A stretch of DNA of 64,000 nt from a virus: IMG/VR virus record IMGVR_UViG_3300045988_051354, positions 35,058 through 99,057 of that record. One strand, written 5' to 3'. The translations under genes and the position numbers were made by a program. Numbering within the stretch: the stretch's first letter is position 1; each line of letters starts with the position of its first letter. This document shows positions 1 to 64,000 of this stretch, piece by piece. The notes under the pieces were generated by a model. It had not been told where the DNA came from. It did not search any database and was given only the letters and a program-made list of their open reading frames with translations.

Positions 1-246
1 ATTCCTGGAATCAAAGGTCTTTATATAGTACCTCTCTAATTCCCCAAGCTTCTTAAAGTCGTCAGTATTATCTATCTCTTCTATAGTAAAGTTCTCAAGA
101 CCGTATTTACGCATAGACCTATATAAGTGTCTATCACACACTCTACTGTCTCTTATGTGACCTCTCCATCTTGCTTCTAGTGTAACTGTAGTTAAACCTA
201 TATACACCTTGCCGTTAATACTGTTAGTAATTTTATAGATAATCAT
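1..246 (-). CDS. GIY-YIG homing endonuclease (N-terminal part; the gene continues past the window start)
   Basis: Reverse complement from 246 gives MIIYKITNSINGKVYIGLTTVTLEARWRGHIRDSRVCDRHLYRSMRKYGLENF..., with GIY and YIG motifs and the conserved R/E/N. In frame to position 1 with no stop. Not in the ORF track because it runs off the window. Confidence 0.7.
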   Translation of the reverse strand, partial: MIIYKITNSINGKVYIGLTTVTLEARWRGHIRDSRVCDRHLYRSMRKYGLENFTIEEIDNTDDFKKLGELERYYIKTFDSRN

Positions 247-384
247 TATATTGATAATTTCTACAAATTTACTAATTTAAATGGAGATGTGCAACTCATA
301 CATCATAATTAATTTCCCACGGGATTACCATACATCTAGTCTCACGACTCAAGCTTCAGGCTTCCCCGTTAGCATAGTTAATTA

Positions 385-1188
385 CTATACCCGTCTGGTT
401 AGACGCAAAGATATAACAGGCGATTGTTCACCATCGAGATACTTGATATAATCTTTACCATGTAGTTTAAATTTATCAAGTATAGTCAAGGAAGTATCTT
501 CTACAGCATAAAAGTAACTATTGTAGCAATCTCTTGGTACAAAGTAACCTGCCTTCCTGTCCCACATAGCATGTTTAACTCCCAGGTTCTCCGCTGGGAC
601 GAACTCACAGTTAAACATCAACTCCTTAGTTCTAGCTTTACGATTTTCATCGCTAATAGTTTTAAGGATAGATTGCATAAATTCTCTGTAAGTAGGGTTA
701 TCATTAACTGGAATTCCTAAGAACTCAGCAGCTTCGATAACTCCATTAACACCTACAGTTAAATACTGTTTCTTCATATGAATGAATCCAGCAGAATAGA
801 CAGTTAGTAAACCATCATTTAAATAGTCTTTGAGTAATTCATTATATGCAGTTTGATATTTATGAACTTTCTGAACGTTTTCACGTAAATACTCAATCAT
901 ATCGTATCCGTTATTAACTGCATCTTGAACTAATCTATTAATATTTAAAGTCATTACAGATTTACTACCAGTAGCAATACCACCAGCTCCAAGAGAATAA
1001 CTAAATTGATTATCAGTTACTTCATTGCGAAGTCTACAACAACTTGACAGACTATCTGCTGAATCAGACATATAAGTAAAGAATGAGTGTCCCTTACTAT
1101 ACATCTCTGCTGTAAAGTCTGCCCATTCTTTATCTACTACATCCTCTCCATCAGTAAGAAGTGCTACAGTTTCCCACATATGTTCCAT
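385..1188 (-). CDS. nrdD: Anaerobic ribonucleoside-triphosphate reductase NrdD, internal exon (catalytic core with CC-R-L-R cysteine motif)
   Basis: The LSSCCRLRNE motif is typical of the class III RNR active site. The ORF ends ...LTRRV at a TAG-TAA double stop, exactly where the glycyl-radical motif RVCGY would continue. The last exon must therefore lie beyond the window. Exon borders are approximate. Confidence 0.7.
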   Translation of the reverse strand: MEHMWETVALLTDGEDVVDKEWADFTAEMYSKGHSFFTYMSDSADSLSSCCRLRNEVTDNQFSYSLGAGGIATGSKSVMTLNINRLVQDAVNNGYDMIEYLRENVQKVHKYQTAYNELLKDYLNDGLLTVYSAGFIHMKKQYLTVGVNGVIEAAEFLGIPVNDNPTYREFMQSILKTISDENRKARTKELMFNCEFVPAENLGVKHAMWDRKAGYFVPRDCYNSYFYAVEDTSLTILDKFKLHGKDYIKYLDGEQSPVISLRLTRRV

Positions 1189-1297
1189 ATAGTTCGCTAC
1201 ACTATATGCGTTCTCTTATGAACTGCTGTATGTCACCATACAGGTCAGACTATATCACAATCCTATTAGGATTCTCCCCATTTCCACTGTCAATAGC

Positions 1298-1873
1298 TTA
1301 CAGTGTACTCTCTTTCGAGATAGTCGTTGAACTTTCATTACAGAACTCAAATGTATATCCATGATACAACCTATTAGCATTGATAGCTTTATGTAACCCT
1401 TCCACACAAGATGGCTTACCTATAAGGCGTACTGCTTCACTCATAGATTTATATATAGTATCATTCTCTATACATCTGACTGCCTTTGGAGCAGTCTTCC
1501 CCTTCATAGACTTACCAAGTACATCTACAGAGTGTCTTTCATTCTCTGACTGTGTGCACCATTCTAGGTTCTCTACACAGTTATTAGAACGATTGCCATC
1601 TATATGATTAACGTAAGGTTTGTTGTCAGGATTTGGTATGTACGTCTCAGCTACAAGCCTATGACACATATATCTTTTCTTAACACCTTCTTTCATTAAC
1701 ACAATCCTACTGTAACCATCTTGCATAACCTCTACTTTAAGTGATTTGCCAGGATAATTACGAGTTCCAGATTGCTTATACTTGATAATTCTATCTTTAC
1801 TTCTAAAGTTACCTAAAGTACTTACTTCAAAGTACCCTTCATAGTTAGGGATTTCTTTCCAAATTTCTTCCAT
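1298..1873 (-). CDS. HNH homing endonuclease (NUMOD4-like N-terminus) inside the nrdD intervening sequence
   Basis: EIWKEIPNYEGYFEVSTLGNFRS is a NUMOD4-like motif. HIDGNRSNNCVENLEWCTQSEN is an HNH motif. The gene sits between two nrdD coding blocks. Confidence 0.8.
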   Translation of the reverse strand: MEEIWKEIPNYEGYFEVSTLGNFRSKDRIIKYKQSGTRNYPGKSLKVEVMQDGYSRIVLMKEGVKKRYMCHRLVAETYIPNPDNKPYVNHIDGNRSNNCVENLEWCTQSENERHSVDVLGKSMKGKTAPKAVRCIENDTIYKSMSEAVRLIGKPSCVEGLHKAINANRLYHGYTFEFCNESSTTISKESTL

Positions 1874-2014
1874 AATGCTTAGCTGCTGATTGTCTTAATA
1901 CTAATTATTAAGTGCAAAGATAATGTAATTTACTTACATTTCCTAACTTTCTACCATTAATTAATGTTAAGATGTCCCAGCAATTAGAGGAGTTGTTCGA
2001 GATAGATTACTCTA

Positions 2015-3064
2015 TCAAGCTGCGAAATTCACAGGGAACGTTAATATGCACTTAGTCCTCTCCTCGTTAAACCAAGTCATAAACTTCTTCTGTAACCAGT
2101 TCAAAGAATCCCATATGGGCTTAGTTCCATCTGGGAATACAAACTCACCAAATAAACCTTCAAAGTAATTCTTATCAAAATAACTGATATTCCAGAATAC
2201 TGATTGGAAGTTACGAGCAGCTGCTGGTTGATTGATTGAATATACAATCTGTTGGAACTTCTGTTCAATAGTCTTATCAATATTTCTATGTTTATCAACC
2301 ATCTCTTCTGGACGTTTCCAATAATCATCACCCCATTCTTTACGAGCGAAGTAATCGAAATACATTAGGAACTCACCAGTAGCTACTGCTCCAGCGAATT
2401 GTGAGCTGATAGCAAATACCAGATTAACAAACATACCGCAGAAGGAGTCCAGATTCTTAGGCTTGGCAGACAAACCTCCAATTGGCTGTAGCCCTTCAAG
2501 TAGGAACGGATACATAGTGATAGCCACGCAGTAGGGCATAATTGATGTTTCATCATGCTTGTAAAGTTCATGAGATTCCAGTTGTCTAATATACTCCTTA
2601 GCTAAATCTTCACCATATAACTGCCTAATTTTATCTGTAAGGATTGCTCTATTAACTTTAATTACATCACCCTTAAACAACTCTCCATTTAAAGTTACTA
2701 TATTCTTCTCAGTAACATTGGCATTAGCATCATATTTACTACCTGTAGCAGCATTAGATGCTTTGGCATAATCTTTAATAAACTGCTTCTTCCCAGCTAA
2801 TGCTCTGAGTTCAGCTTGTTTATGTCGATACAAAATGAATGCTTTAGCGACATCATAGTAATCACAAGCCATCAAAGCCTTTTCAATTTGATCTTGAAGC
2901 TCTTCTACTGATACTATGTTGTTAATATACAATTCATCTTTAATATCATCCAAAATATCGGAATCAATTGGTTCGTTAACAGCATTGAACGCCTTAGTAA
3001 TAGCCGCGTCAATCTTATTAATATCGAAAGGTTCTACTCTCTTATTTCTTTTAATTACTAACAT
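2015..3064 (-). CDS. nrdD: Anaerobic ribonucleotide reductase NrdD, N-terminal exon (ATP-cone + start of catalytic domain)
   Basis: MLVIKRNKRVEPFDINKIDAAI is ATP-cone-like. It ends ...KCILTFPVNFAA at a TGA and is then interrupted by 826 bp containing the HNH ORF. Confidence 0.7.
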   Translation of the reverse strand: MLVIKRNKRVEPFDINKIDAAITKAFNAVNEPIDSDILDDIKDELYINNIVSVEELQDQIEKALMACDYYDVAKAFILYRHKQAELRALAGKKQFIKDYAKASNAATGSKYDANANVTEKNIVTLNGELFKGDVIKVNRAILTDKIRQLYGEDLAKEYIRQLESHELYKHDETSIMPYCVAITMYPFLLEGLQPIGGLSAKPKNLDSFCGMFVNLVFAISSQFAGAVATGEFLMYFDYFARKEWGDDYWKRPEEMVDKHRNIDKTIEQKFQQIVYSINQPAAARNFQSVFWNISYFDKNYFEGLFGEFVFPDGTKPIWDSLNWLQKKFMTWFNEERTKCILTFPVNFAA

Positions 3065-3069
3065 TCAAT

Positions 3070-3849
3070 TTAGAAGTTTAATATGTTTCTTAGTAATAGA
3101 GTCTTCTCTGCTCTATTCATCAAATCTTTGCCCTTGTCATTACTAATTAACTGAGTAAATGCATTATACACAGTAAACATATCCACCTCATTACCCTCTC
3201 CTATATAATAGCTAGAATCAGGGTCTTCAAACATAGAACCATAAGCCTTAACAACAAGGTCTGTTCCTATCTTTACGTCTCCATACCCACCATTATAGGT
3301 CATAGATATAGCGTTTCTAACCCATCTACCTAGATTAGAGTCTATATTACTTGGAGTTCCTTCCCATGTAGTATTATGTAAGGTGTCCAACATCAATTTA
3401 ATATCACTGGTTTGTGATAAAAGGTGTTCAACAGCTTTATAATTGATGGGCTTCTCAGACTCTAAGTTCTGAACTTGCAAGAACTCTGGGTCAAAGACAC
3501 ATAAGTTTGTACATGCTCTATTAAGAGCGCCTCTATAAATCTTAGCTACTGGTTTACGGACATCTAATCCATATACCATACCAATAACTTCATCGTGATT
3601 ATCTATTCTGCAATTCTCTGGCATTACAGCTTGAATAAGTACACGATTATAAGTGATATCATCTGCATTAACCTCTCCATCTGCTGTTCTAGTAACTTGC
3701 TTAGGGAGTTCTGCTTCCACTATAAAGTTACTAGTAAACTTATACATTCTTTCTAGAAAGGGTTCTACATAAGCAGCCGTAGGGAAGTAATTACGCTTCC
3801 CTATTCTGGTTGCTTTACCATTTAACAGTTGATCAATCGTCAGTTGCAT
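3070..3849 (-). CDS. hypothetical protein
   Basis: 259-aa ORF. Starts right after the nrdD exon. Fits the minus-strand gene array. Confidence 0.55.
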   Translation of the reverse strand: MQLTIDQLLNGKATRIGKRNYFPTAAYVEPFLERMYKFTSNFIVEAELPKQVTRTADGEVNADDITYNRVLIQAVMPENCRIDNHDEVIGMVYGLDVRKPVAKIYRGALNRACTNLCVFDPEFLQVQNLESEKPINYKAVEHLLSQTSDIKLMLDTLHNTTWEGTPSNIDSNLGRWVRNAISMTYNGGYGDVKIGTDLVVKAYGSMFEDPDSSYYIGEGNEVDMFTVYNAFTQLISNDKGKDLMNRAEKTLLLRNILNF

Positions 3850-4502
3850 TATACACAGTACAATATCGGCTTTGGTAATTCTAGTAATCTAGCAGCATAA
3901 TATACAGCTCTTAATGGATTTGCACCATTACCGTCAATAGGCATAGTGTTAGAACTAAAATAACCAACACCATACCTTTTGGCAATATTGTACAACCTCA
4001 CTAATAACTCAGTAGATTGGCCCTTTGTTGGATCAATTTCATTTGACAAGAGCTGATTTAGCAAATACTTCAGAGCTTCTCTGCAAGTAGCTCTGGTATC
4101 ATCACCATTAAATGTATGATTGTCTATCATAATTGTTCGCACAGTAACTCCACAAAATGCCTTCTCAGCATACTTTACCTCACCATTCTCCATTTCAATA
4201 GGAGTTCCTATTAATCCCTGCACAGGATGAACAGGCTTCTCTACATCTCTATCATTAATGGTTATCTTACCGGAATTTAGTTGCTTTGAGGCTTTAGAAA
4301 TCATACTATCTTTAACAATAGTAGGAAGATCATCTATGTTAGTTTGGCCAGTTACTCTGAATCCAACAGCTGGTAAATTACTCATAAGATTATCCTCTGC
4401 TCGTCGAAAGTCTAGTTTACTTTGTTCTAACGCCTTAAAAGCATTTACATAGTCATCACAATTAGCTCTAAGAGCTATTACATCATCAATAGTTAAAGTC
4501 AT
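3849..4502 (-). CDS. hypothetical protein
   Basis: 217-aa ORF. Its ATG overlaps the stop of the next gene. Confidence 0.55.
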   Translation of the reverse strand: MTLTIDDVIALRANCDDYVNAFKALEQSKLDFRRAEDNLMSNLPAVGFRVTGQTNIDDLPTIVKDSMISKASKQLNSGKITINDRDVEKPVHPVQGLIGTPIEMENGEVKYAEKAFCGVTVRTIMIDNHTFNGDDTRATCREALKYLLNQLLSNEIDPTKGQSTELLVRLYNIAKRYGVGYFSSNTMPIDGNGANPLRAVYYAARLLELPKPILYCV

Positions 4503-4510
4503 TGTTTACA

Positions 4511-6073
4511 TTATTGTAAGATAATTCGTCCATCTAACGTGTTCTTACCATCTACAATACTATAATCACAGGATGCAAGAGTATTACCGAAGTTCTTGTG
4601 TATCCACTCAGAACTTCCAAATAATGAGCCTACAGACTTATAAGTAAATCTTCTACCATAGGTAGTAGCGGACTGATGCAAGTCTCCTTTTACAAAGACT
4701 ACATTACTGGAGATTCCCCTATTATCTAGATACTCATTAATAAAATTCTCAGTCTTTACATCTAAGGTTAGCGGTAAATTCTTGAACATATCCTTGTTAT
4801 CTTTACCATGACACATTACATAAGTAACGTCACCAAGTTTGAACTCTCCGATAAATTTATCAAATACTTGACACTTAATATCGAACTGTTCAAGTATAGC
4901 AGCCAATGCTATATTAGCAGCATATCCAAAATCACCGTCATGGTTGGATTCCCCAACGCAGTAATAATATAAATTGGAATGCTTAATCTCTTCCTGTATA
5001 GACTTAATAAAACTAGTCATTAGTTTTATATAAGTATGCAGTTGTTCCTTATTGCTCATATTTTGAGCTAGGTCATGTCCACCTCTAGTAGTCTGGCCAT
5101 TATATCCATCTAGAGAGTCTCCAAGATTACAGATAACAATATTCTCAAATCCTCCACCTATATGATAGGCTTCTGTATATACTCTTTTAAGAATCATATC
5201 AAATCTTCTCTTCATCTCTTCCTCATTATAAGGATTTTGATAAATAGATTGTGGAGATACAGCTGCTCCAGTATGAATATCAGATAGCCAAATGATTAAG
5301 TCTTTACCATTGGTTATCATAGGTGCTTTGCCCCAATCATACAAATTATTAATGTCTAAACCTTCTAGAATATGTTTACCATCTTCAATCTTAGACTTTA
5401 ATTCTGCATTCTCTAATGCATATTTCTTTAATAAGGATTCATTCTGTTTTATCCTTTGAGTTTCTATGCCTCTAAGAAAGTCATTCTCCTTCTCTCTTAG
5501 TTGCATAACTTGAAGCTGTTCAGGAGTATTCTCCTCTATGATATGAGGAGCAAATGGAGCTGAAGCCTTAGTAATATTAAACACTCTCAGAATCTTCTTG
5601 AAATCTTCCAATGAATATTCTGGGAAGCTACGGCTAACTTCTCTTTGCGTGATAGAAGAGCCATAATATGAATACAATCTATAAATCATATTCATTTCAT
5701 CACGTGTAAGTCTTCCGGCTAAAGGAGCTTTATCACGCAAAGGCACAGTAAATTCATAGGCAATAATCCTACCTTCCGTGTCTCTTATATACTGAATGGT
5801 TCCAGTACTAGTCTTTTCAGAGGTCTTCTTAGCCTTGGATTTAGTAGTTCCAACATAACCTCGTTCTTTAATCTGTTTAAACAAATCCATGACAGTAGAA
5901 TACTGTTCATTAGATACCTTGTTAGCCTCATAGTCAAACTCCAGTTGCTTACGCTTATTGCAGAAATAATTCTGAGGAAGACCTGTCTTCTCAGCATAAG
6001 CATTCATACTAACATTATCTTTAATTACGTTATGTAAGTGACTGATCAATTTGACTAGAGTTTCGTTTCTCAT
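4511..6073 (-). CDS. Calcineurin-like metallophosphoesterase with an unknown N-terminal domain of about 250 aa
   Basis: Phosphoesterase motifs IIWLSDIHTG (DxH), GDSLDG (GDxxD) and GESNHDG (GNHD), as in Mre11/SbcD and lambda phosphatase. Confidence 0.65.
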   Translation of the reverse strand: MRNETLVKLISHLHNVIKDNVSMNAYAEKTGLPQNYFCNKRKQLEFDYEANKVSNEQYSTVMDLFKQIKERGYVGTTKSKAKKTSEKTSTGTIQYIRDTEGRIIAYEFTVPLRDKAPLAGRLTRDEMNMIYRLYSYYGSSITQREVSRSFPEYSLEDFKKILRVFNITKASAPFAPHIIEENTPEQLQVMQLREKENDFLRGIETQRIKQNESLLKKYALENAELKSKIEDGKHILEGLDINNLYDWGKAPMITNGKDLIIWLSDIHTGAAVSPQSIYQNPYNEEEMKRRFDMILKRVYTEAYHIGGGFENIVICNLGDSLDGYNGQTTRGGHDLAQNMSNKEQLHTYIKLMTSFIKSIQEEIKHSNLYYYCVGESNHDGDFGYAANIALAAILEQFDIKCQVFDKFIGEFKLGDVTYVMCHGKDNKDMFKNLPLTLDVKTENFINEYLDNRGISSNVVFVKGDLHQSATTYGRRFTYKSVGSLFGSSEWIHKNFGNTLASCDYSIVDGKNTLDGRIILQ

Positions 6074-6218
6074 ATTACTGATGTAAATTAGATAGCCTTT
6101 CGGCCTTAATATAAAATTTCTAATCTCTTTGCTACTAAGTATCTATAAAGAATAAGGGGACTACCTTATTAAACATAAGATAATCCCCTTGATATTTAAG
6201 GTCAATAGAAGTTATAAC

Positions 6219-6776
6219 TTATCCTTCAACCCCAAAGCAGATATATGTACCCATCTTAGCTGACTTAGACGGAGTGTACTTAACTTCAAAAGCACCATCC
6301 TCACCTTCAACTACTGCCTTAATATACTTGCAATATACGTCACCAGTGTAGTCTTTCTTAGTGTACAGCTCCTTAGCTACTTCTTTAGCCTTAGTCTTAG
6401 TCTCGAAATTGATAAACAGTACTTCACCAGTTGCAGGATTAATACCTTGATAACCAGTCTTATACTTTCTCTTACCCTTCTCATTCTTAATGTCAATCAT
6501 AGTGTACGGACGCTCGCGAGTGTCAGCAGAACCTGCCTCAAACGTAATGGAACATCCAACACCAGCAGCCATCTTAGTATGTTTAGTAAGATATTCAGCG
6601 CAGAATTCCTTCAATGCTTTGTCAGTGATGGGCTTACCAGCAGCTTTCCATGCCTGAGTAGCATCACGAATTACTTGGAATGGGGCTTGTGCAACTGCTT
6701 CTTGTTTAGTGTAACCTTTAACTTCTACTTTCTTAAAATTTACTTGATTAGTCATAATTAATTGAGTTTTAAACAT
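6219..6776 (-). CDS. hypothetical protein (two TAnnTTTG promoter motifs upstream)
   Basis: 185-aa ORF. Two copies of GTACCTTTG lie just upstream on the coding strand. Confidence 0.6.
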   Translation of the reverse strand: MFKTQLIMTNQVNFKKVEVKGYTKQEAVAQAPFQVIRDATQAWKAAGKPITDKALKEFCAEYLTKHTKMAAGVGCSITFEAGSADTRERPYTMIDIKNEKGKRKYKTGYQGINPATGEVLFINFETKTKAKEVAKELYTKKDYTGDVYCKYIKAVVEGEDGAFEVKYTPSKSAKMGTYICFGVEG

Positions 6777-6799
6777 TATTCCATTGAGTGTAATCTCTT

Positions 6800-6930
6800 T
6801 GTTATTGTATTACAAAGGTACTGCTTTAATATTGGATTACCAAGCAATACTGATGTAAAATAATCTTAATGTTGTATTCTCAATCTGACCTCTTCTTTCA
6901 GGGAGGATGCTGCAAAGGTACTACTTTATC
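6800..6930 (-). promoter_or_regulatory. two Bacteroidetes-type -7 promoter motifs (TAnnTTTG) upstream of gene 6219..6776
   Basis: Plus-strand caaaggtactgcttta and caaaggtactacttta read GTACCTTTG on the coding strand, an exact TAnnTTTG. Confidence 0.4.
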
Positions 6931-6975
6931 TCCAATTGGACAAGTAATGACTAATAAATAATACGATAAATTATT

Positions 6976-7197
6976 TTAACTATTATCATTAGGTGGAAAG
7001 CAAAATGTATTATTGCACATTCCACGCCATGTAGCTTCACTCTCTTCATAGAATTTATCTATTATGCCATTCTCATCATTAGCAATTATCCCAGTAGCCC
7101 ATAACAGTTGATTAAATCTCATGTCTGGATACTTGTCTATTAAATCGGATAGCTTACTAAGAATAGCTTTGTTGTTTACATATCTAGTGTTATTCAT
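6976..7197 (-). CDS. hypothetical small protein
   Basis: 73-aa ORF in the minus-strand array. Confidence 0.4.
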   Translation of the reverse strand: MNNTRYVNNKAILSKLSDLIDKYPDMRFNQLLWATGIIANDENGIIDKFYEESEATWRGMCNNTFCFPPNDNS

Positions 7198-7202
7198 ACA
7201 CT

Positions 7203-7595
7203 TTAAAATGGTAAATCTGGAGTTGAATCTTCCCAGGGTAATTCTTTATCGAGAATCTCATTGATTTTATCAACCATTTCCTTAGAAGACTTCATATCGA
7301 ATGTAAGGAACTCTGTAGTATTTCTCATAAAATCGTCACAAATAACTGCAAGACCTCTAAGAATCCTTTCAGAGTTATGAGACTCTTTACCCTTACGAAC
7401 TTTCTGAATTACTTGCCAAGTAGTAGCATTAGGAGTCTTATTTCTGGCTTGCTTAGTAAGGAAGCATATTAGTGAGATTAAGGCAAACTTAGTTCCTATA
7501 TCACAAGCTAAACACCCCAAACTGAAGTAATCCTTATAATACTCCCTTAAGTCATTCAGAGTTGGTTCATAGTATTCCATCAGCATCGTATCCAT
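7203..7595 (-). CDS. hypothetical protein
   Basis: 130-aa ORF. Confidence 0.5.
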   Translation of the reverse strand: MDTMLMEYYEPTLNDLREYYKDYFSLGCLACDIGTKFALISLICFLTKQARNKTPNATTWQVIQKVRKGKESHNSERILRGLAVICDDFMRNTTEFLTFDMKSSKEMVDKINEILDKELPWEDSTPDLPF

Positions 7596-8604
7596 ACAAT
7601 TCGTAGTATGCTACCATACGTAACAACTTAGTAAACTCTAAGAATCCTTCTTTCATATGGCCATTAGTAACTGGGTATACTCCAGACCTGAAATCAGGAA
7701 CTGTAGATACTACCAGCATATTAGCCTTTAAAGAAGGTTTGACCTTATATGTGTTCTCAATATACAGTTTAAGCATCCACATATACATAGCCATTTGTCT
7801 AGCATAATGATACTTATCAAAACTCTCGCCAAACTTAGTAAGATAATGCCCACTTGTCTTTAAGTCATTGAGTGTTAACTCATCGCTATCAGGACAGTAT
7901 GTGAAATTATCAAGTTTAGCTTTAAGTTTTAATACTTTATTCTTGCCACCATGTTCTACTAACACAGACATTAATAAGGCTGCTTCATTAGCTATAACAG
8001 GTTCTGCAAATAAACCTTCTGGTTTTAGTAATGACTGTATTTGCTTATTGCATTCAACTGATGTGAGACATTCTCGTAGCTTGTCTCTAGACTTGGGATC
8101 TAAATAAATAGGAACCTTATCGGCAACATATTTACTTCCCCATTCATAGGCTGTACGCTGAGCATAGTAGTCTTCGCATTTAATACGTAGAGCTTCCATC
8201 TTATCAGCATCCATTTTACCCTTATAATAGCTAATTTTATTTGATGCTGCTATAATTTCGTCAGCAGTAACAACATGAGTAGCTACAAATGTAGGATATA
8301 ATTCATCCGCCATGAATCCAGCTTTAGCTGTAGGTCTATTAACTGTTTCTACAAGAATAAATGATTCTGGTTGCAGTATTAATTCATGCACTGCTGAACC
8401 AAAATACAGTGAGTCAGAATACCTAGAGTCCGCTTCTAAACCAGCTTTATACAAAGCAGGACTTCCACCCTGCTCTGGATTTATTAGCTTCAATCTAGAG
8501 TTACTGATGTAATCAGAATAAGCATCCCCGAAGTATTCTTCATCACTTATGTCTAAATATTCTATGGTTTCAATTAGTGGTGTTATTTTAATTTCCTCAA
8601 GCAT
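7567..8604 (-). CDS. PD-(D/E)xK-family nuclease-like protein (recombination-exonuclease-like)
   Basis: 345 aa. GSAVHELIL ... ANMLVVSTV...K resembles the RecB/Cas4/YqaJ core. Assigned by motif only. Confidence 0.4.
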   Translation of the reverse strand: MLEEIKITPLIETIEYLDISDEEYFGDAYSDYISNSRLKLINPEQGGSPALYKAGLEADSRYSDSLYFGSAVHELILQPESFILVETVNRPTAKAGFMADELYPTFVATHVVTADEIIAASNKISYYKGKMDADKMEALRIKCEDYYAQRTAYEWGSKYVADKVPIYLDPKSRDKLRECLTSVECNKQIQSLLKPEGLFAEPVIANEAALLMSVLVEHGGKNKVLKLKAKLDNFTYCPDSDELTLNDLKTSGHYLTKFGESFDKYHYARQMAMYMWMLKLYIENTYKVKPSLKANMLVVSTVPDFRSGVYPVTNGHMKEGFLEFTKLLRMVAYYELYGYDADGIL

Positions 8605-9100
8605 ATTGCTTCATAAATAGATAAGCATCGATTATCTCAGTTCTATTTAGTGAGAATACCTTGAACATAGGGAAGTCAACAGTTCTGTCTGTATGATACA
8701 GTAGTGCTGGCACCCCAGAACGTTGACATTTGATTACATTACTTAAAGAATCATCAATAAAGACATCCACTTTACCTTTAATCATATCAGCTTTGTTACC
8801 ATGCTGGTATACCATTTGATAAATTGGTCTGTCAGGAAATCCATTCCTCCTGAGCCATTCTCTAGTCCATGCCTTATTATTGACTCTCTTAGTACAATAC
8901 AGCTCTGGAATAAAGTCAGGTCTATTAATAACTGGGAGATTTAACCAGAAATCTCTCTCCTTACTAAGGATCTGTTGTACATTCCTAGTAATTATATGGT
9001 CTTTAAGCATGTGAGGATTATTAGCTGTATCAAAACGCTCACAATAAGCATCCCAAAACCCAGCCAAACAATCATCTATATCTAATCCTATTCTGAACAT
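8597..9100 (-). CDS. 5'(3')-deoxyribonucleotidase, HAD superfamily
   Basis: N-terminal GLDIDDCL is the DxDxT/V HAD motif I. Size and layout match NT5C-type phage dNMP nucleotidases. Confidence 0.65.
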   Translation of the reverse strand: MFRIGLDIDDCLAGFWDAYCERFDTANNPHMLKDHIITRNVQQILSKERDFWLNLPVINRPDFIPELYCTKRVNNKAWTREWLRRNGFPDRPIYQMVYQHGNKADMIKGKVDVFIDDSLSNVIKCQRSGVPALLYHTDRTVDFPMFKVFSLNRTEIIDAYLFMKQYA

Positions 9101-9122
9101 TCAATAGCATCTTGTTATGATT

Positions 9123-9344
9123 CTAGAATTCTTCTATATCATAGATGTCACCAATAATTATCTCTCTGTCTCTTGACATGATTACCCCTAGTTCTTCATA
9201 ATCTCCAGGTAGATCAATATCATAATCTTCAACGAACAAGTTTATGAACTTGTCTTCAGCTTCTGTGAAGCTTCTAGCTCTCACTTTCTCTAACCACAAG
9301 TCTCCATTATTAAGACCATAACATGGTAGAATGTAAGTACTCAT
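9123..9344 (-). CDS. hypothetical small protein
   Basis: 73-aa ORF. Confidence 0.4.
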   Translation of the reverse strand: MSTYILPCYGLNNGDLWLEKVRARSFTEAEDKFINLFVEDYDIDLPGDYEELGVIMSRDREIIIGDIYDIEEF

Positions 9345-9453
9345 TTATTTAGTTTAAAATTTTAAGGCAATATAGAACTTCATAAGACAAATCAAAGCCG
9401 TAGGTAAGTCTTACTTCAGTTAAAGTGTCTTCATAAATTTCAACCATCTCTTA

Positions 9454-9843
9454 CTAAGACTTCTTAATAAGTTCGTAAAAGAAATCTTTACTCATCATAA
9501 CGTATTCTCCATCAGAGCCCATATTCACACCTTTATCAACTTGTTTATTCCAGACTATTACTAATGGTCTGTCTTTACGTCCACAAGTTTTGATGATTTC
9601 AGCAATAGATGGAGTATTCTTAGTACATTTGCATTGAACATAACAAGGTAATTTGTCCTCGGTTTCTGCAATATCAATCTTAGCATCATCCAAATTCTTA
9701 GATTCACTACGAGACGATTTCAATCCTTTATAACCGAGTTCAATTAATTCCTTAATAATTTTAAGTTCATAATTATTACCCTTACGTTTAGCATAAGCAC
9801 CGTTACGTTTCTTCTTTGGTTTTACTTCTTCAGTACCTTCCAT
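9454..9843 (-). CDS. small PD-(D/E)xK-like (Hjc/VSR-like) nuclease; same family as ORFs 40022 and 46740
   Basis: GNNYELKIIKELIELGY...DDAKIDI...YVQCK fits the shared pattern G..E......L...G...D.I....QxK seen in the three paralogues. Confidence 0.45.
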   Translation of the reverse strand: MEGTEEVKPKKKRNGAYAKRKGNNYELKIIKELIELGYKGLKSSRSESKNLDDAKIDIAETEDKLPCYVQCKCTKNTPSIAEIIKTCGRKDRPLVIVWNKQVDKGVNMGSDGEYVMMSKDFFYELIKKS

Positions 9844-10823
9844 GCTTCGTTAATTAAGTTAAGTGTTGCATCTCTACCATATTTAGCATGAAAGTCGGAT
9901 ATATCCTTAGCTCCATAAGATCTAGGAATCCATAGGCATTCTACTCCAAATTGCTTCCTTATCCGATTCATATTATGAATTCCAGCTAAGTCATTGTCAT
10001 AGAACACTACTATCTTCTTAAATCTCTTGCTGAGTTTCTCAAACTGAGATTCAGTTATGAATAGATTCTCAGAATTAGGAGCTATTGCAGTAATCCCTAA
10101 AGAATATAAGCACATTACATCCTTCATACTTTTAGTAATTACTAACAAATTACCTTCTGCTGGGAGTTGATGAGCTCCTTGCAACATGATAGCCTTCCAA
10201 TTAGAAAGGAATCTTGTAGTTCCTTTGTCCCTAAATGGAAAGTATATACGCCATAACTCAATGCCTTTATCGTTTTTACCTCGATAATAGCCGAATATGG
10301 GGTTCTGAGAACCAGTAGTAGCATAATAATTCCCATTCAGGAATACAGTTTTACATGAGTACACTCTAAATTTCTTTAGAATATCCTTAGTAATTCCATA
10401 TCTATGCCACCATTCCAGCTCTTTATCAGTGAATTCCTGTATTTCAGCCCGTATAACAGCAGGTCCCTTGTCTTTAAACTCAGTACTACTAATTACTGGC
10501 TTACTACCTTTAGGCAACGTCTTGTGTTTGATATAACCAAAATCATTAGCAATGATTTGTAAAGCCTTATAATAAGAGCAGCTATACTTATACATTACTA
10601 CACTGATAAAATTGCCATAAAATTGTCCACTGAAATCATTGAAGATGATATCCCCAGACGCATTCCTATAAAAGGAACACGTAGGAGAGTTATCATTTCT
10701 CAACGGAGATTTAAACAGTCCCTTCTTTACTGGGATACCAAGATAATACTCAAGATATGTCTCCTGAGATTGCCTTTCAAGTAAATACTTCTTAGTAATT
10801 TTAGGTTCATACTCTAATACCAT
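9822..10823 (-). CDS. DnaG-like DNA primase (zinc-binding domain + TOPRIM)
   Basis: SPLRNDNSPTCSF resembles the DnaG zinc-ribbon motif CPFHxExTPSF. VVFYDNDLAG is the TOPRIM DxD motif. Confidence 0.7.
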   Translation of the reverse strand: MVLEYEPKITKKYLLERQSQETYLEYYLGIPVKKGLFKSPLRNDNSPTCSFYRNASGDIIFNDFSGQFYGNFISVVMYKYSCSYYKALQIIANDFGYIKHKTLPKGSKPVISSTEFKDKGPAVIRAEIQEFTDKELEWWHRYGITKDILKKFRVYSCKTVFLNGNYYATTGSQNPIFGYYRGKNDKGIELWRIYFPFRDKGTTRFLSNWKAIMLQGAHQLPAEGNLLVITKSMKDVMCLYSLGITAIAPNSENLFITESQFEKLSKRFKKIVVFYDNDLAGIHNMNRIRKQFGVECLWIPRSYGAKDISDFHAKYGRDATLNLINEAWKVLKK

Positions 10824-10870
10824 ATTGATTCGATACTTAATGTTAGAACCTTAAAGTTACTAATTATTTC

Positions 10871-11554
10871 TTATACATCAAAGTCAAGGTCTGAATTAGC
10901 TGATGCAGCGTCTCCTGCTACCCCAAAATCATCAGAACTTGTTCCCGGCATATCTGTAGGACCGTTACTCTTCTGTTTATTCATCTGATTAGTTTCGTAA
11001 TCAGAGAAGAAGACCTTATCACCCAACCAGTTATTAGAGATATAAGCATCACCTGCTTTACTAATATTAACGAAGTATGGCAAACAAGGTTCACCCTTCT
11101 TATTAGCAATCAGTTTCAGTTTAGTCTGCTTATTAACAGCGTCCTTGGTAATCTCAATAAAAGTCTTAGCTAGCTTCTCAAATTCATCGGGAAGCGCAAA
11201 GGTCATAGATTTAAACTTCTCATATTTCTTAGGAGATAGTTGTTCTCCAACATGAGCTAACATAAACTTAAACTTCTCCAAATTAGACGGATTCTCACGT
11301 TCTACCCCACCATTAGAGGTTACTGGTCTCACATCATCACCTTCTTTAGGACAGAATATAGTCTCTTCATATACTCCATTCTCATTCTCAAACGAAATCT
11401 TCATGGTCTTCCAAGTAGTACTTGGGTCTTTCTTACCAGCGAATTCGCTATAAGTTACACCCTTAAAGAGTACAGTATGGATTTCCCAAGGTTTCAGTCT
11501 AGGTTTGATTGATGATGTACCGTTAGTGTTGGATAAGTTGAAATTCATTGACAT
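10871..11554 (-). CDS. hypothetical protein with acidic C-terminal tail (possible single-strand DNA-binding protein)
   Basis: Ends ...SDLDFDV. Sits between the primase and the Sak4-like ATPase. The SSB assignment is weak. Confidence 0.35.
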   Translation of the reverse strand: MSMNFNLSNTNGTSSIKPRLKPWEIHTVLFKGVTYSEFAGKKDPSTTWKTMKISFENENGVYEETIFCPKEGDDVRPVTSNGGVERENPSNLEKFKFMLAHVGEQLSPKKYEKFKSMTFALPDEFEKLAKTFIEITKDAVNKQTKLKLIANKKGEPCLPYFVNISKAGDAYISNNWLGDKVFFSDYETNQMNKQKSNGPTDMPGTSSDDFGVAGDAASANSDLDFDV

Positions 11555-11569
11555 AGTTCTAATAGAATA

Positions 11570-12124
11570 TTAAAGTTCGAAAGTTAATGGGTCAATCTCT
11601 TTAGCTGACTCATCTTCAATCTCTGTGTCTAGTGGCAAATCTACATTGTCAAAATCTTCCTTAACTTCTATGTTATCTACTTCAGGTTCTATAGGTCTGT
11701 CAGCATTACCAACTAATACAAACAAATCATCATAGCCCTTCATTTTAGTTACTGTAAATGTATCTCCATACTGTCTTAATAACTCATTGGATTTACCTCT
11801 ACAGCTTACAGATAGACCTTTAGTAAGCTTATTACCACCTTTGGTACCAAAAGCTTCATCAGTACCAATAATTGGGAATGTTACTCCTTCAATCTTCTGG
11901 TAATTAATACTAATTCTATCTCCCCAGGCAGCACCTATCATAGCAGCAGCTGCCTTATTAAGTATATACTTATTGGAATCTAATGTTACTTGAGGTTCCG
12001 CTGTATCTTCAACCTCTACCGCAACCTTCTTGGTAGGTTCCTCCTTGACTATCTCCTGCTTCAGAGATTTATATTCTCCAGTAGCAGGATCAAAGTCTAG
12101 GGTTAATAGCATTTTAACTATCAT
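11570..12124 (-). CDS. hypothetical acidic protein
   Basis: 184 aa. Acidic C-terminus EIDPLTFEL. Confidence 0.45.
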   Translation of the reverse strand: MIVKMLLTLDFDPATGEYKSLKQEIVKEEPTKKVAVEVEDTAEPQVTLDSNKYILNKAAAAMIGAAWGDRISINYQKIEGVTFPIIGTDEAFGTKGGNKLTKGLSVSCRGKSNELLRQYGDTFTVTKMKGYDDLFVLVGNADRPIEPEVDNIEVKEDFDNVDLPLDTEIEDESAKEIDPLTFEL

Positions 12125-12813
12125 TCTCCTAATTCAAACTTATTAATTGTATCAATAACCATCTTCATATTAGGTTCGATATATAAGTCAGAGAAACATC
12201 CAGCAGTACTTCTACAAGTATCAGGACCTAAGGATTTAGTTCTGAATTTATACGTAACTTCCTCATCATTAACTATCTTCTCCGCATAGAGCAAATAATT
12301 AAACAGTCCATCAATATTAACACTTCTGTCCAACATCTTACCGGTGGTGAAGAGTTTGTATTTAGGATCATAATCGTTACCATCATTCACAATATGTGAT
12401 ATGAAGATTACGATTAAATCGTCTCGAAGAGTCATTGCCTTAAGAATTAAGTCATAATAATGCTTTGCAAAGTCAATATGCTTATCATATCCTTTCTCGG
12501 CACTTCTAGACATTACTTCTTGAGAGAGAAGATAATTACTATCATCAATAGCTAAGACTTTAATCTCCGGCAGTTTAACATTAACTACGTTCATAATATT
12601 CATTACCTTAGCAAATTCATTACTAAAATACCAGTTACCAACGTAATTCTTGTCCTTATCCTGAGTTAACTTCTTATAATTCTTTCTAAATCCTGGAATA
12701 GATAATTGTTTTGGAGTACAACTAATAATAAACGTTTCTTTAGGATTCAGATATTGCAGCGAACTAGACTTACCACTACCTGAAAATCCTCCAAGTCCTA
12801 TAATTTGGCTCAT
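12121..12813 (-). CDS. Sak4-like / RecA-fold ssDNA-annealing ATPase (AAA_24-like)
   Basis: Walker A GLGGFSGSGKSS near the N-terminus. About 230 aa, in a replication/recombination module. Confidence 0.6.
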   Translation of the reverse strand: MSQIIGLGGFSGSGKSSSLQYLNPKETFIISCTPKQLSIPGFRKNYKKLTQDKDKNYVGNWYFSNEFAKVMNIMNVVNVKLPEIKVLAIDDSNYLLSQEVMSRSAEKGYDKHIDFAKHYYDLILKAMTLRDDLIVIFISHIVNDGNDYDPKYKLFTTGKMLDRSVNIDGLFNYLLYAEKIVNDEEVTYKFRTKSLGPDTCRSTAGCFSDLYIEPNMKMVIDTINKFELGE

Positions 12814-12817
12814 TAAG

Positions 12818-13900
12818 TTATAATGTTATGGTTACGCGTAAATCATCTCGTTTAGCTTTAGCTTCATCTTCTGGAAAGTCGATGATAGTCCAATCTGGAT
12901 GTTTATACCTCTCATAGTCATTGATTTCAGATGGAATAGGTAATTCTTTAAAGATACCACATCTACCATAAAATCCTGTACCAATAGCTATGTCAGACGA
13001 ACCAAATCTATTCTTAAGAACCAGTAATGACCTGAATCCATCCTTTAGTTCCTTTATGTCATATCCTCTATAAGAAGACAATTTGTTCCTAAATGGATTA
13101 TACAATACTAATACAACATTAGCATCCTCGCTAGGAGAACCACTTTCCTTCAAATCGGACAAATCTGGCTCCTGTAACCCTTGCTTTAGTCTTTCAGAAT
13201 TATTAGAATTTCTATTAAACTGCATAATATTAATTGGAGATACTTTACATTTATTTCTAAATGATACCCCATATGCAGAAATAGTATCAATCTCTTCTTT
13301 CTTACTACGACCTGGCAACGGTCTTACTAAGCCCAAATGGTCAGTAATTATAGCTATGATCTGATTAGGATTATTAAGTACATAAGTGTCTTCATCAACA
13401 AAGGTTCCAAACTTCTTCAAGTCTGCTATAACCATTTCTTTATACTTCTCTGAATTTAAAGTTCCATCATGTATTATAAGTCTGTCTTCTATTGATTCCA
13501 GCCATGGAATACATTCCTGAACTAAATCATAATCCTCATCAGATAATGTCACCCCCTTACCTCTAGAAAGCAATTCTTTAAAAGATATCTGTTTACCATA
13601 AGTCTCATAAATGTGAATAGAAAGCAGTTTAGCTAATAATTGCTCTGCACTCATTTCTAATGAGAATATAATAAACTGTAAATCTCTATCTTGACTTGTA
13701 TCAAGAAGTGCTTTATAAATAAAAGAGTGAAGTACTAAACTGGTTTTACCATTACCAGTTCCTGCTGCTACTAAGTAATATGTTTCTTGAGTTAATCCAT
13801 CAATAATCTGTTCTAATTTGGGCAGACCTAGTGATAATCCTTGATTGTCACCTCTTCTACCTCTTTCGATTAGATTTAACAAGCTACTAGTATGTGTCAT
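12818..13900 (-). CDS. DnaB-family replicative helicase
   Basis: Walker A AAGTGNGKTS. DnaB H4-like motif LSDLKESGSPSEDANVVLVLYNP. Ends ...RFGSS. Confidence 0.75.
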   Translation of the reverse strand: MTHTSSLLNLIERGRRGDNQGLSLGLPKLEQIIDGLTQETYYLVAAGTGNGKTSLVLHSFIYKALLDTSQDRDLQFIIFSLEMSAEQLLAKLLSIHIYETYGKQISFKELLSRGKGVTLSDEDYDLVQECIPWLESIEDRLIIHDGTLNSEKYKEMVIADLKKFGTFVDEDTYVLNNPNQIIAIITDHLGLVRPLPGRSKKEEIDTISAYGVSFRNKCKVSPINIMQFNRNSNNSERLKQGLQEPDLSDLKESGSPSEDANVVLVLYNPFRNKLSSYRGYDIKELKDGFRSLLVLKNRFGSSDIAIGTGFYGRCGIFKELPIPSEINDYERYKHPDWTIIDFPEDEAKAKRDDLRVTITL

Positions 13901-14520
13901 AATTCTGTTATAGTATCAAATACCATTTCATCAAAGTGACCTTCCTTAAATGCTTTAATGGATTCCCAAGATTTGGATATAATGAAATCAGCTATATTCT
14001 TATTAAGCAGATTACATTTATTCTTTTTAGCCCAGTCGATTAACTCTAGTACTTCTTTATGCTTATCTTTACTCCATCCGATATTCTTACCATATCGGAA
14101 GAACATTTCATCTTCAGTAAAGAATCGTTTGGCGAAATTCCGCATATCATATTCTTTACCGTTAATAATACCTATTGGAGGATAAGCATCCCATAATTCT
14201 TGACCCAGTTCTCCTGAGTACTTTCTGTAATTTCTCATGAAATTCTCATTAAAGATTACAGTTTCGGGGTCAAACTTCTGACCCGCTTCAGGGACTTTAT
14301 ACTTCTTAGTAATAATTCCCTTAGTTTGAAGACTCAGTAAGATAGTCCTCAATCCAGTTTTAGTAATAGGCAATCCAAGATATTTAGTAAGGAATTCTCC
14401 ATGACCTTCTTCTGGTTGCGCTATAAATAATAACTCAATCATTAACAACTCCTCAGCAGTAAGTCTATACTGCTCCATCATTAACAATTGATTGTCCAAA
14501 GACGTCTTTAATTTATCCAA
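13897..14520 (-). CDS. hypothetical protein (possible helicase loader / replication accessory)
   Basis: 207 aa. Translationally coupled, just upstream of the DnaB-like gene. Confidence 0.45.
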   Translation of the reverse strand: MDKLKTSLDNQLLMMEQYRLTAEELLMIELLFIAQPEEGHGEFLTKYLGLPITKTGLRTILLSLQTKGIITKKYKVPEAGQKFDPETVIFNENFMRNYRKYSGELGQELWDAYPPIGIINGKEYDMRNFAKRFFTEDEMFFRYGKNIGWSKDKHKEVLELIDWAKKNKCNLLNKNIADFIISKSWESIKAFKEGHFDEMVFDTITEL

Positions 14521-14571
14521 GCTAATGATTAATAAGTTAGTAACTTACCAATCTATTATGCTGCAATAGTG

Positions 14572-14793
14572 TTATTCTGATTTCTCAGTGTCCTCAATTA
14601 CATAAGCATCCTCAGCTACTTCAAATGGAGATAAGAAATCCTCAATGAGTTCTTCCTGTCTTTTAGCCATAGCCTTAGAATCATATACTTTACCATTAAA
14701 GGTAAATTCTCCCTTCCTATTTATGCCATTAGTAGCAACAGCATCAAATACAGAAGTAAGAGTAAATAGTTCAACTATACGTTCAACTGTCAT
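14572..14793 (-). CDS. hypothetical small protein
   Basis: 73 aa. Confidence 0.4.
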   Translation of the reverse strand: MTVERIVELFTLTSVFDAVATNGINRKGEFTFNGKVYDSKAMAKRQEELIEDFLSPFEVAEDAYVIEDTEKSE

Positions 14794-15052
14794 TTCAAAT
14801 TCTCGATATGAGTTACAAAGATAATCAAATCTATTTATACTACCAACTGAATCTACCTAAATTTGAGGCTTCTCATAAGGCTTGGTACATCTAACATCTT
14901 ATTCCCTATAGAAGCAGAGACAATGCAAATGCTAGCCTTAGAATGTCTCTCTAATAGGTGTAACAGACCAAATATGTCTACATTCGCAGTAGTATCTGGC
15001 AAAGGTAACACAACTTCTTGGTCTATTACGTCATAATAGTTTACGGTATACA

Positions 15053-16327
15053 TCAGAATCTAAATATCATTTTAGTTTCTTTGTTCTTCTTAGGAGTAAA
15101 TTCTCTTCCTTCTAAGACATCTAGCAGATTAGAGCTGTCTATGGTTATGAAATCTTTACCACTAGTACTTTTACGAAACCATTCTTCTTCAACAGTTCCT
15201 TTAATTACAAAGGTAAATACTTCTGCCACTTTGTTCTCCGCCTTCCTAATAACTCTGCCAATTCTTTGTGTCTTAGTAGTAGGACTAGAATCAAATCCAA
15301 GAATAACAGCTACAGACAATCCCGGAATGTCAGCACCTTCGTCCAACATTTTAGAGGTATTAAGTACTCCCACTTTAGCTTCCTTGAATTCCTCCAAGGT
15401 CATACGCCCTTTCTTCTTAGTTTCCTTACTAGATAACACTTTACCATATCCAATCTTCTCCGCGACCTTAATTGTCTTACTAAACGTAATACATTTCTTG
15501 TCTTGACGGTGCTTCAATATTAAATCAGTAAGTTCTATCTTCTTAGGATGGTTATATATAAACTGCTTCCTTCCTTGCAGGGCTCTGTTAAACCCCATTG
15601 CATGTATTAGAATCTGTTTATTAATAGCCTTAAATTCGTCAGGCTTATTAGCATAATCAGGACACATTCTCTTAGCTAATTCAATGCGTTTCTGCCATTT
15701 AGAAGCACATGCCATAGCTAAGGTAAAATCATGGTTAAAGAAAGAGAAATGATCGTAAAACTCTCTATTTAATTCTAGATACTTGCTTAGATCATCTACT
15801 TCTATTAAGACTTTGTACTCCCTATAAGGAGACAACCAGCCTCTGGCAGTAGCTTCACTAACATCTACTCTATCAACTACAGGACAATACTTCTTGATGT
15901 AACTGTCTTTACCATCAAGCCTTTCCATAGTTGCTGTTAAGCCTAGAATTATTTTATACTTAACTACTTCGAACACCTTTCCAAATAAATCGGAGGCATA
16001 TTTATGACACTCATCAAGTATTAATAGATCACAATTCCATTCCTTTCTTACTACAGTATTAATGATAAGCACCTGATAAACTTTAGGTACTTTTTGCTCA
16101 GCTAAATCTGCTAACCATTGTCTTTGCAAAGCATCTGTAGGTACTACTATTATAACACTCTTTCCAGGATTCTTAGCCAAGAATCTCTTCATACACATAA
16201 TGGCAGTTCTAGTCTTACCGAAACCAGTACAATAGACTAGACTTCCACATAATCTGTTATTAACCCATCGTTGAACACCTAAAGCTTGACGTTCACTTCT
16301 GGTAATATTTCCAAATAAGTCTGCCAT
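15053..16327 (-). CDS. Superfamily II DEAD/DExH-box helicase
   Basis: Motifs CTGFGKT (I), ILDECH (II), LTAT (III) and QRIGRVIR (VI). Confidence 0.8.
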   Translation of the reverse strand: MADLFGNITRSERQALGVQRWVNNRLCGSLVYCTGFGKTRTAIMCMKRFLAKNPGKSVIIVVPTDALQRQWLADLAEQKVPKVYQVLIINTVVRKEWNCDLLILDECHKYASDLFGKVFEVVKYKIILGLTATMERLDGKDSYIKKYCPVVDRVDVSEATARGWLSPYREYKVLIEVDDLSKYLELNREFYDHFSFFNHDFTLAMACASKWQKRIELAKRMCPDYANKPDEFKAINKQILIHAMGFNRALQGRKQFIYNHPKKIELTDLILKHRQDKKCITFSKTIKVAEKIGYGKVLSSKETKKKGRMTLEEFKEAKVGVLNTSKMLDEGADIPGLSVAVILGFDSSPTTKTQRIGRVIRKAENKVAEVFTFVIKGTVEEEWFRKSTSGKDFITIDSSNLLDVLEGREFTPKKNKETKMIFRF

Positions 16328-16478
16328 TTGTTATGTAAAGAGCTATTACACCTTATATTAAATCATCTATCCCTTAAGTCTTGTGATATGACTATAATGA
16401 AATTAAATTAAGTAATGCATAGCTATTACATAATAATCTGGATTAATAACTGTCAACCAATTACAATTCAGATATAAT

Positions 16479-17306
16479 TTACAGAGTAAATCCTTTAGCA
16501 TCACATACCATTTTAATTTGTTCCTTACGAGTTTCCCATTGAGAGATGTGGAACTTAACTTCTTCAGCCAAAGAATAGAGTATTCTATTTCTGAGAACCT
16601 TAAGTTGGTCTGTAGTTAACTCTGTATATTTCTTACTCTTCAGATTAACCATAGCTCTTAATTGAGTATAATTCAATCCTTTGGGAGTAATATAGATGGG
16701 AGCGGTAGGTTTAAGACCTAATCTCTCTCTAGCCACTACAAGCTTGTCTCTCAGCTGACCATCAGAGTCTTTCTCTACCAAGTCCTTGCTCTCTTGAGCA
16801 GTAAACCAGAGACCTTGCTTGAGAATGAATGTGAGTGTAATATGTTGCTTGTTGAACTTTCCCAGTCTGTCCAAACAACCTTCACGAACAAGTTCAGTAG
16901 GAATATCTTTGAATTCCTCCGGACAATTATTCATGGTTCCGTCAATCGGATAATCCTTAGGGTCTATAGCATCCTTATTAATGTCTAGGAAAGATACTAG
17001 GGCCTCTAAGAATTTAAATCTAGGCAGATGTTGCTCTTGCTCTAGCCATCTTAAGAATAGCTCAGCATTACAACGCTGCTTCTGGTCATTAATAATGTCC
17101 AATAAAACATAACGACCAGGATACTCCTTGCTAGTATTGTGAAGCATAGATTCACAATGGGCGTAGAAACTACGAAGTTCTTCCTCAGTACAATCAACCA
17201 AACGCTTCTCCTCTTGTACTAATTCTCCATTAACTTCTTGTTTACGACCCTTCCATACGAAGGAGTTAATATTATTCATAGCAGCTGCCAATTTCTCTTT
17301 AAACAT
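16479..17306 (-). CDS. hypothetical protein
   Basis: 275 aa. Confidence 0.5.
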   Translation of the reverse strand: MFKEKLAAAMNNINSFVWKGRKQEVNGELVQEEKRLVDCTEEELRSFYAHCESMLHNTSKEYPGRYVLLDIINDQKQRCNAELFLRWLEQEQHLPRFKFLEALVSFLDINKDAIDPKDYPIDGTMNNCPEEFKDIPTELVREGCLDRLGKFNKQHITLTFILKQGLWFTAQESKDLVEKDSDGQLRDKLVVARERLGLKPTAPIYITPKGLNYTQLRAMVNLKSKKYTELTTDQLKVLRNRILYSLAEEVKFHISQWETRKEQIKMVCDAKGFTL

Positions 17307-17364
17307 ACAGATATATCATATTAATTTGATGTAATGGTCTAATCTCTTTAATTTAGATAATCTT

Positions 17365-17667
17365 TTACAGTACAATCTCACCTTCTGGTGGCTTCTCGTA
17401 AATAAAAGTCTCAAAATAAAAGTCAGTATTCTTATAAGGAACTTGAATATTATTCTCAGAATCGTACCAAGTATCCTTACCAGCTACTACTTCCCTATAT
17501 TTTAAGAATCCGATGTCCCCAACTACTAGGAATGGGCTATCCCAATTAGGACATCGCGTACACGCTTTATATGCACCAGTTTTTAAGTCTTCAAACACAT
17601 ATTGAATATAGCCACCTACGTTCTCTTGTGCAGCTACAAGCCGCACACGTAAGGTCTCTATTATCAT
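17365..17667 (-). CDS. hypothetical protein
   Basis: 100 aa. Confidence 0.45.
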   Translation of the reverse strand: MIIETLRVRLVAAQENVGGYIQYVFEDLKTGAYKACTRCPNWDSPFLVVGDIGFLKYREVVAGKDTWYDSENNIQVPYKNTDFYFETFIYEKPPEGEIVL

Positions 17668-17885
17668 AGATATCTTGAGCCTACACGCATATCTTCAGGA
17701 ATGTTATCTTCTTCAAATGGAACTGCTTTCCATTCTAGATCGTCTGGATTCCATCCAAATGCTTCTGCATCTGCGTGGGCAATATCTCTACCTCTATCTA
17801 GAGCTTCTTGTTGTGTTTCGAATTCTTCTGTTTCTTGATAGGTAATATTACCCTTCAACCCTGCATAAATGTTGTACTCAGTCAT
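17664..17885 (-). CDS. hypothetical small protein
   Basis: 73 aa. Start and stop overlap the neighbouring genes. Confidence 0.45.
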   Translation of the reverse strand: MTEYNIYAGLKGNITYQETEEFETQQEALDRGRDIAHADAEAFGWNPDDLEWKAVPFEEDNIPEDMRVGSRYL

Positions 17886-18076
17886 TCTTCTGATTCGTTA
17901 GTGTTAATTTTACCATCTTTATAAGTTACACAACCGTATTTAGCGAAGTCACATACACTCTTCTCAATACCACTGAAACAGGGATATTTAGCACATTCTT
18001 TACAGGTGCGCTCAGGATACTTGTATTTAACTCCATCTCTGTCTTTGTCACAGTCTTCGGATTGCTTCTTAGCCAT
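17882..18076 (-). CDS. hypothetical Cys-rich small protein
   Basis: 64 aa with 8 Cys. Confidence 0.4.
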   Translation of the reverse strand: MAKKQSEDCDKDRDGVKYKYPERTCKECAKYPCFSGIEKSVCDFAKYGCVTYKDGKINTNESEE

Positions 18077-18106
18077 GCGCCTCTGAGTTAGTTGTGTCTT
18101 AGTAAA

Positions 18107-18520
18107 TTACTTGAATAATAAGGCCATTATTACTCCTACAGTAACTACTCCTAGACTTGTTGATAAAGTGGTTAATCTTTTATTCTTCTTAGTTATTTTA
18201 CGTAACTGCTCTTGCTGTGTTTGAATAGCTGTATCTTGCAACTTAATGTGCATGTTAGCTCTTTCCAGTTGAAGTTTACGTAGACTATCAGCTTTAGCCA
18301 AGTTTGCAGTTAGTAAGGCATAAGAATCTACTTGCTTTATAAGTTCTACCTTCTCAAGTTTTAACTTCTTATGCTCCAGGAATATAAGATTAGTCGACTT
18401 TAGCTGTTTAGGAGTTATAACTATTAATGAGTCATTTACCAACTTCGGATAGATATTCTGTGAAGAACACCACATCGTTGGCAATAGGCTGATTAGTAAT
18501 ATTAATAAACTCCTTCTCAT
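18107..18520 (-). CDS. hypothetical membrane/secreted coiled-coil protein
   Basis: N-terminal hydrophobic segment RRSLLILLISLLPTMW. C-terminal TM helix. Confidence 0.45.
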   Translation of the reverse strand: MRRSLLILLISLLPTMWCSSQNIYPKLVNDSLIVITPKQLKSTNLIFLEHKKLKLEKVELIKQVDSYALLTANLAKADSLRKLQLERANMHIKLQDTAIQTQQEQLRKITKKNKRLTTLSTSLGVVTVGVIMALLFK

Positions 18521-18740
18521 ATGTATACTTTATAGTATCTATTTTACCGTTACTAGTAGCGATAACACTAAGAATACTATCATTAGTATTTGCTAAATCT
18601 CTTATTTCCTTATTAAGCGAATCAATAGTCATTTCATATTTGTTGGTATCTGGCATTACTACAGGATCTTCCTTTAGTAATAAACCAACTACAACTATTA
18701 TAATGGCTATAGTAGCTCCTATTATAAATGGTTTACTCAT
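18432..18740 (-). CDS. hypothetical membrane protein
   Basis: 102 aa with a TM segment. Overlaps the previous ORF, so one of the two starts is probably internal. Confidence 0.4.
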   Translation of the reverse strand: MSKPFIIGATIAIIIVVVGLLLKEDPVVMPDTNKYEMTIDSLNKEIRDLANTNDSILSVIATSNGKIDTIKYTYEKEFINITNQPIANDVVFFTEYLSEVGK

Positions 18741-19258
18741 TGCAGATAGTAATGATTATACAAATCTACAATATCATTCACTTTCTCTGGTGAGGCTGTG
18801 AGCAATGTGTCTAAACATTCTCTTTCCTTGTCATTCAGATTAAGTTCAACTTCTACCATTCGGGAATCTAATTCATATACCTCTTTTGCTGTATTATAAC
18901 CAGCAATATACTTCCCTGGGCATTGTTTAAAGAATGCAACTTCTTGATCTAAGAGTGCATTTACCACACCACGATTGATTAAACCTGGATCTGTACTGTA
19001 GAAAGCATGTTTGTTTCCTTTGCGAGCTTTACCTAAGGCAATTGTTTTACCTACTTCCTCGTTAAACTCATCTTCCGGGTTACATATCGCAACCCCTATT
19101 GATAGTTTCTTTACACCATCACAATGAACTGCATCAGAATCACTATAATCAGTAATAACAGCATCTACTTCTTGTGATACTGCTGCCATAATGAATTTAC
19201 GTTCAATGTTTGCGTAATCAGTAAAGGAATCAATTCTATATTCTACTCTCTCTTTCAT
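18737..19258 (-). CDS. hypothetical protein
   Basis: 173 aa. Confidence 0.5.
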   Translation of the reverse strand: MKERVEYRIDSFTDYANIERKFIMAAVSQEVDAVITDYSDSDAVHCDGVKKLSIGVAICNPEDEFNEEVGKTIALGKARKGNKHAFYSTDPGLINRGVVNALLDQEVAFFKQCPGKYIAGYNTAKEVYELDSRMVEVELNLNDKERECLDTLLTASPEKVNDIVDLYNHYYLQ

Positions 19259-19321
19259 AAGATTAACTTTATAAGATAATAAGTCTTATCTCTTTAGATG
19301 GTCTAATCTTCTATTTAGATA

Positions 19322-19963
19322 TTATTTCCTACCTAAACCATTATAGAAGTCAAGTATGGCGTTCTCTTTACGAAGCCATGTGGCTTGTTCTCTAGCCATA
19401 TCAAGAATAGTTCTACTAATGGACTCTTCTTCTACCTGTTCTTTAACTAGCATACCAGTATCTTCATCATCTCCGTTTAGCCACTGGAATGTAGCCCAAT
19501 CTCCTTCTTTCTGAGCCTGGTCTACAATCTTGTTGATACTCATAGTAGTCTCAATTTCCCTGTCTACCGTAGCAGCAAAAGGCATGATTCTATCTACGAT
19601 ATCTACTTTAATAGGAGGAACTGGGGGATACTGGAACAAGGCATCATTCTCGGTTAGATATTCAAATATCCACGAATGATGTAGGTACTCTTCTTTAGCT
19701 CTACCTCTCCAGTAGATGCCAAGTTTAGGAAGTCCTTCTACTTCAAAGTAATTAGCGAATGTCATATACAAAGCATGATTAGCTAGTTCAGCAGACATCT
19801 GCTTTACTAACATTTCAATCATTACCGACGATAAAGGACATTTACGTCTTGTAGTATCAATAACTCTCTCAGTATATTTCATAGTAGGTTCTGCACCCAC
19901 TGTTTGAACTCCATCACTTGTTACTTCTTGTATTGGATTTCCGTCTTTGTCTAGCTTTCTCAC
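19322..19963 (-). CDS. Ferritin-like protein
   Basis: MSAELANHALYMTFANYFEVEGLPKLGIYWRGRAKEEYLHHSWIFEYL lines up with the ferritin iron-site pattern E..(A/S)Y.Y...YF......G...F.....EE..H...L..Y. Confidence 0.55.
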   Translation of the reverse strand: MRKLDKDGNPIQEVTSDGVQTVGAEPTMKYTERVIDTTRRKCPLSSVMIEMLVKQMSAELANHALYMTFANYFEVEGLPKLGIYWRGRAKEEYLHHSWIFEYLTENDALFQYPPVPPIKVDIVDRIMPFAATVDREIETTMSINKIVDQAQKEGDWATFQWLNGDDEDTGMLVKEQVEEESISRTILDMAREQATWLRKENAILDFYNGLGRK

Positions 19964-20234
19964 TGTTAAATACTTTAAAGTTATTATTTCGCAAATAATC
20001 TAATGGTGCTCCTATCCAAGTAATGTACTTAGCACAGGTAATCTCCTTATCCATCTTGATGAACTGCGACTCTTTAACTCTTAAAGGTTTATCAGAAGAG
20101 AAGAATTTGGTACCTACACATTCTGCCCCATCCTTTCTAATGAGATATAATTGCACTTCATATAGAAAGGTGGGATATTCTGTTAGTTTAACGTCCCCAG
20201 AATGGTAGATTGTCTGGGCTGTACGTTTTACCAT
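19914..20234 (-). CDS. hypothetical protein
   Basis: 106 aa. Confidence 0.4.
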   Translation of the reverse strand: MVKRTAQTIYHSGDVKLTEYPTFLYEVQLYLIRKDGAECVGTKFFSSDKPLRVKESQFIKMDKEITCAKYITWIGAPLDYLRNNNFKVFNSEKARQRRKSNTRSNK

Positions 20235-20652
20235 TCCAGGAATACTTTAGTACTTCCGATTTGGGCGTCTTATACTTCCCTAAAATATAAGGAATGTCAG
20301 ACTGGATACACTTATGACTAAACGTAGTCTTAGGTATAGGTTTCTTGGTCTTCGGGTTAAGCTTACCTGTAGTAAAATTACCACCCTTTACATAGACTAC
20401 CAAAGTTCCAGGTATGTCTATGATTTTAACCGGCTCAGACCAATTGTAATTAGGAGCAGGAACTCTTCTAAATTTCTTCCACAGCTTACGCTCCTTTGGA
20501 GTTTTAGTCCAAACATTAGGGTCGCGAGGTTTAACACTAGGCTGTCTCAGATGCTCAGCTACTAGGAAAGCATCATCATTCCAGTCTCTAATTCTAAGTC
20601 TCTTAACTCTGTCCTCTGGACTTTCTTTCTCCTTAAAAGTCTTCTTCTCCAT
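20188..20652 (-). CDS. hypothetical highly basic protein
   Basis: 154 aa, Lys/Arg/Pro-rich. Confidence 0.45.
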   Translation of the reverse strand: MEKKTFKEKESPEDRVKRLRIRDWNDDAFLVAEHLRQPSVKPRDPNVWTKTPKERKLWKKFRRVPAPNYNWSEPVKIIDIPGTLVVYVKGGNFTTGKLNPKTKKPIPKTTFSHKCIQSDIPYILGKYKTPKSEVLKYSWNGKTYSPDNLPFWGR

Positions 20653-20846
20653 TTTACTGATAAGATTAAATGTTAATTACTTCGTATGAATAGTACCACA
20701 AGTATTACACTTATAGATACCTTTCTCATAATCATACAGCGTGTGATTAGTAAGTCTACCACACCTAGTACAATTCATAACTTTTACAGATTCATATACT
20801 CTCCTTGACCTTTTCTTGGGAGTCACCCCTACAGTTGAAGTCATAG

Positions 20847-21122
20847 TTAAATACCTTTAGTCAGTTCTTCTAATCTCTGTATTGCTTCTCTATAATCTGC
20901 AATATAAGTTGCCAAAGACATGGATTCTGGATGTTTCATTTCAACACGATAATTGGCAATAATCTTAAGACATGTAAGCAACGGCACCCCATACGCTGCT
21001 ATCTTTAATTCTTGCCGTTCTCCTTCCTTGGATTTGACAGTTCTTAGCACTGACAAATCCCAGAAGTGTGAACTATCACCTACAGATTCCATTCTGAAAT
21101 CAGCTTCTTCTATTACCATCAA
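20847..21122 (-). CDS. hypothetical protein
   Basis: 91 aa. Confidence 0.4.
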   Translation of the reverse strand: MMVIEEADFRMESVGDSSHFWDLSVLRTVKSKEGERQELKIAAYGVPLLTCLKIIANYRVEMKHPESMSLATYIADYREAIQRLEELTKGI

Positions 21123-21144
21123 CTTTGTAATGTTAATTTATAAA

Positions 21145-21360
21145 TTAGTTAATCTCCATTTCCTTGAGTATCTTATGGATTAGCCAAATAAATACAAACG
21201 GTGATATGAATGGACACAGAGACATAGTATAAAACTCATCACTTAGAGATTCATAAAAGGTATCTGGGTCTTCACAGTGACTATTTATTAAGTAATCAGC
21301 CAATGTAGACAATAGGAAAGATACTCCATACATTACCAATGCTATAATTACGACTGTCAT
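21145..21360 (-). CDS. hypothetical small membrane protein
   Basis: 71 aa with two hydrophobic helices. Confidence 0.4.
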   Translation of the reverse strand: MTVVIIALVMYGVSFLLSTLADYLINSHCEDPDTFYESLSDEFYTMSLCPFISPFVFIWLIHKILKEMEIN

Positions 21361-21824
21361 TTCTCTCTGTTTAATATATTACAGAGTCTCTGTAAGTCTG
21401 CTATAATGGGGACTAACGTACCAGCGCCTTTAACAAGGGCTGCTCTCTGGTCGGCTATTTTACTAGCATATTCTAATTTAACTGCATTAACAGAATCATC
21501 ATAACCCTTCTTCATAGAAGCTCTATTAGCTAGAAAGGTCGGAATGGTAATATATAAATGTAATAATGCATCCAGAGTTTTAGTGAGTTCCTTATAAGTC
21601 ATAGCTTTAGTAACTCTGTCATATACAAATATATATGTGTCAACTCCATCTGGTATTATATTTACATATTTATCAGTCTCCGTACCCTTTCTCCCTACAT
21701 GGTCAGAGATTCTTATTACAGGCGGAAATCCTTCAATAGTAAAATATTCTGAGGTTCCTACATAATCAGTAGAAGTAAATCCCTTTCTCCTCAACCATGC
21801 TCTTAGCTTGCTCACCCCTCTCAT
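21357..21824 (-). CDS. hypothetical protein
   Basis: 155 aa. Confidence 0.5.
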   Translation of the reverse strand: MRGVSKLRAWLRRKGFTSTDYVGTSEYFTIEGFPPVIRISDHVGRKGTETDKYVNIIPDGVDTYIFVYDRVTKAMTYKELTKTLDALLHLYITIPTFLANRASMKKGYDDSVNAVKLEYASKIADQRAALVKGAGTLVPIIADLQRLCNILNREK

Positions 21825-22074
21825 CTTGTTTATTATTCTTCAATGTCTTCAGAAATACCTGAGCACCAGTTAATGGACAACAATATAACTTACATTCGTT
21901 GTGCTCACCTCTAAAGTAGCAATGTTTACACGAAGTATTAGAATTAACTGGTTCAGCTATTTCAAAGTAACTACCGTCCACCTCAATGATGTCTCCTGTA
22001 CTTAAAACAGGTGATATATAACCATCAACAAATTTAAATGTAATCATAATTAGATTCAAAAAAATAAGGGTCAA
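21766..22074 (-). CDS. hypothetical Cys-rich protein
   Basis: CKHCYFRGEHNECKLYCCPLTG. Confidence 0.4.
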   Translation of the reverse strand: MTLIFLNLIMITFKFVDGYISPVLSTGDIIEVDGSYFEIAEPVNSNTSCKHCYFRGEHNECKLYCCPLTGAQVFLKTLKNNKQDERGEQAKSMVEEKGIYFY

Positions 22075-22286
22075 ACTCAGACAGCTATATAGGTTAGACC
22101 TTACCTCTGTTAAAGATAAAGCATAATCTAAATAAACTAATCTAAATCTGACCCAATACGGCAGTACAAGTATGCACTACTCGATAAATGCCGCTAATCG
22201 GCTAGGTTTCATCGCACATAATTGCGATAATAGCAATATTTATTACTAGGTGTACTACATATTAGTAGTGGGAAGGAGACTAAACC

Positions 22287-22297
22287 CCCCCCCCTCA
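22287..22297. repeat. C11 homopolymer tract inside a 260-bp intergenic region
   Basis: aaaccccccccccctcat. Very unusual for this AT-rich genome. Confidence 0.8.
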
Positions 22298-22332
22298 TAG
22301 CAATTGGCTGGTAAATACCATGACCTGCTATG

Positions 22333-22686
22333 TTATTCGAAATAATCAGGAAATTTGTTTCGGAAGGAATCATCAATTTTAAGTCCATCCAAATCCTCAC
22401 AAACCGCCAGTTCCTCCAGAAGTGCGTCCTCTGAATCGTCCACTGCACCATTATCGGAGTTAATCAATTCAATAAGAAGGTTTGCTTTCTGGGAAGTTAA
22501 ATCAGTACCAATCCAGCTGACTATAACTTCTACAAAGAAATCATCGAACTCAAGAGAAGTACCTACATCAGAGGCAGCAATCTCATTCTTCTTATCGAAT
22601 AACTCTTTGATAACATCATCACTGATAGGTTCTTTAAATTTATCCCTAAGTACAGTGACCAATTGTGATTGTTCTTTAAAGTTCAT
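22333..22686 (-). CDS. hypothetical acidic protein
   Basis: 117 aa, D/E-rich. Confidence 0.5.
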   Translation of the reverse strand: MNFKEQSQLVTVLRDKFKEPISDDVIKELFDKKNEIAASDVGTSLEFDDFFVEVIVSWIGTDLTSQKANLLIELINSDNGAVDDSEDALLEELAVCEDLDGLKIDDSFRNKFPDYFE

Positions 22687-22857
22687 ATGCGTATATGATA
22701 ATTACAAATGCTAGCAACAGCTAACACGCACTTCGTAAGAAGTTATTACTAATACGTAATGATATAATTCAATAGTATTGAATTTCACGGCATTCGTAAT
22801 GCCTAAAGTAGATATATCCTCTCATATACATCCACTAGTTATATTAGAATAAAGAAT

Positions 22858-23181
22858 TTACCTCTTCCAGGATATAAACAAGTAATTACCTACCAATCCG
22901 GGATAACCTTCCTTATTAATTACTTTTACAAAGAATTGCTTCTCTTCGTAATATTTAAGAATGTCATCAATAGATTTTAGTTCGTCATCATTTAAATCCA
23001 TTACTAGACTAAAGTAATTATTCTCACTTTTAGCCTTAATAAAGCTGTCAGTAGTACTAATGAACCTCTTAAGTATAATTTCTTGAGTTACTACTTCATT
23101 GTACGTTGCAACCGAATATGCTTCCTCCGCATTCATTGAACTTCCTTCTAACAGTTTGCTGAAATCAAATAACTTTCTCAT
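22858..23181 (-). CDS. hypothetical protein
   Basis: 107 aa. Confidence 0.45.
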   Translation of the reverse strand: MRKLFDFSKLLEGSSMNAEEAYSVATYNEVVTQEIILKRFISTTDSFIKAKSENNYFSLVMDLNDDELKSIDDILKYYEEKQFFVKVINKEGYPGLVGNYLFISWKR

Positions 23182-23209
23182 AATCTAATTAATTTAAGCC
23201 TCCTTTTAG

Positions 23210-23283
23210 TGACTTGAGTGGGACTCTAACCCACAACCTGCTCCTTAGGACGGAGATGCTCTATACTATTGAGCTATCAAGCC
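23210..23283 (-). tRNA. tRNA-Arg(CCU)
   Basis: Acceptor GGCTTGA/TCAAGTC. D-arm GCTC/GAGC. Anticodon loop GTCCTAA. Divergent T-loop TTAGAGT between GTGGG/CCCAC. Confidence 0.6.
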
Positions 23284-23290
23284 TTGACGG

Positions 23291-23640
23291 TTACATACTA
23301 ATAGATCCGGTATGTTTACCTCTTACTTTAACAGAGTTAGCAGTAATATCTCCCTCTACATCACCACCTACTTCGATGCTGTTAGCTTCTATACTACCTC
23401 CTACATTACCTTTAACTTTGACACTATTACCATGTACAGTAAGAGCGTTTCCATCAATGTCACATGTGTTACAGTTAAGCTCCTTTACATTACCAGTAAA
23501 ACTGATATGTACACTATCATTATTGACTTCGGATATTAATTTACCATTCACATAAATTCTATTCTTTATTTGTGACATGGTAATATCATCTTCATCAATA
23601 TCAAACGATTCATTGTCAATAAACAGTTTATTCATGATTC
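23291..23640 (-). CDS. Bactofilin-like repeat protein (probable start at internal Met, MNKLFIDNES...)
   Basis: C-terminal repeats GNSVKVKGNVGGSIEANSIEVGGDVEGDITANSVKV resemble the bactofilin (DUF583) beta-helix. The tracked ORF 23291..23758 is probably over-extended at its 5' end. Confidence 0.4.
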
Positions 23641-23936
23641 TTCTTATCCAGTTCATAATACTTAATAAGTTTATCAAATGCTTTAACTCTAGCATTATGT
23701 CCTTCCTCACTATCAGGGGTCCACCAATAAGCTTTACCATACCTATCTTTAGGAGCATTTAGAAACTTCCTGTTAAATTCTGGAATCATGGTAATTATAT
23801 CACGTTGGCTATAAATAGTGATTCCACGTTCGGTTCCTGCCATAGCGTGTTCTATACAGAAACACATTCCCCAGTATTCAGGGTGGGTTACAAATAATTC
23901 TTTAGCTTTTTTAAGAACACTTACAACATCTGTCAT
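23628..23936 (-). CDS. hypothetical protein
   Basis: 102 aa. Confidence 0.45.
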   Translation of the reverse strand: MTDVVSVLKKAKELFVTHPEYWGMCFCIEHAMAGTERGITIYSQRDIITMIPEFNRKFLNAPKDRYGKAYWWTPDSEEGHNARVKAFDKLIKYYELDKKNHE

Positions 23937-24110
23937 TTCACTTTAGATTTAGTTAGTTGGCCAATCATTTGATTTCTAAAGCCCTCAACTTGATGGGGAC
24001 ATATATTAGTAATCCATTCTTTAAAATATCTATGATATTTAGTGTGATTACTTTTATAGAACTCTCTTTCCAACCAGTTATACAATTCTCTTTCCATGTT
24101 TATTAAATTA

Positions 24111-24183
24111 GTAGTCTTATTCAGAATCGAACTGAAACCTCCATATCCGTAGTATGGTATTCTATCCGTTAAACTATAAGACT
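24111..24183 (-). tRNA. tRNA-Arg(ACG)
   Basis: Acceptor AGTCTTA/TAAGACT. Anticodon stem CCATA/TATGG with loop CTACGGA. T-arm TTCAG-TTCGATT-CTGAA. The D-arm is weak. Confidence 0.55.
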
Positions 24184-24415
24184 AAAGAATAGAGGGTGTG
24201 CTGTTACGCCAAATGCTCTGACTGAGTTTCACTCTTATCTCGTTTACCTTCCTCCGTCTATATAGGCAGTTTCAACATGAGTATTCTAAACGACATTATT
24301 ACATTCTTGATTCGAGGCTATCAGTAAGGATGCTGCCTAATTATACTTCAATAGAAACCTACTCGCAACTCTTTAAATGATGGCCGCTTTTAAGCCTACA
24401 TCCCCTCTATTATAA

Positions 24416-24676
24416 TTATTCTATACCATAGTACATTAAGTACAATACTTGCTGCCTTAAACCGTATCTACGTGTAACAACATTGGCATTAAACCTTCCA
24501 GTTATGGCTGCATTAATGCTTCTTTTCAATTTGTCGGCAGTAAATGATTTACCAGTAGTACCAATTAATCCATTAGGTTCATCAGCGCAAATAAAATCTA
24601 CAGCTTCAAATAACTGTTCTTTGGTCTCTGCACTGTTTACCTTTTGCCACTTCTCTAATTCTCTCTCAGAATTCAT
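24416..24676 (-). CDS. hypothetical protein
   Basis: 86 aa. Confidence 0.4.
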   Translation of the reverse strand: MNSERELEKWQKVNSAETKEQLFEAVDFICADEPNGLIGTTGKSFTADKLKRSINAAITGRFNANVVTRRYGLRQQVLYLMYYGIE

Positions 24677-24679
24677 AAC

Positions 24680-25054
24680 TTAAGACAATGCTTCAAGCTC
24701 TTTAGCCAATTCTTCATAAGATTTACTCTCAAGCTCTGCATCCTGTTTCTTAGCCATGAGATCAAGAATCTTTTGACGCTTAGCTTTCTTCTCAGCAGCT
24801 ACAATGCGTTCTTCCTGTTCCTGTAACTTAACGTCAATAATGTGTTTTACAATATTGAATTTCAGTTCAAGTTCAGTGGCGTCTTTAGTACGAGTCTTAA
24901 TGAAACTTTCGGTTTGTGATTCCTTTAGCCTCTTATTAAGATTAATAGCAATAGGATCAAGTTGTTCCAGAGATAAATCCCACAAATCTTCAACAGATAA
25001 TACTCCACGGTTAGTGGAATAACGTAATTTTACCCTTGATGCTTTCTCAAACAT
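24680..25054 (-). CDS. hypothetical coiled-coil protein
   Basis: 124 aa. Confidence 0.45.
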   Translation of the reverse strand: MFEKASRVKLRYSTNRGVLSVEDLWDLSLEQLDPIAINLNKRLKESQTESFIKTRTKDATELELKFNIVKHIIDVKLQEQEERIVAAEKKAKRQKILDLMAKKQDAELESKSYEELAKELEALS

Positions 25055-25065
25055 AACATTTTCAT

Positions 25066-27078
25066 TTAAAAGTTAACTTTAATGGTTCTTGTAAAGCTGC
25101 CAGTAACTTTACAGATAACACTATTGCGGATGGTAGATGAGAATCCTAAACCACTCAACTGATTATCAGAATAAGGAGCCTTCATCTTATTAGCTAACAT
25201 CTCAAACGTCTTACGATCCTGAGATAGTTCACTCCTAAGATATTCGTTAAAGAATCCTCTTACTGGAGATGGATTCTTGCACCCATCTAAGATAAAGAAA
25301 TAGTGTTTATTGCCTACTTCTGCACCGTTCCAATAATTTGGAGACAGAGTGAGTAACGATACCTTATGGAATTTGTTAGTAGACAAGTTCCACGTCTCTT
25401 TATCACTTGAATTACTCGGAAGGACATCATGTATGACAATTCCCTTGGCCTTAGAATACTCAAATCTGGCTACTGTCACTTTATCACGACCTCGAAGATC
25501 TGTTGTGTAGGTATACTCACGTACTTCTCCGTTACATTCAATTTCAACAGTAAATCCAACATCGTGATAATCTCTTTTGCAGAAATTGTGTACATATACG
25601 GTATACATACCTTCCATACGCGGTTCATCCTCCCAGATAACGTTCTCTACTGGTTTACGAGAATGTATACCACCAGCATTCATGTCAACATCTAGCACCC
25701 CACCAGAAGTTCCAGTTCTATGTGAATAATAGATTTCATTATCACGTGGTTGTATGATATGGATGTCTAAATCATCACCATTATACCATGCAAGAGAACA
25801 CCTTAGATATCCATTCACCTTACCTCCAGCAGCCTGCACCTTATCCTTAATAGAAGAATCTGCAAGGTCTCCATTGTATGTCCAAGCGAAATTGTTTGGC
25901 CATTTAAATAGATTCTTTGCATCTTTATTAGATGGAGCTGTTAGAGTCATAAGGTTGTTTATATGTCTACTTTCTAATAGAACTTCTATACTGGTAGCAT
26001 TGGGAACAACATCCTTAATAAAGTCCTCAATTGATATTTCAGCAACAGTACCTAATTTCTTAGGATTAACTGGAATATCTTCCGCTAAATCTTGGAATAC
26101 ACTATTCCCAAGCATTGACTTCTTAGCATTTCTATCAGCAAAGATTACATCATTAACTGTAATGTCAGTAATTTCTGCATGTCGCCTTGGAAGTGCATCC
26201 ATTAGCCCTAGTTCAATAACCCTAGCTTCAGCAGCTTGAATCATCTTCTTAGTAGCTATTGTCTTAGGTCTTTGATAATTAGCAGGAGCTACTATTCTCT
26301 CGTAAGCTCTTACACTTTCATCAAGTTCACGTCCATTGGAGATGTCTACAAGCAAAGTGCCTATAGCAGTATTCCTAATACGTCCTACATATCCAACTTT
26401 AGCAGATTCAACCCAGCAGAAATTATCACGTTCCTCACGGGGTACTACTTCATATTTCTTCTTAAGTGCAACAAATGCCTCTAGATCGGATTTGTACTGG
26501 TCTCCACGATACAAAGAACCTTGTGAAATCAAATCCAGAACAATGTCAAAAGCATCCATGGATAACTCATCCAAAGCTCGCTTCAATACTGTTTTATTGG
26601 TACGAAGTGCTCCTCTTACTGCTTCTTCAGAATCAGATACTGCACAAAGTAAATGATTAGGAAGCTTGTAAAATAAATGATTCCATGTATGTACGTGTCT
26701 CGTAGGAGTTTCTATCCACACATTGTTCTTATCTGTACCCAGTTTAACCACCTTACTAACAAATACGTCACATACTGGTTTAGATTTAACAAGTTGGGCT
26801 AAGTTTCTGGCTACTGTAGCATAAGGTTCATCTAACACTAAGGAATCCCAAATACTTACTAACTTGTTATTAACTATTGCAACTACATTGCCATAAGGTT
26901 TGATAAATTGACGACAGCAATTACATGTATGTGATTGTCTCTCGTCTTCTGGATAAGAATCTATGTAACAATCCCACAGCTCATCCTTATTAACATTAGT
27001 TAAATACAATCTATCAGCATTATTAGCTAAGGCATCAAATTGCTTATAAACTGCTCGTTTAAAATCAATAAATTCCAC
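25066..27078 (-). CDS. hypothetical large protein (670 aa)
   Basis: Long uninterrupted ORF. No family recognised by eye. Confidence 0.6.
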   Translation of the reverse strand: MEFIDFKRAVYKQFDALANNADRLYLTNVNKDELWDCYIDSYPEDERQSHTCNCCRQFIKPYGNVVAIVNNKLVSIWDSLVLDEPYATVARNLAQLVKSKPVCDVFVSKVVKLGTDKNNVWIETPTRHVHTWNHLFYKLPNHLLCAVSDSEEAVRGALRTNKTVLKRALDELSMDAFDIVLDLISQGSLYRGDQYKSDLEAFVALKKKYEVVPREERDNFCWVESAKVGYVGRIRNTAIGTLLVDISNGRELDESVRAYERIVAPANYQRPKTIATKKMIQAAEARVIELGLMDALPRRHAEITDITVNDVIFADRNAKKSMLGNSVFQDLAEDIPVNPKKLGTVAEISIEDFIKDVVPNATSIEVLLESRHINNLMTLTAPSNKDAKNLFKWPNNFAWTYNGDLADSSIKDKVQAAGGKVNGYLRCSLAWYNGDDLDIHIIQPRDNEIYYSHRTGTSGGVLDVDMNAGGIHSRKPVENVIWEDEPRMEGMYTVYVHNFCKRDYHDVGFTVEIECNGEVREYTYTTDLRGRDKVTVARFEYSKAKGIVIHDVLPSNSSDKETWNLSTNKFHKVSLLTLSPNYWNGAEVGNKHYFFILDGCKNPSPVRGFFNEYLRSELSQDRKTFEMLANKMKAPYSDNQLSGLGFSSTIRNSVICKVTGSFTRTIKVNF

Positions 27079-27090
27079 GATAATTAAATT

Positions 27091-27912
27091 TTATAAAGGT
27101 TTTACATTATCAAAGATAGCATCACTGGCTTCTTCTCCCCATTTAGAATAGATAACAACACCTATTGGGGTCACTTGGAATACAAACGGATCAATACTTC
27201 GTGGTATTACTCTTATCTCAGTTTCAGTAAAAGATACCAGTTGTTGCATATCGTCTACTGGTGCAGCTATAAATAAGTCTGTAGATTTACAGGCAGTATG
27301 AGACATAGTTACTCCCTCAGTTCTTCCATTCCAATACTTGGCAAATGGATACGCTAGAAGTTCTTTCTTGTGGTATTGTAAGAATGTTAGACCTTTGGAA
27401 ACAGGCTCTTCATGATAAAAGTTATAGCGAGAGTATGGATTTGGGGTACTAATCCTTCTGACATTGACTTCTACGTTAGTAATAAGAGCATTATTACGAT
27501 TAGAGTATTTATTATCCGTTAACGAGTCTAGTGTAGTCTTAGTAGCCAAGATTTCATCCAGATTATCTTCTGGTATATCACCTTTATAATACGATAGTGG
27601 CCCGGATACCAATCCATACTTAACATTCAGATTAATAAAATCTTCCTCTTTGAGTATAATGCATCCAGGGAAGTTCTGCGAGAAGAAGTTATAGCATTTA
27701 AAAGTCTCTAAGTTATTCATATACTTCTCAGCATCTGTAATAACTGAAGAGTGATCAAATCCTAGTAACTTAGCTTTCTCAGCTTTCTCAATTGCAACAT
27801 GATTCATCTCTAAGCTTCTGGTTTGTTGCAACCAGTTTAAGCTGGCTAATATATAAGCTTGATGAATCTCTAGAGCTCCTATTTGGGGTCTAGTACCAAT
27901 TTGTGTGTCCAT
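27091..27912 (-). CDS. hypothetical protein, paralogue of ORF 31571..32374
   Basis: Shares KYGLVSGPLSYYKGDIPEDNLDEI, ..IAAPVDDM.. and C-terminus ...GEEASDAIFDNVKPL with ORF 31571 (KYNLACGPISTYKGVIPEENIEAI, IAAPYDTM, ...DTEATDSIFDKYR). Confidence 0.55.
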   Translation of the reverse strand: MDTQIGTRPQIGALEIHQAYILASLNWLQQTRSLEMNHVAIEKAEKAKLLGFDHSSVITDAEKYMNNLETFKCYNFFSQNFPGCIILKEEDFINLNVKYGLVSGPLSYYKGDIPEDNLDEILATKTTLDSLTDNKYSNRNNALITNVEVNVRRISTPNPYSRYNFYHEEPVSKGLTFLQYHKKELLAYPFAKYWNGRTEGVTMSHTACKSTDLFIAAPVDDMQQLVSFTETEIRVIPRSIDPFVFQVTPIGVVIYSKWGEEASDAIFDNVKPL

Positions 27913-28002
27913 AATCTTTATGCTTTCTTTTTAATAGAACCTGGTCTTGTAGTAGCCCTTTTGAATGTATCAGACTGCTTATCCCACCATGCTTGACGGT
28001 CT

Positions 28003-28464
28003 CTAAGACGTTGTTGTTTCTTCTTGTATTTCATACATATTTAAGTTTAATTCATTGCTAGCATTATAAGCAAGCTTATCAGCTTTCTCATTATACTCAG
28101 AACCATTATGTCCTTTGACCCATCTCACGTCTATAAGCTTATGACGTTCAATAGCCCTATCAAGTCTAGCCCATAAGTCAGTATTAGCTTTCCTTTTCCA
28201 GTTCTTAGTAAGAGTACCTACTATATACATGGAATCAGTAACTATAATGACTTCTGAGCTAGTTTTAATGGATTCTAATGCGACTATAACTGCCATTAGT
28301 TCCATTCTTTGATTAGTACTATTTACATACATTTTACTGTAGGAGAATACTTCCTTTCCATCTTCCACGATAACGAATCCTATTCCACCTTGATTTCTAG
28401 CAGGAGAGTATGCTCCATCAGTAAATATTGTATACTTATGCATCAGCTGTAGGATCTTCAACAA
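28003..28464 (-). CDS. rnhA: Ribonuclease H (RNase HI)
   Basis: IFTDGAYS...GGIGFVI...NQRMELMAVIVALE...IIVTDSMYIV...KGHNG..NEKADKLA carries the RNase H catalytic motifs. Confidence 0.75.
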   Translation of the reverse strand: MLKILQLMHKYTIFTDGAYSPARNQGGIGFVIVEDGKEVFSYSKMYVNSTNQRMELMAVIVALESIKTSSEVIIVTDSMYIVGTLTKNWKRKANTDLWARLDRAIERHKLIDVRWVKGHNGSEYNEKADKLAYNASNELNLNMYEIQEETTTS

Positions 28465-29014
28465 AATCTTCGTCGGAATCTGTTTCAGCTTCTGTTGCTT
28501 TGTGAAGTAAATGTAATGTCCACATTCCTAATACGAATGCAACATACAGTTCATCCTCAGGCTCTTCATATGTAAGCTGATCTAATACAGCATTACATAC
28601 TTCCATCAATGAGAAATCATCCTTAGACATTTCTTCATCAGATATCTTAGTCATATCATTTACATAAGGTCTAACTTTCTGTATAGCCATATCAAATGAC
28701 TTAGATAGTCGCAAACCCTTATCACCAGCATCTATAGCTGCATGAAGAGGTTCTTGTAACTCATCTCTAAGATATCCTAATGCAAAGGCTCTAGTTATGT
28801 CTCCTTTAGCTAAATCTAAGAAAGACTCAGCATTAAGAAACTCGTCTAATTCAAATTCGATGTCTTTAATGTCTATTAATTTACCCATTTGATTATTGAA
28901 GTAAACTTCCAATCTTATCGGCCATGGAAGTTGCTTTATTAGAGACTTCGCTAAGATTAGCTGTCTCAGTTTGTAATAAAATAATCTCTTGTTCTTTAGC
29001 TGCTTTCTCATCAT
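28436..29014 (-). CDS. hypothetical protein
   Basis: 192 aa. Confidence 0.45.
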   Translation of the reverse strand: MMRKQLKNKRLFYYKLRQLILAKSLIKQLPWPIRLEVYFNNQMGKLIDIKDIEFELDEFLNAESFLDLAKGDITRAFALGYLRDELQEPLHAAIDAGDKGLRLSKSFDMAIQKVRPYVNDMTKISDEEMSKDDFSLMEVCNAVLDQLTYEEPEDELYVAFVLGMWTLHLLHKATEAETDSDEDFVEDPTADA

Positions 29015-29135
29015 CTGCTCTTTTAGCTACATCACGTAACTTATTAACAGTAGACTGAAATGCATCAATAATCTTGGAGGATTCTTCTGCCAGAGAAGAA
29101 CTAGTAATCTTATTTACTTTCTTACCTATTATCAT
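28893..29135 (-). CDS. hypothetical small coiled-coil protein
   Basis: 80 aa. Overlaps the previous ORF in another frame. Confidence 0.3.
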   Translation of the reverse strand: MIIGKKVNKITSSSLAEESSKIIDAFQSTVNKLRDVAKRADDEKAAKEQEIILLQTETANLSEVSNKATSMADKIGSLLQ

Positions 29136-29166
29136 AAGAGTTATTTAGTTACAAGACTTAAGGGAT

Positions 29167-29238
29167 GTCGCCATCAGAGGATTCGAACCCCCTGCCACTA
29201 CGCGTACTGTGGACCCGATCAAAACGATTGTTAATGGC
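29167..29238 (-). tRNA. tRNA-like element with a good acceptor stem and T-arm but a non-canonical anticodon arm (possible pseudo-tRNA)
   Basis: Acceptor CGCCATT/GATGGCG. T-arm GGGGG-TTCGAAT-CCTCT. The middle (CCAC-AGTACGCGTA-GTGG) does not form a 5-bp/7-nt anticodon arm. Confidence 0.35.
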
Positions 29239-29552
29239 GTTGGAGCAGTGATTAAGACTTATGTCCCTAAAGAGGTATGCTGCAACCACCCCACTCCTTG
29301 TACTTCGGAGCACATCTTATTCCATATGCTAGACTCTGCTTTAGTCTTCATCGCCAGAGTTAATTATAATCCAGTCTCTAGCCTGGTTTCATTTTCACTT
29401 GCTTAAACTTACCACACTTAGTGCATACCAAAAGGTATACATGGGAATAAGGAATTTCTTCATCATTCATGTATACATTCATGTGCTTTAATTCCTTCCA
29501 ATTATGCCGACACGTTAGTTTCAGTATCCAATTCTTTAATAGCTCTTTCATA

Positions 29553-29837
29553 TTACAATATTTTAGTCACTTTGCCAAACACGGATTTAGTCCATCCATT
29601 AATCTTACCATGATTGTTGCCTATAAGGACTCCTCTATCTCCCTTAGCTTTGACTAAGTGAGTATAGTATCTACCTTTGACTTTACAAAAGACAATATCT
29701 CCCACTTCTACTTTATCTAGGGTTACTGGACTTAAGACATGCTTTTGTCCCGATTTGATTAGAGGAGTCATGGAATTTCCCTTCTCTGAAGTTACGAAGG
29801 AGTTTCCTTCTGCCAACATCTTTACCTTGTATAGCAT
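29553..29837 (-). CDS. S24/S26-like peptidase-domain small protein (LexA/UmuD/signal-peptidase fold)
   Basis: GNSMTPLI resembles GDSMxP. A VGDIV...G..V..K..GDRGVLIGNNHG beta-barrel pattern follows. Weak. Confidence 0.35.
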   Translation of the reverse strand: MLYKVKMLAEGNSFVTSEKGNSMTPLIKSGQKHVLSPVTLDKVEVGDIVFCKVKGRYYTHLVKAKGDRGVLIGNNHGKINGWTKSVFGKVTKIL

Positions 29838-30210
29838 TAGCCATTAATTGCATTTCGTAAATAAAGTTTAATCTCTGTTCCATTCTAGAACCGTTAGTTA
29901 TTCTCTCAAACATAGATAAATGTCCTCCATTGCCACATAAACAATATTCCATTAAAGTGTCATATCGTTGTTTCTTAGCCTCTAGCTCGGCTTCTGGAAT
30001 GGGATATCTCTTAAGTTCAAGACCTCTATATAAATCAACAAGTTCGCCCAATGTAGATGACAGTTTTAATAATGCCATTACATTGGGCGCACGATGCCTT
30101 TCACATTTATTGACGTATTCCTCTAAAGCTAAATCCCAGTCACCGAATACATATTTGACTTGTGACAATTCAATTTCAGTAACCTTTCTTAGAAATTCAT
30201 AAATCTTCAT
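29713..30210 (-). CDS. hypothetical protein
   Basis: 165 aa. Confidence 0.45.
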   Translation of the reverse strand: MKIYEFLRKVTEIELSQVKYVFGDWDLALEEYVNKCERHRAPNVMALLKLSSTLGELVDLYRGLELKRYPIPEAELEAKKQRYDTLMEYCLCGNGGHLSMFERITNGSRMEQRLNFIYEMQLMANAIQGKDVGRRKLLRNFREGKFHDSSNQIGTKACLKSSNPR

Positions 30211-30374
30211 TATTAACTGCTTTAGACGTTACTACCTTATTTTCAGTCCTTTCTTTAGTCTTGATAGCAGACTTACAAGCCTTCTTTCTCATTACTAACG
30301 GACAATCACAATACCCTGCTGGATTATACCAACAACAATAATCACACTGATGCATACAACATAATTTTAATTGT

Positions 30375-30460
30375 AGCCAGAACGGGAGTCGAACCCGCAC
30401 GAGCACTTCTGCCCACCAGATTTTAAGTCTGACGCGTCTACCAGTTCCGCCATCTGGCCA
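30375..30460 (-). tRNA. tRNA-Leu(UAA), class II
   Basis: Acceptor GGCCAGA/TCTGGCT. Anticodon stem CAGA/TCTG with loop CTTAAAA. Long variable arm. T-arm GCGGG-TTCGACT-CCCGT. Confidence 0.75.
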
Positions 30461-30686
30461 TCCTTGTTACACAATACATGCAAGAAGTAACATTACTGTA
30501 GTTACTATTGATATGGAGAACATCACTTTAGTAAATTTATCATTGACATTCCATGTCATTCCTAGAGCTGCACTTCCTAAGGACATTGCAGCTAGAGTTA
30601 CCAACACATACTTTAAAACCATCATATTTCACACTGCTCTTCATTTAATCTATCAATCCAATTGATTAATAGACGATACAACCATT

Positions 30687-30956
30687 TCATTTCCTTAATA
30701 CTTTCTTTGCATATTCACCATAGGAACCATGTCTCTTCATAAACGGAGTTAGAAACCTATAATCGAATTTATAATCACATACATCATAATCGTTCACAAT
30801 CTCCCTACTAGAAGAAATCTCATAGTCTAGGATATCTTTAAGTGTTAGAATATCTCTAGTCTGTTGCCTTTGGTGTCTCTTAACCCTTCGGTTATACCAA
30901 TTGCGTTTAACTTTAGGTCCTTTAACAATAGGAATTTTACGTCTACTTCTAGTCAT
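30687..30956 (-). CDS. hypothetical basic protein
   Basis: 89 aa, Arg/Lys-rich. Confidence 0.45.
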   Translation of the reverse strand: MTRSRRKIPIVKGPKVKRNWYNRRVKRHQRQQTRDILTLKDILDYEISSSREIVNDYDVCDYKFDYRFLTPFMKRHGSYGEYAKKVLRK

Positions 30957-31350
30957 TTAATACATAATCACAATAAGTATCAACAAAATCTTTGGCTTCT
31001 TTCAAACCACATTTGGCAGATTCTTTTACATGCTTAACTGTTTGTAGTTTGGTACCCCTCTGCACAAGCTGCTTCATCTTAAAAAAGTCTTCACATGACA
31101 AATCAATTGTATTATTCCAACGCTTCTTGTATGCAAGCATTGCATCATTATACTCTTGAGGATGTTCTGTCCAAGTGATTTGCTGGTCCAGGATAACTGT
31201 ACAAGTTCCATCAAGTATATCATACTCTCTGGATTCTACAGTAAATTTGCCAGCTTCTAGCACCACTGTGTCTGTAGGGAATGGAATCATCTCTGATGAG
31301 ATTGATACTTCCTCTATTGTCTTATCGTCTTTTACAAACTTTACGTACAT
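30949..31350 (-). CDS. Protein with ribosomal bL12 (L7/L12) C-terminal-domain-like region
   Basis: C-terminus KLQTVKHVKESAKCGLKEAKDFVD matches the bL12 CTD signature K..VIK.VR..TGLGLKEAKDLVE. Confidence 0.45.
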   Translation of the reverse strand: MYVKFVKDDKTIEEVSISSEMIPFPTDTVVLEAGKFTVESREYDILDGTCTVILDQQITWTEHPQEYNDAMLAYKKRWNNTIDLSCEDFFKMKQLVQRGTKLQTVKHVKESAKCGLKEAKDFVDTYCDYVLND

Positions 31351-31375
31351 AATCTTTAAGTATTAATTAGTAATG

Positions 31376-31449
31376 TGGCGAGAAGGTGACTCGAACACCC
31401 AACCTTGATATTATGAGTATCACGCTCTAACCAGTTGAGCTATCTCGCC
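31376..31449 (-). tRNA. tRNA-Met(CAU) (first of three CAU tRNAs)
   Basis: GGCGAGATAGCTCAACTGGTTAGAGCGTGATACTCATAATATCAAGGTTGGGTGTTCGAGTCACCTTCTCGCCA, a clean cloverleaf. Confidence 0.8.
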
Positions 31450-31570
31450 ATTAATAAGAACATAAAGCTCGTCGTGTTTACATCGTCACCAATGTAACCT
31501 TAATACCTCCCGTTTGCTTCACTGCCGGCTAGTTTGGCTTTGTCTCCTTATGTTCTTATGGATTTATAAG

Positions 31571-32374
31571 TTAACGATATTTATCGAATATGCTATCCGT
31601 AGCTTCAGTATCCCACATAGTAGCAATAATTGCTCCTATTTCATTTGCCTTAAAGACAATTGGATCCTCAAGCTGACGTTTTCTAGCCTCTTCTTTACCT
31701 GAATACATTCTGATAGTTATATTATCTGTCATAGTATCATAGGGAGCTGCTATACACCAGTCACTGTCATTTAAGGTAAGTGGACTGAAGCTTACACTGT
31801 CCTCAACTTCTGGGTGTCCTATAGCACGCATATATTGCCATCCAGAAGAGATATCGTCCACTACAAACGGGAATCTTGAGAAGTATTCAACGATTTCATT
31901 TACTATACTCTTTGGCATATCGGAATCTATATCTATTCTAGGAACCCATTGCATGTTATTAATATTCCTTATTTTACGCAATTCCTCTCCGGCCTTTACA
32001 ATAGCTTCAATGTTCTCTTCAGGGATAACTCCCTTATAAGTTGAAATGGGACCACAAGCTAAGTTGTACTTCTTCAATACTTTAAAGAAATCATCATAAG
32101 GAACTATCATACAAGAGGGACTAACTTTCTTGATTCTGTCAATAAGAGAGGCAATTTCATCTCTAGATTTACTAGAACCTTTAGCAGTTAATAGAGTACG
32201 AAGTACTTCAGCATTCTTAGTTCTACCTAATCCATTAGCTTCCAGCTTAGCAATCTGAGCTTTAATATCTTCTGTCTTATCGACATTCTGCCCTTCCAAG
32301 TATTTCTTACAATACTCCATAGAAGCAACTACTAGGGCATTACGTAGAGCTTCTGCATTCAAATTATTTACCAT
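31571..32374 (-). CDS. hypothetical protein, paralogue of ORF 27091..27912
   Basis: See ORF 27091. Confidence 0.55.
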   Translation of the reverse strand: MVNNLNAEALRNALVVASMEYCKKYLEGQNVDKTEDIKAQIAKLEANGLGRTKNAEVLRTLLTAKGSSKSRDEIASLIDRIKKVSPSCMIVPYDDFFKVLKKYNLACGPISTYKGVIPEENIEAIVKAGEELRKIRNINNMQWVPRIDIDSDMPKSIVNEIVEYFSRFPFVVDDISSGWQYMRAIGHPEVEDSVSFSPLTLNDSDWCIAAPYDTMTDNITIRMYSGKEEARKRQLEDPIVFKANEIGAIIATMWDTEATDSIFDKYR

Positions 32375-32837
32375 TGTTATGACTTATTATACTAGTTATA
32401 TAACGCACACTATACACTATGAACGAACAGCCACTACTTCCAGTTACTAAGAGTAAGAGTACACATATAAGCTGATTGTGCCAAGGTCCGTACTCGGTTC
32501 TAGATATATTAAAATAGAATGTATTCTTAACACCATTAATAATAGCCCTATTCCAGGTTGGGGTGTCTACGGCTAGCTTAAATGTGTTATTAAACCCTTC
32601 AGCTTGTAATACAAGTTTATTTACCTTCTTAGTAGTAGAATTACCATCTTGTGTAATAGTTTCATCCTCTACTATTCTGTCTATGACTTTGCATTTAACT
32701 CTGTGGTCAACATTCATATCATGCCAGAACTGAGTAGTATATACTTTAATACATAAACATAGTATTAACAAAGCTACTATTGCAATCCTTCCTGAAACCT
32801 TTTCAATTTCAGGTCTTAAGTCAATTATTGTTGGCAT
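32364..32837 (-). CDS. hypothetical membrane protein
   Basis: 157 aa with N-terminal and C-terminal TM segments. Confidence 0.45.
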   Translation of the reverse strand: MPTIIDLRPEIEKVSGRIAIVALLILCLCIKVYTTQFWHDMNVDHRVKCKVIDRIVEDETITQDGNSTTKKVNKLVLQAEGFNNTFKLAVDTPTWNRAIINGVKNTFYFNISRTEYGPWHNQLICVLLLLVTGSSGCSFIVYSVRYITSIISHNNGK

Positions 32838-33019
32838 CTTTTACACTTAATAATTGCGTTGCTGTATTCAGTCCTAATTCATATGCTTCAGCAATCAATA
32901 CCACTGCATCGGCTAATGTAAGCTTGTTATTATTTGCTTCAGCAAACTCACCTGCTTCTTCAAAGATTTCTTTCAAATTATCTGCCATAATTAAATAAGT
33001 TTTAAAGTTACTACTCTAG

Positions 33020-33100
33020 TAGGGTAGGAGAGACTCGAACTCTCACACCCGAAGGCATCAGTGCCTAAAACTGACGTGTCTACCATTCCACCACTACCCC
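33020..33100 (-). tRNA. tRNA-Leu(UAG), class II
   Basis: Acceptor GGGGTAG/CTACCCT. Anticodon stem TCAGT/ACTGA with loop TTTAGGC. Variable arm TGCCTTCGGGTGTG. T-arm GAGAG-TTCGAGT-CTCTC. Confidence 0.7.
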
Positions 33101-33101
33101 A

Positions 33102-33344
33102 TTACCGTTTTAATAATTTAATGAACTCATCTTCATTCCCCTTGTAGTATTGCTGAAGATATGCTATATATACAGCTTCATTCTTAACTATTTGAGGGAA
33201 TTTATTCTCAAACTCAATTACTCTCTCTTCTCCAACTACGCTAACATGAAAGCCTCTAGCATCATTACTAGGACTGCATAGCAACATAAATAAAATAACT
33301 ATTAGATACTTCATTATAAATAAAAGAAAGAGGAGTGTTGCCAC
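33102..33344 (-). CDS. hypothetical secreted/membrane small protein
   Basis: 80 aa. N-terminal signal-like MATLLFLLFIMKYLIVILFMLLC. Confidence 0.4.
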   Translation of the reverse strand: MATLLFLLFIMKYLIVILFMLLCSPSNDARGFHVSVVGEERVIEFENKFPQIVKNEAVYIAYLQQYYKGNEDEFIKLLKR

Positions 33345-33374
33345 TCCCTTTCTAGTTTTAACCCAAAGTCAGTG

Positions 33375-34814
33375 TTAATCTTTAAAGTCGTTACGACTAT
33401 ATTCGAAATAAGTTTCACACATCTTTAAAGTCGTTTCAATCTTATCGGCTCCAAGCAATCCTATTAACCCAGCGGCTAATTTATCAGCAGGAGTTTCGAT
33501 AATAGCTTTCTTAGAAGCGAGACCAACTTGACGTTGATAGGATTCAACACTGGTCTTAATATGGAACGATGTTACATGGGTCTCCTCAGTAAAGATAAGC
33601 TTAGACTTAGTAGATTCTACAATTTCAGCCATAAATGCCGGAGCAATCTGTGCCTTAGCAATGTAGTTACATACATCTGACAAGTCGTCGTCTACGCTAT
33701 AACCTTCAGCTTCGGAGAATGTTTCACGAATAAACCTTTCAGCTGTCTCAGCATCAAGACAATCCATAGTAATCACAGAACCAATTCTTTTACCTCTTAA
33801 GAAGGTAGGTTCAATCAGCTCAATATGATTAGTAGTAAATAAAGTGATTACGTTCATATCTTTGGTATCGCCACCATCCAAAGTATTCAGAATATCCTGC
33901 ATTGCAGAATCTCTGTTACCTCTAGTTACCTGGTCAATATCCTCTACAAAGACAATAACACCATGACCTGAACGGTCTACCACTTTACACATACGGAGAG
34001 TTTCAGCCAACAGAGAAGGGTCTTTTAGATATACGAATGACCATCCGTTGTTTACCGCATCTTTGGCCAGTTTAAATGCCAGTAGGGTCTTACCAGTACC
34101 ATATTTACCTTCCAGTAAGCAGCCATACTTCAAAGGAATACCCTTTGCAATACATTTCTCTGGGTACAAGATTCTTGAACGAAGCGGTTGCAGCTCAAAT
34201 TCTGTCTTCTTTGACAGAACCATAAACTGCTTATCGATACCGGCTAGAGTCATAATCTTCGGTTCACTCAGATTGGTAATTTCAAGTGCCTGGTTCTTAT
34301 AGATAGATTCAGTTGCGAGCAATTCTTTAGTTCTTTCAACAATATCATCAATAAGAGATTGGTACTTGAATTGGCACTGACCTTTAACCAATAGTAAATG
34401 ACGGTCGTTGTCATAGTTAATATTGATTTCAGAATCCTCACCAAGTTCTTCCAAAGAGATTTTACCAAAAGGTACTTTAGTACGAGAGCCATCAGCTAAG
34501 ATAACATCTACGGTGTCAATATTACTGTTGCCGGAAGGACTCTTATCCTCCTTACTAACAGCAGAACCAAACACTTCATTGATAGCTCTATTCAGCTGAT
34601 ACACGCCATCTGGTTTCCAACATAGGAGTGTGTACTTGAATGATGCCATCTTCTTAGACTGCTTGATTTCGCCTTCAATGAAGCCCAGAACGTCTGCATA
34701 CTTCATATTACTTTGGCACACTTCGATGATTCTCTGTTTCTGAGATTCCTCGTACTTGTTAACTCTAGCTGCTATAGCAGCGGTGGTTCCTTGCGGAATA
34801 ATGTTCTTCGCCAT
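33375..34814 (-). CDS. AAA+ ATPase
   Basis: Walker A LLEGKYGTGKTLLAF. Walker B VIVFVEDIDQ. Sensor-1 TTNH. An arginine-finger-like R follows. Confidence 0.7.
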   Translation of the reverse strand: MAKNIIPQGTTAAIAARVNKYEESQKQRIIEVCQSNMKYADVLGFIEGEIKQSKKMASFKYTLLCWKPDGVYQLNRAINEVFGSAVSKEDKSPSGNSNIDTVDVILADGSRTKVPFGKISLEELGEDSEININYDNDRHLLLVKGQCQFKYQSLIDDIVERTKELLATESIYKNQALEITNLSEPKIMTLAGIDKQFMVLSKKTEFELQPLRSRILYPEKCIAKGIPLKYGCLLEGKYGTGKTLLAFKLAKDAVNNGWSFVYLKDPSLLAETLRMCKVVDRSGHGVIVFVEDIDQVTRGNRDSAMQDILNTLDGGDTKDMNVITLFTTNHIELIEPTFLRGKRIGSVITMDCLDAETAERFIRETFSEAEGYSVDDDLSDVCNYIAKAQIAPAFMAEIVESTKSKLIFTEETHVTSFHIKTSVESYQRQVGLASKKAIIETPADKLAAGLIGLLGADKIETTLKMCETYFEYSRNDFKD

Positions 34815-35080
34815 TACTTGTTAGGTTTATTAATCTTATTTACTTCCTTAATAATTGCCTCGCAATTCTCTCTGGTTGTAGTTAAACAACCTAATTGAAT
34901 GATTGAACCATCTTGAGTGACGGTAAGATTCTTATCATCAATTGTGGTTCTACATTCACTTCCCCTAATAATACTTTTAATCAATGGGTAGGGTAATGCA
35001 GTATTCTTACAGAATATTACATTCTTGCCTTCCACATAAATGACATCGTAGCCGTCAATGCTACCTACTACCTTCCTCAT
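34814..35080 (-). CDS. hypothetical protein
   Basis: 88 aa. Confidence 0.4.
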   Translation of the reverse strand: MRKVVGSIDGYDVIYVEGKNVIFCKNTALPYPLIKSIIRGSECRTTIDDKNLTVTQDGSIIQLGCLTTTRENCEAIIKEVNKINKPNK

Positions 35081-35102
35081 AAAAGATTCTTATCATCAAT
35101 TG

Positions 35103-35176
35103 TGTGGGCCCAGCCAGACTTGAACTGACAACCTCAACATTATGAGTGTTTTGCTCTAACCAATTGAGCTATGAGC
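35103..35176 (-). tRNA. tRNA-Met/Ile2(CAU) (second CAU tRNA)
   Basis: GGGCTCATAGCTCAATTGGTTAGAGCAAAACACTCATAATGTTGAGGTTGTCAGTTCAAGTCTGGCTGGGCCCA. Confidence 0.75.
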
Positions 35177-35260
35177 CCTTAATTCTTTAAGACTAACACA
35201 ATTAATAGTAAGGTCTTATTAATAACAAACTCATTAACATATTAAAATCATAATTAGTAG

Positions 35261-35330
35261 TTGGACCACCAGGATTCGAACCTGGACAAACAGAACCAAA
35301 ACCTGTTGTGCTGCCGTTACACCATAGTCC
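35261..35330 (-). tRNA. tRNA-Gln(UUG)
   Basis: Acceptor TGGACTA/TGGTCCA. Anticodon stem ACAGG/TCTGT with loop TTTTGGT. T-arm CCAGG-TTCGAAT-CCTGG. Confidence 0.7.
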
Positions 35331-35346
35331 AATTACTAAGGGAATA

Positions 35347-36393
35347 CTATGACTCCCTTACATACTCTTCATAAATATACAGTTCAAAGTTAGGTCTTAT
35401 AAACATATCTTTGTCTGTAGCTTCGTCCCAATGAGTAACTATAACCTTCTTGCGAACGTTATGGCTAAACATAGAATCAATATTGAGACTATGCCTAAAC
35501 AAAACTGGATCAAACTCTATAGCCCGGAAAGATTTCTGAAAGTCGTTAAATTGGTTGTTGGGGTCTACAACAGATCTAACTGGCTTATCAGAAGGAAACG
35601 GACCGTTACCATGACGCGTTATGTATGGTCTAGTAACGTAATTAACCGTAACGGTGTCATTACATCCAATTTGTTTTAGTATTCGATGAGCATTCTGTGA
35701 TGTTGTATTAGATGGAGTGCAATGGGGCATTATTCCGAATCTTTGGTCTAGTAATATACCTTGGGAACCTTCAAAGATAAGATTGTCGTAATCTTCCCAT
35801 ATAGCTTCTAAGGTACTTACTTGGACAGTGTTGAAATATGCATTCACAGTTCTGCACCAATTATCCAAGTCAATTGATGGATATACACTATTCATGTGAT
35901 AATAGTTGTCTGCTATTGCATTAACTTTCTCCCTAAGAATATGTATATTCAAGCAATCTATAACCATAAGATTATACCCCGACTTCACTCGGTCTAAACA
36001 CGTTTTAAAACCAGTCCCTACAGTACCATGACGTAGATTTACTACGTCACTTACTTGGGAATAGACGTCGAATGGTACTATGACTTGACATAATGGATTA
36101 TAAATAATTTTAGGAGTAATACCTAATTTCTTTAAATCCATTGCTTCAAGTGTAGAGGTTACTGGGTCTACAGTACAGTATTCAGACCAATATGTAGGCA
36201 CTCCTAGCAAGGTTCCACTTCCAAAGTTACTAAATGTGTGCATAAGGTCTCCGTATTTAACAGTATGGCCAACTTGATGTCCACCACTAAACCTTATTAC
36301 AAGTGAGTTCTCTGGATTCTTAGCACATATATTATGTACCGTCTGTCCCTTACCTTCATCGCCCATAAATGAGCCTAACACTATACTAATCAT
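35347..36393 (-). CDS. purA: Adenylosuccinate synthetase (PurA)-like
   Basis: The PurA N-terminal GDEGKG P-loop is present, followed by RFSGGHQVGHTV (compare GGxNAGHT). Start placed at the internal Met (MISIVLGSFMGDEGKG) because the tracked ORF's 5' extension overlaps the vWA gene. Confidence 0.6.
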   Translation of the reverse strand: MISIVLGSFMGDEGKGQTVHNICAKNPENSLVIRFSGGHQVGHTVKYGDLMHTFSNFGSGTLLGVPTYWSEYCTVDPVTSTLEAMDLKKLGITPKIIYNPLCQVIVPFDVYSQVSDVVNLRHGTVGTGFKTCLDRVKSGYNLMVIDCLNIHILREKVNAIADNYYHMNSVYPSIDLDNWCRTVNAYFNTVQVSTLEAIWEDYDNLIFEGSQGILLDQRFGIMPHCTPSNTTSQNAHRILKQIGCNDTVTVNYVTRPYITRHGNGPFPSDKPVRSVVDPNNQFNDFQKSFRAIEFDPVLFRHSLNIDSMFSHNVRKKVIVTHWDEATDKDMFIRPNFELYIYEEYVRES

Positions 36394-36397
36394 GATT

Positions 36398-37318
36398 TTA
36401 ATAGAAATTTTGTTTGTCTTCGGTAGTTGTACTACTAGAAGCATCACTAGGAGTTTCTGCATACACAGGCTCCTCGTAATTGTCTTTAATTGCTTTAGCA
36501 ATTACTTTATCCACTTCATCAGATTTGCACATTAGTACATTCTGTCCAAGTAGATTCTTCCAAGATTCAGCCACCCTTGTGCCATAACTGGCATTAGTAA
36601 TGTGAATGTGGAATACATGGTACTGCTCTTGTGCTTTCAGAATTGCTTCATTAGCACTAATAGAACCAGCACCTTTTTGATACCCTAGAATTTCAGTCAA
36701 ACTGTTACCTGGGATTCCTTGTAGATTAGGTTCATCACCAATAGTAAACAAGAATCCTTTAGTGTGTCTTTTGAACCAAGAATCGGTTTCAGTGTGATAT
36801 CCTGCAACTATGTGAGCTAATAAATAGCTCTCACCTGCATTACCACCACCTCCACCTTCTATTACTAAGGACTCTAATGAATTTAGAATCTTCTCAGTAT
36901 CAGATTCAAACTGTCCAACCTGAATAGGATATCTATCGTATTCGTGGTCTCCAACTGCCATAAACAACAATTGAGGATCACGTACTCCCATTTGCATGAC
37001 AGAATCCATAATCTTAGGTAAATGGTTCTTAATCATTTCATAAGGAGTATTCATCATTGAACCAGTAACATCCAGTGCAATGATTATCGGAGTAGAGTAT
37101 GGATGTTCTTGGGAGTCACGACACTCACGAACTCCAACATTGACCATTTCAGCTTTAACTTGAGTATTAAAGCTACGTGCATTTACATTAAATGACGCTG
37201 CTGTATTACTAGCATTTACTGAAATGTTCTTAAAGAGCTGGTCACGCGATGCTTTAGCATATCCTCTATCATCGGATAAAGTGCTATAAGCAATACTACT
37301 GTAAACACCACTTCCCAT
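36398..37318 (-). CDS. von Willebrand factor type A (vWA) domain protein
   Basis: MIDAS motif IIIALDVTGSM (DxSxS), then downstream T and D residues. Ser/Thr-rich C-terminus. Confidence 0.6.
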   Translation of the reverse strand: MGSGVYSSIAYSTLSDDRGYAKASRDQLFKNISVNASNTAASFNVNARSFNTQVKAEMVNVGVRECRDSQEHPYSTPIIIALDVTGSMMNTPYEMIKNHLPKIMDSVMQMGVRDPQLLFMAVGDHEYDRYPIQVGQFESDTEKILNSLESLVIEGGGGGNAGESYLLAHIVAGYHTETDSWFKRHTKGFLFTIGDEPNLQGIPGNSLTEILGYQKGAGSISANEAILKAQEQYHVFHIHITNASYGTRVAESWKNLLGQNVLMCKSDEVDKVIAKAIKDNYEEPVYAETPSDASSSTTTEDKQNFY

Positions 37319-37320
37319 GA

Positions 37321-37701
37321 TTAATTATCTAATGGGTTAGTAATGTCTCCTTTTACATCATCCAAATTAATGGATTCTGTTGCATCAGCAGGAAATTCTT
37401 CTTCGTCTACCTGCATGGCTAGAGCAAGTTCAATCTTTGCAACACGCAGTTTACGTGCCAATTCATGTCTTGTTTTTACCCATTCAGCCGGATTCAGATT
37501 CTCTCCCGGATTCAAAGAGTCTCTTGATTTAACGGCAAGATCATTATGCTTATTGATTTCTCCCTGAATACGGAGTACTTTCAACTTGCAGTCCTGAACG
37601 AATCTGTCTTCTTCAATTTTAGTCAATTCATACAGATTCTGTGCTCTTGCATCAAGTACACTCTGACCACTCTTACTCAATTTCTCTTTAAAACTGCTCA
37701 T
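37321..37701 (-). CDS. hypothetical coiled-coil protein
   Basis: 126 aa. Confidence 0.45.
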   Translation of the reverse strand: MSSFKEKLSKSGQSVLDARAQNLYELTKIEEDRFVQDCKLKVLRIQGEINKHNDLAVKSRDSLNPGENLNPAEWVKTRHELARKLRVAKIELALAMQVDEEEFPADATESINLDDVKGDITNPLDN

Positions 37702-37783
37702 TTACATTTCACATTAACATGTTAACTTCATAAGCATCTCTGTGTGTTAAAAATAATCTAACAATAGCCTAAGACTATCATCG

Positions 37784-37856
37784 AGCCTCCTACCGGGATC
37801 GAACCGATAACCTATCGCTTACAAGACGATTGCTCTGCCAGTTGAGCTAAGGAGGC
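37784..37856 (-). tRNA. tRNA-Thr(UGU)
   Basis: GCCTCCTTAGCTCAACTGGCAGAGCAATCGTCTTGTAAGCGATAGGTTATCGGTTCGATCCCGGTAGGAGGCT. Confidence 0.8.
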
Positions 37857-37861
37857 AATTT

Positions 37862-37903
37862 CAGAAGACTTTGATATAAAACTATACTGCTGTAGTCTTC
37901 TTA
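37862..37903 (-). promoter_or_regulatory. conserved inverted-repeat element (AGAAGAC...GCTGTAGTCTTCT) between tRNA-Asp and tRNA-Thr
   Basis: Fourth copy of the element also seen at 45525, 48238 and 48723. Confidence 0.45.
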
Positions 37904-37919
37904 TGCAAATCAAAGATTG

Positions 37920-37991
37920 CGGTGCATACGGGAATCGAACCCGTACCCCAAGATAGACAGTCTAGTATCCTAACCTTTAGACCAATGCACC
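37920..37991 (-). tRNA. tRNA-Asp(GUC)
   Basis: Acceptor GGTGCAT/ATGCACC. Anticodon loop CTGTCTA, with one stem mismatch. T-arm ACGGG-TTCGATT-CCCGT. Confidence 0.6.
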
Positions 37992-38318
37992 ATAGAGCTA
38001 GCTTACCTACACTTAACTTCCGTTCCCGGACACAGGATTCAACTTCCGTTCCTAAGTGTATTGTCTCTTCCCGCCAGCTGAGGTATTCCCAATGTTATTG
38101 ATAGGTGTCCATCTCTTCAAATAACTTGGTATGCTAATGAGACTGGGCATATTTTAACTTAATTAAGTCTACAGAGGGTGGGTGTTAGCCGTTTCTATCC
38201 CACCATTGCGTACTACAGTGCTAACTACCGTCTAAGCTTCCATCCCTTACGTCGCCTTAGAGTGTACATGATTATTATTGCCTAATCAGTTACTTGATTG
38301 GAAGGATTATGTACAAGG

Positions 38319-38391
38319 TATTCCCAACGGGGCTCGAACCCGTATTTCCACCGTGAAAGGGTGATTACCTAACCAGTTAGTAGATGGGAAT
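38319..38391 (-). tRNA. tRNA-Glu(UUC)
   Basis: Acceptor ATTCCCA/TGGGAAT. Anticodon stem TCACC/GGTGG with loop CTTTCAC. T-arm ACGGG-TTCGAGC-CCCGT. Confidence 0.7.
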
Positions 38392-38632
38392 ATAAGAGTC
38401 ATGAATAGGAGGTATAAGCATAGTCTAAAACTAACTCAAAGGCTAAGACCAGCTGCATGAGCAAAGACAAAGATAACGACCTTTAAGGGATTCGTTTTTA
38501 TATGCAGCTGTCAGTACATTTTATAAGTTAATATGCCAAGATCTGTGGAAACAGATCTTAAAATTGCTATAAACTTTTATACCTTTCCTATTCATGTAAA
38601 GAGAGATTAGAATCTAAAGCGATTCAGGTTCT

Positions 38633-39520
38633 CTACACCTCAGTAGTGAGAGCTTTCAGCTTCTCATATGTTTTAGCAAGAGCTTCTGGAATAACAATCT
38701 TAAGAGCGGCAATCTTACTACGCTCTTCAATTTGCCAAGTTCTGAACTCAGTTCCTTTGGCTTGCATTGTCATACTATAGACTTCACTTGCATCCTTATA
38801 CTTACGTTCAAGTTCCAGATTGTGTTCCTCAACAAGCTTCTTGATTCTATATTTGTACTTATTCAATGCTCCTTCAACATTTCTATGTTTCTGTTGTAGT
38901 TGCATATAACAATCCTCTACTAAATCAGAGCTAATTGATGGGACGAAATGATACATCATTGCATTGACGCCTTCTCCTATTAGCTTATTAGGCTGTACCA
39001 TACGTTTCATCATATCAGTACGTGCCATAGAGAACGGTTTGTCTGGATGGATAAACTTACCTAGAGTAGCTGCTTCAGCTTCTAAGTTATAGTATTCCAT
39101 TCTTTCTGCAATAGAGAATGTAGCAATGGCATCCTTCTCATTCCACATAATACCTCTTTCAGGAACTTCGGGCATTTCGGAAAGATTCTCAAGGTAATCA
39201 CATAAGTCAGCATTATCAATGAGGCTTAGTTCCTCATCCTTAGCCTTAATAGCTTCACGCATCCAAGCACAGAAAGTATTCATTTCAGCGATTTCTTTAA
39301 GAAGTTCTGGTACAGAAGACAGGTATTGTTCGTTTCTACCTTCAGTTAAAATGGCAGCTTCACCTCCATTTAACAATCTTACAGTACTTGTAATAAATCC
39401 CACACCCTCTAAGGCTCTGCGATTAGATTCCATACATTCTTTAGCCAAATTAGCTAAATGATTAGCGGAAGTAGAAGTAATTCCCTTCTCGCCAAAGAAT
39501 ACACGATTAATTTCCTTCAT
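38633..39520 (-). CDS. hypothetical protein
   Basis: 295 aa. Confidence 0.55.
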   Translation of the reverse strand: MKEINRVFFGEKGITSTSANHLANLAKECMESNRRALEGVGFITSTVRLLNGGEAAILTEGRNEQYLSSVPELLKEIAEMNTFCAWMREAIKAKDEELSLIDNADLCDYLENLSEMPEVPERGIMWNEKDAIATFSIAERMEYYNLEAEAATLGKFIHPDKPFSMARTDMMKRMVQPNKLIGEGVNAMMYHFVPSISSDLVEDCYMQLQQKHRNVEGALNKYKYRIKKLVEEHNLELERKYKDASEVYSMTMQAKGTEFRTWQIEERSKIAALKIVIPEALAKTYEKLKALTTEV

Positions 39521-39544
39521 ATAAATCCTTATTAATTAAGTTAG

Positions 39545-39617
39545 TACCGGGTACGGGATTTGAACCCGTGTTACATGTGTGAGAGACATGCGTCCTATCC
39601 AATTAGACGAACCCGAC
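39545..39617 (-). tRNA. tRNA with anticodon CUC (Glu-type anticodon; identity uncertain)
   Basis: Acceptor GTCGGGT/ACCCGGT, with G-U pairs. Anticodon stem CATGT/ACATG with loop CTCTCAC. T-arm ACGGG-TTCAAAT-CCCGT. Confidence 0.55.
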
Positions 39618-39622
39618 ATCCG

Positions 39623-39910
39623 TTATGCCTTCCAGAAAGTGAATTCTGCATCACTTCCTCTTCCTACGTACTTTACTCCGAATCCATTGGCTCTATAAAT
39701 AGGTTCTACGTCTAACCAATGATTCTTAATAGCTTCTTCCTCTGTTATATTATCAGATGCTATATAGGCAATCACATCTGATTGTTTAAACGCGGAAGCC
39801 AGACCATTCCAATTCTTAACTATTAAAGTATTAAAAGCTAAGATAACCGCATCGGGTATAGACTTAAAGTCTCTACTCATCAATTCCCTTGAATTTAACA
39901 CTTTCACCAT
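39623..39910 (-). CDS. hypothetical protein
   Basis: 95 aa. Confidence 0.45.
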   Translation of the reverse strand: MVKVLNSRELMSRDFKSIPDAVILAFNTLIVKNWNGLASAFKQSDVIAYIASDNITEEEAIKNHWLDVEPIYRANGFGVKYVGRGSDAEFTFWKA

Positions 39911-39960
39911 AATTTTAGTAATTAGGTTAATAATAATTTCACAACTCTTATTAATCAGCG

Positions 39961-40013
39961 CGGAGGCAGCTGGATTCGAACCAGCGGAACCCTTTCAGAG
40001 CTCGGCACGTTAG
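39961..40013 (-). tRNA. split tRNA-Ser(GCU), 3' half (anticodon-loop 3' part, class-II variable arm, T-arm, acceptor 3')
   Basis: CTAA-CGTGC-C-GAGCTCTGAAAGGGTTC-C-GCTGG-TTCGAAT-CCAGC-TGCCTCC-G. Pairs with the 5' half at 40460..40494. Together with TTG from the 5' half it forms the loop TTGCTAA. Confidence 0.6.
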
Positions 40014-40021
40014 TGACAATA

Positions 40022-40038
40022 TTAGGAATCGAACCTAA
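40022..40038 (-). other. T-arm-like hairpin TTAGG-TTCGATT-CCTAA, 8 nt upstream of the tRNA-Ser(GCU) 3' half (shared insertion-end motif)
   Basis: Near-identical to 44749..44765 and structurally equivalent to 46655..46671. Overlaps the last codons of ORF 40022. Confidence 0.5.
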
Positions 40039-40447
40039 TATTATCTAAAACTGTATCATATAAATAGTCTTCATAATTTAATGGAGTGTTCTGATTAGTC
40101 TTCCTATATGGGATAGGGACATTGATACTCTTTCTGCCATTAATTATTTCAACTGGAACTAGTAACAGAATTTTAGATTCTATATTATATAAAGAGAAGT
40201 AATCAATTTCTGATTTATCATATACATGCACTCCAGTACTAGTAGATGATGTTAATCTCCATACAATAACGTTATCTTCAAATCTCTCTGAGGTTTTACA
40301 TTGTATCTTATTTAGTTTGCCATTGAATTCAGCTATCAAGTCAGCACGTTCATTCTCTCCGAATGAAGTATAGACTGGTATACCTCTCCTAACAAACTCG
40401 GCTATCGTAATAGCCTCTCCAATGTTTCCAATTACTTTACTATTCAT
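40022..40447 (-). CDS. small PD-(D/E)xK-like nuclease inside the insertion that splits tRNA-Ser(GCU)
   Basis: SKVIGNIGEAITIAEFVRRGIPV...ERADLIAEF...KIQCK is the same pattern as ORFs 9454 and 46740. Start moved to the internal ATG because the tracked GTG start overlaps the tRNA 5' half. Confidence 0.5.
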   Translation of the reverse strand: MNSKVIGNIGEAITIAEFVRRGIPVYTSFGENERADLIAEFNGKLNKIQCKTSERFEDNVIVWRLTSSTSTGVHVYDKSEIDYFSLYNIESKILLLVPVEIINGRKSINVPIPYRKTNQNTPLNYEDYLYDTVLDNIRFDS

Positions 40448-40459
40448 ACATACATTATG

Positions 40460-40494
40460 CAATGTGCTGGTATAGACCACTCACCCATACCTCC
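40460..40494 (-). tRNA. split tRNA-Ser(GCU), 5' half (acceptor, D-arm, anticodon stem 5' strand)
   Basis: GGAGGTA-TG-GGTG-AGTGGTCTA-TACC-A-GCACA-TTG. Its acceptor pairs perfectly with TGCCTCC 480 nt away, allowing G-U. Canonical T8, A14, G18G19 and A21. Confidence 0.6.
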
Positions 40495-40558
40495 AATTAC
40501 AGAAGACCTTGCTGTATCATTATTAATGCTGTTCGTCTTCTTAAGCTGTAAAAGATTG

Positions 40559-42547
40559 TTACTTCACAGCTTCAAAGTTGTCTTCGGTTGGATTATCCTT
40601 TTTATCCTCGACAAACATTTCTTTAAATGTCTTCTTAAAAGGAATACTCTTAAGAAGTTCAAATGCTGGGTTGAGATTCTCAGCTGTTTTAGCCATGAAA
40701 CTACCAGCAGTATTTTCATTACCATAAACAGTCACTTGTCCAAGATGGATATGTTCATACATCTCTGCGGATGCTTCAGCAATACCTTTAAGCTGATCCA
40801 CTGTCTTGTATTGAACAATCATTTGTGGAGTCATACCACATTCAATCATCTTCTCTACTGCCTTTGCAGGAGCCATTTCAACAGCAGTAATCTTGTCTGC
40901 TTCTGCCATCAAAGATGCTCTCTTACCTTCAGCCTCTGCAAGCAACTTTCTCTTAGTACCTTCAGCTTCAGCTTCAAGTTGCATCTGAGTTGCATTTGCC
41001 TTAGCTTCTGCCTCCTTAAGAATTTCAGCAGCTTTAGCTTCTGCCTTAAGAATAGCTTCTTGCTTTACAGCTTCAGCATCAATAATGGCTTTCTCCTTAG
41101 CTTTATTAGCAGGCACAATTACCGTTGCATTTAATTCAGCTTCTTTAGCTTTGGCTTCAGCTTCTTTAATTTCTGCAATCTTCTCTTGCTCGGTTCTAGC
41201 AATAGTAGTTTCTGCATCCACTTTAGAAATACCTGCAACCTTATCGGCATCAGCAGCAGCCTTTGCAGCTTCTCCTTTAGCCTTAGACACTTCAATTGTA
41301 GCCATATGCTCGGCTACTCCAGCCTGCTTATTAGCTTCAGCTGTCTTCTTACGAGCTTCAGACTCATATTCAGCAGTCCTAGCCTCCTTCTCTTGAACAG
41401 CTTTAATTGTCTCAGCCTCCTGATTCTGTTGAGCAGCAGCAATACGAATTTGCTTAGCTGATTCAGCTTCTTGTTCTTTAGCAGCTGCTTCCGCTTTAGA
41501 TTTAGCCATATTAGCTTTAGCTTGTGCATCCCATTCAGTCTGTTGAGAAATTGCAATAGACTCCTGCTCTGCTACCTTAGAAAGCTTCTCAGCGTTAGCT
41601 TTAGCTACTCCTACTTCCTGCTCTTTCTGTTGATCTGCAATAGCAATACGTTGTTCCTTCTGCTGCTCTGACAGTTTAACTTCCTGCTCCTTAGTAGTTT
41701 CGGCTAATCTAATTGCTTTATCCTTATTAGTTTCAGCAATAGTAGTCTCTTGGTCCTTAAGAGTAATAGCAATGGCTACTTTCTGGTCTCTAGTCGTTTC
41801 AGCTACTTTAGTCTCCCTTTCCTTAGTAGTAAGGGCAATTTGAATTGCTCCTTTCTTCTCTTCTTCAGCAATAGCAGCTTCTGCCTGTGCTCTAGCCTTA
41901 GTAGTTTCTTTCTGACCTAGATTCTCAATATAATTAGCAGCATCTCTGATGTCACTAATATTGATATTAATCAGATACAAACCCAATTTGTTTAATTCAG
42001 TGTTAATATTGTCTCTGGCTTGAGTTAAGAACTTATCTCTGTTAGAATTAAGTTCCTCAATTTCCATAGAAGCTACAATAAGCCTCATTTGGCCATATAC
42101 GATGTCTGAAATTAAACTCTCTTTATCTGTATCATCAACTCCAAGTAATCTATTAGCAGCATTCTGCATAATTAATGGGTCTTGGCTGATTGCTACAGTG
42201 ACTGTAGTAGGAACAGTAACACGAATATTCTGGGCTGATAATGCATCCTTGAGAGTTAAATTCAACTGAATAGGACGCATTGACATTACTTCATATCCCT
42301 GAATGATAGGCCATACAAATGCAGCTCCACCGTGATACACTCTAGCAGTTTTAATTTCTACTTCCCTGCTGACTTGGTTCCCTTTGGCATCAAGTTCATT
42401 TACCTTCTCTTTGTGAGAACCAGTTTTACCATAAACTACTAATAGTTCATCAGATTTACATTTACGATAACGAGATAAAATCCCAATGATAGTAATAATT
42501 GCTATTAATACAATTACTCCTACGATAATTAATGTTGTCATTTCCAT
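40559..42547 (-). CDS. Flotillin-like SPFH/band-7 protein
   Basis: N-terminal TM helix, then an SPFH core (ARVYHGGAAFVWPIIQGYEVMSMRPIQLNL...IRVTVPTTVTVAI). A flotillin-like Ala/Glu-rich coiled-coil region of about 350 aa follows. Confidence 0.7.
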   Translation of the reverse strand: MEMTTLIIVGVIVLIAIITIIGILSRYRKCKSDELLVVYGKTGSHKEKVNELDAKGNQVSREVEIKTARVYHGGAAFVWPIIQGYEVMSMRPIQLNLTLKDALSAQNIRVTVPTTVTVAISQDPLIMQNAANRLLGVDDTDKESLISDIVYGQMRLIVASMEIEELNSNRDKFLTQARDNINTELNKLGLYLININISDIRDAANYIENLGQKETTKARAQAEAAIAEEEKKGAIQIALTTKERETKVAETTRDQKVAIAITLKDQETTIAETNKDKAIRLAETTKEQEVKLSEQQKEQRIAIADQQKEQEVGVAKANAEKLSKVAEQESIAISQQTEWDAQAKANMAKSKAEAAAKEQEAESAKQIRIAAAQQNQEAETIKAVQEKEARTAEYESEARKKTAEANKQAGVAEHMATIEVSKAKGEAAKAAADADKVAGISKVDAETTIARTEQEKIAEIKEAEAKAKEAELNATVIVPANKAKEKAIIDAEAVKQEAILKAEAKAAEILKEAEAKANATQMQLEAEAEGTKRKLLAEAEGKRASLMAEADKITAVEMAPAKAVEKMIECGMTPQMIVQYKTVDQLKGIAEASAEMYEHIHLGQVTVYGNENTAGSFMAKTAENLNPAFELLKSIPFKKTFKEMFVEDKKDNPTEDNFEAVK

Positions 42548-42558
42548 CTTATGAGTCT

Positions 42559-43077
42559 TTAATCTATGTACAATGTGTTATCCATAACCTCACGAATTGT
42601 AACCACTTGATTAACCGCATATGAAGTACCTGAAATAGAAACGAGTTCTACTTCTCTAGATGCTCCACTTATATTTATAAAAGCTAAATAGCGTTTATCA
42701 TCTAAGCGAACATATATTCTAGCTGGTCTTCCTGCTAAGTATACAAGAGGTTCGTCGGTTGGAAAGTTCTGTAATTTCATACAGAATTTATATAAATGAT
42801 ACAGCATAAACACAAATACAAGACCTATAAAGAATCCTATTAACCAATCAATCCAGGTTATCTCATAACCTAGTAGTTGTTTAATAGAAGTCCATCCTCC
42901 AAATCCCATCAGGAAGTGAATAAGACCTTTAAATGAAACAACATCACCAATGTCGAAATCGGCATCTCCATCGAAGTCCACATCAACATCAAGTTCACCT
43001 GCAACCCATGATATTATGAATTGCAAGATAAAGATACCATAGGCAACGCCACCTATGATATAATACACATCACTCAT
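42559..43077 (-). CDS. NfeD-like membrane protein (flotillin partner; TM helices + C-terminal OB-fold)
   Basis: Three hydrophobic helices. A C-terminal beta-rich domain (RIYVRLDDKRYLAFINISGASREVELVSISG). Sits immediately upstream of the flotillin gene, as in nfeD-floT (yuaF-yuaG) operons. Confidence 0.55.
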   Translation of the reverse strand: MSDVYYIIGGVAYGIFILQFIISWVAGELDVDVDFDGDADFDIGDVVSFKGLIHFLMGFGGWTSIKQLLGYEITWIDWLIGFFIGLVFVFMLYHLYKFCMKLQNFPTDEPLVYLAGRPARIYVRLDDKRYLAFINISGASREVELVSISGTSYAVNQVVTIREVMDNTLYID

Positions 43078-43108
43078 CTTGTTAATAATTTAATCTGTTA
43101 ATAAATAG

Positions 43109-43183
43109 TGGGACAGGATGGAGTCGAACCATCATCTCTGAATTTTCAGTCCAGCGCGAACTGACCACCTGCGCTACTGCCCC
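43109..43183 (-). tRNA. tRNA-Phe(GAA)
   Basis: Acceptor GGGGCAG/CTGTCCC. Anticodon stem CTGGA/TTCAG with loop CTGAAAA. T-arm GATGG-TTCGACT-CCATC. Confidence 0.7.
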
Positions 43184-43459
43184 ATATTGCCTACACATAC
43201 GTCTTCACTGGATTTTATGCTTTATTACGCCAGTTGCTTTGGACAACCTAAATCCTTCAGTGCTGTACAATCTTAAAGGCGCCATACAGACTGCCATCGC
43301 ACCTACTCCCATTATCGTGTCACGCAACGTATCCACATCCACCTCTAGGACTTTCACCTAGACCACATCCTCGGCATTATAGTATCTTAGTGAATAATAA
43401 ACAATGAAACAAACTGGAAATTAATTTTAAAGTTAATATTATGTCTATAAGATACTAAG

Positions 43460-43533
43460 GGTGTTATGTCAGAATCGAACTGACGACCTATTGAACCACA
43501 ATCAAGTGCTCTAACCAACTGAGCTAATAACAC
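43460..43533 (-). tRNA. tRNA-His(GUG) with genomically encoded G-1
   Basis: G-GTGTTAT-TA-GCTC-AGTTGGTTA-GAGC...loop TTGTGGT...GTCAG-TTCGATT-CTGAC-ATAACAC-C. The extra 5' G pairs with discriminator C. Confidence 0.75.
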
Positions 43534-43542
43534 CATATATAG

Positions 43543-44049
43543 TTACTCATTCTCGTAACCTTCGCGCACTGCATTTGCAAATACTTGTTTACACATCTCG
43601 TATTCTAGAATGGCTAGTGCTAAGTCTTCTCCTACGTCTTCTACAAACTTGTCTCGGTTATCAGTCTCGTCAAGTTCGTTTAATACCGCTATCAAGTATT
43701 CTAGTAGTTCAAGACATCTATTGTAGCTTTCCCCAACTTTATTGATAATGGCTATCCTATCATTGCTTCTCTTATAGTACTTATGGGTTGAATAATTACA
43801 GTATAACACTACTAATGCACATATAAGTGTAGTAGTAGTGAATGCTTCATTTATATAACATAAGATACTGTGAGTTACAGTAGCAATTAATACAACTGTA
43901 TTAGCATAAAACATCCAATTTAAAGACTTGAGAGCTTTACGGTGTGATAATAAATTATCAACCTCTTCTTTTACCTCGTTAAGCGATTCTAATTCTTTTT
44001 CATACTGTTCACATGATACTTCAAGTAGTTCTTCACTCATATTATTCAA
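43543..44049 (-). CDS. hypothetical membrane protein
   Basis: 168 aa with a central TM region. Confidence 0.45.
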   Translation of the reverse strand: MNNMSEELLEVSCEQYEKELESLNEVKEEVDNLLSHRKALKSLNWMFYANTVVLIATVTHSILCYINEAFTTTTLICALVVLYCNYSTHKYYKRSNDRIAIINKVGESYNRCLELLEYLIAVLNELDETDNRDKFVEDVGEDLALAILEYEMCKQVFANAVREGYENE

Positions 44050-44062
44050 TTTAGTTTAATAG

Positions 44063-44135
44063 TGGACCGTGTGAGATTTGAACTCCTCCTTCATCTTGCA
44101 AGGATGATGTGCTCCCGGATTACACTACACAGCCC
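44063..44135 (-). tRNA. degenerate tRNA-like, anticodon UGC (Ala-like)
   Basis: Acceptor GGGCTGT/ACGGTCC. Anticodon stem TCATC/GATGA with loop CTTGCAA. The T-stem is only 3 bp (AGGAG/CTCAC) and the variable loop is 3 nt. Confidence 0.4.
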
Positions 44136-44238
44136 AGATTTAGTCTCACTATCGTAGGACTATAAGCTTCCAACGTCCGACTGGCTACGGAAGGTTATTT
44201 ACCGGTCTAATAACCTATTATTCATTTTATATGCTTTG

Positions 44239-44466
44239 TTACTTCTTAGTTAAGTACCTGTACACATCTTCGCTACTACTAGATACTACGATCATTACAC
44301 CTATCCAGGAGCTAATTACAAACAGTGCCAGAACTAGTAACATTCCATAGTCGAACTCGTAACGTTCTTTATTTCTTTGCCTTACTTTGTACTCAATAAT
44401 TAATCCGATTATGGTACGTAATAAAGCAGCAATGCATCCAGCCGAATAAATCCATAAGAACAACAT
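44239..44466 (-). CDS. small membrane protein (tandem paralogue of 44468..44677)
   Basis: Two TM helices. Shares SWIGV with its neighbour. Confidence 0.4.
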   Translation of the reverse strand: MLFLWIYSAGCIAALLRTIIGLIIEYKVRQRNKERYEFDYGMLLVLALFVISSWIGVMIVVSSSSEDVYRYLTKK

Positions 44467-44467
44467 A

Positions 44468-44677
44468 CTACTTCTTTCTAAACATCACTATACCTGGAGA
44501 TACAAATACTATAACTGCAACAACACCAATCCATGAAGTTATTACAAGAGTTAATTCCATTAATAAGTCACACAAGTTGTAAGTGTAATTAGAATTTCTC
44601 TTATAGTCACGATATTCATAGAAACACACAGCCATCAAAGCAACTACACATCCGATAATATAAATAATCAGCATCAT
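44468..44677 (-). CDS. small membrane protein (tandem paralogue of 44239..44466)
   Basis: Two TM helices. SWIGVVAV. Confidence 0.4.
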   Translation of the reverse strand: MMLIIYIIGCVVALMAVCFYEYRDYKRNSNYTYNLCDLLMELTLVITSWIGVVAVIVFVSPGIVMFRKK

Positions 44678-44702
44678 ACATTTTTAATTATTAGTTAATA
44701 AG

Positions 44703-44740
44703 TACCCCGACTGCGATTCGAACGCAGATATGTGGCTTAG
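44703..44740 (-). tRNA. split tRNA-Arg(UCU), 3' half
   Basis: CTAA-GCCAC-ATAT-CTGCG-TTCGAAT-CGCAG-TCGGGGT-A. Confidence 0.65.
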
Positions 44741-44748
44741 TATAAGAA

Positions 44749-44765
44749 CTAGGAGTCGAACCTAA
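44749..44765 (-). other. T-arm-like hairpin TTAGG-TTCGACT-CCTAG, 8 nt upstream of the tRNA-Arg(UCU) 3' half (shared insertion-end motif)
   Basis: See 40022..40038. Overlaps the stop codon of the HNH ORF. Confidence 0.5.
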
Positions 44766-45370
44766 TTCTTATTGTTATTAATTTCATTTTTATGGTAACG
44801 GTAATAGGAACGTTCTCCACACTTGTTCTTAGACTTATAAGTATCAAGCTGTGAATCACAGTTAGGACATATGCATCGTAAATTATCTCTACGATTGTTA
44901 GATGCATGTCCGTCTATATGGTCAATGATAAAGACCAGCTCTTTACCATTCCAGATAGGCTTCATACCACATATAGCACATACTCCACCTTGCTCTTTTA
45001 GAATATCTTTCTTGAAGGCCTTAGGAGAGTAGTTAGCTCTCATTATACTTTCATCACCGTCCAAAAGCTTCTTGTAAGCAAGCATATGAGCATGTTCAAA
45101 TTGACATTTAGGACCACAGTACTTGCCATAACTTCCGTTATAACTAATAAGTTCTGCACCACAGTTTAAACAGTATTTGTACTTCCTATTGAATGTTTCT
45201 TTAGGATTAATTTTACGTTTAATTGGTAACTCTATGCCAAGTCTACGCGCTACATTCTTAATATTAGCACCTGAACAACCATATCTTCTTCCTATTTCCT
45301 CATAACTGAGCTTATCTATCAAAATTAAATGCTCAAGTTGAGCTTTCTCGTTAATCCATTTACTTGTCAT
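44762..45370 (-). CDS. HNH homing endonuclease with N-terminal HTH, inside the insertion that splits tRNA-Arg(UCU)
   Basis: HTH LSYEEIGRRYGCSGANIKNVARRLGI. HNH motif VCAICG...FIIDHIDGHASNNRRDNLRCICPNCDSQ. Confidence 0.75.
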   Translation of the reverse strand: MTSKWINEKAQLEHLILIDKLSYEEIGRRYGCSGANIKNVARRLGIELPIKRKINPKETFNRKYKYCLNCGAELISYNGSYGKYCGPKCQFEHAHMLAYKKLLDGDESIMRANYSPKAFKKDILKEQGGVCAICGMKPIWNGKELVFIIDHIDGHASNNRRDNLRCICPNCDSQLDTYKSKNKCGERSYYRYHKNEINNNKN

Positions 45371-45486
45371 ATTCGTCTAAATTAGAAATTCGTACCTCAA
45401 AGATACGAATCTTTTACGAATTAAACAAGTAAATGGATGTTTTGTTGAAATTAATAACAGTGAGTTACGGACTCACCAGCCGTATG

Positions 45487-45520
45487 AAGGCCACTGTTCT
45501 ATCCCTTGAACTATCGAGGC
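45487..45520 (-). tRNA. split tRNA-Arg(UCU), 5' half
   Basis: GCCTCGA-TA-GTTC-AAGGGATA-GAAC-A-GTGGC-CTT. The D-arm is perfect. The acceptor pairs with TCGGGGT, and anticodon stem GTGGC pairs with GCCAC in the 3' half 746 nt away. The reconstituted loop is CTTCTAA. Confidence 0.65.
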
Positions 45521-45524
45521 ATTA

Positions 45525-45576
45525 ACAGAAGACATTGTAATCATATGTAACATGACACCTGCTGTATGTCTTCTTA
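45525..45576 (-). promoter_or_regulatory. conserved inverted-repeat element immediately upstream of the tRNA-Arg(UCU) 5' half
   Basis: acagaagac-[34 nt]-gctgtatgtcttctta. Confidence 0.45.
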
Positions 45577-45588
45577 GGCGATACTATT

Positions 45589-45936
45589 TTATGAACATAA
45601 AGCTATCAGTTCTTTAGTAGTCCTTTTATATTGCAATCTGTTATATCTTTCTCCCTTACATATTGCACAACTACAGGGAGTACTCATGGTTTTAAACCTA
45701 AAGGTATTCTTAGCATTATAAAGTTCAGTCCAGCTTATTGCTTTACGCCACTTATTACTGCTACAGATATACCAATGCGGAAATGACCGTTTAATCCTAG
45801 TAATATACTTCTGGTCTTTCTTTAGGTTCCTCCACAATTTGTTTCTGTGAATTCTTGATTCTTTCATGTTTAGTTCTTCCATCGTCTCGTCCACTAATAT
45901 TAACAATGTCCTGACTTGGATTGTAACCAGTACCAA
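45589..45936 (-). CDS. hypothetical basic Cys-containing protein
   Basis: 115 aa. Partly overlaps ORF 45797..45979. Confidence 0.35.
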   Translation of the reverse strand: MVLVTIQVRTLLILVDETMEELNMKESRIHRNKLWRNLKKDQKYITRIKRSFPHWYICSSNKWRKAISWTELYNAKNTFRFKTMSTPCSCAICKGERYNRLQYKRTTKELIALCS

Positions 45937-45993
45937 TGAATTTCTTCATATCTAGTCCCGATAAATTGATTGTCTTCATACGATAATTAAATT

Positions 45994-46281
45994 TTAATAG
46001 TTAAATACACTGTGATACTTTAGCCAATCTCTATAAGCTTTAGCATCCATGTTATAGGAATAATTCCAGTGAAACCTTCTCAGCTCCTTAATAAGTTCTG
46101 TTCGTATTTCATACGTGAGACGCACACCAGGTGCTGTATTAGATATATAGAATTGTTCTTTAACAAATGAGAAATACCCGTATAATATAGGTGTGCGCTT
46201 TCCCTTAAACTTATTAAGTAGAATAGCATGCAAACGGCTGTTATCCTTGCTGTACTTCGTTGGATATAGTGTCACGTTCAT
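45994..46281 (-). CDS. hypothetical protein
   Basis: 95 aa. Confidence 0.4.
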   Translation of the reverse strand: MNVTLYPTKYSKDNSRLHAILLNKFKGKRTPILYGYFSFVKEQFYISNTAPGVRLTYEIRTELIKELRRFHWNYSYNMDAKAYRDWLKYHSVFNY

Positions 46282-46567
46282 TGTCTAATATAGCAACAGC
46301 TAGACTATAACCATTATATAATGTCCCAATAAGACGTTTAAGTTTCTTCTTTATCTTCCTAGGAAGTTTTGGAAGATTAACATTCATAAGCTCTTCAGCT
46401 TCTTTATGTCTGGCTCTAACAGCAAGTTCTAAGTTCTTAGGGACATCTTCGGAATCAAAGAATGCGTTCAATACCGGCTCCTCTGGTAACAATCTTATGA
46501 CTCTGTAAGCTACTCTTGCTTTCTTATTGTTACTGAGCTGATCAACGTGTTTAAATTTCAATTTCAT
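46241..46567 (-). CDS. hypothetical protein
   Basis: 108 aa. Confidence 0.4.
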   Translation of the reverse strand: MKLKFKHVDQLSNNKKARVAYRVIRLLPEEPVLNAFFDSEDVPKNLELAVRARHKEAEELMNVNLPKLPRKIKKKLKRLIGTLYNGYSLAVAILDNERDTISNEVQQG

Positions 46568-46592
46568 AATCTTTCATTAATAAATTAATAAG

Positions 46593-46646
46593 AGGAAGGA
46601 CAGGGATTCGAACCCTGGGATCGCTGTTACACGACCAACAGTTTTG
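46593..46646 (-). tRNA. orphan tRNA 3' half (stem, class-II variable arm, T-arm, acceptor 3') directly after tRNA-Ser(UGA)
   Basis: CAAAA-CTGTT-GGTCGTGTAACAGCGATCC-CAGGG-TTCGAAT-CCCTG-TCCTTCC-T. No 5' half lies within 100 nt. A possible 5' partner is at 47143..47200. Confidence 0.45.
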
Positions 46647-46738
46647 AGGAAGCAGTGGGACTCCAACCCACACATCACTGTTACATGATTACTGGTGCTT
46701 TTCAAGAGCACTGCCTTAGCAATTAGGCTTATACTTCC
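46647..46738 (-). tRNA. tRNA-Ser(UGA), class II (non-canonical T-loop TTGGAGT)
   Basis: GGAAGTA-TA-AGCC..GGC-A-GTGCT-CTTGAAA-AGCAC-[23-nt variable arm]-GTGGG-TTGGAGT-CCCAC-TGCTTCC-T. Confidence 0.6.
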
Positions 46739-46739
46739 A

Positions 46740-47132
46740 TTACAATGAAACTTTATATTTGTCCCATTTATCCGTAAGAGTTAGAGTACTTTTAACTGTA
46801 ATCTCACTTGAAGGAATCTCGTACATATCGCCATTGACTACTACAATAAATAATATATCACATGTAGAATTATCAAAGTGTCTAATCTTTGATTGTCCAG
46901 AGGAGCCTCCACAATTCTTTAATAGAACTTCATAGTTGCCACTCTTTGATAGGTATTGAGTAGTTTTAACAGAAACTCTCTTCAGCCCATCTCTATCTAT
47001 TGCTATATCATATTTTTGAGTATCATTTAAAGGAATCAGGACAGGAATACAATTAGTTGTATAATAAGCTATAGCTCTACCCAGCCCTAAATTGCCTTGA
47101 TGTGATTTGTAGTCGCTTTCCCAAGCGTTCAT
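46740..47132 (-). CDS. small PD-(D/E)xK-like nuclease (third paralogue) immediately upstream of tRNA-Ser(UGA)
   Basis: LGLGRAIAYYTTNCIPVLIPL...YDIAIDRDGLKRVSVK is the same pattern as ORFs 9454 and 40022. Confidence 0.5.
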   Translation of the reverse strand: MNAWESDYKSHQGNLGLGRAIAYYTTNCIPVLIPLNDTQKYDIAIDRDGLKRVSVKTTQYLSKSGNYEVLLKNCGGSSGQSKIRHFDNSTCDILFIVVVNGDMYEIPSSEITVKSTLTLTDKWDKYKVSL

Positions 47133-47142
47133 TTACATAACA

Positions 47143-47200
47143 TTAAAAATTTCTAACTGTTTATCTAACCGTTGCATTAAGCCAACTCTGCCACCCTTCC
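47143..47200 (-). tRNA. tRNA 5'-fragment-like element (Ser-like acceptor + 3-bp D-stem, long D-loop + anticodon-arm-like hairpin)
   Basis: GGAAGGG-TG-GCA-GAGTTGGCTTAA-TGC-A-ACGGT-TAGATAA-ACAGT resembles a tRNA-Ser 5' portion. The acceptor is complementary to TCCTTCC of the orphan 3' half at 46593. Confidence 0.3.
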
Positions 47201-47324
47201 ATTAATAAGAGAGCATCTATCTTTCGATTACATACTCAATGACACTCTCCGAATTACTCCGGTCCTCGACAGTAGACCTTTACTGTTTAGCTAAAGCTGT
47301 CGACACTTTAGGTTATCAGTTTCG

Positions 47325-47399
47325 CACGCCCTGCACGACTCGAACATGCAACACACCCAGTTTTGGAGACAGGGGCTCTACCGATTGAGCTAAGGACGC
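47325..47399 (-). tRNA. tRNA-Trp(CCA)
   Basis: GCGTCCT-TA-GCTC-AATCGGTA-GAGC-C-CCTGT-CTCCAAA-ACTGG-[7-nt variable]-GCATG-TTCGAGT-CGTGC-AGGGCGT-G. Confidence 0.65.
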
Positions 47400-47661
47400 A
47401 TTTTAGTTACCAATCCTGAATGATTGTAAGGAACATTACTATAAAACCCGCTGTACCTACAGCAACTCTGCCATCTTCATTTAGTGGAGAATACACTGCT
47501 ATTAGAATTAATACAAATCCTAATAATAGTTGTAATATAAACTTAACATTTCTCATAATCACGCATCTCCAGAATTAGCAATCCACATGATGTATATAAT
47601 CATAATCACACCTACGACAAATTCTGTTAACATAATCAAATACATTTAAAATTAAACATTG

Positions 47662-47733
47662 CGGCGAGTGCAGGATTCGAACCTGCGACCAATTGGTTAA
47701 CGGCCAACTGCTCTACCACTGAGCTAACTCGCC
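47662..47733 (-). tRNA. tRNA-Asn(GUU)
   Basis: GGCGAGTTAGCTCAGTGGTAGAGCAGTTGGCCGTTAACCAATTGGTCGCAGGTTCGAATCCTGCACTCGCCG. Confidence 0.8.
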
Positions 47734-47742
47734 ATTTAAATA

Positions 47743-47940
47743 CTAAACACCATCTAGCATTATTAAGAAACCTATAATGGCTATCATAGAACCAATTATG
47801 ATTGGAACTCCTATAATATCTCCTAAGTTTACTAGTATTGGCAACAATAGAATCATGCATCCAATTAGAAACATGATAAGTCCTTTAATAAATCTGTGTG
47901 TCATAAAATCTATATATTTCCTACTGACAGGCGGCAGCAT
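47743..47940 (-). CDS. hypothetical small membrane protein
   Basis: 65 aa, two TM helices. The overlapping tracked ORFs are probably spurious. Confidence 0.35.
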   Translation of the reverse strand: MLPPVSRKYIDFMTHRFIKGLIMFLIGCMILLLPILVNLGDIIGVPIIIGSMIAIIGFLIMLDGV

Positions 47941-48160
47941 GATTATCCATGCGGAATTATCATGCCTGTGGGAGTCATTACATAAGTCTTAGAGACTTGA
48001 ATGAAATACCACTTAACTGCTTTCTTAATTAACTTAAATAGTTTCATAATAACTCAGTTTTAGTCAGTAAATTAATAATCTAAAAGGAAACCACTCTATC
48101 TTCACAGACCGAGTGGTCGAATACAATTTGCACTTCAAGTTGCTTAATTAAAGCATTCCT

Positions 48161-48232
48161 AGTGACTCCGCAGGGACTTGAACCCTGTTCTATAGATTAA
48201 AAGTCTATAGCATATCCATACATGCTCCGGAG
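48161..48232 (-). tRNA. tRNA-Lys(UUU)
   Basis: GACTCCG-GA-GCAT..ATGC-T-ATAGA-CTTTTAA-TCTAT-AGAA-CAGGG-TTCAAGT-CCCTG-CGGAGTC-A. Confidence 0.8.
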
Positions 48233-48237
48233 TCATC

Positions 48238-48307
48238 CTACAGAAGACAGAATTAAATCACACGAATAAATTGGCGGTTGCCAAGTCATGAAGTGCTGAC
48301 GTCTTCT
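48238..48307 (-). promoter_or_regulatory. conserved inverted-repeat element immediately upstream of tRNA-Lys
   Basis: acagaagac-[52 nt]-gctgacgtcttctta. Confidence 0.45.
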
Positions 48308-48325
48308 TATATTTCACTAAATCGA

Positions 48326-48399
48326 AGAGTGGGCGCTCGGATTCGAACCGAGGAATACAGATTTTGCAGACCTGCCTATTAAGCCACTCTAGCACGCCC
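48326..48399 (-). tRNA. tRNA-Cys(GCA)
   Basis: Acceptor GTGGGCG/CGCCCAC. Anticodon stem CAGGT/ATCTG with loop CTGCAAA. T-arm CTCGG-TTCGAAT-CCGAG. Confidence 0.7.
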
Positions 48400-48499
48400 A
48401 CATGTCAATGGACTAATGTGAGGCGAAAGTGAAACGGTTTAATCATTAAGGTCTTAATGATTGGATCTAGTGAAACTAAATAAACATACAAATAAATCG

Positions 48500-48573
48500 T
48501 CTGGGTAGCCGGGTACGATCCGACACTCTCTAGCTCCCAAAGCTAGCGGATTAACCTATTCTCCTATACCCAG
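48500..48573 (-). tRNA. tRNA-Pro(UGG) with atypical T-loop ATCGTAC
   Basis: Acceptor CTGGGTA/TACCCAG. Anticodon stem CTAGC/GCTAG with loop TTTGGGA. T-stem GTCGG/CCGGC. Confidence 0.55.
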
Positions 48574-48578
48574 AGTGC

Positions 48579-48622
48579 GGAAGTCTAAATATGCTTGACA
48601 TGGGTTATGCTGTAAGACTTCC
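48579..48622 (-). promoter_or_regulatory. covarying variant of the inverted-repeat element upstream of tRNA-Pro
   Basis: ggaagtct-[28 nt]-gctgtaagacttcc. The arms have changed in a complementary way compared with agaagac/gtcttct. Confidence 0.4.
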
Positions 48623-48643
48623 TATTAATTCGAAATCAAGACG

Positions 48644-48718
48644 TGGGCAAGATAGGACTTGAACCTATGACCCCTACTTTATCAGAGTAGTGCTCTAGAC
48701 CTACTGAGCTACTTGCCC
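48644..48718 (-). tRNA. tRNA-Ile(GAU)
   Basis: GGGCAAGTAGCTCAGTAGGTCTAGAGCACTACTCTGATAAAGTAGGGGTCATAGGTTCAAGTCCTATCTTGCCCA. Confidence 0.8.
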
Positions 48719-48722
48719 ATCC

Positions 48723-48788
48723 ACAGAAGACGCTACCAATACTAATCATATAAGAGGCGTGTGCTGTACGTCTTCTTAAATAAAATAA
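48723..48788 (-). promoter_or_regulatory. conserved inverted-repeat element immediately upstream of tRNA-Ile
   Basis: acagaagac-[48 nt]-gctgtacgtcttctta. Confidence 0.45.
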
Positions 48789-48807
48789 TCATTTATGGAT
48801 TATATGG

Positions 48808-48822
48808 TTGCGGAGATGGGAG
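48808..48822. repeat. 15-nt direct repeat ttgcggagatgggag (copy of the tRNA(CAU) 49535 3' end) flanking the GIY-YIG gene; second copy at 49534..49548
   Basis: Exact 15-mer at both ends of the 48823..49473 cassette. The distal copy lies inside a 9-bp palindrome, AGATGGGAG...CTCCCATCT. Confidence 0.6.
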
Positions 48823-49473
48823 CTATTGTGCATACTCCCATCTATATCCGTATGCTGTCTTAGTCTTGTGCTTAGCTGCATTAGAGATATGGCTTCTAAC
48901 ACCTCCGTTATATGTCTTAGCATAACCATTATCAACACACCAATGTGCTGCGTCAGCCACGCTATTAAACACTTGCACAAGTATATCTTCGTTGTACTGT
49001 TCTATCTTTACTGGAGGTTTACAGGAGCCACAATGTGACTCGCTATTACTGTGGGATCTCTTGATATCCTTCACTACTTTGGACACTGTATCTGGATGAC
49101 ATCCTACTATTTTAGCAGTCTCTTTCATCGAATGTCTAGCAGCGTAGAGCTCACGAATTTCATCATAGTTCCAAATAATAGAACCATCTCCACCGGTAGT
49201 GGCATTATAACCATTACCATAGGTTTTAAATTCATTTATCCAGTAAGTTTCTCTTCCGCTAGATTCCTTTGACGAGCACTCTTCTAGCATTTCTATGCTA
49301 AATGAATCAATTCCATATTTATTCATGGCTCTATACAAAGGTCTATCTTTGCATCTCTCCTTCTTATAATCTCTACAGTGTTCTTTCCATCTCTTACTAA
49401 CGGACGAAGTAGTTTTACCTATATACTTCTTTCCATTTACATGGTTAGTTATGCAGTAAATATAAGACATCAA
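48823..49473 (-). CDS. GIY-YIG homing endonuclease (I-TevI/Seg-like)
   Basis: YIYCITNHVNGKKYIGKT (GIY and YIG), conserved R/E/N, and a C-terminal DNA-binding region. Flanked by a 15-nt direct repeat of a tRNA 3' end. Confidence 0.8.
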   Translation of the reverse strand: MMSYIYCITNHVNGKKYIGKTTSSVSKRWKEHCRDYKKERCKDRPLYRAMNKYGIDSFSIEMLEECSSKESSGRETYWINEFKTYGNGYNATTGGDGSIIWNYDEIRELYAARHSMKETAKIVGCHPDTVSKVVKDIKRSHSNSESHCGSCKPPVKIEQYNEDILVQVFNSVADAAHWCVDNGYAKTYNGGVRSHISNAAKHKTKTAYGYRWEYAQ

Positions 49474-49534
49474 GCTTTAGTCGAATTAGCGTTACCCGAA
49501 TCTCACCACGTGGAGGTTTCGACTATGAGATTCT

Positions 49535-49612
49535 TGCGGAGATGGGAGTCGAACCCAATATAACTAGCTTATGAGACTAGTATGATTTATATATCCGTTT
49601 CATTCCTCCGCA
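49535..49612 (-). tRNA. tRNA(CAU) (third CAU tRNA; extended D-arm)
   Basis: Acceptor TGCGGAG/CTCCGCA. Anticodon stem CTAGT/GCTAG with loop CTCATAA. T-arm TTGGG-TTCGACT-CCCAT. The D-loop is unusually long, at about 13 nt. Confidence 0.5.
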
Positions 49613-49615
49613 AAG

Positions 49616-49687
49616 TGCTCCATACAGGATTCAAACCTGTGACACGTAGGTTTAGGGTCTACTGTTCTATCGCTGAACTAATGGAGC
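49616..49687 (-). tRNA. candidate suppressor tRNA, anticodon CUA (reads UAG), with C33 and an A31-C39 mismatch
   Basis: GCTCCAT-TA-GTTC-AGCGATA-GAAC-A-GTAGA-CCCTAAA-CCTAC-GTGTC-ACAGG-TTTGAAT-CCTGT-ATGGAGC-A. The acceptor, D-arm and T-arm are perfect. The anticodon triplet CUA sits at 34-36 of a 7-nt loop. Confidence 0.5.
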
Positions 49688-49788
49688 GTGTGGCAATGCT
49701 TTTAAGGTGCACCGCCAATTCATCCTACTACTTACTTCTTACCCCCGTAAGACCAGTTGCAACATGCTAACTGCTATGGAGCCTTGTT

Positions 49789-50094
49789 TCAGTAATTTCC
49801 TACTAATTTAAGTTTCTTGAACATACGACCATCATCTTGTAATGCGATTGCTGTTAATTGGTTATTAAGGTCTGGTTCACGGAACATAGAGTAATCCTTA
49901 TTAGTAAGGTCTAATCTAACTCTCCATTTATCCAAGTCAGCATATAAGTAGATTAAGTAGTTATTGTTCCAATTCTGATTAGGGTGTTCCAATAACCACT
50001 GTGCTACTGCATGACCACCTTGTACACAACCATAAACTACATCAAGCTTCTGGTCTATCAGCACATACAGTCTCTTCATCAGAATATGCATCAA
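49789..50094 (-). CDS. hypothetical protein
   Basis: 101 aa. Confidence 0.4.
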   Translation of the reverse strand: MMHILMKRLYVLIDQKLDVVYGCVQGGHAVAQWLLEHPNQNWNNNYLIYLYADLDKWRVRLDLTNKDYSMFREPDLNNQLTAIALQDDGRMFKKLKLVGNY

Positions 50095-50389
50095 TTAGTG
50101 AATCAACTCTACTCACAAAGTATTTCCATGTTTCCTTTGAGTAATCTCCACCGGAGCAACCGTACCAGCCGTTGAATTTTAATTTCTTCCAAGAATCTAA
50201 TACTTGCTTGTAATAAGCTTCTTGCGCATCCCCAACCAGTTTATGTTTTAGAATGTAATAAGCTACATACATTGCATGTAATAAACCTCTGTTACGATAT
50301 ACTTCTGATTGATGATTAATTCTTTTAGCGACCTTCTGTGCTTTTACTAATTCGCTAATTTCTCTTTTAAAATCGTTAATTGTTGCCAT
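50042..50389 (-). CDS. hypothetical protein
   Basis: 115 aa. Confidence 0.45.
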   Translation of the reverse strand: MATINDFKREISELVKAQKVAKRINHQSEVYRNRGLLHAMYVAYYILKHKLVGDAQEAYYKQVLDSWKKLKFNGWYGCSGGDYSKETWKYFVSRVDSLIDAYSDEETVCADRPEA

Positions 50390-50478
50390 AATAATTAGTT
50401 GTTAATAAGTTAATAAAATTGTAATTTCTAAATAACAGACTAACTGTTATGGTGGTTTGTAAGAAATCTACCGCATAA

Positions 50479-50763
50479 TCATTTCCTTTTAAATTGTTTG
50501 CACATGTTAATAAACTCATCTTCCGATTCGCATATAATCGGATTTATTTCCTTAATAAAATCCTCCTGATAAGCTTCTTTGGACAAATCATCTATCCCAT
50601 CAGGGTAAACACCATGCACGTCATAAGCCATATTGGATTCCCAACAACAGAGCCAATCAGCTTCTTTAAACGATGAACATATACATACACTTATTCCAGA
50701 TTGCTCTAACCTTTGTCTAAGTTCTGGAGTATTACTTTTAATAATACAGCATTTACTCATCAC
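50479..50763 (-). CDS. hypothetical Cys-rich protein
   Basis: 94 aa. Confidence 0.4.
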   Translation of the reverse strand: MMSKCCIIKSNTPELRQRLEQSGISVCICSSFKEADWLCCWESNMAYDVHGVYPDGIDDLSKEAYQEDFIKEINPIICESEDEFINMCKQFKRK

Positions 50764-51137
50764 TCACTTTCACTGACGAATGGAGTCCAACTAAGACTAA
50801 GTGACTCTACTGTGTTATCGTCACTAATGGCAGTAGCTCTAGCAGTAAAACCTCCATGACCGACATTATATGCAAATACATCAGAAGTGTCATCTAAATG
50901 TTTATAAAATTCCGGATCAAGTAATGTGTCAATAACCCTCTCTGCTGTCTCTCTCAACAATTTAGCAGTCAGGAATTTACCATTCCATGATACTGAAGCT
51001 GCTATAGGCGAGGAGGCCAACTTATGGAAATCACAAGGCTGATTGACATCTATGTATAGATTATATATTTCCAATATCCTCTCGAAATCCATACCGTCTA
51101 AACATTCATTTTTAATCTTTTCACTTACACTGTTCAT
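50760..51137 (-). CDS. hypothetical protein
   Basis: 125 aa. Confidence 0.45.
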   Translation of the reverse strand: MNSVSEKIKNECLDGMDFERILEIYNLYIDVNQPCDFHKLASSPIAASVSWNGKFLTAKLLRETAERVIDTLLDPEFYKHLDDTSDVFAYNVGHGGFTARATAISDDNTVESLSLSWTPFVSESE

Positions 51138-51158
51138 AATACTTCAAATTTAAAACGA

Positions 51159-51230
51159 GAGCGGGATAACAGAATCGAACTGTCATCTTCAGCTTGGAAG
51201 GCTGTTATAATAACCATTATACGAATCCCG
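51159..51230 (-). tRNA. tRNA-Gly(UCC)
   Basis: Acceptor GCGGGAT/ATCCCGC. Anticodon stem CAGC/GCTG with loop CTTCCAA. T-arm GACAG-TTCGATT-CTGTT. Confidence 0.7.
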
Positions 51231-51319
51231 CAGTTTACTTCTACTATTCTCACGAACCATAGAAGGGTTTGCTGAGCGAATGCTCAACAGATGTTGTATT
51301 TAATTATCGCAGTGTGGGG

Positions 51320-51403
51320 TGGGCCCGGGAGGACTCGAACCTCCAGTCCAATTAAGGAGTAGATTTACAGTCTACGCGGCTACCAATTACCGGTTACGTG
51401 CCC
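51320..51403 (-). tRNA. tRNA-Tyr(GUA), class II
   Basis: Anticodon stem GTAGA/TCTAC with loop CTGTAAA. Long variable arm. T-arm GGAGG-TTCGAGT-CCTCC. Acceptor GGGCACG/CGGGCCC has one A-G mismatch. Confidence 0.6.
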
Positions 51404-51651
51404 AAATCACACAATCCATATTAACTGATGAATTGTGAGTGCAAAGATAAGTAATCCTTCTCACATATAAAAGTTAATATGTATTAAATACAACATGGGG
51501 AAATTTAATTGGATATAGACTTACTATCTTCACAGACTGTAAGCCTTTATGACCATTTCCAATAGTTGCTGTTTTAAGTAGTAATGGCAATGACACAGAT
51601 GCAACTATCGGAAATTCTTTATGAGTAATTTAAAACTACAGTAATAATAGT

Positions 51652-51719
51652 CAGCTAGGTGGGATTCGAACCCACACCACTTACAAATTATGTAAGTCTT
51701 CTAACTTAAATTACTAGCC
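51652..51719 (-). tRNA. degenerate tRNA-like element (no D-arm; odd anticodon hairpin CTTAC-ATAATTT-GTAAG)
   Basis: Acceptor GGCTAG(T)/CTAGCTG is imperfect. T-arm GTGGG-TTCGAAT-CCCAC is perfect. Probably a pseudogene or a non-canonical tRNA. Confidence 0.3.
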
Positions 51720-51828
51720 TTACCGCTCACAGGCATCATTCAAATAAATCCCATCTAATAGATTAGATATGTAATTAGACTGTCTTTGATTTGTAATGCA
51801 CTTCTAATTACATAAGGAATTTAATCTT

Positions 51829-53547
51829 CTAGCCTTGTTGAGTGGACACAGTGCGCTTATTATAAATTGGCTTCTCAGACTTTGCAGGCTTACTCTGCAC
51901 GCTTGCATTCTTTCTCGGTGTGTCCTTCTCTAACACCATCATATTCAAGAGTTCTTGATTCATCATGTAATCGAACAACTCTTTAGGCGTACTAGGATTC
52001 TGGAATCTCTTCTCTCCGGTTATAAATCCAGCAGTGGACTGACTTAATCCGTTAACAAAGAAACAGTTAGAAACATTGCGAATCAATTCAACTTTAGGCT
52101 TAGTCTGTTTAGAGGCTAAATGCCAAATAATTAATTTAAACTGTTTAACAAACTCTTTGCTAAATCCAGCTTTTAAGAGTTTAGATTTAAATTCAATGAA
52201 TTGTTCACTGGTGTTTCTTAAATGTCCCAATGCTCCGCTAATTACCAAACAGCCATTTGGAAATTCACCTTCCCGAATTCCTCCAGATTTAATAGATATA
52301 AGCATATCTGCAATCATAGACAGAGTTGGACTAGTTACTAAGGCTTCCTCAGTATCTGAAATCCACTTACTAGTAGGAGTTGTACCTTCCCACTTACGTA
52401 AATCACATCTATTGTTGGCAAATACACCATACATGCCAGAGAACGCTACAGGCATTAATTCGGAATGATACATAGCATAAGCCTTACCAACACTATAAGC
52501 AGAAGTTTCAGTAGCTTCTATCTCAGAATAAGCAGAATTACTAATGTCTCTAATTACTAATAGTGGTGATACTTTCTTTAGCTTAGCATTCTTCACGAAT
52601 GTATTAAAACTAACATCTATAGAAGAACCCATGAATTCTGGTACGAACTCTGCAATTTTATCAAGCCCAAATGGCTTAAATAAATTATGCACAAATCCGT
52701 CATTACAGGGCTTTCTACGAGTCTTCAGCCATCTCTGATACTTCTCTGCAAGACCTTGTTGTTTGAGGAATTTAGAGCCTACTAGCAGTGCTAGAGCCTT
52801 TCCTGGAACTGTATCAAAGTCAATGTCGAGTAATTTCTTATGGCTTATTAATTGCTGCCATTTCATAACTGTACCGCTGTTCTTCATCTTTCTATACTTA
52901 CGATAAGATGAATAGTCTCCTTCCTCTTTCGGTTTACCATAAAGGCCTTCAGCTAGATATTTAGCAACTATGTTACGGGCTTTCGCCTCGTCTGTCTTAC
53001 ATATAGTATTAGCTCGAACTCTAGGAAGATACTTCTTTACTAAGTCACATGTTTGCCCTTCTACTAAACCAGCATAAATAGTCTTTCTAAAGAAATCCCA
53101 ATCTAGTCTATGCTTGTATCCATGTAATTGAGCATCCATTACTAACATATTAATAAAGTCCTTCCAGCATCCTGCTGCCGCAAAGTAAGGCATATTGGCA
53201 TGGAATGTAGATTTATGATATGTTGCCAACCACATCATTCTTAATAAACCTTCATTCTTTAGACCACCTCCTCGCTGTGTGTCTAAGTAAATAACTCCAT
53301 TAGGAGTAACTACTCTACATTTACGTGTAATAAGTCTTACATAGGCAGTAAATTTGACACACAGCTTTGGATTGGCCTTCCACAGTTCATACATATCTTG
53401 ACTAACGTCTTCATAAGAACGTGGTTCAAGATAGTGCGCAAGGTTTACGAATTGGTCCACAAATACTTTAGTAGGATTTGTATACCTTCGTCCCCCACCT
53501 TGAGAGGGCTTAGAGCAAGCCTTTTTAGGCCTTTCATTCATTTCCAT
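51829..53547 (-). CDS. hypothetical large protein (572 aa)
   Basis: Long ORF. No family recognised by eye. Confidence 0.6.
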   Translation of the reverse strand: MEMNERPKKACSKPSQGGGRRYTNPTKVFVDQFVNLAHYLEPRSYEDVSQDMYELWKANPKLCVKFTAYVRLITRKCRVVTPNGVIYLDTQRGGGLKNEGLLRMMWLATYHKSTFHANMPYFAAAGCWKDFINMLVMDAQLHGYKHRLDWDFFRKTIYAGLVEGQTCDLVKKYLPRVRANTICKTDEAKARNIVAKYLAEGLYGKPKEEGDYSSYRKYRKMKNSGTVMKWQQLISHKKLLDIDFDTVPGKALALLVGSKFLKQQGLAEKYQRWLKTRRKPCNDGFVHNLFKPFGLDKIAEFVPEFMGSSIDVSFNTFVKNAKLKKVSPLLVIRDISNSAYSEIEATETSAYSVGKAYAMYHSELMPVAFSGMYGVFANNRCDLRKWEGTTPTSKWISDTEEALVTSPTLSMIADMLISIKSGGIREGEFPNGCLVISGALGHLRNTSEQFIEFKSKLLKAGFSKEFVKQFKLIIWHLASKQTKPKVELIRNVSNCFFVNGLSQSTAGFITGEKRFQNPSTPKELFDYMMNQELLNMMVLEKDTPRKNASVQSKPAKSEKPIYNKRTVSTQQG

Positions 53548-53908
53548 CTTGTAAAATTAAATTAGCAGGTTAATCTGAGAGTTCTTTATTCTAATTGATA
53601 AAATGGGACACATAGACATTGAGCCAGCTTAATACAACTCGCTACTTACACACTACATGCCCCATATCAAATGAGGAAAGAGGTTCACTTGATGACCTAT
53701 CTACGTGCTGATTATAACGTAGACCGTGCAGATTCTCTCTCACACAATACTATGATGGACTCAAACCATCTCCACCCCTAGGTGAACTTTCCGTTATTCG
53801 AATAGTACAGGTTTCAACTCTTTATAACGCCTTTAAGTCAAAGTATACTCCGGAATATACTCTTAGTTCATCAGACCAAGTTTGCGCTTAGAATTATCTA
53901 AGATTAAG

Positions 53909-54607
53909 TTACCCTATTAAATATGCAATTTGTAAATCTACGGATGTCCCGTTGTCTTCTAGAGTAACCGTTGTGGATATTGTTTCCAGTTGACCATTAT
54001 TAACGATAGCACTTCTAATCTCATGTGGAGACTCAATGTGCAAATAGCCTTTACCGTCCCAAGCAGGTATATAACCTCCTCTCAAGATATTCTTGGAGGG
54101 AATGCTCTTATAGTAGAAGTCAGCTGTTCTATAATGTGCGAATGATACAGTGATTGGAACATCAGAAAGGTTGCCTATAGTAAAACCTCCCAATACAGTT
54201 GCCAATTTAGTAACCTTCTCAACATAAGAAGTTCTGCCAACTACTTGCAAAGAAATCTTCAAGCCTGGAGCGTAAAACTGCTTAACTCTGGAATTAATAT
54301 CCTTTAGTGTTTGAAGTGATTGCAGTTCTGAGATGTCAATATAATCCTTCTCAGATTCTTCATCGCCAAATACACAAGCTACCGAGATTGGCAGGCTTTC
54401 ATTTATAAAGTCTGTAATCCTAGCAATTGCTTTGGTTGTGATTGGCTCATTTCCCATTCTAATTCTATTCGTAGCATATAAGATATGCGCTACAATATCT
54501 TGTAAGGGAAGTGATTGATTCTCTTTAGCGAAATTGCTGTCCATATCATATAGATACTGACAGATGTGCACCCCAAATTGGGATTGACTACTAATTGTTA
54601 ATTTCAT
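53909..54607 (-). CDS. hypothetical protein
   Basis: 232 aa. Confidence 0.5.
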   Translation of the reverse strand: MKLTISSQSQFGVHICQYLYDMDSNFAKENQSLPLQDIVAHILYATNRIRMGNEPITTKAIARITDFINESLPISVACVFGDEESEKDYIDISELQSLQTLKDINSRVKQFYAPGLKISLQVVGRTSYVEKVTKLATVLGGFTIGNLSDVPITVSFAHYRTADFYYKSIPSKNILRGGYIPAWDGKGYLHIESPHEIRSAIVNNGQLETISTTVTLEDNGTSVDLQIAYLIG

Positions 54608-55404
54608 AAACTTGCTATCTTCATATACATATTAAACCATGCTTCAGTAGTGTCCTTGGGCTCTTCCCAAGTTGCAGCTCTTCTTTTAAGTCTTACTATG
54701 AACTTAGTAAAAGGAATACCAAGTCTTGTACGTGCTTTCATCCAACCAGTACTGTGGTCTCTAGCATATACAGATTGAGTTCCTAATACTTCCGAGATTA
54801 ATGACAATTCATCCATCATAGCCTCTCCTAATTCTAACTGGGTTTCGTTAATTAATAACTTACCGTTAGAGAATGCAGTATTTAAAGATGCTCTTGTCCT
54901 ACCTCCAGAAAGAAGACTTAAGCCAGCTTGTACCATATACTCACCATTACGAATAAATATAGATGGATATTTATCCATAAACTGTTTTAGTATCATATAC
55001 GGTTCTTTCTTCTCATATACATAAGACATAAGTTTGTCATGTGCCTTCCATCTATTCTGAGTATTATTAATGAGACGGGCAGTTTCTAATGCAGATTCGT
55101 CGGCATAGAAGTATACTCTTAACGTAAATGGAATATTCCTTTTAAGACATTCCAAAGCAGCTGCAAGTCTGTGATTACCTTCAGTTACAAACCTGAAAGG
55201 AGTTGATACTAGAATAGGAGGAATATAATCCTTGTTTTGATAAGCTTTTACTAAGTCCTCAACCTTCTTAGGTTTGATTTCTCTGTTTCCGGGTAAGAAC
55301 CTCAAAGCCTCGATAACCTTTCGGTTATCATTAGTAAGAACATAAACGTTCTCTGTGGTAACTCCATTTAGAAGTTTACCAAAATCAATGTTACCTCTTT
55401 CCAT
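54604..55404 (-). CDS. ParB-like nuclease-domain protein
   Basis: ILVSTPFRFVTEGNHRLAAAL matches the ParB N-terminal catalytic core (..dG.HRl.AA..). Confidence 0.55.
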   Translation of the reverse strand: MERGNIDFGKLLNGVTTENVYVLTNDNRKVIEALRFLPGNREIKPKKVEDLVKAYQNKDYIPPILVSTPFRFVTEGNHRLAAALECLKRNIPFTLRVYFYADESALETARLINNTQNRWKAHDKLMSYVYEKKEPYMILKQFMDKYPSIFIRNGEYMVQAGLSLLSGGRTRASLNTAFSNGKLLINETQLELGEAMMDELSLISEVLGTQSVYARDHSTGWMKARTRLGIPFTKFIVRLKRRAATWEEPKDTTEAWFNMYMKIASL

Positions 55405-55431
55405 GTCAAAGTGATTTAATTAGTTAATAAG

Positions 55432-55470
55432 TGGACCATCGCGGACTCGAACCGCGGTCTTCACAACTCT
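55432..55470 (-). tRNA. orphan tRNA 3' fragment (T-arm CGCGG-TTCGAGT-CCGCG + acceptor 3' ATGGTCC-A)
   Basis: No complementary 5' acceptor lies within 100 nt. The nearest candidate is GGGCCAT at 56039, beyond about 600 nt of ORF-free sequence. Confidence 0.35.
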
Positions 55471-56166
55471 AAATAATAAGATTACGTGTGTCTCTATTTT
55501 ATTACATCAGCTGTTGAGTTCAGCATGTAGACAGTTTTATTAGTCTTATCCTGGAACCAGGTAATTAGGCTGTAATAGCCAAACCAGTACGCCAAAAGCT
55601 AATTTACAAACTACCAAACTTAAAGGTTCAGAAGCTGACGCTTCCAAACCTGGACTGACCGAAGTCGTCCCTCCACCACTCCATTTACGTTGGAGAACGT
55701 TTCTATTTGTAACCCATAGATAGGCAGTGGAGATTTCAGCTCTACTAACCTTTGGCTTTCAAGTTAATGCATCTAAGCTTCACTGTAACCTATAGGTACT
55801 ATGATTCTTCCCCGAAGGTCTCGTTATAACACTTAGATACAAACCTCTTCTGTTTCTAGGTCTCCCCATTAACCCGACTTAATCAATATGATATCGATAA
55901 GCCACAGCTTAAGCTGCCATTCTTACTTCAGTGTTGCCACTTGAAATTTGTGTATCATTTTATAAGAGTTGGTACGAACTCTACACGTCTTACTACCCAG
56001 TCATCATGAATCAATTCCATGTATGGCCCATAGTAGCATGATTATACTCTCATGCCAGGAGTGGGAAACAACCCAAAGCTTTCAGTATCCTCCTGTGCCA
56101 CTGGCGTACCCATTTCAGACTTAAAAGCTTATCAATGAATGAAAAAATGAATAGCACTGCAGAATG

Positions 56167-56403
56167 TTAACGGAAGAACTCTTTAAGCAACTCACATTGC
56201 TCATTCATGAACTTCCGTCTAACACTAGCACTATTAAAAGAAATAAAATGATAATCGAATCGAGATGTTATTGGAATTATATTGTTACCACATCTAGTGA
56301 CGCAGTATTTATAAGTTCCATCCTCCCAGTCAGGTTTCCAACCTTCGTTGTACATATCAAGAGCAGTCATTACTGCATTGAATATTTCGGCATGTGACAT
56401 CAA
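56167..56403 (-). CDS. hypothetical small protein
   Basis: 78 aa. Confidence 0.4.
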   Translation of the reverse strand: MMSHAEIFNAVMTALDMYNEGWKPDWEDGTYKYCVTRCGNNIIPITSRFDYHFISFNSASVRRKFMNEQCELLKEFFR

Positions 56404-56741
56404 AACGGGTATTGTACGTTAGATTGTTTACGCATCCAGCTATATACTATAATCTCTGGTTGTATATCCTTAATAAGTTCAATGCAGGATTCATAAGACA
56501 TCGAAGTGGTTATTACAGAAGGATACTTAGAAGTATATACCCATTCCTCAATAACTTGTTTCATGTCTATATGCTCATCATAAGGCCATTTAAGCTCTGC
56601 TTCAATATTGTCTCTAATACGTTCTAGAGACACATAGAGCCTAATACCATACACATTAGTAATAAGGAACTTAAGCAGCTCCTTGTTAAATTTGTCTACA
56701 TCACATATAAGGATGTGAGAACCTTCTATAACTTTATGCAT
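56400..56741 (-). CDS. hypothetical protein
   Basis: 113 aa. Confidence 0.45.
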   Translation of the reverse strand: MHKVIEGSHILICDVDKFNKELLKFLITNVYGIRLYVSLERIRDNIEAELKWPYDEHIDMKQVIEEWVYTSKYPSVITTSMSYESCIELIKDIQPEIIVYSWMRKQSNVQYPF

Positions 56742-56817
56742 AGTTAATAAATAAGAGAGGCAGAGTGTTTCACAACATGTCTGCCTTAGATTTGTAACAT
56801 ATTATTCAGTCATTAGA

Positions 56818-57423
56818 TTAGAGTCCATGTTTAGCCTTGAATAAAGTATCAAATACTTCTCTTAGTTCGGATACCGCTTCTGGAGCTTCAATACCGAGTT
56901 CTTTCATCTTATTCTTAATGACGTCCTCACGGAAGTTCTTGGTCTCATCCATTGCCTTCTCCAAAGCTTTGTCAAACGTATCCGGATCCAATTTCTTTAA
57001 GAGTTTAAGTATATCAATGCCTGATTTCTCAGTAATATCATTCATTCCAAAGTGTTCCTTATAGGCATCTATACTTGCATCCAGTCTGTCAAATGCCTTT
57101 ACTAACATGGCAGCGTCTTCTTCAGTAATATCAAAACCGCCATTCTTGTCAGTAAGTTCAGGGCTTTGGATACAAGGAGGCTCACTCATTTCCAGACAGA
57201 ATACAGGCTCGTTATCCTCTCTAAGGATATATACCGTATGTTTGGTATCTTTTGTGATACCTTCTCCTACTCCCCATGAAATACCTTCCTTGAATGATTC
57301 TACTTCATCAAGAGCTCTAGCCATATGAGATTTAATTTCTCCTATAACTTCCTCATAGTTGCGTTTAGGAGTTTCATCCACTTGAGGTCTTTCTGACGCT
57401 AAAATTTCTTCTAATGTTCTCAT
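56818..57423 (-). CDS. hypothetical acidic protein
   Basis: 201 aa, D/E-rich. Confidence 0.5.
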   Translation of the reverse strand: MRTLEEILASERPQVDETPKRNYEEVIGEIKSHMARALDEVESFKEGISWGVGEGITKDTKHTVYILREDNEPVFCLEMSEPPCIQSPELTDKNGGFDITEEDAAMLVKAFDRLDASIDAYKEHFGMNDITEKSGIDILKLLKKLDPDTFDKALEKAMDETKNFREDVIKNKMKELGIEAPEAVSELREVFDTLFKAKHGL

Positions 57424-57702
57424 TTCTTGTTAAATTTATTAATTGATTTACTATCTGGCATATACCAGATACCTACGGCTGTCACAATCATAATGGTTGC
57501 TGTGATTAATGTAAAATCATCAGAAGCCATACATAACATAAATATAACACCTAATGCTAGTATTATATCTATAATAATATTATCCACCTTCATAATTATT
57601 AGTATTGATTAAGAGTGACACTCCACCGCCTGCCCTCGGTGAAGTGTTTCGTCGCAATTTCCAGCGACTCATCAGACTCTCTTTAGATGGAAAGAATGCT
57701 GA

Positions 57703-57930
57703 TCAGATAGTTGTAATTAGAGATATCTTGTCACAGGCTATCTCTACAGCTATCATAGGTTTATGATGTACTTTGTGAGTAACATCAATTAAAGCATTCT
57801 CTACGTGTTTTAACTGGTCTCTATTACTACCAAGACCTAATAGAACTGCATCATCCTTGAATGAAATGGATTGGTGATTTACATTAACCACCTGTCCATC
57901 ATTAAATTGTATTCTAGATAACATCGCCAA
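57703..57930 (-). CDS. hypothetical small protein
   Basis: 75 aa. Confidence 0.4.
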   Translation of the reverse strand: MAMLSRIQFNDGQVVNVNHQSISFKDDAVLLGLGSNRDQLKHVENALIDVTHKVHHKPMIAVEIACDKISLITTI

Positions 57931-58255
57931 TCAGTTTAAACAGTCCTTTCCAGAAATATCTAGGAAAGTCACCAGTGAATTTTACATACGTAGCCTTATC
58001 ATCAGACTTATAGTAGATTCTGACTCTATGGTGATCAATGAATGCGTAGTGAGCAGAACCGTCAGCTAATTCAAACATAGCTTTGCCGAATTGGGCCATA
58101 TTGACAGGTCTCCACTCACTGCTGGTCTCCTTATTATAAGAATTGAGAACTGCGTCAGCTGTAGCATCAGTAGGAATACCAGTTCGCATATCAATGATAA
58201 CACCGTTATGTTTAGCTACTATGTAATTACCTTTAAAGTTAAAGTATAATTTCAT
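57914..58255 (-). CDS. hypothetical protein
   Basis: 113 aa. Confidence 0.45.
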   Translation of the reverse strand: MKLYFNFKGNYIVAKHNGVIIDMRTGIPTDATADAVLNSYNKETSSEWRPVNMAQFGKAMFELADGSAHYAFIDHHRVRIYYKSDDKATYVKFTGDFPRYFWKGLFKLIGDVI

Positions 58256-58259
58256 ATTT

Positions 58260-58913
58260 TTATTTGGTTACATGAACATCATATGAAGGATATCCGTGAG
58301 ATTCTAAGACTTCAATAATATCACCAGATGTAAGTTCCTCATCATACAGATTTGGAACATATTCAAACAGTCTAGCATGTATATCATCCTCGTCTCTGAT
58401 GTTGTCTATAATAGCCTCACGAATGTTCTTAGTAAGTATTTCCTTAAATTCTTGCATCAGTTGCCCTTTAGTACCGTAACGAGTAGTACCTATAAAAGTG
58501 TTGCAAGTATAAGAGAATACATTAAAATTATCAATAAGTTCTCTGAGAGCGTGACGCATCTTATTTGTTGCCTTAGTCCTTAATGAGGCTACTAATTCAG
58601 ATTCCTCTGGAGACAAGTCAACCTCGATACGTCTATTACCTACATAAGCTTTAGTGTAATCCAAACTGAACTCCACTATAAGCCTTCTGCCATTCCTTGC
58701 AACTCCTACTAAGCTGAGACAGTCGGTTATTCTATTACAGCCAATTTCAACCTTATCAAAATGAGCGTTCTCTGGCACCTTTGCATCTGTAAGGTTCATA
58801 ACAGCTAACTCTACCATTTCCTCCAATATCTTTCTGGCTGCATCAGAGTCAGAAGATTTCTCAGCTTGTTCATTCTGCTGCAATAAAGCTTTGTATTTAT
58901 CTACATCTATCAT
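58260..58913 (-). CDS. hypothetical protein
   Basis: 217 aa. Confidence 0.5.
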   Translation of the reverse strand: MIDVDKYKALLQQNEQAEKSSDSDAARKILEEMVELAVMNLTDAKVPENAHFDKVEIGCNRITDCLSLVGVARNGRRLIVEFSLDYTKAYVGNRRIEVDLSPEESELVASLRTKATNKMRHALRELIDNFNVFSYTCNTFIGTTRYGTKGQLMQEFKEILTKNIREAIIDNIRDEDDIHARLFEYVPNLYDEELTSGDIIEVLESHGYPSYDVHVTK

Positions 58914-58921
58914 AACTTGTT

Positions 58922-59770
58922 TTATTTAAATGTCACGGTATATGAAGTAACAGACATGTTACAAGTATTTAATTTGTCCACCTGAGTTCCAGTTCTTTTA
59001 ATATAAACCTTATATGGACCAGTTAGTAATATTTGACCTAAACACTTGGCTTTGAATGTATCTAATGGCATTGACTTATTATCAAACCATACAGTAGCAT
59101 CCTTCATAAGTGAACCAGTCTCTAGGGACATGAGTTTATTTATATAATAATCCTCTTTAGCCTTCTTTATTTCCCATAGGTCTTCATTGGGATCAGTAAT
59201 AAAAGTGTTTAGATTACCGATTTCAGAGATTGGTATTTCTTTGACTACTACAATTCTTCTAGGGCTATTAGGATTAACTACTTCGAAGCGGATAGTACTG
59301 CCAAACGCTGTGGATAAGTCTACTAATGCCTTCTTAGTAAAGCCACTAAGTCCAGCTACTCTAAAGAGTTGATACCGTAAGTCGAGGACATCTGTCTTCC
59401 ATATGCCAGGTTTGTAGTCCTTACTAGCTGCTACTTCAATCATACCTAGCCACAGTAATCCTTTAGCTGCGAGGATTGCATTAGCTTGGGTTACATTAAT
59501 AACAGCATAAAGCTTGTCATTAATAAATAATGCTCTCTGATTAGGTTGTAAGGGCTTTGAAGATCTCACTTCTATGCCATAATTATACTTTAAGAACAAC
59601 TTACTTGCTATCCAAGAATCCATTCTTGTTCTATCAGCTATTTCACAAAGAGCCTCTTTATATGCATCACAAAGGTCTTGCCATAAATCCTTGCGTTTTA
59701 ATACAGTCTTAAGACATTCTAAGTTCTCATTGAAACTATTCATAAATAAATTGGCAGTTAACCTACTCAC
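58922..59770 (-). CDS. hypothetical protein
   Basis: 282 aa. Confidence 0.5.
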   Translation of the reverse strand: MSRLTANLFMNSFNENLECLKTVLKRKDLWQDLCDAYKEALCEIADRTRMDSWIASKLFLKYNYGIEVRSSKPLQPNQRALFINDKLYAVINVTQANAILAAKGLLWLGMIEVAASKDYKPGIWKTDVLDLRYQLFRVAGLSGFTKKALVDLSTAFGSTIRFEVVNPNSPRRIVVVKEIPISEIGNLNTFITDPNEDLWEIKKAKEDYYINKLMSLETGSLMKDATVWFDNKSMPLDTFKAKCLGQILLTGPYKVYIKRTGTQVDKLNTCNMSVTSYTVTFK

Positions 59771-59787
59771 TGCCAGGTTTTAGATAT

Positions 59788-60276
59788 TTATTCTTCTTCG
59801 TCCAAATCAGACATGTCATACTCTTCCCAGTTCTGCTGTTCTAAGAACGGCATTGTCATGTCCATTCCAAATGATGTGTTAATTCCACCGAAAGAAGCAG
59901 GCATTCCACTAATACGCTCTTCAAAGAACCAGAACGTATCATCCACTTTAGCAGCATACATATATTTGCCAGTTTCATCATAATCATGAAATGACTTCTC
60001 TACGTGCTTTGGATAATAAACCTTGATAGTGGACTTAGTGTGCATTGCTTGTGCAACTGAAGATGATGGATATTGCAGTATAACTGCAACCTTATCATTT
60101 ACTCTAGTAAGGTCTACAATCATGCTTTTGAAGGGAGCAGTGTTAACTATAATACTATAGTTTGACTCCCCAACTTCATGCTTATCTGGGTCGAAATCCG
60201 TCTCAATGGAATAGAACCATTCCATAACCTTCATTGCATAATTCTTGTGTTCGATGTTATATTTTTGCTTAGACAT
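59788..60276 (-). CDS. hypothetical protein
   Basis: 162 aa. Confidence 0.5.
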   Translation of the reverse strand: MSKQKYNIEHKNYAMKVMEWFYSIETDFDPDKHEVGESNYSIIVNTAPFKSMIVDLTRVNDKVAVILQYPSSSVAQAMHTKSTIKVYYPKHVEKSFHDYDETGKYMYAAKVDDTFWFFEERISGMPASFGGINTSFGMDMTMPFLEQQNWEEYDMSDLDEEE

Positions 60277-60341
60277 ACTTTATTTAATGAGTTTACCTAT
60301 ACACTCACGAGGTTTTAGTGAAATATTTAATAATAGCTACC

Positions 60342-60647
60342 TCAGCCGTTAATTTTGATTAACATGTCATTGTCAGAAAGGATATCAAGTTGCACTTGTT
60401 CCTCAGCCGTCATGATAGATTCCGATTCCTTTGAGCTCCATGGTTCCAGATGACAAATCCAAGTAACCTTACCACTGTTGGAGATTGGTTGCTTGTAAAG
60501 CGATATCAAAGAATCAGGATGTTTCTTTGCATACGTCCTGCCAAATTTAATAGCATTGTAAGATTGAAGAGTAATTTTAAGTGGTGTTAATTTACCATTT
60601 ACTAATTCAGCTACTAAGAAGAAATACTGTTTCATAATCTTGTACAA
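60342..60647 (-). CDS. hypothetical protein
   Basis: 101 aa. Confidence 0.45.
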   Translation of the reverse strand: MYKIMKQYFFLVAELVNGKLTPLKITLQSYNAIKFGRTYAKKHPDSLISLYKQPISNSGKVTWICHLEPWSSKESESIMTAEEQVQLDILSDNDMLIKING

Positions 60648-60912
60648 CTTACCTATACGTTGTGAGGTTCTAATTGTTAGTGACTAATTAGTTTCAGCTT
60701 GTTTAGCTTACTTATAGCATCGCCACGTAAAGGCTTAGTCATGATGCCGCTCCCATCACGGGAGAATGAATAATTTTAACTTACTGTATTTATTAATTTA
60801 AATTCAAACAATTTCATCTTCCTGTGCCACTATACTTTGAGTTGTTATCACAACAACTACATAGTCTCAGGGCGTACCCATTATGATGATGCTAATAAAG
60901 AAATAAAAATAT

Positions 60913-60987
60913 GTGAACCAGAGTAGATTCGAACTACTAACCTTTCTCTAGATGAGAATGTTCTTCCGGAAATTGAACTACTGGTTC
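60913..60987 (-). tRNA. tRNA-like element with non-canonical anticodon arm
   Basis: GAACCAG-TA-GTTC-[11-nt loop]-GAAC-A-TTCTC-ATCTA-GAGAA-AGGTT-AGTAG-TTCGAAT-CTACT-CTGGTTC-A. The acceptor, D-arm and T-arm are perfect. The anticodon arm is 5 bp with a 5-nt loop, or 4 bp with a 7-nt loop CATCTAG. Confidence 0.4.
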
Positions 60988-62407
60988 TAGCCCAAGCCTA
61001 TTTCACAACAAACTTGGGTTAAAGTAAATAACAACTTTATATATTATGATACACTTATTTGCATTTTACACCTAAAACTTAGAATCTTGCATGCAACTGC
61101 AATCTATTACATTTGTCTGACAAGGACAAACAACTAAGAAACTGGTGCCCTCAATGTCTTGGGATGTTATTGAGTTTTTTAAAAGTCCTTATAATCCTCT
61201 CTTTTAAGATAACTTAGAACTTTAGGTCTAGACTTGTACTTCGTCTATCCAAGTTTGTACTGTGCGAATACTTCGGATTATAGAGTGTATAGCACAATCC
61301 TCTAAAGTTTAGAGTATACACAATCTTTTGGGACTTTGTTATACTATTCTTGCCCAGGGAGTAGCGTAAACCGTCATATTAAACCGACATGTATCAATCC
61401 ACGGCCCCTTGATACTGGATCTACATTATTAGTAACGAATATAGTGCCTGTCTTTCCAGGCTGTCACCAAACTTATAAATCGGAATTGGTTTCCTGTACG
61501 GTTTATCCTTAAACTTTTAAGTGCGTTACTAGTAAACCGCCTAAAAGATACAGCACTACTGGTTTAAACTACCCTACCAGCAAGTAAAGCTCGTCTTTCC
61601 GAGCCGCCATGCTATCCCTTGTGTCACAGTACTCGCAACATACCATAACAGAACGTTCCTTTAGCCGATTACCCACACACCCCTACGTACAATGGTGGAA
61701 CGCAGCTTTCGCTACGATTAACAACTCTAGCTTTCTTCCCCTTCTTGGTTCTCCGTCATTACGGTTTGTATTATTGAAAGCGTGGAGGAATGGTCCTCAC
61801 ATTACTACTTAAAGCAATGTGGTTTTACCATTATTTACTCACAAATACATTTTCTTTGTGAGTCTATCATAGCTCTTGTACGCATTACTCGGCAGAGGAG
61901 CCTTACCGAAACCTACAATGTAGGACGCTGTTTAAAACTTAAAAATTAATATAATTAAAACAATCATGTGGACTCCTGCTTTAACGCATGAAGCAGGAAC
62001 GTTTAACTTTTGGCACTACATACATTATGTCCGTTTTGTGATGTAGGGATTCTAAGTATTTGCAACTACTCAGAAGAGCTAAACCAGGTTGCCTATCCTT
62101 TACAGCGATAGGCGTTCTGTTTATTTATAACTGCATCCAACAATTACCATGCCAAGCAAATTCTGCATCACCGATTCTCATTCTCCACTCAGAACCATCA
62201 TCAGTATAGAATTCATATTGTCTTCTGAAAGCTTCTTCACTTGAAATTGTTGTTGTATGTCCGTCTGACCAAATTATCTTATCCATAATTGTATATGTAA
62301 CTAACCTTTACGTTACGAGGTTTTAAATTGTTAATCAGACTCCTGCATATAGCAGAAGTTTCGTCCAGTCTCATCAGTGATTATTTTATAGACTCCTGGT
62401 TGTCTTA

Positions 62408-62623
62408 TTAACGCTTCTTCTTTAATTCTTGGAAACGCTTGCGAGCTTGTTCACCTTTAGAGAATTTCTGACATGTTGTGATTGTCATATTACCTGTAGA
62501 TTCTTCTACATAGATAGTCCAATCAAATGCATGTGTGCCCATTAATGTAATGGTTCTTCCCCACTTATCTGTGATTTGTGCTCTTACTGAAGATGTGCAA
62601 TTCTGTTTGTTGAAACGTTTCAT
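62408..62623 (-). CDS. hypothetical small protein
   Basis: 71 aa. Confidence 0.35.
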   Translation of the reverse strand: MKRFNKQNCTSSVRAQITDKWGRTITLMGTHAFDWTIYVEESTGNMTITTCQKFSKGEQARKRFQELKKKR

Positions 62624-62673
62624 AACTTTATACTATTTACCTATACATAGCGAGGTTTTAAGTTAATATCTTG

Positions 62674-62877
62674 TTATTTATTTGTCATCTCAGTTGTAGG
62701 AACTAACATATACTTTATTAGCTTATAAATGCCATATCCTACTTTCTGAATGGTAAAGTATCCAGTAGCGTTGTCAATGATAACTGGATTAAGATTATAT
62801 CTTATTCCATTATGACTATATAGTTTATTGCTACGTACTATACCATACACAGTTTTTAATGTGAATTTATTGTTCAT
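62674..62877 (-). CDS. hypothetical small protein
   Basis: 67 aa. Confidence 0.35.
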   Translation of the reverse strand: MNNKFTLKTVYGIVRSNKLYSHNGIRYNLNPVIIDNATGYFTIQKVGYGIYKLIKYMLVPTTEMTNK

Positions 62878-62983
62878 TTATGTAAATTTCTACATACTAT
62901 GATTATGAAAGTAGAACATCAAAGCGTAATAAAAAGTAAGACACACAATACTGATATTGTATGTGTGCCTTACTTATAAAGCA

Positions 62984-63475
62984 TTATCTTTCAATAATTG
63001 CCGTTACGTTAACATTCATGGGTGCACCGTCACGAGTTACGGACTCAAACGTTTCGATACGCTTAACTTCCAACTCTTTGCCTTTGAGTTGTTGCAAACC
63101 ATCATCTACCGTTCCGCCCTCAAAGTGTTTAAACACGGCTTTTGCTTTGTCGGCTTCGTCTAACAAATCAACGGGCGTTGTTCTTGCGCGTGTTTCTCTA
63201 TCCACAAACACACGGTTTAAAGTAGATACAGCAAGGTTGCGGGCTTCTCCGTTAACCGTAACAACAACTTGTAAGAATGGGTTACCGTTAACCATGTTTG
63301 CAGACAAAGAGCCATCTGCCAATGAAATGTTTTCGGGCATCTTAATAATGTCACCTACTTTTAAAGCCTCTGGATTTACACCCATACGGTTAAGAAGTTG
63401 GTTTACTGTTTGAGCTTTGATACCCAAATTTGCAGCCGCTTTGCGATTGATTTCTTTAACTTTACTTTCGTTCAT
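62984..63475 (-). CDS. hypothetical protein in a region of clearly higher GC (~45%) than the rest of the window
   Basis: 163-aa ORF. Different codon and base composition from the other genes in this window. Confidence 0.5.
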   Translation of the reverse strand: MNESKVKEINRKAAANLGIKAQTVNQLLNRMGVNPEALKVGDIIKMPENISLADGSLSANMVNGNPFLQVVVTVNGEARNLAVSTLNRVFVDRETRARTTPVDLLDEADKAKAVFKHFEGGTVDDGLQQLKGKELEVKRIETFESVTRDGAPMNVNVTAIIER

Positions 63476-64000
63476 AGTTGTAATAATTTAGTGAAACAAA
63501 TAATAAATGAAGCGAAACAACAAAGATATAATCTTTTGTTTTCCTCCAAAGATAGGTGAGGGGTGTTAGGGGTAACACGACTGTCGTATTCGAGATATAT
63601 ACCAAACTGTCGTGTTAGCAATATATAATATGATAACCCACCCCGGGGAGTGGGAGGGGTATAAATATAGCACCCCGTACTACAGAGTGCGACATATACA
63701 AGATTTGAAATTTATGTACTAATAATTTACTATCTTTTATCTTGCACTTAGCTCAGTCCTAAGCGAATGCCGATTTCGGCAGCCGCGCCTATTATATATA
63801 CTTATGTGATGGTATTATAGTAATTATATATAGATTTTAGATTGCCAAATTTCAAGTTGGAATATAATTATATTAAATTGGAATATAACTTGCAATCTAT
63901 AGATCTTATTAATTGCAGGCTAGCCCCGCAGGGGCGCAGACTGCCACTACACCTACTACAGTTTCGAGTTGGCAATATAATATTATGGTAATTATAAATT

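Follow-up and report, generated by a model that had tools for sequence, protein, structure and literature searches.

The tRNA-Ser(GCU) gene at positions 39961-40494 (minus strand, like every feature described here) of a 64,000-nt stretch of viral DNA, hereafter the window, is interrupted in its anticodon loop by a 446-nt insert that ends in a copy of the 3' terminus of the phage's tRNA genes. Judged by sequence comparison among relatives, the insert is precise and mobile: empty sites exist, and the same element occurs in a second tRNA-Ser allele. Whether it belongs, as a mobile intron, to the class of the unexplained Lak-phage tRNA introns, here equipped with a homing endonuclease, is evenly balanced. 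The mimicry of a tRNA 3' end suggests that the cell's tRNA-trimming enzymes cut the insert out, a cleavage that is inferred.

In its intron mode, ARAGORN places tRNA-Ser(gct) at c[39960,40494], the 446-nt insert lying in the anticodon loop, and the exons are defined by this call together with comparison to empty alleles. Exon 1 (40459-40494) supplies the 5' strand of the acceptor stem, the D arm, the 5' strand of the anticodon stem and loop residues U32, U33, G34 and, possibly, C35; exon 2 (39961-40012) supplies U36, A37 and A38, the 3' strand of the anticodon stem, a long variable arm, the T arm and the 3' strand of the acceptor stem, followed by the discriminator G. The sequence agrees with the first-pass annotation's reading of these halves as a genuine class-II tRNA split in the anticodon loop. 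The C at 40459 can be either C35 of exon 1 or the first base of the insert, and the junction is ambiguous by this one C: TTG/C...A/CTAA (34/35) or TTGC/A...AC/TAA (35/36). Precise presence or absence relative to the empty alleles of two related contigs, L013 and L031, places the insert at 40013-40458 in the 35/36 register; the 34/35 register (40014-40459) is equivalent. Non-coding sequence in the insert is limited to ~12 nt upstream and ~9 nt downstream of the ORF. Joined, the junction would read ...ACATTGCTAACGTGCC..., and the joined interrupted allele, including its own SNPs, would read GGTGAGTGGTCTATACCAGCACATTGCTAACGTGCCGAGCTCTGAAAGGG. There is no second tRNA-Ser(GCU) or tRNA-Arg(UCU) gene in the window's tRNA array, and AGY accounts for 34% of Ser codons, AGA for 54% of Arg codons.

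Of 41 viral contigs with the same 3' end, 36 have an uninterrupted tRNA-Ser(GCU). The L013 and L031 allele and the joined halves of the window agree at 87 of 89 nt, down to an unusual A31.C39 mismatch; together with the existence of uninterrupted alleles, this identity excludes a chance match of the two halves. Every nucleotide of the empty allele is retained at the Ser(GCU) locus. Exon 1 differs from the L013/L031 allele in a single D-loop base, and the SNPs private to the interrupted allele lie in the D loop (GAGTGG) and the variable loop (CTCTGAAAGG). In L025/L043, the same insert, with an ORF that is 99% identical, occupies the same site in another allele of tRNA-Ser. Identity among copies of the Ser insert is 97-100%, one 63% relative excepted. 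A search of GenBank phage DNA returned one 5.7-kb fragment only.

The ORF of the insert (40447-40022 from the ATG; 141 aa and a stop codon, 426 nt) had been described as a small PD-(D/E)xK-like nuclease, and a match to Pfam PF11645 (PDDEXK_5; E=6.8e-21, 75.2 bits against a gathering cut-off of 26.1, profile positions 1-131 of 138) bears this out, marking it as a homing endonuclease of the I-Ssp6803I family. Against PDB 2OST_A, phmmer aligns ADL/YDL and QCK/QVK in register, the D...QxK residues being those that we take to be catalytic in 2OST, at an overall E-value of only 0.055. The ORF has 462 homologues, mostly in phage tRNA arrays. The endonuclease would cut empty tRNA-Ser alleles of co-infecting phages, thereby copying the intron in; this cleavage, too, is inferred. 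Free-standing homing endonucleases are known from phage tRNA regions: T4 SegB and the T5 F-Tfl enzymes likewise reside in tRNA arrays and target the tRNA genes of related phages, but they adjoin tRNA genes, whereas the endonucleases here sit within them. I-Ssp6803I itself (PDB 2OST) is encoded by the group I intron of Synechocystis PCC 6803 tRNA-fMet. That intron resembles the Ser insert in housing a PF11645 endonuclease within a tRNA anticodon loop and in its expected DNA target, the palindromic anticodon stem-loop of the empty allele; it is, however, a self-splicing group I ribozyme, and the Ser insert fails every group I test.

The last 33 nt of the Ser insert, overlapping the end of the ORF, make up a tRNA-like minihelix region. 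The minihelix (40015-40045; GAUAAUA-UUAGG-UUCGAUU-CCUAA-UAUUGUC), identified by its pairing and by compensatory changes across inserts, is built of a 7-bp acceptor-like stem, a 5-bp T stem and a T loop, and the TAA stop of the ORF falls within the 3' strand of its T stem. Across nine distinct diverged inserts, which interrupt tRNA-Ser or tRNA-Arg and carry PD-(D/E)xK or HNH ORFs, all helix cells pair (108/108; a single bulge column was set with an N placeholder in the alignment), compensatory (double) changes occur at 8 of 12 pairs, and slid controls pair at 42-53%. The minihelix is maintained by compensatory changes across different tRNAs and endonucleases. No such hairpin occurs outside the inserts in the window or in any fetched locus, except for a chance-like hairpin with an off-consensus loop in L091.

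The minihelix is followed by an A-C tail (40013-40014) that mimics N73-C74, the terminus of all ordinary tRNA genes of the window (25/25), none of which encodes CCA; among relatives, 397 of 404 tRNA genes end in N73-C74 without CA. C makes up 15% of the strand that bears the window's tRNA genes. The same ending, helix, N and C and then exon 2, recurs in 9/9 distinct diverged inserts and in 4/4 published Lak introns, and the spacing from minihelix to junction is fixed at N-C although the ORFs have diverged to 63-72% identity. RNase Z, which cuts after N73, and RNase P both have an acceptor stem with a T arm as their minimal substrate; the insert resembles such minihelix substrates in presenting a 7+5 bp T-loop helix with N-C where the tRNA 3' end would be. 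We know of no description of a tRNA-end signal that defines a splice site inside another tRNA.

In the RNAfold MFE structure of the whole precursor, an 11-bp long-range closing stem pairs GUAUGAAUAGU (40439-40449), which contains the AUG of the ORF, with ACUAUUUAUAU (40058-40068), which lies within the C-terminal coding region, and loops out the ORF. L226 and every Arg/Lys insert have an equivalent stem of different sequence; none of the stems, taken singly, exceeds shuffles more than modestly (p 0.003-0.3). At the 5' end, sharing is limited to (C)AUA in the Ser inserts, in which no hairpin precedes the ORF, whereas Arg/Lys inserts begin with (A/U)UAC and a short hairpin (ATACGG...CCGTA). In the Arg form, two overlapping 5' helices each show compensatory changes, but they are only moderately supported because they were read by hand and RNAalifold found no consensus in the insert 5' regions. 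Several candidate explanations of the 5' end fail. A giant tRNA-like substrate of RNase P and RNase Z, in which AUAAUG at the start of the insert would pair with the 3' strand of the minihelix at 6/7 positions, is rejected because this pairing drops to 4/7 in L226 and is not conserved in Arg inserts. RNase P cleavage at the 5' junction is likewise rejected, the nearest helix lying at least 2 nt downstream in Arg inserts and 4-8 nt in Ser inserts, as is exonuclease trimming to a C 'stop', given that the Arg insert has a C at +4.

The claim that tRNA-Arg(UCU) has the same architecture with another endonuclease family holds as well, the family being HNH. This gene (44703-45520; called by ARAGORN, with introns allowed, as tRNA-Arg(tct) at c[44702,45520]) has a 746-nt insert of the same class at the same place in the anticodon loop, with 5' hairpins (45459-45484), a closing stem (45448-45458 with 44774-44784), an HNH ORF (44762-45370), a minihelix (44742-44772) and an A-C tail (44740-44741); its joined allele reads ...GTGGCCTTCTAAGCCAC.... 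Two unrelated endonuclease families, PDDEXK_5 and HNH, thus occupy the same RNA frame, and an ORF-less 101-nt Arg form exists in L043/L166 and L039; the pre-tRNA-Arg that contains it occupies 342-515 of L043 (174 nt). Distant relatives of both the Ser and Arg endonucleases are free-standing genes between intact tRNAs; the HNH enzyme has >1,700 homologues in public metagenomes, the distant ones that were sampled being free-standing rather than intronic. Two loci show defects: the anticodon-stem halves are mismatched in L219, and L039 has a 1-nt deletion in the T loop. The first-pass annotation included neither the 3' minihelix of the two inserts nor the closing stem or the Lak link, and gave no mechanism of removal.

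The 'enigmatic' tRNA introns of Lak megaphages have been unexplained since 2019 (Devoto et al., 2019, PMC6784885), and such tRNA introns are found likewise in alternative-code jumbo phages (PMC13037316). Lak introns and the Ser insert have in common an anticodon-loop site in a phage tRNA, the lack of an Rfam match and presence/absence polymorphism among close relatives, and Lak introns, as do the inserts here, contain a tRNA-like element (PMC6784885). When Lak Table S6 is parsed, each of the four introns has a 5-bp T stem, a TTCGnnn loop, a 7-bp acceptor-like helix and N-C, directly before exon 2; this terminal rule was derived in the present analysis and is not stated in PMC6784885. It is because the published Lak introns obey the same terminal rule that the insert is assigned to their class. 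There are differences: Lak introns are 79-114 nt long and ORF-less, whereas the Ser insert carries a homing endonuclease upstream of the minihelix; their tRNA-like part, once a whole tRNA, has 18-49 nt separating the acceptor strand from the T stem, in contrast to the contiguous minihelix here; and three Lak introns are inserted at 36/37 rather than 35/36. The 5' end of Lak introns, (A/U)UAC with a small hairpin, matches the Arg/Lys inserts of this phage group; for the Ser inserts the likeness is limited to (C)AUA. The host also differs from Lak megaphages, being a relative of contigs of about 100-190 kb, probably Zeta crAss-like, an untested assignment.

Since a mimic of a tRNA 3' terminus closes the intron, the ordinary end-maturation machinery may make the cut, and we tentatively propose a third route of tRNA splicing, neither group I nor bulge-helix-bulge (BHB), that combines a tRNA-end mimic, an end-maturation cut and closure by an RNA ligase; the proposal is a real possibility that falls short of probable. 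The 3' splice site of the precursor would be cut by the enzyme that matures phage tRNA 3' ends, either after A (40014) or after C (40013), and, if the cut were of the RNase Z type, exon 2 would begin with a 5'-phosphate on its first base. Exon 1 would be freed by another cleavage, at nt 34/35, and an RNA ligase would reseal the anticodon loop to give a tRNA that reads AGY. Exon 1 too ends in N34-C35, followed by A/U, and its strand (the 3' side of the D stem, nt 26, the 5' side of the anticodon stem and nt 32-33) offers 12 stacked nucleotides, comparable to the 3' strand of a T stem and acceptor stem; a single RNase Z-like enzyme might therefore be responsible for both cleavages, which would yield 3'-OH and 5'-P ends ready for an Rnl-type ligase. 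On the third route, unrelated homing-endonuclease families would have colonised this RNA frame later. The joining of the halves is inferred, without RNA evidence, which counts against splicing, and no mechanism is derivable for the 5' cut: the Ser insert has no structure beside its 5' junction, only CAUA. No RNA ligase, RtcB, polynucleotide kinase or RNase Z was found in ~57 window ORFs with Pfam, PHROGs and NCBIfam, the window being only about a third of the genome. A 670-aa protein of the tRNA array (phrog_1735) was considered as an RNA ligase, a name that one GenBank record gives under the match, and rejected: the annotation of that record is at odds with the sequence, and PDB, Pfam and NCBIfam return nothing.

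The alternative that survives best is that the gene is dead: a selfish endonuclease cassette would have inactivated tRNA-Ser, the minihelix would serve only as 'tRNA punctuation' by which the endonuclease mRNA is freed from, or stabilised in, the polycistronic tRNA transcript, and the halves would stay unjoined. Though unlikely, this account has real support. Clearly dead invaded tRNA genes are present at the same loci (window 46592-47200, L004/L011 and L235), and loss of tRNA-Ser(GCU) is tolerated in some relatives (L004, L011, L235); distant relatives of the endonucleases stand free, their mRNA ends necessarily set by tRNA processing; the defects in L219 and L039 and the lack of a ligase in the window point the same way. 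Because the copies of the Ser insert are nearly identical, its intact halves may be recent and could merely reflect recent homing, which counts against splicing. The dead invaded genes themselves, however, look different: their exon-1 fragment breaks off at about nt 31 or further upstream, short of the anticodon loop, none has a minihelix, and two of the three contain an internal tRNA or tRNA-like element, whereas inserts of the minihelix type are all base-precise. A 'replacement cassette' of the dead-gene type was considered for the Ser(GCU) locus and rejected, as all nucleotides of the empty allele are kept and the terminal minihelix is present. A role in mRNA punctuation alone is also at odds with the N-C spacing that has outlasted ORF divergence and with the ORF-less forms (the 101-nt Arg insert and the Lak introns), which persist without an endonuclease mRNA to serve, and inactivation would deprive the phage of the only tRNAs it has for AGA and AGY, codons that it uses heavily.

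It is improbable, yet conceivable, that the insert is a new small self-splicing or self-cleaving ribozyme, in which a catalytic junction built from closing stem, T-loop helix and tRNA body would remove the insert unaided by protein. Structure is conserved, with covariation, at both insert ends, the two compensated overlapping helices at the 5' end of Arg inserts suggest a pseudoknot, T loops are common modules of tertiary contact, and the same genome has a RAGATH-1 hammerhead ribozyme and a RAGATH-34 RNA. But no known ribozyme family matches: hammerhead, HDV-like, twister, hatchet and pistol ribozymes were considered and none has an Rfam match at E<=10, and the CUGGUGAG stretch of the Arg insert is not conserved. 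The 5' domain of Arg/Lys inserts is missing from Ser inserts, so that the only universally shared elements are the helix and the stem, and, the T loop apart, no unpaired nucleotides are conserved from which an active site could be built.

An archaeal-type intron, with a BHB cut by an EndA-like endonuclease and joined by RtcB, is scarcely credible. Archaeal BHB introns and split tRNAs do provide a precedent for a protein-dependent, ribozyme-free interruption of a tRNA, here also in the anticodon loop, and the PD-(D/E)xK and EndA folds are distantly related. The insert here, by contrast, lies in a bacterial virus and lacks the BHB motif: the two junctions lie opposite one another on top of the anticodon stem, where no 3-nt bulge, 4-bp helix and 3-nt bulge can be drawn by inspection, and the site is 34-36, not 37/38. 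The ORF is PF11645 and matches no tRNA-intron endonuclease family, none of which was found among the window ORFs scanned; the Arg insert carries HNH, and the mini-intron no ORF.

Group I introns were sought by an Intron_gpI core (P3-P9) of at least about 200 nt, a U at the end of exon 1 and a terminal G in the intron. A group I intron whose core overlaps the ORF, as in Synechocystis tRNA-fMet, is effectively refuted, even though the endonuclease family is known from a group I tRNA intron and this phage has one group I intron, in nrdD: that intron serves as a positive control (1226-1532 of the window, 29.2 bits, E=2.5e-5), whereas for the Ser insert (39800-40650) no Rfam family, including Intron_gpI, is found at gathering or at E<=10, and Intron_gpI is absent at E<=10 also from the Arg insert and from its 101-nt form, itself too short a sister; exon 1 ends in ...UUG or ...UUGC, without a final U, and the insert in ...GUCA or ...GUCAC, without a terminal G; and the little non-coding sequence leaves no room for a self-splicing core beside an ORF that fills 426 of 446 nt, as had been argued from the outset.

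Textbooks treat the tRNA introns of bacteria and phages as group I ribozymes; to our knowledge, the introns of Lak megaphages are the only reported exceptions. For the Lak class, the present analysis adds a defining rule, a covarying tRNA-end mimic that shares its N-C terminus with the phage's own tRNA genes; proof of mobility, in the form of homing endonucleases from two unrelated families, of empty sites and of a derivative without an ORF; and a concrete, testable mechanism. Given the >1,700 homologues of the HNH enzyme, these elements may be common in abundant human-gut phages, with the reservation that the more distant of the homologues sampled stand free, and since standard tRNA finders miss interrupted genes, here those of the tRNAs for AGA and AGY, phage tRNA complements are under-counted.

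All genes of the window lie on the minus strand, and standard ARAGORN finds 25 tRNA genes among them (23209-60987), including two CUA suppressors and neither tRNA-Ser(GCU) nor tRNA-Arg(UCU). With introns allowed, two genes are gained: tRNA-Ser(gct), c[39960,40494], interrupted in the anticodon loop by 446 nt, and tRNA-Arg(tct), c[44702,45520], interrupted at the matching loop position by 746 nt. The first-pass annotation had described the tRNA-Ser(GCU) halves and a like architecture at the Arg(UCU) locus; our sequence reading of the halves agrees, and its observation and interpretation are both right. The halves belong together, and chance does not account for their match. An exact search with the T arm and acceptor end of tRNA-Ser(GCU) retrieves 41 viral contigs, mostly from gut phages of 100-190 kb, and the gene is uninterrupted in 36 of them. 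The empty allele of two relatives (L013/L031) equals the joined halves at 87/89 positions, odd A31.C39 mismatch included; therefore, the 446 nt constitute a base-precise insertion, its junction ambiguous by one C that can be assigned to either side (34/35 or 35/36). In two other contigs (L025/L043), the Ser insert, its ORF 99% identical, is found at the identical position of another tRNA-Ser allele, with anticodon stem GCGCU/GGCGU and a variable arm unlike that of the window; the element is therefore mobile. Sub-threshold Rfam matches to the Plastid-psbI-rps4 3'UTR in the window (39961-40013, plus strand) and in the related contig L004 (7035-7139, minus strand) are merely the reverse complement of the tRNA-Ser(GCU) 3' half.

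The Ser-insert ORF (40447-40022, minus strand; 141 aa from ATG) matches Pfam PF11645 (PDDEXK_5; E=6.8e-21), the family of I-Ssp6803I, which bears out the proposed PD-(D/E)xK-like nuclease; a weak match to PDB 2OST (E=0.055) has the D...QxK residues in the alignment. Diverged inserts were gathered using both endonucleases as handles, with 462 homologues of the PD-(D/E)xK enzyme at E<=1e-8 and 1,715 of the HNH enzyme of the Arg insert at E<=1e-10. They include a Ser(GCU) insert with a 63% identical ORF, UAG being read as a sense codon (L226/L227), Arg(UCU) inserts with 84% (L213-215), 75% (L216/217/L187) and 72% (L231-234) identical HNH proteins and differing exon alleles, and a Lys(UUU) insert (L218/219; HNH 68% identical). 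Farther homologues of both enzymes are free-standing genes wedged between intact tRNAs. The endonuclease of L226 (92-502) and L227 has in-frame TAG codons where the window protein has Gln, so that the phage CUA suppressor tRNA would be needed to translate it.

The two amber suppressors of the window (49615-49687 and 60913-60987, minus strand), together with a RAGATH-1 hammerhead ribozyme (62333-62406, minus strand; 82.6 bits), are signs of a gut phage with stop-codon recoding, which may be of the Zeta crAss-like type judging from its mobile-element load among other grounds, an assignment that remains untested. The array also holds a third endonuclease type, GIY-YIG + HTH, between tRNA genes (48823-49473, minus strand), and a tRNA at 51651-51720 (minus strand; Rfam, 42.7 bits) not reported by ARAGORN; tRNA-Val is otherwise absent from the window's set. 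A RAGATH-34 RNA (53804-53901, minus strand; 86.9 bits) lies ~260 nt upstream of a 572-aa ORF (51829-53547, minus strand; PHROG 850 'RNA-binding protein', weakly DUF2828), and the two may be an RNA-protein pair within the array. A 670-aa protein of unknown function inside the array (25066-27078, minus strand; phrog_1735, E=8e-253) is 47% identical to Klebsiella Vequintavirinae phage proteins; homologues occur in 555 GenBank phage records, but there is no match in Pfam, NCBIfam or PDB.

Each window insert ends in a 7-bp + 5-bp hairpin with a canonical T loop, i.e., a tRNA acceptor/T-arm minihelix, directly before UAA of exon 2: GAUAAUA-UUAGG-UUCGAUU-CCUAA-UAUUGUC-A-C in Ser and AUAAGAA-UUAGG-UUCGACU-CCUAG-UUCUUAU-A-C in Arg. 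Among nine distinct Ser/Arg helices, standard pairs fill 108/108 cells, both sides have changed in 8/12 pairs, and every T loop has UUCGA; slid alignments pair 42-53%, and 0/500 shuffles equal the observed values. Two inserts have a single bulged base, at precisely the point where a genuine tRNA's body would branch from the helix. A search of the window plus every retrieved locus shows such hairpins confined to these inserts except for one, chance-like and with a loop off consensus (contig L091). After every true minihelix come N, C and exon 2, in that order, and this N-C tail is the key feature of the 3' end. Ordinary tRNA genes end N73-C74 followed by non-CA in all 25 window cases and in 397/404 from related contigs (L001-L044), on a strand that, in the window, is only 15% C; the insert end therefore faithfully reproduces the 3' terminus of this phage's tRNA genes. 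The N-C reading places the Ser junction at 35/36, with exon 1 ending in UUGC, the insert running from AUAAUG to GUC-A-C, and exon 2 starting with UAA.

The Ser insert also has an 11-bp long-range stem (40449-40439, including the AUG, with 40068-40058), present in the precursor MFE fold. Stems of unrelated sequence occupy equivalent positions in L226 and in all Arg/Lys inserts; each on its own exceeds AT-rich shuffles only modestly (p 0.003-0.3), and the better argument is that their position stays constant. Arg/Lys inserts begin (C/U)AUACGG...CCGUA, and another helix overlaps the one formed there; compensatory changes maintain the two and may point to a pseudoknot, which RNAalifold did not recover, and Ser inserts have no space for this domain. 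An ORF-less Arg(UCU) derivative of 101 nt (L043, 342-515; L166; L039, approx. 3819-3990, minus strand; two contigs, different samples) is pared down to the 5' hairpins, the 11-bp closing stem and the minihelix. In tRNA-Lys(UUU), an HNH insert of the same family (~754 nt; L218, 1049-1881; L219, 938-1769) has UUAAUUU, not a T loop, in its terminal hairpin.

These features suggest splicing through tRNA-processing mimicry, a reading whose chances we put at even, the rejoining of the halves being untested. Cleavage at the 3' splice site would fall to whichever enzyme matures the 3' ends of phage tRNAs, an RNase Z-type cut leaving a 5'-phosphate on exon 2; a second cut would free exon 1, and a ligase would reseal the anticodon loop. 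No mechanism has been derived for the 5' cut: RNase P, a BHB, known ribozymes, alternative acceptor pairing and exonuclease trimming are each inconsistent with some inserts. Exon 1 ends N34-C35, then A/U, and the strand leading there comprises 12 stacked nt, resembling the T-stem + acceptor 3' strand of a tRNA, so one enzyme might, speculatively, make both cuts. The ~57 ORFs scanned in the window, which covers only ~1/3 of the genome, include no gene for a ligase, kinase or RNase Z.

The main rival, in which the gene has been inactivated and the minihelix serves merely to punctuate the endonuclease mRNA, is less likely but has support. Ser insert copies are young, loss of tRNA-Ser(GCU) is tolerated in some relatives, the anticodon-stem halves are mismatched in L219 (ACAGC vs ACUAU), suggesting a recombinant or decaying copy, and L039 lacks one T of the exon-2 T loop, which may reflect sequencing error or decay. 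Some endonuclease homologues do occupy clearly dead invaded tRNA genes. In a replacement cassette at 46592-47200 (minus strand; also in contig L033), a PDDEXK_5 ORF (46740-47132) and a complete tRNA-Ser(UGA) (46646-46738), ending T-C, replace nt 32-35 of an older tRNA-Ser(UGA), intact in many relatives, whose 5' fragment (to nt 31) precedes them and whose 3' fragment, beginning at A36, follows. Similar dead genes exist in L235 and L004/L011; in the latter (L004, approx. 6530-7140), a tRNA-Ser(GCU) locus with a different PDDEXK_5 cassette lacks nt 32-34 from its outer 5' half, and after the cassette comes an aberrant tRNA-like element, GGAGAGA...CTGCTAA...TTGGGTTCGAAACCCAACCTCTCC-G-C, not called as a tRNA by ARAGORN or Rfam. 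By contrast, minihelix-type inserts keep every nucleotide of the empty allele. Against a dead gene, moreover, the minihelix goes together with base-precise halves, spacing is fixed across diverged lineages, ORF-less forms persist, and demand is high: AGA makes up 54% of Arg codons and AGY 34% of Ser codons, with no other cognate phage tRNA.

A new ribozyme is a much slighter prospect. A group I intron is rejected, in line with the first-pass annotation's view that no self-splicing core fits: Rfam gives no match for the inserts at gathering thresholds, nor at E<=10 for the Ser insert, the Arg insert or the Arg short form, though it detects the positive control, and the inserts break group I splice-site rules (exon 1 ends G/C, intron ends A/C). 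The control is the endonuclease-bearing insert that splits nrdD (385-3064, minus strand; N part 2015-3064, C part 385-1188; NUMOD4/HNH_3 ORF at 1298-1873, minus strand), which has the GAUAUAGUC signature and terminal G and matches Intron_gpI at 1226-1532 (29.2 bits, E=2.5e-5), missed at the gathering threshold.

The precision and mobility of the insertion, its endonuclease family, the lack of a group I core and a covarying tRNA-end mimic abutting exon 2 are established. 'Enigmatic' tRNA introns of 79-114 nt, with 'no hit in rfam' and a predicted tRNA inside one, were reported in Lak megaphages (Devoto et al., 2019; PMC6784885), and a 2026 survey (PMC13037316) found such introns common among alternative-code jumbo phages. 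In all four published Lak introns, a 5-bp T stem with a TTCGnnn loop is followed by a 7-nt strand, fully paired (7/7) to one further upstream, and N-C separates this strand from exon 2; the 5' ends of these introns, (A/U)UAC + hairpin, match the Arg inserts of this phage. The window elements therefore belong to the Lak-type class, differing in that an endonuclease gene has been inserted and only a contiguous minihelix remains of the tRNA-like part. Under the helix+N+C rule, the exons of Lak A1/A2 'tRNA-Tyr(GTA)' (PMC6784885, Table S6) join as CUGU and UAA, with a short variable arm and an intron starting with the consensus AUACAGG; if the rule sets the 3' junction, this tRNA would have anticodon GUU (Asn), not Tyr(GUA). 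Text searches of the literature found no description of endonuclease-bearing or minihelix phage tRNA introns; what is new here is the tRNA-3'-end mimic that defines the 3' boundary of the insert. The Ser element is a Lak-type phage tRNA intron that carries a homing endonuclease, and the uniform N73-C74 ends imply an unusual 3'-maturation rule in these phages, in which C74 is encoded and C75-A76 added.

Follow-up and report, generated by a model that had tools for sequence, protein, structure and literature searches.

Three tRNA genes in the 64,000-nt stretch of phage DNA analysed here (hereafter the window) are each interrupted by a homing-endonuclease cassette inserted at position 35|36 of the anticodon loop, and the 3′ terminus of each cassette is a copy or a miniature mimic of a tRNA 3′ end, not a self-splicing ribozyme. 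At two of these loci, A and B, the insertions carry what appears to be a mimic of the top half of tRNA that is under selection. At locus C a spare tRNA-Ser(UGA) apparently stands in for the disrupted gene, of which only two defective remnants are left. Taken together, the sequences suggest that tRNA-trimming enzymes of the cell may excise the insertion.

Architecture of the three loci

The initial annotation of this DNA had described a shared arrangement of a T-arm-like hairpin, exactly 8 nt and a tRNA 3′ half. All three hairpin-plus-8-nt strings are found at these positions, albeit on the minus strand (Table 1), with a tRNA 3′ half after each; ARAGORN, with introns allowed, joins these to 5′ halves upstream. 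As strings, the proposed 5-bp stem and 8-nt spacer stand; at loci A and B, however, the stem is really 12 bp long, and hairpin and 8 nt together represent a tRNA T arm, the 7-nt 3′ strand of the acceptor stem, and the discriminator. The C that comes next matches C74, which is encoded in 25 of the 25 tRNA genes of the window. Hairpins A and B mismatch at 2 of 17 positions and overlap the ends of unrelated ORFs (Pfam PDDEXK_5, E=6.7e-21; HNH_3, E=1.1e-5). When both strands of the 64-kb window were scanned for minihelix-type hairpins (at least 11 of 12 bp and a T-loop-like 7-nt loop), only A, B, and the T arm of tRNA-Trp fitted.

Table 1. Positions of the motif strings, exons, insertions, and structural elements in the window
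Feature	Position	Strand	Description	Evidence
Locus A string	40038-40022	-	TTAGGTTCGATTCCTAA + TATTGTCA + CTAAC...	
Locus B string	44765-44749	-	TTAGGTTCGACTCCTAG + TTCTTATA + CTAAG...	
Locus C string	46671-46655	-	GTGGGTTGGAGTCCCAC + TGCTTCCT + CAAAACTGTT...	
A, 5′ exon	40459..40494	-	tRNA-Ser(GCU) positions 1-35; GGAGGTATGGGTGAGTGGTCTATACCAGCACATTGC	ARAGORN, introns allowed
A, intervening sequence	40013..40458	-	446 nt; begins ATAATGT; terminates in minihelix + A73 (40014) + C74 (40013)	
A, homing endonuclease ORF	40022..40447	-	141 aa, PD-(D/E)XK, I-Ssp6803I family	Pfam PDDEXK_5 E=6.7e-21
A, tRNA minihelix	40015..40045	-	GATAATA-TTAGG / TTCGATT / CCTAA-TATTGTC	covariance model, 55.2 bits
A, 3′ exon	39960..40012	-	tRNA-Ser(GCU) position 36 to C74	ARAGORN, introns allowed
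B, 5′ exon	45486..45520	-	tRNA-Arg(UCU) positions 1-35; GCCTCGATAGTTCAAGGGATAGAACAGTGGCCTTC	ARAGORN, introns allowed
B, intervening sequence	44740..45485	-	746 nt; begins ATACGG; terminates in minihelix + A73 (44741) + C74 (44740)	
B, 5′ element	45460..45484	-	hairpin P-a (GTGAG TCCGTAA CTCAC) + candidate pseudoknot	
B, helix P-b, 5′ strand	45447..45459	-	TGTTATTAATTTC; pairs with 44785-44773	
B, HNH homing endonuclease ORF	44762..45370	-	202 aa; looped out by P-b	Pfam HNH_3 E=1.1e-5
B, helix P-b, 3′ strand	44773..44785	-	GAAATTAATAACA; directly adjoins minihelix	
B, tRNA minihelix	44742..44772	-	ATAAGAA-TTAGG / TTCGACT / CCTAG-TTCTTAT	covariance model, 57.2 bits
B, 3′ exon	44702..44739	-	tRNA-Arg(UCU) position 36 to C74	ARAGORN, introns allowed
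C, 5′ remnant	47168..47200	-	ancestral tRNA-Ser(UGA)	comparison with intact gene in L085
C, homing endonuclease ORF	46740..47132	-	130 aa, PD-(D/E)XK	Pfam PDDEXK_5 E=7.2e-9
C, complete divergent tRNA	46646..46738	-	tRNA-Ser(UGA) within cassette	ARAGORN; Rfam tRNA, 46.2 bits
C, displaced 3′ remnant	46592..46645	-	ancestral tRNA-Ser(UGA), resumes at A36	L085 alignment

At locus A the mimic comprises an acceptor-like stem of 7 bp, a T stem of 5 bp, and a T loop of 7 nt, and it takes in the final five codons and the stop of the endonuclease ORF; at locus B the stop codon of the HNH ORF lies in the 5′ strand of the T stem. Of the 214 homologues of the locus A endonuclease, nearly all lie in tRNA arrays of phages. 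For the HNH endonuclease there are 1715, and in IMG/VR its gene adjoins or sits inside tRNA-Arg(UCU) genes.

The three loci had been treated as equivalent, a view that does not hold for locus C, where a whole tRNA is flanked by defective remnants. The hairpin is the T arm of this complete tRNA-Ser(UGA), which ends in T73-C74 (46647-46646); alignment with the related phage L085 places the cassette's C74 where the ancestral gene had G35. The 5′ remnant retains the acceptor, the D arm, and the 5′ strand of the anticodon stem, and the 5′ side of the loop is gone. A "tRNA-Leu(CAA) with intron" reported here by ARAGORN is probably spurious.

Judged by their sequence, none of the three insertions is a group I intron: they end in C, with neither a terminal G nor an intron core. 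Elsewhere, the window contains many small RNAs related to ribozymes (by Rfam, an HDV-like match, a RAGATH-1 hammerhead, and RAGATH-34). The same tRNA array also houses a GIY-YIG cassette with an HDV-like ribozyme adjoining the 3′ end of the upstream tRNA, which we count as a parallel.

Selection on the minihelix

The A and B hairpins belong to an acceptor/T-arm minihelix that is always 7 + 5 bp and is always followed by N73 and C. Across 13 variants, four from Ser(GCU) and nine from Arg(UCU) introns, 98.7% of positions are paired, compared to 42-50% in slid controls; 9 of the 12 pairs show compensatory changes on both sides, and the T loop is conserved as TTCGA(C/T/A)T, non-coding cases included. 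The T-arm sequence itself has 76 distinct occurrences among all fetched loci: the flanking 7 nt pair at all seven positions in nine minihelix variants, and at just 0-5 positions in 67 ordinary tRNAs. A covariance model of the minihelix gave full-length matches solely at minihelix loci of this kind. Selection at the nucleotide or RNA level, as initially proposed for the two hairpins, is thus borne out by covariation and can be assigned to the sense RNA, because 13 of the pairs are G·U, which the opposite strand would present as A·C mismatches. Nor is the similarity that of a hairpin confined to intact tRNAs, since related genomes carry the A/B hairpin as a stand-alone minihelix.

A conserved scaffold at locus B

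In related phages the locus B intron measures 764, 749, 739, 737, 727, 626, or 101 nt, and its ribozyme-less scaffold is conserved in six diverged lineages. When the sequences were aligned manually on the proposed helices, pairing in these lineages was 100% for P-a, for P-b, and for the anticodon stem that spans the intron, with many double changes in each. P-a is paired in 6/6 lineages, with five pairs changed on both sides, and P-b occurs in 6/6 despite unrelated sequences, 13 of its 14 pairs having changed on both sides. Intron nucleotides 2-6 (TACGG) are complementary to the P-a loop and may form a pseudoknot adjoining the 5′ junction (78% paired, one compensatory pair, an invariant C-G), although it would be sterically tight and is a candidate only. 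Pseudoknot and P-a together are present only in Arg(UCU) introns; Ser(GCU) introns have just 12-25 nt ahead of the ORF and lack the element.

The minimum free energy fold of a 174-nt mini pre-tRNA (L090:540-713) is a cloverleaf with a four-way junction (z = -5.97), in which P-b of the mini-intron is recovered. At locus B, the junction is modelled as the meeting point of the anticodon stem, the 5′ hairpin, the ORF-enclosing helix, and the minihelix.

Homing polymorphism and the integrity of the split genes

The suggestion that the motif marks the boundary of a homing element is supported, in that a homing-endonuclease cassette terminates at its 3′ side in each of the motifs. Uninterrupted alleles exist in the related phages L085 (loci A and C), L318-L320 (locus A), and L023, L064, and L035 (tRNA-Arg); in L320, the locus A tRNA is joined as ...ATTGC|TAACG.... 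Moreover, anticodon-stem alleles travel with intron type, which is the mark of co-conversion.

The split exons look functional. In every minihelix lineage (~10 diverged lineages), they form perfect, mutually compensated cloverleaves; defects are confined to cases in which the insertion contains a complete tRNA, namely, locus C of the window and L096-L098. ORF-less derivatives of 101 and 626 nt retain both intron ends. AGA accounts for 53% of Arg codons and AGY for 33% of Ser codons, and the window holds no other tRNA for either. Exon integrity could also come from recurrent homing into intact alleles, given that intronless alleles with locus A exons do exist and that co-conversion is apparent.

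Proposed removal of the insertion and alternative explanations

Among functional readings, an RNase P/Z processing signal is the best supported, as indicated by the 7 + 5 bp geometry, the invariant, canonical T loop, N73 and C74, and the covariation. On balance we lean towards a fuller version of this reading, in which the mimic would serve as an RNase Z/P site carried by the insertion itself and would release the 3′ exon within a protein-dependent splicing route. The exons of the pre-tRNA would fold to a cloverleaf, and the insertion would project from the anticodon stem at a four-way junction. A host RNase Z-type 3′-end endonuclease would then read the minihelix as a tRNA and cut after N73 or C74, a position that coincides with the start of the 3′ exon; RNase P could cut the minihelix on its 5′ side. 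A putative further cut after C35, followed by putative ligation, would restore the anticodon loop, and the exon-exon junctions would read ...CACATTGCTAACGTGCC... and ...GTGGCCTTCTAAGCCAC.... Against an RNase P role, cleavage at the minihelix would take the stop codon off several endonuclease ORFs. Bacteria are not known to splice tRNAs by a protein-dependent route.

It is unlikely, yet deserves serious weight, that the tRNAs are dead and the element purely selfish. The insertions would then inactivate tRNA-Ser(GCU) and tRNA-Arg(UCU). Only the endonuclease would benefit from the minihelix, P-b, and the 5′ hairpin/pseudoknot, and RNase Z/P would set and stabilise the mRNA ends and free the mRNA from the polycistronic tRNA transcript, with no ligation. 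Consistent with such an arrangement, no RNA ligase or 5′-site nuclease was found among ~50 ORFs scanned in the 64-kb window of the ~180 kb genome, a 1-nt T-loop deletion in the L085 locus B 3′ exon counts against functional exons, and the intronless alleles of locus A have identical exons. Structure at both the 5′ and the 3′ end is what an mRNA fragment would require for stability, plant mitochondrial t-elements act likewise (PMC1920247), and costly insertions can be fixed by homing drive. It is harder to reconcile with exons that stay intact and compensated in ~10 of ~10 diverged minihelix lineages and are visibly degraded beside a spare tRNA, or with the 101-nt derivatives, which lack an endonuclease that could profit and yet, in 5 of 6 contigs, have retained intact exons along with the minihelix, P-a, and P-b. 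Furthermore, the cassette is flush with the exon in every lineage, which an mRNA-end signal would not need, and the main Arg codon is AGA.

The position of the pseudoknot at the 5′ junction, its compensatory pair and its invariant C-G, the HDV-like, RAGATH-1 hammerhead, and RAGATH-34 matches in the window, and the use of a ribozyme by the adjacent GIY-YIG cassette could all point to a new small ribozyme, in which hairpin and pseudoknot self-cleave or self-splice, possibly with the minihelix and tRNA body, the mimic being scaffolding and not an RNase Z/P site. We consider this improbable: the loci match no Rfam family (ribozyme families: none at E<=1), just 1-2 loop residues are left in the pseudoknot to span a 5-bp helix, a pair is lost in one common variant, invariant nucleotides are few, and Ser(GCU) introns lack the element altogether. 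Far less room remains for a functionless vestige, that is, a decaying duplicated tRNA 3′ end like that of locus C, left by the first cassette insertion. Whole-tRNA versions of the architecture do occur at locus C and in L096-L098, and the T arm is similar to the one that related phages have in their intact tRNA-Arg(UCU) (TTAGG TTCGATT CCTAG), but covariation already disfavours this view: decay would neither gain and keep 7 extra bp by compensatory changes in 13 variants nor preserve an invariant T loop, and in ordinary tRNAs that have this T arm only 0-5 of the 7 positions pair. Equally hard to credit is an element acting at the DNA level, its inverted repeat forming a cruciform or serving the endonucleases, or recombination between tRNA genes, as a site of recognition or exchange. 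The motif does sit exactly at the cassette boundary, and two unrelated endonuclease families share a nearly identical T arm; nevertheless, the 13 sense-strand G·U pairs, as A·C mismatches in the complementary strand, count against the initially proposed recombination through T-arm identity, the endonucleases target the anticodon loop, where the insertions lie, instead of the T arm, and none of the three loci has an integrase or recombinase.

Comparison with known systems

Among the closest counterparts are group I introns with I-Ssp6803I-type (PD-(D/E)XK) endonucleases in the anticodon loops of bacterial and phage tRNAs. Their endonucleases belong to the same family, PDDEXK_5, which in other phages accompanies genuine group I introns of tRNA genes that have U|...G ends, conserved blocks, and the same 35|36 site; host phage tRNA genes, homing polymorphism, and co-conversion are likewise common to both. 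The present insertions differ in having no ribozyme and no terminal G, and the conserved group I blocks at the 5′ end (AAAAAGTTAGCAGCC...) and the 3′ end (...AAAGTCCAG...GTAAAG) are absent, locus A included. Compared to group I introns, merely 12-115 nt of non-coding sequence are left, and the 3′ end is a tRNA minihelix.

The tRNA-like signals that RNase P and RNase Z cut include the mascRNA element of MALAT1. Plant mitochondrial t-elements (PMC1920247) are similarly partial tRNA mimics in a longer transcript that mark a cut by tRNA end-processing. Both share the acceptor/T-arm geometry and T loop of the present mimic, but the ends they set are those of mRNAs or lncRNAs, in organelles and nuclei of eukaryotes, whereas the phage mimic is part of a mobile endonuclease cassette, lies within the anticodon loop of a tRNA, and directly abuts an exon, and would be useful only if coupled to ligation.

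Free-standing homing endonucleases of the T4 SegB type (PMC2330249, PMC13096335) also reside in a phage tRNA array, target the tRNA genes of relatives, and spread by gene conversion. Their genes, however, lie between intact tRNA genes, whereas those described here lie inside one and bring either a spare tRNA (at C) or a tRNA mimic (at A and B). The HDV-like theta ribozymes found 3′ of phage tRNAs (PMC10879173) are again RNA devices beside a phage tRNA that set a tRNA-related RNA end; one HDV-like device of this kind lies in the window, in the GIY-YIG cassette. Theta elements self-cleave and follow a complete tRNA, whereas nothing about the minihelix is ribozyme-like, and the enzymes that it presumably recruits would be proteins or RNPs.

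Lastly, the anticodon loop is also interrupted in the protein-spliced introns and the split or permuted tRNA genes of archaea and eukaryotes (PMC4090602, PMC3400036). As with those introns, removal here would need an endonuclease and an RNA ligase and not self-splicing; in contrast to them, there is no bulge-helix-bulge, the site is 35|36 instead of 37|38, and the context is bacterial and phage. We know of no splicing endonuclease in such a context. If the proposed removal is true, the outcome would be a ribozyme-free, protein-dependent intron.

Architecture of the insertions

Two tRNA genes of this phage, tRNA-Ser(GCU) at locus A and tRNA-Arg(UCU) at locus B, are interrupted in their anticodon loops by insertions of 446 and 746 nt, respectively (ARAGORN, introns allowed), each encoding an endonuclease and ending in a tRNA-like structure. 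All elements lie on the minus strand. The initial annotation had noted a T-arm-like hairpin, followed after 8 nt by a tRNA 3′ half, at both loci and at a third, locus C. The three motif strings are present exactly as it gave them, the hairpins of A and B differ at 2 of 17 positions while overlapping the 3′ ends of unrelated ORFs (PD-(D/E)XK in A versus HNH in B), and ARAGORN with introns allowed connects each 3′ half with a 5′ half lying upstream. This confirms the observation, which can also be sharpened. In both A and B, the 5-bp stem is prolonged without a mismatch by the 7 nt before it, which pair with the first seven of the 8 nt (GATAATA/TATTGTC in A, ATAAGAA/TTCTTAT in B), giving a 12-bp helix with a canonical T loop (TTCGATT and TTCGACT, respectively) and one unpaired base. 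This is the geometry of a tRNA acceptor/T-arm minihelix with its discriminator, that is, coaxial acceptor (7 bp) and T (5 bp) helices capped by a 7-nt loop of the form U54-U55-C56-R57-A58-N-Y. Neither hairpin belongs to a canonical tRNA: the 7 acceptor-pairing nucleotides directly adjoin the T stem, and there is no D or anticodon arm.

The base after the 8 nt is always C. C74 likewise follows the discriminator directly in all 25 tRNA genes of the window and in the three 3′ exons (minus-strand 3′ ends tabulated include 23209, 24111, 30373, and 60913); the next base is other than C in 27 of 28 cases (T 15, A 7, G 5, C 1), and C75-A76 is encoded by none of the tRNA genes. Because C74 is encoded throughout and C75-A76 never, a uniform 3′-end processing rule with CCA completion is implied for these tRNAs, and the mimics at A and B thus reproduce the complete genomic tRNA 3′ end signature of the phage, N73-C74.

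Locus C, held to be equivalent, shares the motif and spacing, but its hairpin is the T arm of a complete tRNA-Ser(UGA) with full cloverleaf and 7-bp acceptor stem, to which the acceptor strand, T73, and C74 of the motif also belong. The T loop of this cassette-borne tRNA reads TTGGAGT, with G for the near-universal C56, and its D loop has a single G, which may represent a swapped elbow pair. ARAGORN with introns allowed doubtfully called locus C a "tRNA-Leu(CAA)" with a 520-nt insertion; comparison with the related contig L085 identifies it instead as the remnant of a disrupted tRNA-Ser(UGA) that has lost its loop.

Selection on the minihelix

Among 13 minihelix variants, 98.7% of cells are paired, as opposed to 42–50% with the partner slid by 1–3 columns; 9 of the 12 pairs have changed on both sides, and the observed covariation score was reached by none of 500 shuffles. 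Since the variants include 13 G·U pairs, the structure is selected in tRNA-sense RNA and not in DNA. The T loop is always TTCGA(C/T/A)T, essentially invariant even where non-coding, and the closing pairs G53-C61 and 52-62 are nearly so. A covariance model of the minihelix yields full-length matches (31–57 bits) solely at minihelix loci, ordinary tRNAs giving partial T-arm matches only. In distinct occurrences of the same T-arm sequence, 0–5 of the 7 flanking positions pair in ordinary tRNAs and all 7 in minihelices.

Insertion site, mobility, and relatives

In L085, tRNA-Ser(UGA) is uninterrupted at the locus matching C. Against this allele, the downstream remnant in the window resumes at A36 and the cassette C replaces the ancestral G35, which places the DNA boundary after C74 and the insertion site at 35|36. 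As position 35 is also C in GCU and UCU, there is a one-base ambiguity in the RNA-level register at A and B. Presence and absence are polymorphic, as expected of homing: tRNA-Ser(GCU) and tRNA-Ser(UGA) are both intronless in L085, tRNA-Arg(UCU) is intronless in L023, L064, and L035, and L320 carries an intronless tRNA-Ser(GCU) that matches the joined exons of window A (...ATTGC|TAACG...) with two point differences elsewhere. When L233 is compared with L209, and L235 with L234, the tRNA bodies are common and the anticodon stem follows the intron type, so that homing with short tracts of co-conversion is evident. The recognized endonuclease families, the polymorphism, and the co-converted flanks agree with the earlier suggestion of a homing-element boundary.

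Relatives were gathered by pattern and protein searches. The PDDEXK_5 family is all but confined to phage tRNA arrays, where it occurs in three settings. In one, it sits within true group I introns (~600 nt) that interrupt tRNA-Asn or tRNA-Lys at site 35|36; these have conserved blocks on the 5′ and 3′ sides, follow a 5′ exon whose last base is T, and themselves finish in G. Bona fide anticodon-loop examples with PDDEXK_5 are L115, L120, L124, L127, L140, L143, L148, L162, and L103, and the Rfam group I model missed all of them, presumably due to the ORF insertion. Another places a complete tRNA of the same specificity beside defective remnants of the target (window C, L096–L098, L099–L102, L315). 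The third is the minihelix type in tRNA-Ser(GCU), with four variants (window, L002, L202, L311). The HNH family, with 1715 homologues, lies nearly always next to or within tRNA-Arg(UCU) genes, and the split gene with a 3′ minihelix is found in six diverged lineages (L231, the window type; L234/L209; L235; L241; L233; L286). In many other phages, HNH relatives adjoin an odd tRNA-Arg(UCU) of 85–88 nt with a long variable arm (L236–L273; for example, L239:1221-1306 and L254:1172-1259), which may be a cleavage-resistant variant of the target. Searches for further minihelices returned only this phage clade in IMG/VR, by T-arm pattern, and a single match, an ordinary tRNA, in bacterial and archaeal genomes; megablast against INPHARED phages found no relatives.

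Intron scaffolds

The tRNA-Arg(UCU) introns of the six lineages share an ordered scaffold. It opens at C35 | (A/T)(T/C)AC(G/A)G, followed by a 1–3-nt linker; it contains a hairpin (P-a) with a loop complementary to intron nucleotides 2–6, and a long-range helix of 8–14 bp, P-b, from which the HNH ORF is looped out; and it closes with a 0–5-nt spacer, the minihelix, and N73-C74 | U36. P-a, P-b, and the anticodon stem across the intron are paired in 100% of cells, with changes on both sides in 5 of 7, 13 of 14, and 5 of 5 pairs, respectively, and a candidate pseudoknot in 78%, with 1 of 7, in an alignment registered by hand and fitted to the helices, which makes these percentages lean toward structure. 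The case for the scaffold is that unrelated sequences form helices at matching positions in all six lineages. The predicted minimum free energy fold of a natural 174-nt pre-tRNA with a 101-nt ORF-less intron (L090:540-713) provides an independent check and supports it: the cloverleaf forms, and anticodon stem, P-a, P-b, and minihelix meet in a four-way junction (z = −5.97).

The tRNA-Ser(GCU) introns have neither P-a nor P-b and hold in common with the tRNA-Arg introns only a 5′ ATA(A/C) and the minihelix. Pairing of the intron 5′ end with the 3′ strand of the minihelix, which would close an acceptor stem for RNase P at the 5′ junction, is not general, amounting to 6/7 in window A and L002, 3–4/7 in L202 and L311, and 3/7 in window B, the one B intron compared. 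A hairpin at the 5′ junction (ACATT GCAT AATGT in A, TGGCC TTCATAC GGCTG in B) is not conserved in L202, and the complementary 7–9-mers around the tRNA-Ser(GCU) ORF (window, L202, L311) are within chance for AT-rich sequence.

Function of the split tRNAs

The exons of every minihelix lineage fold into flawless cloverleaves, and compensatory differences occur in each of the four stems. Neither intron end has been lost from the 626- and 101-nt deletion derivatives, whose exons are intact too; six contigs carry the 101-nt form with the same junction. The pattern is complementary: a complete embedded tRNA goes with defective flanking halves, a minihelix alone with intact ones. AGA accounts for 53% of the codons for Arg and AGY for 33% of those for Ser, and the 64-kb window holds no other genes for Arg(UCU) or Ser(GCU) tRNAs. 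Recurrent invasion of intronless alleles could also keep the exons looking fresh; intronless alleles with the A exons do exist, and the two contig pairs with co-conversion tracts point the same way. Also speaking against a live tRNA, the B 3′ exon of L085 has a 1-nt deletion in its T loop. The exon–exon junction of tRNA-Arg(UCU), GGATAGAACAGTGGCCTTCTAAGCCACATATCTGCG, is absent from IMG/VR DNA; that of tRNA-Ser(GCU) is CTATACCAGCACATTGCTAACGTGCCGAGC, and intronless DNA alleles carry these joined exons as well.

Comparison with known classes

A group I intron was considered and rejected. Such introns follow a 5′ exon with a final U (G·U in P1) and have G (omega-G) as their last base, and true ones with the same endonuclease family indeed read T|...G. 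A, B, and all of their relatives end in ...N73-C after 5′ exons ending in C35 in the 35|36 register; if the register is taken as 34|35, the final intron base is A, C, or T. A catalytic core (P3–P9 with the G-binding P7, ~200 nt or more) has no place in these insertions: 11 nt (A) and 115 nt (B) precede the ORF, and nothing but the minihelix follows it. Neither resembles the group I examples in their conserved 5′ and 3′ blocks; that Rfam gives no match at A and B carries little weight, since it likewise missed ORF-containing group I introns. The bulge–helix–bulge motif of archaeal introns (3-nt bulges, 4-bp helix) is absent from the predicted fold, in which the 12-bp minihelix plus 2 nt adjoins the 3′ junction and the anticodon loop that holds the 5′ junction is open.

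Small ribozymes fare no better. HDV-like and theta ribozymes are nested double pseudoknots (P1, P1.1, P2, P3/L3, P4, with a catalytic C in J4/2), and the B 5′ element comprises two helices in P1/P2-like topology with 1-nt joiners; Rfam reports no HDV match at the loci while detecting the HDV-like match elsewhere in the window. Hammerhead, pistol, and hatchet do not fit this element in topology or core and have no Rfam matches. Insertion by an integrase at a tRNA 3′ end (attL/attR) is contradicted by the lack of an integrase and of a duplicated 3′ half in A and B, which are 0.45–0.75-kb endonuclease cassettes seated in the anticodon loop. Group I tRNA introns with I-Ssp6803I-type endonucleases share enzyme family, site, and mobility with A and B, which have no ribozyme. 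Plant mitochondrial t-elements (PMC1920247) and mascRNA follow the same logic in another context, where no ligation is needed. Literature searches turned up no account of tRNA insertions that bear an endonuclease and end in a minihelix.

Genomic setting

The minus-strand array contains 25 tRNA genes within the window, two of them of amber-suppressor type, and Rfam matches include an HDV-like ribozyme, a RAGATH-1 hammerhead, and RAGATH-34. IMG/VR contigs near-identical to the window are ~180 kb long. These features fit the picture of Zeta crAss-like gut phages, whose genomes of 145–192 kb encode numerous homing endonucleases as well as many tRNAs, suppressor tRNAs among them (PMC7886860, PMC12386605). 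Elsewhere in the window, the coding sequence of the anaerobic ribonucleotide reductase NrdD is divided in two, presumably an intron or genes-in-pieces arrangement. A fourth cassette in the array combines a tRNA-like gene with an HDV-like match and a Seg-like endonuclease. With its ribozyme, the spare tRNA at C, and the mimic at A and B, the array shows three devices for keeping a tRNA usable beside a mobile endonuclease gene.

Features of the window, with coordinates and supporting matches
Feature	Position	Strand	Remarks
NrdD, both pieces	385-3064	minus	
NrdD, C-terminal part	385-1188	minus	
HNH_3/NUMOD4 endonuclease ORF	1298-1873		between the two NrdD pieces
NrdD, ATP cone and N-terminal part	2015-3064	minus	
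Locus A ORF		minus	PD-(D/E)XK, I-Ssp6803I family; Pfam PDDEXK_5, E=6.7e-21
Untranslated stretches	43184-43458, 44136-44238		between tRNA genes; G+C above surroundings; no Rfam match
Locus B ORF		minus	HNH endonuclease; Pfam HNH_3, E=1.1e-5
Locus C ORF		minus	second PDDEXK_5, E=7.2e-9; ends 2 nt before tRNA
Complete tRNA-Ser(UGA), locus C	46738-46646	minus	ARAGORN tRNA-Ser(tga); Rfam 46.2 bits
Fourth cassette	48807-49612	minus	between tRNA-Sup(CUA) and tRNA-Ile
Repeat of tRNA 3′ end (15 nt), CTCCCATCTCCGCAA, plus C	48822-48807	minus	after GIY-YIG ORF
GIY-YIG Seg-like endonuclease ORF	49473-48823	minus	after HDV-like match
HDV-like/theta ribozyme match	49533-49470	minus	directly abuts CAT tRNA-like gene
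tRNA-like gene, anticodon CAT	49612-49534	minus	uncalled by ARAGORN, Rfam
ORF, 572 aa	51829-53547		adjoins RAGATH-34; matches PHROG 850 "RNA-binding protein"
RAGATH-34 RNA	53804-53901		86.9 bits
tmRNA-like match	55439-56012		weak, 26.9 bits, below gathering
RAGATH-1 hammerhead	62333-62406		82.6 bits

Proposed mechanism and implications

The insertions at A and B carry an RNA structure selected as a tRNA top half and 3′ end, flush with the 3′ exon in every lineage, and have no group I features. Conservatively, each is filed as an intervening sequence that is mobile, carries an endonuclease gene, and interrupts a tRNA anticodon loop. A bolder reading, to which we lend somewhat less than even confidence, is that they represent a mobile, ribozyme-free tRNA intron that mimics the tRNA top half, a class new for bacteria and their viruses, excised by RNase Z (possibly with RNase P) and resealed in the anticodon loop by an RNA ligase, having evolved so that homing endonucleases are harmless without a ribozyme. 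We infer that an RNase Z-type tRNA 3′-end endonuclease would cut the minihelix after N73 or C74, thereby creating, within the anticodon loop, the 5′ terminus of the 3′ exon; RNase P could cut the 5′ side of the minihelix, and a further cut after C35 followed by ligation would restore the loop.

RNase Z products (3′-OH, 5′-P) need an ATP-dependent ligase, not RtcB, and ends with 5′-OH and 2′,3′-cyclic phosphate point to RtcB. Of ~50 ORFs scanned in the window, which covers 64 kb of a ~180-kb genome, none was identified as an RNA ligase or repair gene. Counted from where the D-stem 3′ strand begins (22–25, 26, 27–31, 32–35), C35 is nucleotide 14, as is C74 counted from where the T-stem 3′ strand begins, and both junctions read N-C|; one might speculate about an elbow-anchored ruler enzyme that measures along either arm of the tRNA L.

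Mobile endonuclease genes usually spare their host gene through a self-splicing intron or intein, or through an intergenic position. To these, the phage tRNA array adds two solutions: one cassette brings a spare tRNA, and others end in a tRNA mimic, which the cellular machinery for tRNA processing should cleave. If tRNA-Arg(UCU) and tRNA-Ser(GCU) are indeed restored, this would be the first protein-dependent tRNA splicing in the bacterial world, outside archaea and eukaryotes, and a compact, naturally occurring way to program RNA cutting by RNase Z or RNase P. The tRNA inventories of gut phages would then need revision, because standard tRNA finders miss such split genes and here overlook the decoder of the phage's main arginine codon.

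Follow-up and report, generated by a model that had tools for sequence, protein, structure and literature searches.

A phage tRNA-Arg(UCU) gene split in its anticodon loop by an endonuclease-bearing insertion that ends in a mimic of a tRNA 3' end: a candidate ribozyme-free mobile tRNA intron

The DNA analyzed here, called the window below, is a stretch of 64,000 nt of gut-phage DNA from a viral record of IMG/VR (IMGVR_UViG_3300045988_051354, positions 35,058 to 99,057), and the two split tRNA genes described below lie on its minus strand. Two segments, 45520..45487 (34 nt) and 44740..44703 (38 nt), together make up a canonical tRNA-Arg(UCU) and lie on either side of an intervening sequence of 746 nt (44741..45486) whose junction is the same in all lineages. 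The 5' exon (45487..45520) supplies the 5' strand of the acceptor stem, the D arm, the 5' strand of the anticodon stem and the nucleotides C32, U33 and U34; the 3' exon (44703..44740) starts with C35, U36, A37 and A38, continues with the 3' strand of the anticodon stem and the variable loop, and ends with the T arm, the 3' strand of the acceptor stem and a discriminator A, with C74 at 44702. The insertion point thus lies in the anticodon loop, between positions 34/35 or 35/36, the junction being ambiguous by one C (U34/C..N/C35 or C35/..C/U36), and the expected exon-exon junction reads ...GTGGCCTT/CTAAGCCAC... (junction k-mer ATAGAACAGTGGCCTTCTAAGCCACATATCT). When the halves are joined in silico, ARAGORN reports a tRNA-Arg(tct) of 73 nt with a canonical cloverleaf, and in intron mode it recovers tRNA-Arg(tct) i(36,746) from the native sequence, while the split gene is detected neither by default ARAGORN nor by an Rfam scan at gathering cut-offs. 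The codon AGA accounts for 53% of the Arg codons and there is no second tRNA-Arg(UCU) within the window, so that the need for a working tRNA of this type was counted in favor of splicing.

The insertion carries an ORF of 202 aa (44762..45370) for an HNH homing endonuclease, with non-coding flanks of 116 nt (5') and 21 nt (3'). The assignment rests on Pfam HNH_3 (25.4 bits, cut-off 24.8) and on PHROG HNH families (down to 2.4e-20), and a DHIDGH...N...CPNCD block is invariant in 16 HNH homologues. A hairpin at 45389..45409 contains TATCTTTG (45398-45405), a TAnnTTTG motif 35 nt upstream of the ATG, which is found at equal distance from the HNH start in most lineages and is likely to be an internal promoter of the gene. 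A sequence-only reading of this locus had already described both the tRNA split by 746 nt, with the halves exactly as given above, and the HNH gene with its two short flanks, and the tRNA finder with its intron model and the protein family matches now confirm that description. It had also proposed searching other phage genomes, where the same arrangement does recur in the tRNA-Arg(UCU) of many phage contigs; since these are independent, the split gene is not a chance event.

Outside the ORF, the Arg insertions share one RNA architecture, made up of a 5' pseudoknot (C-W-U-A-C-R-G), a helix (H2) with the ORF in its loop, a hairpin of 7 + 5 bp (H3), one unpaired nucleotide and a C. In the window, a conserved C-W-U (45484-45486) immediately precedes the 5' element (45460..45483), which is read as an H-type pseudoknot. 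Its helix Pa pairs ACGG (45480-45483) with CCGT (45467-45470), one of the pairs being split 6 G:C / 6 A:U among the lineages, and its helix Pb pairs GGTGAGT (45471-45477) with ACTCAC (45460-45465), with compensatory changes in 4/4 pairs. The strands of H2 are TGTTATTAATTTCA (45446..45459) and TGAAATTAATAACA (44773..44786), the ORF cassette sitting between them, and the last ~13 codons of the HNH gene are formed by the H2 3' strand, a linker and the 5' strand of H3, within which lies the TAG stop. In the covariation alignment, in which the columns of Pb and H2 were picked by hand, pairing holds for 98.2% of the cells, while slid partners reach 36-44%, and 28/33 pairs are compensatory; the observed values were reached by 0/500 shuffles. 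The cores of two ORF-less insertions fold with z-scores of -6.6 and -4.1.

The last element, H3 (44742..44772), is a minihelix consisting of an acceptor-like stem of 7 bp (44766-44772 / 44742-44748), a T-like stem of 5 bp (44761-44765 / 44749-44753) and the T-loop TTCGACT (44754-44760), and a weak Rfam tRNA match falls exactly on it. In all lineages it comprises 12 stacked bp (7 acceptor + 5 T stem), a 7-nt T-loop of the form T-T-C-R-A-N-Y and the G53-C61 closure, with GG-TTCGANT-CC invariant and a fixed 13 nt from the T-loop to the junction; this is the shape of the substrates of RNase Z, RNase P and the CCA-adding enzyme. Pairing in the minihelix (helix 5 of the alignment) amounts to 97.9%, with 10/12 pairs compensatory. 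The number of extra nucleotides varies (0, 1 or 13), and all of them lie on the 5' strand, at the joint between the two stems, which is where a real tRNA holds residues 8-48. The minihelix is followed by a 'discriminator' A (44741) and then C (44740), resembling N73-C74 of the tRNA genes of the window, where N-C follows the acceptor helix in 25/25 ordinary tRNA genes. The element at the 3' junction thus reproduces faithfully the 3' ends of the phage's own pre-tRNAs; the sequence-only reading had noticed a hairpin at the end of the insertion, but its mimicry of an acceptor stem and T arm, the chief clue to a mechanism, had been missed. A copy of the T arm and acceptor of the interrupted tRNA itself is excluded, the sequences being unrelated, and no conserved complementarity was found by which the 5' end of the intron could pair with the minihelix 3' strand or with the 3' exon. 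The 3' junction lies 1 nt from the 12-bp hairpin, and the 5' junction lies within a 6-nt single strand, its nearest helix being 3 nt downstream.

Every homologue fetched at 72-84% identity sits inside a tRNA-Arg(tct), and further copies are present in IMG/VR. No near-identical phage was found among deposited sequences. Independent contigs carry ORF-less versions of 101, 86 and 74 nt, which retain the pseudoknot, the minihelix and the exact junctions. When 185,579 genomes of bacteria and archaea were searched for the ORF-less element, only chance matches to ordinary tRNAs appeared. In IMG/VR, 379 contigs carry the HNH lineage, part of them in the intron form, and at almost all of 80 loci the gene lies in or beside tRNA-Arg(tct). 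Near-identical introns were found with and without the ORF and in differing exon backgrounds, and an intron-less allele with the exact exons of the window is absent from IMG/VR. Presence/absence polymorphism together with the association with one target gene points to mobility of the HNH gene.

A second, independent case in the window, tRNA-Ser(GCU) (39961..40494), shows the same design and the same junctions. Its 5' exon (40460-40494) and its 3' exon (39961-40013, beginning CTAA) are separated by 446 nt (40014-40459) that begin with CATAATG, contain the ORF of a PD-(D/E)XK endonuclease (PDDEXK_5; 40022-40447) and end in a minihelix (40015-40045), read as GATAATA, TTAGG, TTCGATT, CCTAA and TATTGTC in succession, followed by A (40014); the expected exon-exon junction is ...CAGCACATTGCTAACGTGCC.... 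The Ser and Arg introns have in common only the C-A-U-A start and the minihelix end: the endonuclease families differ, and the Ser intron lacks the pseudoknot, its 5' end comprising just 12 non-coding nt. In an intron-less tRNA-Ser allele (L001), the two strands of the anticodon stem both carry differences that leave the pairing intact, a co-conversion tract that speaks for mobility.

Whether the Arg insertion is a working, mobile, non-ribozyme tRNA intron of an undescribed type, in which splicing is what we infer, appears to us evenly balanced. The best reading of the sequences is that they represent a new class of mobile tRNA introns, restricted to phages, in which the processing of tRNA 3' ends would also fix the 3' splice site. 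The miniature tRNA 3' end that closes the intron hints at excision by the ordinary tRNA-trimming enzymes, a route undescribed in bacteria. In the primary transcript, the tRNA body would take its usual fold and the intron would stick out of the anticodon loop. An RNase Z-type enzyme, which trims pre-tRNA 3' ends by measuring a distance of 12 bp from the T-loop, would recognize the minihelix and cut after its 'discriminator' (or after the C74 mimic), so that the 3' exon would acquire its 5' terminus. A second activity would release the 5' exon at the conserved N34/C-W-U-A, and the two exons, kept together by base pairing in the acceptor and anticodon stems, would be sealed by an RNA ligase not encoded in the window and presumably supplied by the host. 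The endonuclease may spread the intron by cutting the intron-less tRNA-Arg(UCU) genes of co-infecting phages. Several points count against this explanation. There is no apparent mechanism for the 5' cut, the 5' junction being 3 nt off the nearest helix and the Ser intron having no pseudoknot; for the same two reasons, cleavage of the 5' junction by RNase P, with the pseudoknot as an acceptor-stem mimic, is not supported. Domains of RNA ligase, RtcB, polynucleotide kinase and EndA/Sen splicing endonuclease were not found by Pfam among the ~50 ORFs of the window, itself part of a ~180-kb genome, and no RNA ligase, RtcB, polynucleotide kinase or splicing endonuclease is listed for one described Zeta crAss-like phage. 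Moreover, a supply of tRNA-Arg(UCU) by the host is conceivable, and the role of the minihelix could lie with the endonuclease mRNA instead of with splicing. The mobility of the intron also means that the exon halves could be complementary in part because various healthy genes were invaded recently, and not because of selection after the insertion.

The strongest alternative, which we consider unlikely but serious, is that the endonuclease gene killed the tRNA-Arg(UCU), leaving a dead tRNA with a selfish cassette in a phage that uses the tRNA-Arg(UCU) of the host. In that case the minihelix would serve the cassette, for instance as a tRNA-like signal for the 3'-end processing or the stability of the endonuclease mRNA, comparable to plant mitochondrial t-elements, or it would be the remnant of a replacement tRNA that formerly accompanied the endonuclease. 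Cassettes of the latter kind do exist: in L053, L078 and L004, relatives of the HNH gene are accompanied by an entire tRNA-Arg(tct), and the resident tRNAs that received the insertion are decayed, the minihelix is collinear with the tRNA of such endonuclease + replacement-tRNA cassettes, and in the same window an endonuclease + tRNA-Ser(UGA) cassette is nested in apparently dead tRNA halves. Brute-force joining of the outer tRNA halves of L004 and of 46592-47200 gave no clean tRNA, so that these were treated as dead cassette remnants. The failure to find a ligase among the window ORFs also fits a dead gene. However, the outer tRNA is decayed in the true cassettes, whereas in every Arg and Ser lineage the exon halves make up a perfect cloverleaf, and the junction rebuilds a perfect 7-nt anticodon loop in every lineage. 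Substitutions among close relatives keep the pairing in both exon and minihelix, and the ORF-less introns keep pseudoknot, minihelix and exact junctions without any mRNA to serve. The comparative evidence, that is covarying conservation, exon halves intact everywhere, persistence after ORF loss and a second intron in tRNA-Ser, favors an undescribed joining route over a pseudogene, the two options that the sequence-only reading had left.

Less probable still is a new small self-splicing ribozyme, or twin self-cleaving ribozymes. This idea draws on the compact conserved pseudoknot beside the 5' junction, on the use of T-loops as common tertiary-contact modules, on the identical N/C context at both junctions and on the presence of other small ribozymes in this phage, a RAGATH-1 hammerhead having been detected by the Rfam scan elsewhere in the window. 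On the other hand, very few unpaired nucleotides outside the T-loop are conserved (C1, U3), the pseudoknot and all but a dozen non-coding 5' nucleotides are dispensed with in the Ser intron, and the 7 + 5 bp, the discriminator and C74 are tRNA features that a tertiary contact does not need. Nor is there a match to any Rfam ribozyme, the family models of twister, twister-sister, pistol, hatchet, HDV-like and hammerhead ribozymes giving none at the insertion.

A degenerate or highly derived group I intron, with its core overlapping the ORF, is very improbable; the sequence-only reading had already called a group I intron unlikely. The site in the anticodon loop, a 5' exon ending in U34 as with tRNA-Leu(UAA) introns, a peripheral loop that houses the endonuclease and the genuine group I intron that this phage has in nrdD would agree with it. 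By contrast, a covariance scan of 44600-45650 against Rfam at E<=10 gave no match to RF00028, group II introns or ribozymes, the ORF-less intron L002 gave none to RF00028 or ribozymes at E<=10, and 11 diverged copies likewise gave none at E<=1, while with the same settings the ORF-bearing group I intron in nrdD of the window, taken as positive control, was detected (RF00028, 29.2 bits, E=2.8e-5). Group I and group II introns and known ribozymes were ruled out on these grounds, group II also by the small size and by an ORF that is an HNH nuclease only. The terminal guanosine is absent, the last intron nucleotide being A, T or C in 12 diverged Arg lineages and in all Ser lineages, and C under the alternative junction reading, so that the earlier statement that neither reading leaves a terminal G holds throughout; the 5' exon of the Ser version would end in G or C. 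The ORF-less forms of 74-101 nt are too small for a group I core (~200 nt or more) and leave no room for P3-P9. A bulge-helix-bulge cannot be drawn either, since inspection of the conserved structure shows no 4-bp helix linking the junctions. Equally improbable are halves that are released by tRNA processing, as the minihelix predicts for the 3' half, and remain unligated, whether they act as a nicked tRNA that the 7-bp acceptor stem and the 5-bp anticodon stem could keep together or as regulatory tRNA halves on their own, because breaks at 34/35 or 35/36 are those by which anticodon nucleases inactivate tRNAs and because the constant restoration of a perfect anticodon loop is left unexplained.

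The putative non-ribozyme intron resembles several known systems in part. With the group I introns of bacterial and phage tRNA genes (cyanobacterial tRNA-Leu(UAA), tRNA-fMet) it shares the insertion in the anticodon loop, an endonuclease ORF in the terminal loop of a hairpin, gain and loss of the ORF, co-conversion of flanking exons and the endonuclease families (HNH, PDDEXK_5), the tRNA-fMet intron carrying the PD-(D/E)XK enzyme I-Ssp6803I and the Ser intron an ORF that is also PD-(D/E)XK. It differs in lacking a catalytic core and a terminal G, in its tRNA minihelix as 3' end and in its ORF-less size (74-101 nt instead of 200 nt or more). Like the protein-spliced tRNA introns of archaea and eukaryotes (Sen/EndA; RtcB or Trl1), it would protrude from the anticodon loop of a mature-shaped tRNA and would likely depend on shape-recognizing proteins and a ligase; its position, however, is 34/35 and not 37/38, there is no bulge-helix-bulge, bacterial hosts lack the splicing endonuclease, and recognition would rest on a mimic of a tRNA 3' end. 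Plant mitochondrial t-elements, MALAT1 mascRNA and the MHV68 tRNA-miRNA units are tRNA-like processing signals, in which, as here, an acceptor/T-arm-like fold is placed so that a cut by RNase P or RNase Z sets the end of the neighboring RNA; those signals define mRNA or small-RNA ends, whereas here the site would be a splice site inside another tRNA and ligation must follow. In phage T4, PrrC cuts the anticodon loop of tRNA-Lys, which is healed by Pnkp and sealed by Rnl1. Both cases would involve the joining of tRNA halves broken beside the wobble base and held by the tRNA body, but T4 mends damage with phage-encoded enzymes, while here an insertion would be removed and such enzymes were not found in the window. 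Finally, free-standing endonucleases are known from phage tRNA clusters (T4 SegB; intron-less homing), and close relatives of both enzymes stand alone beside intact tRNA genes, among them a relative of the HNH protein at 57% in the crAss-like phage cr116_1 and relatives of the PD-(D/E)XK enzyme; the endonuclease of the window lies instead inside a tRNA, within a structured RNA element.

To our knowledge, which includes a full-text literature search, all introns described in bacterial and phage tRNA genes are group I ribozymes. The family reported here is widespread, has no ribozyme core, and is most strongly conserved in the mimic of a tRNA 3' end that sits exactly at the splice junction. We tentatively propose, as a possibility somewhat below even, a third mode of splicing in bacteria-infecting viruses, by ribozyme-free mobile 'tRNA-mimic introns' that would be excised by the tRNA end-processing enzymes of the host and resealed by a bacterial RNA ligase. 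If this is true, such introns would be a physiological splicing substrate for the bacterial tRNA-half ligases (RtcB, LigT-type, Rnl-type), whose natural substrates have long been unclear. If these tRNAs are spliced, bacteria must possess enzymatic tRNA splicing, which was thought to be confined to archaea and eukaryotes, and such splicing would account for part of the 'unknown forms of gene fragmentation' noted for large crAss-like gut phages (PMC7886860). As standard tRNA finders miss the split genes, the tRNA repertoires of phages are under-annotated, including in this case the decoder of the commonest Arg codon. The elements of 74-101 nt are small enough for direct biochemistry. The proposed mode of splicing, if true, would hint at how protein-dependent tRNA splicing can evolve from a tRNA gene nested inside another.

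Canonical halves of a tRNA-Arg(UCU) lie at 45520..45487 and 44740..44703 on the minus strand and, when joined in silico, are called by ARAGORN as a 73-nt tRNA-Arg(tct). The native gene, missed by default ARAGORN and by the Rfam gathering scan of the window, is recovered as i(36,746) once the ARAGORN intron search is enabled. The insertion of 746 nt consists of 116 nt, a 609-nt ORF (44762..45370, minus strand) and 21 nt; the 202-aa product matches Pfam HNH_3 and several HNH PHROGs. The sequence-only reading, which had described a tRNA-Arg(UCU) split by a 746-nt HNH insertion, is accurate, and it was also correct in noting a one-nucleotide ambiguity (a C) at the junction and the missing terminal G. 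AGA accounts for 175 of the 329 arginine codons in the long ORFs of the window, where a second tRNA-Arg(UCU) was not found. A tRNA-like gene at 51651-51720 (minus strand; Rfam 42.7 bits, not called by ARAGORN) has an atypical anticodon loop, AUAAUUU (anticodon AAU, U37), and may be a degenerate tRNA or simply an unusual one.

A database search with the HNH protein gives 1,722 relatives at E<=1e-5. Around those at 72-84% identity (L006-L015, DNA contexts from other phage contigs), tRNA-Arg(tct) is split by 753-764 nt in every context fetched, and the genes adjoining it differ; further copies occur in IMG/VR (L050, L051, L052, L058, L102). In the closest contig (L003/L048) 18 of 819 nt differ from the window, and the two differences that fall in well-supported stems both keep pairing. 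The intron is also found without its ORF, in a 101-nt form (L001, L002, L022, L032, L035, L041), an 86-nt form on contigs of 172-176 kb (L017, L024, L027, L039) and a very diverged 74-nt form (L019). The 101-nt form retains the first 39 and the last 62 nt, among them the ~40 nt at the 3' end of the ORF, and is therefore a deletion derivative; the ORF-less pattern was not found in 185,579 species-representative cellular genomes. In the ORF-less copy of L001 (contig IMGVR_UViG_3300000290_000064) the downstream flank is rearranged and, at about 5495, the T-loop of the tRNA-Arg 3' exon is short by one T (GCGTCGAATCGC), which may reflect either faulty assembly or decay of this copy. The introns of L011 and L051 are near-identical and their tRNA-Arg(UCU) exons clearly different, while L006 and L051, as well as L050 and L052, have similar exons with different introns, a mismatch that is the hallmark of homing.

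In all Arg copies the 5' exon ends in C32 U33 U34 and the intron opens with C-W-U, followed by an H-type pseudoknot of helices Pa (ACRG/CYGU) and Pb (4-7 bp), with the 3' strand of Pa within the Pb loop and an A-rich linker. Next come H2, a hairpin of 10-17 bp that holds the ORF in its loop and is missing from L019, the terminal hairpin H3, one nucleotide and the exon sequence C35 U36 A37 A38. In a condensed structural alignment (90 columns, 12 lineages), where H3 and anticodon-stem columns were set by geometry and those of Pb and H2 by eye or best complementarity, and so lean towards pairing, 98.2% of 388 cells are standard pairs versus 36-44% with partners slid, both-sided changes occur in 28/33 pairs, and the covariation score is 0.965 versus 0.11-0.17. 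None of 500 shuffles attains any of the observed measures; the H2 shuffle test gives 0-58 of 300 shuffles per lineage, and Pa is supported by one covarying pair (6 G:C, 6 A:U). The ORF-less cores fold as proposed (z = -6.6, -4.1 and -1.1). The main rival explanation, a dead tRNA gene carrying a selfish cassette, fits the endonuclease and tRNA cassettes related to this element but leaves unexplained both the intact exons and the ORF-less introns with all RNA elements kept, and we consider it unlikely.

H3, formed by 7 bp and 5 bp with the cap GG-TTCGANT-CC, has the build of a tRNA acceptor stem stacked on a T arm, with a canonical T-loop. In every lineage 13 nt separate the T-loop from the junction, and extra nucleotides (one in L006, L050, L013 and L102, 13 in L019) are confined to the 5' strand at the 7/5 joint, which corresponds to the point of a real tRNA at which residues 8-48 depart from the helical stack. 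Past the helix there is one unpaired nucleotide, then C. In the same way, N73-C74 and then a non-C base, without an encoded CCA, are found in each of the 25 ordinary tRNA genes of the window, a uniformity which implies that 3'-end processing or CCA completion is under a common constraint in the phage-host system. The sole Rfam signal inside the ORF-less intron is a weak tRNA match in which H3 takes the place of acceptor and T arm. Taken together, geometry, N-C end and tRNA match show H3 to be a mimic of the 3' ends of the phage's own pre-tRNAs. In all fetched DNA, orphan minihelices of this kind with a perfect 7-bp stem occur only in Arg(UCU) or Ser(GCU) insertions, each preceding N-CTAA and the 3' strand of the anticodon stem.

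The Ser(GCU) case, which is independent of the Arg one, was found by scanning the window for orphan minihelices, which gave one further example (40015-40045), closing a 446-nt insertion in tRNA-Ser(GCU) (39961-40494, minus strand; ARAGORN i(37,446)). Its ORF encodes a PD-(D/E)XK (PDDEXK_5) endonuclease, only 12 nt at the 5' end are non-coding, and neither pseudoknot nor H2 is present. The junctions obey the Arg rule, with G34 before CATAATG and minihelix-A before CTAA. In L131 (endonuclease 62% identical) the intron start is unchanged and the minihelix covaries (GGAGTAG/CTATTTC), and the changes in L129 preserve pairing. L001 carries an uninterrupted allele with identical acceptor, D and T arms, whereas the anticodon-stem strands differ on both sides (GAGTC/AACTC versus GCACA/CGTGC) and are complementary in each, as expected from exon co-conversion from a functional donor. 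In L135/L136 (648-1176) a PD-(D/E)XK endonuclease relative (51% identity) separates the D arm from the anticodon arm in a tRNA that encodes CCA and has a CAU anticodon loop; there is no minihelix, and the interruption is of another kind.

A new small ribozyme is quite unlikely: conserved unpaired nucleotides are scarce, and the Ser intron lacks the pseudoknot. Permissive Rfam searching of 44600-45650 (E<=10) matched no intron or ribozyme family, and the ORF-less L002 and eleven diverged copies gave tRNA matches only. Under identical settings the split anaerobic ribonucleotide reductase gene nrdD (385-3064, minus strand, intron about 1189-2014) scores Intron_gpI at 29.2 bits (1226-1532, minus strand, E=2.8e-5), so that an ORF-bearing group I intron is detectable in the window by these scans. 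This nrdD insertion, between minus-strand ORFs 2015-3064 (Pfam NRDD 6-170) and 385-1188 (NRDD 223-462) and with a NUMOD4 and HNH_3 endonuclease ORF (1298-1873, minus strand), is a classical phage group I intron and resembles that of T4 nrdD. In the literature searched, with incomplete coverage, bacterial and phage tRNA introns are all group I and a minihelix-ended element is not described; a derived group I intron is very improbable here.

RNase Z matures CCA-less pre-tRNAs, needs only the acceptor/T-arm stack, and cuts past the discriminator at a site measured from the T-loop. From comparative anatomy we infer that its cut at H3 would define the 3' splice site, with the 5'-phosphate falling on C35, or on U36 for a cut past the C74 mimic. 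RNase P would also cut 5' of H3, parting the endonuclease message from it; a stop codon lies inside the minihelix in both introns, which suggests that processing and translation compete. The 5' exon would be freed between N34 and the conserved C-W-U-A by a further activity, and the halves, kept together by tRNA stems of 12 bp in total, would then be ligated; a tRNA left nicked and unligated seems highly unlikely. No ligase, kinase or splicing-endonuclease domain was found among about 50 window ORFs, nor has one been reported for a described Zeta phage; the enzyme would have to come from the host or from the rest of the ~180-kb genome.

The window is a portion of a large phage genome with replication and nucleotide-metabolism genes. 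It has 25 ARAGORN tRNAs, all on the minus strand, and two amber suppressors (anticodon CUA; 49615-49687 and 60913-60987, minus strand), and across the 64-kb region genes stop almost exclusively at TAA or TGA and almost never at TAG, a codon that other parts of the genome probably recode. One of the few ORFs with a TAG stop is that of the HNH protein, and read-through would add 26 aa across the 3' exon, to a TAA at 44684-44686. A TAnnTTTG motif (45398-45405, minus strand), the Bacteroidota -7 promoter consensus, sits in a conserved hairpin and precedes the HNH start codon by 33-36 nt, with equivalents in L006, L009, L011, L013, L051, L052 and L058; it hints at an internal promoter and at a host among the Bacteroidota. 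A RAGATH-34 RNA (53804-53901, 86.9 bits) and a RAGATH-1 hammerhead ribozyme (62333-62406, 82.6 bits) are also present on the minus strand. Among annotated relatives the nearest are uncultured phages from human faeces; crAss-like and Bacteroides phages are farther off. The window agrees with what has been published on crAss-like gut phages of 145-192 kb, which have tRNA blocks, recoding and many introns (PMC7886860, PMC12386605).

In almost all of 80 IMG/VR loci tRNA-Arg(tct) touches a gene for an HNH relative. Free-standing endonucleases beside a normal tRNA occur in the crAss-like phage cr116_1 and in L104-L123, while in L053, L078 and L004 the endonuclease and a complete tRNA-Arg(tct) are inserted into a resident tRNA, the remnants of which are truncated or degenerate in the T-loop. 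The cassette tRNA sits where the intron form has H3 and is often 85-88 nt long; such tRNA-Arg(UCU) genes (L053 495-579, L078 1172-1259, L061 1228-1312 and many other IMG/VR loci) have the long variable arm of a class II-like tRNA, an unusual feature where the amino acid is arginine. A nested unit in the window (46592-47200, minus strand) has class II tRNA halves (acceptor GGAAGGG/TCCTTCC, canonical T arm) around an endonuclease-like ORF (46740-47132, minus strand, phrog_5018) and a complete tRNA-Ser(UGA) (46646-46738, minus strand), directly past whose discriminator the outer 3' half begins. Because the joined outer halves give no clean anticodon loop, the resident tRNA in this unit is probably dead, and the inserted cassette probably supplies its replacement. 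Interrupted genes decay when the insertion brings such a replacement, whereas with the minihelix alone both halves are flawless in every lineage, and from this contrast we infer that the minihelix introns are descendants, or a reduced form, of a tRNA nested in the anticodon loop of another tRNA.
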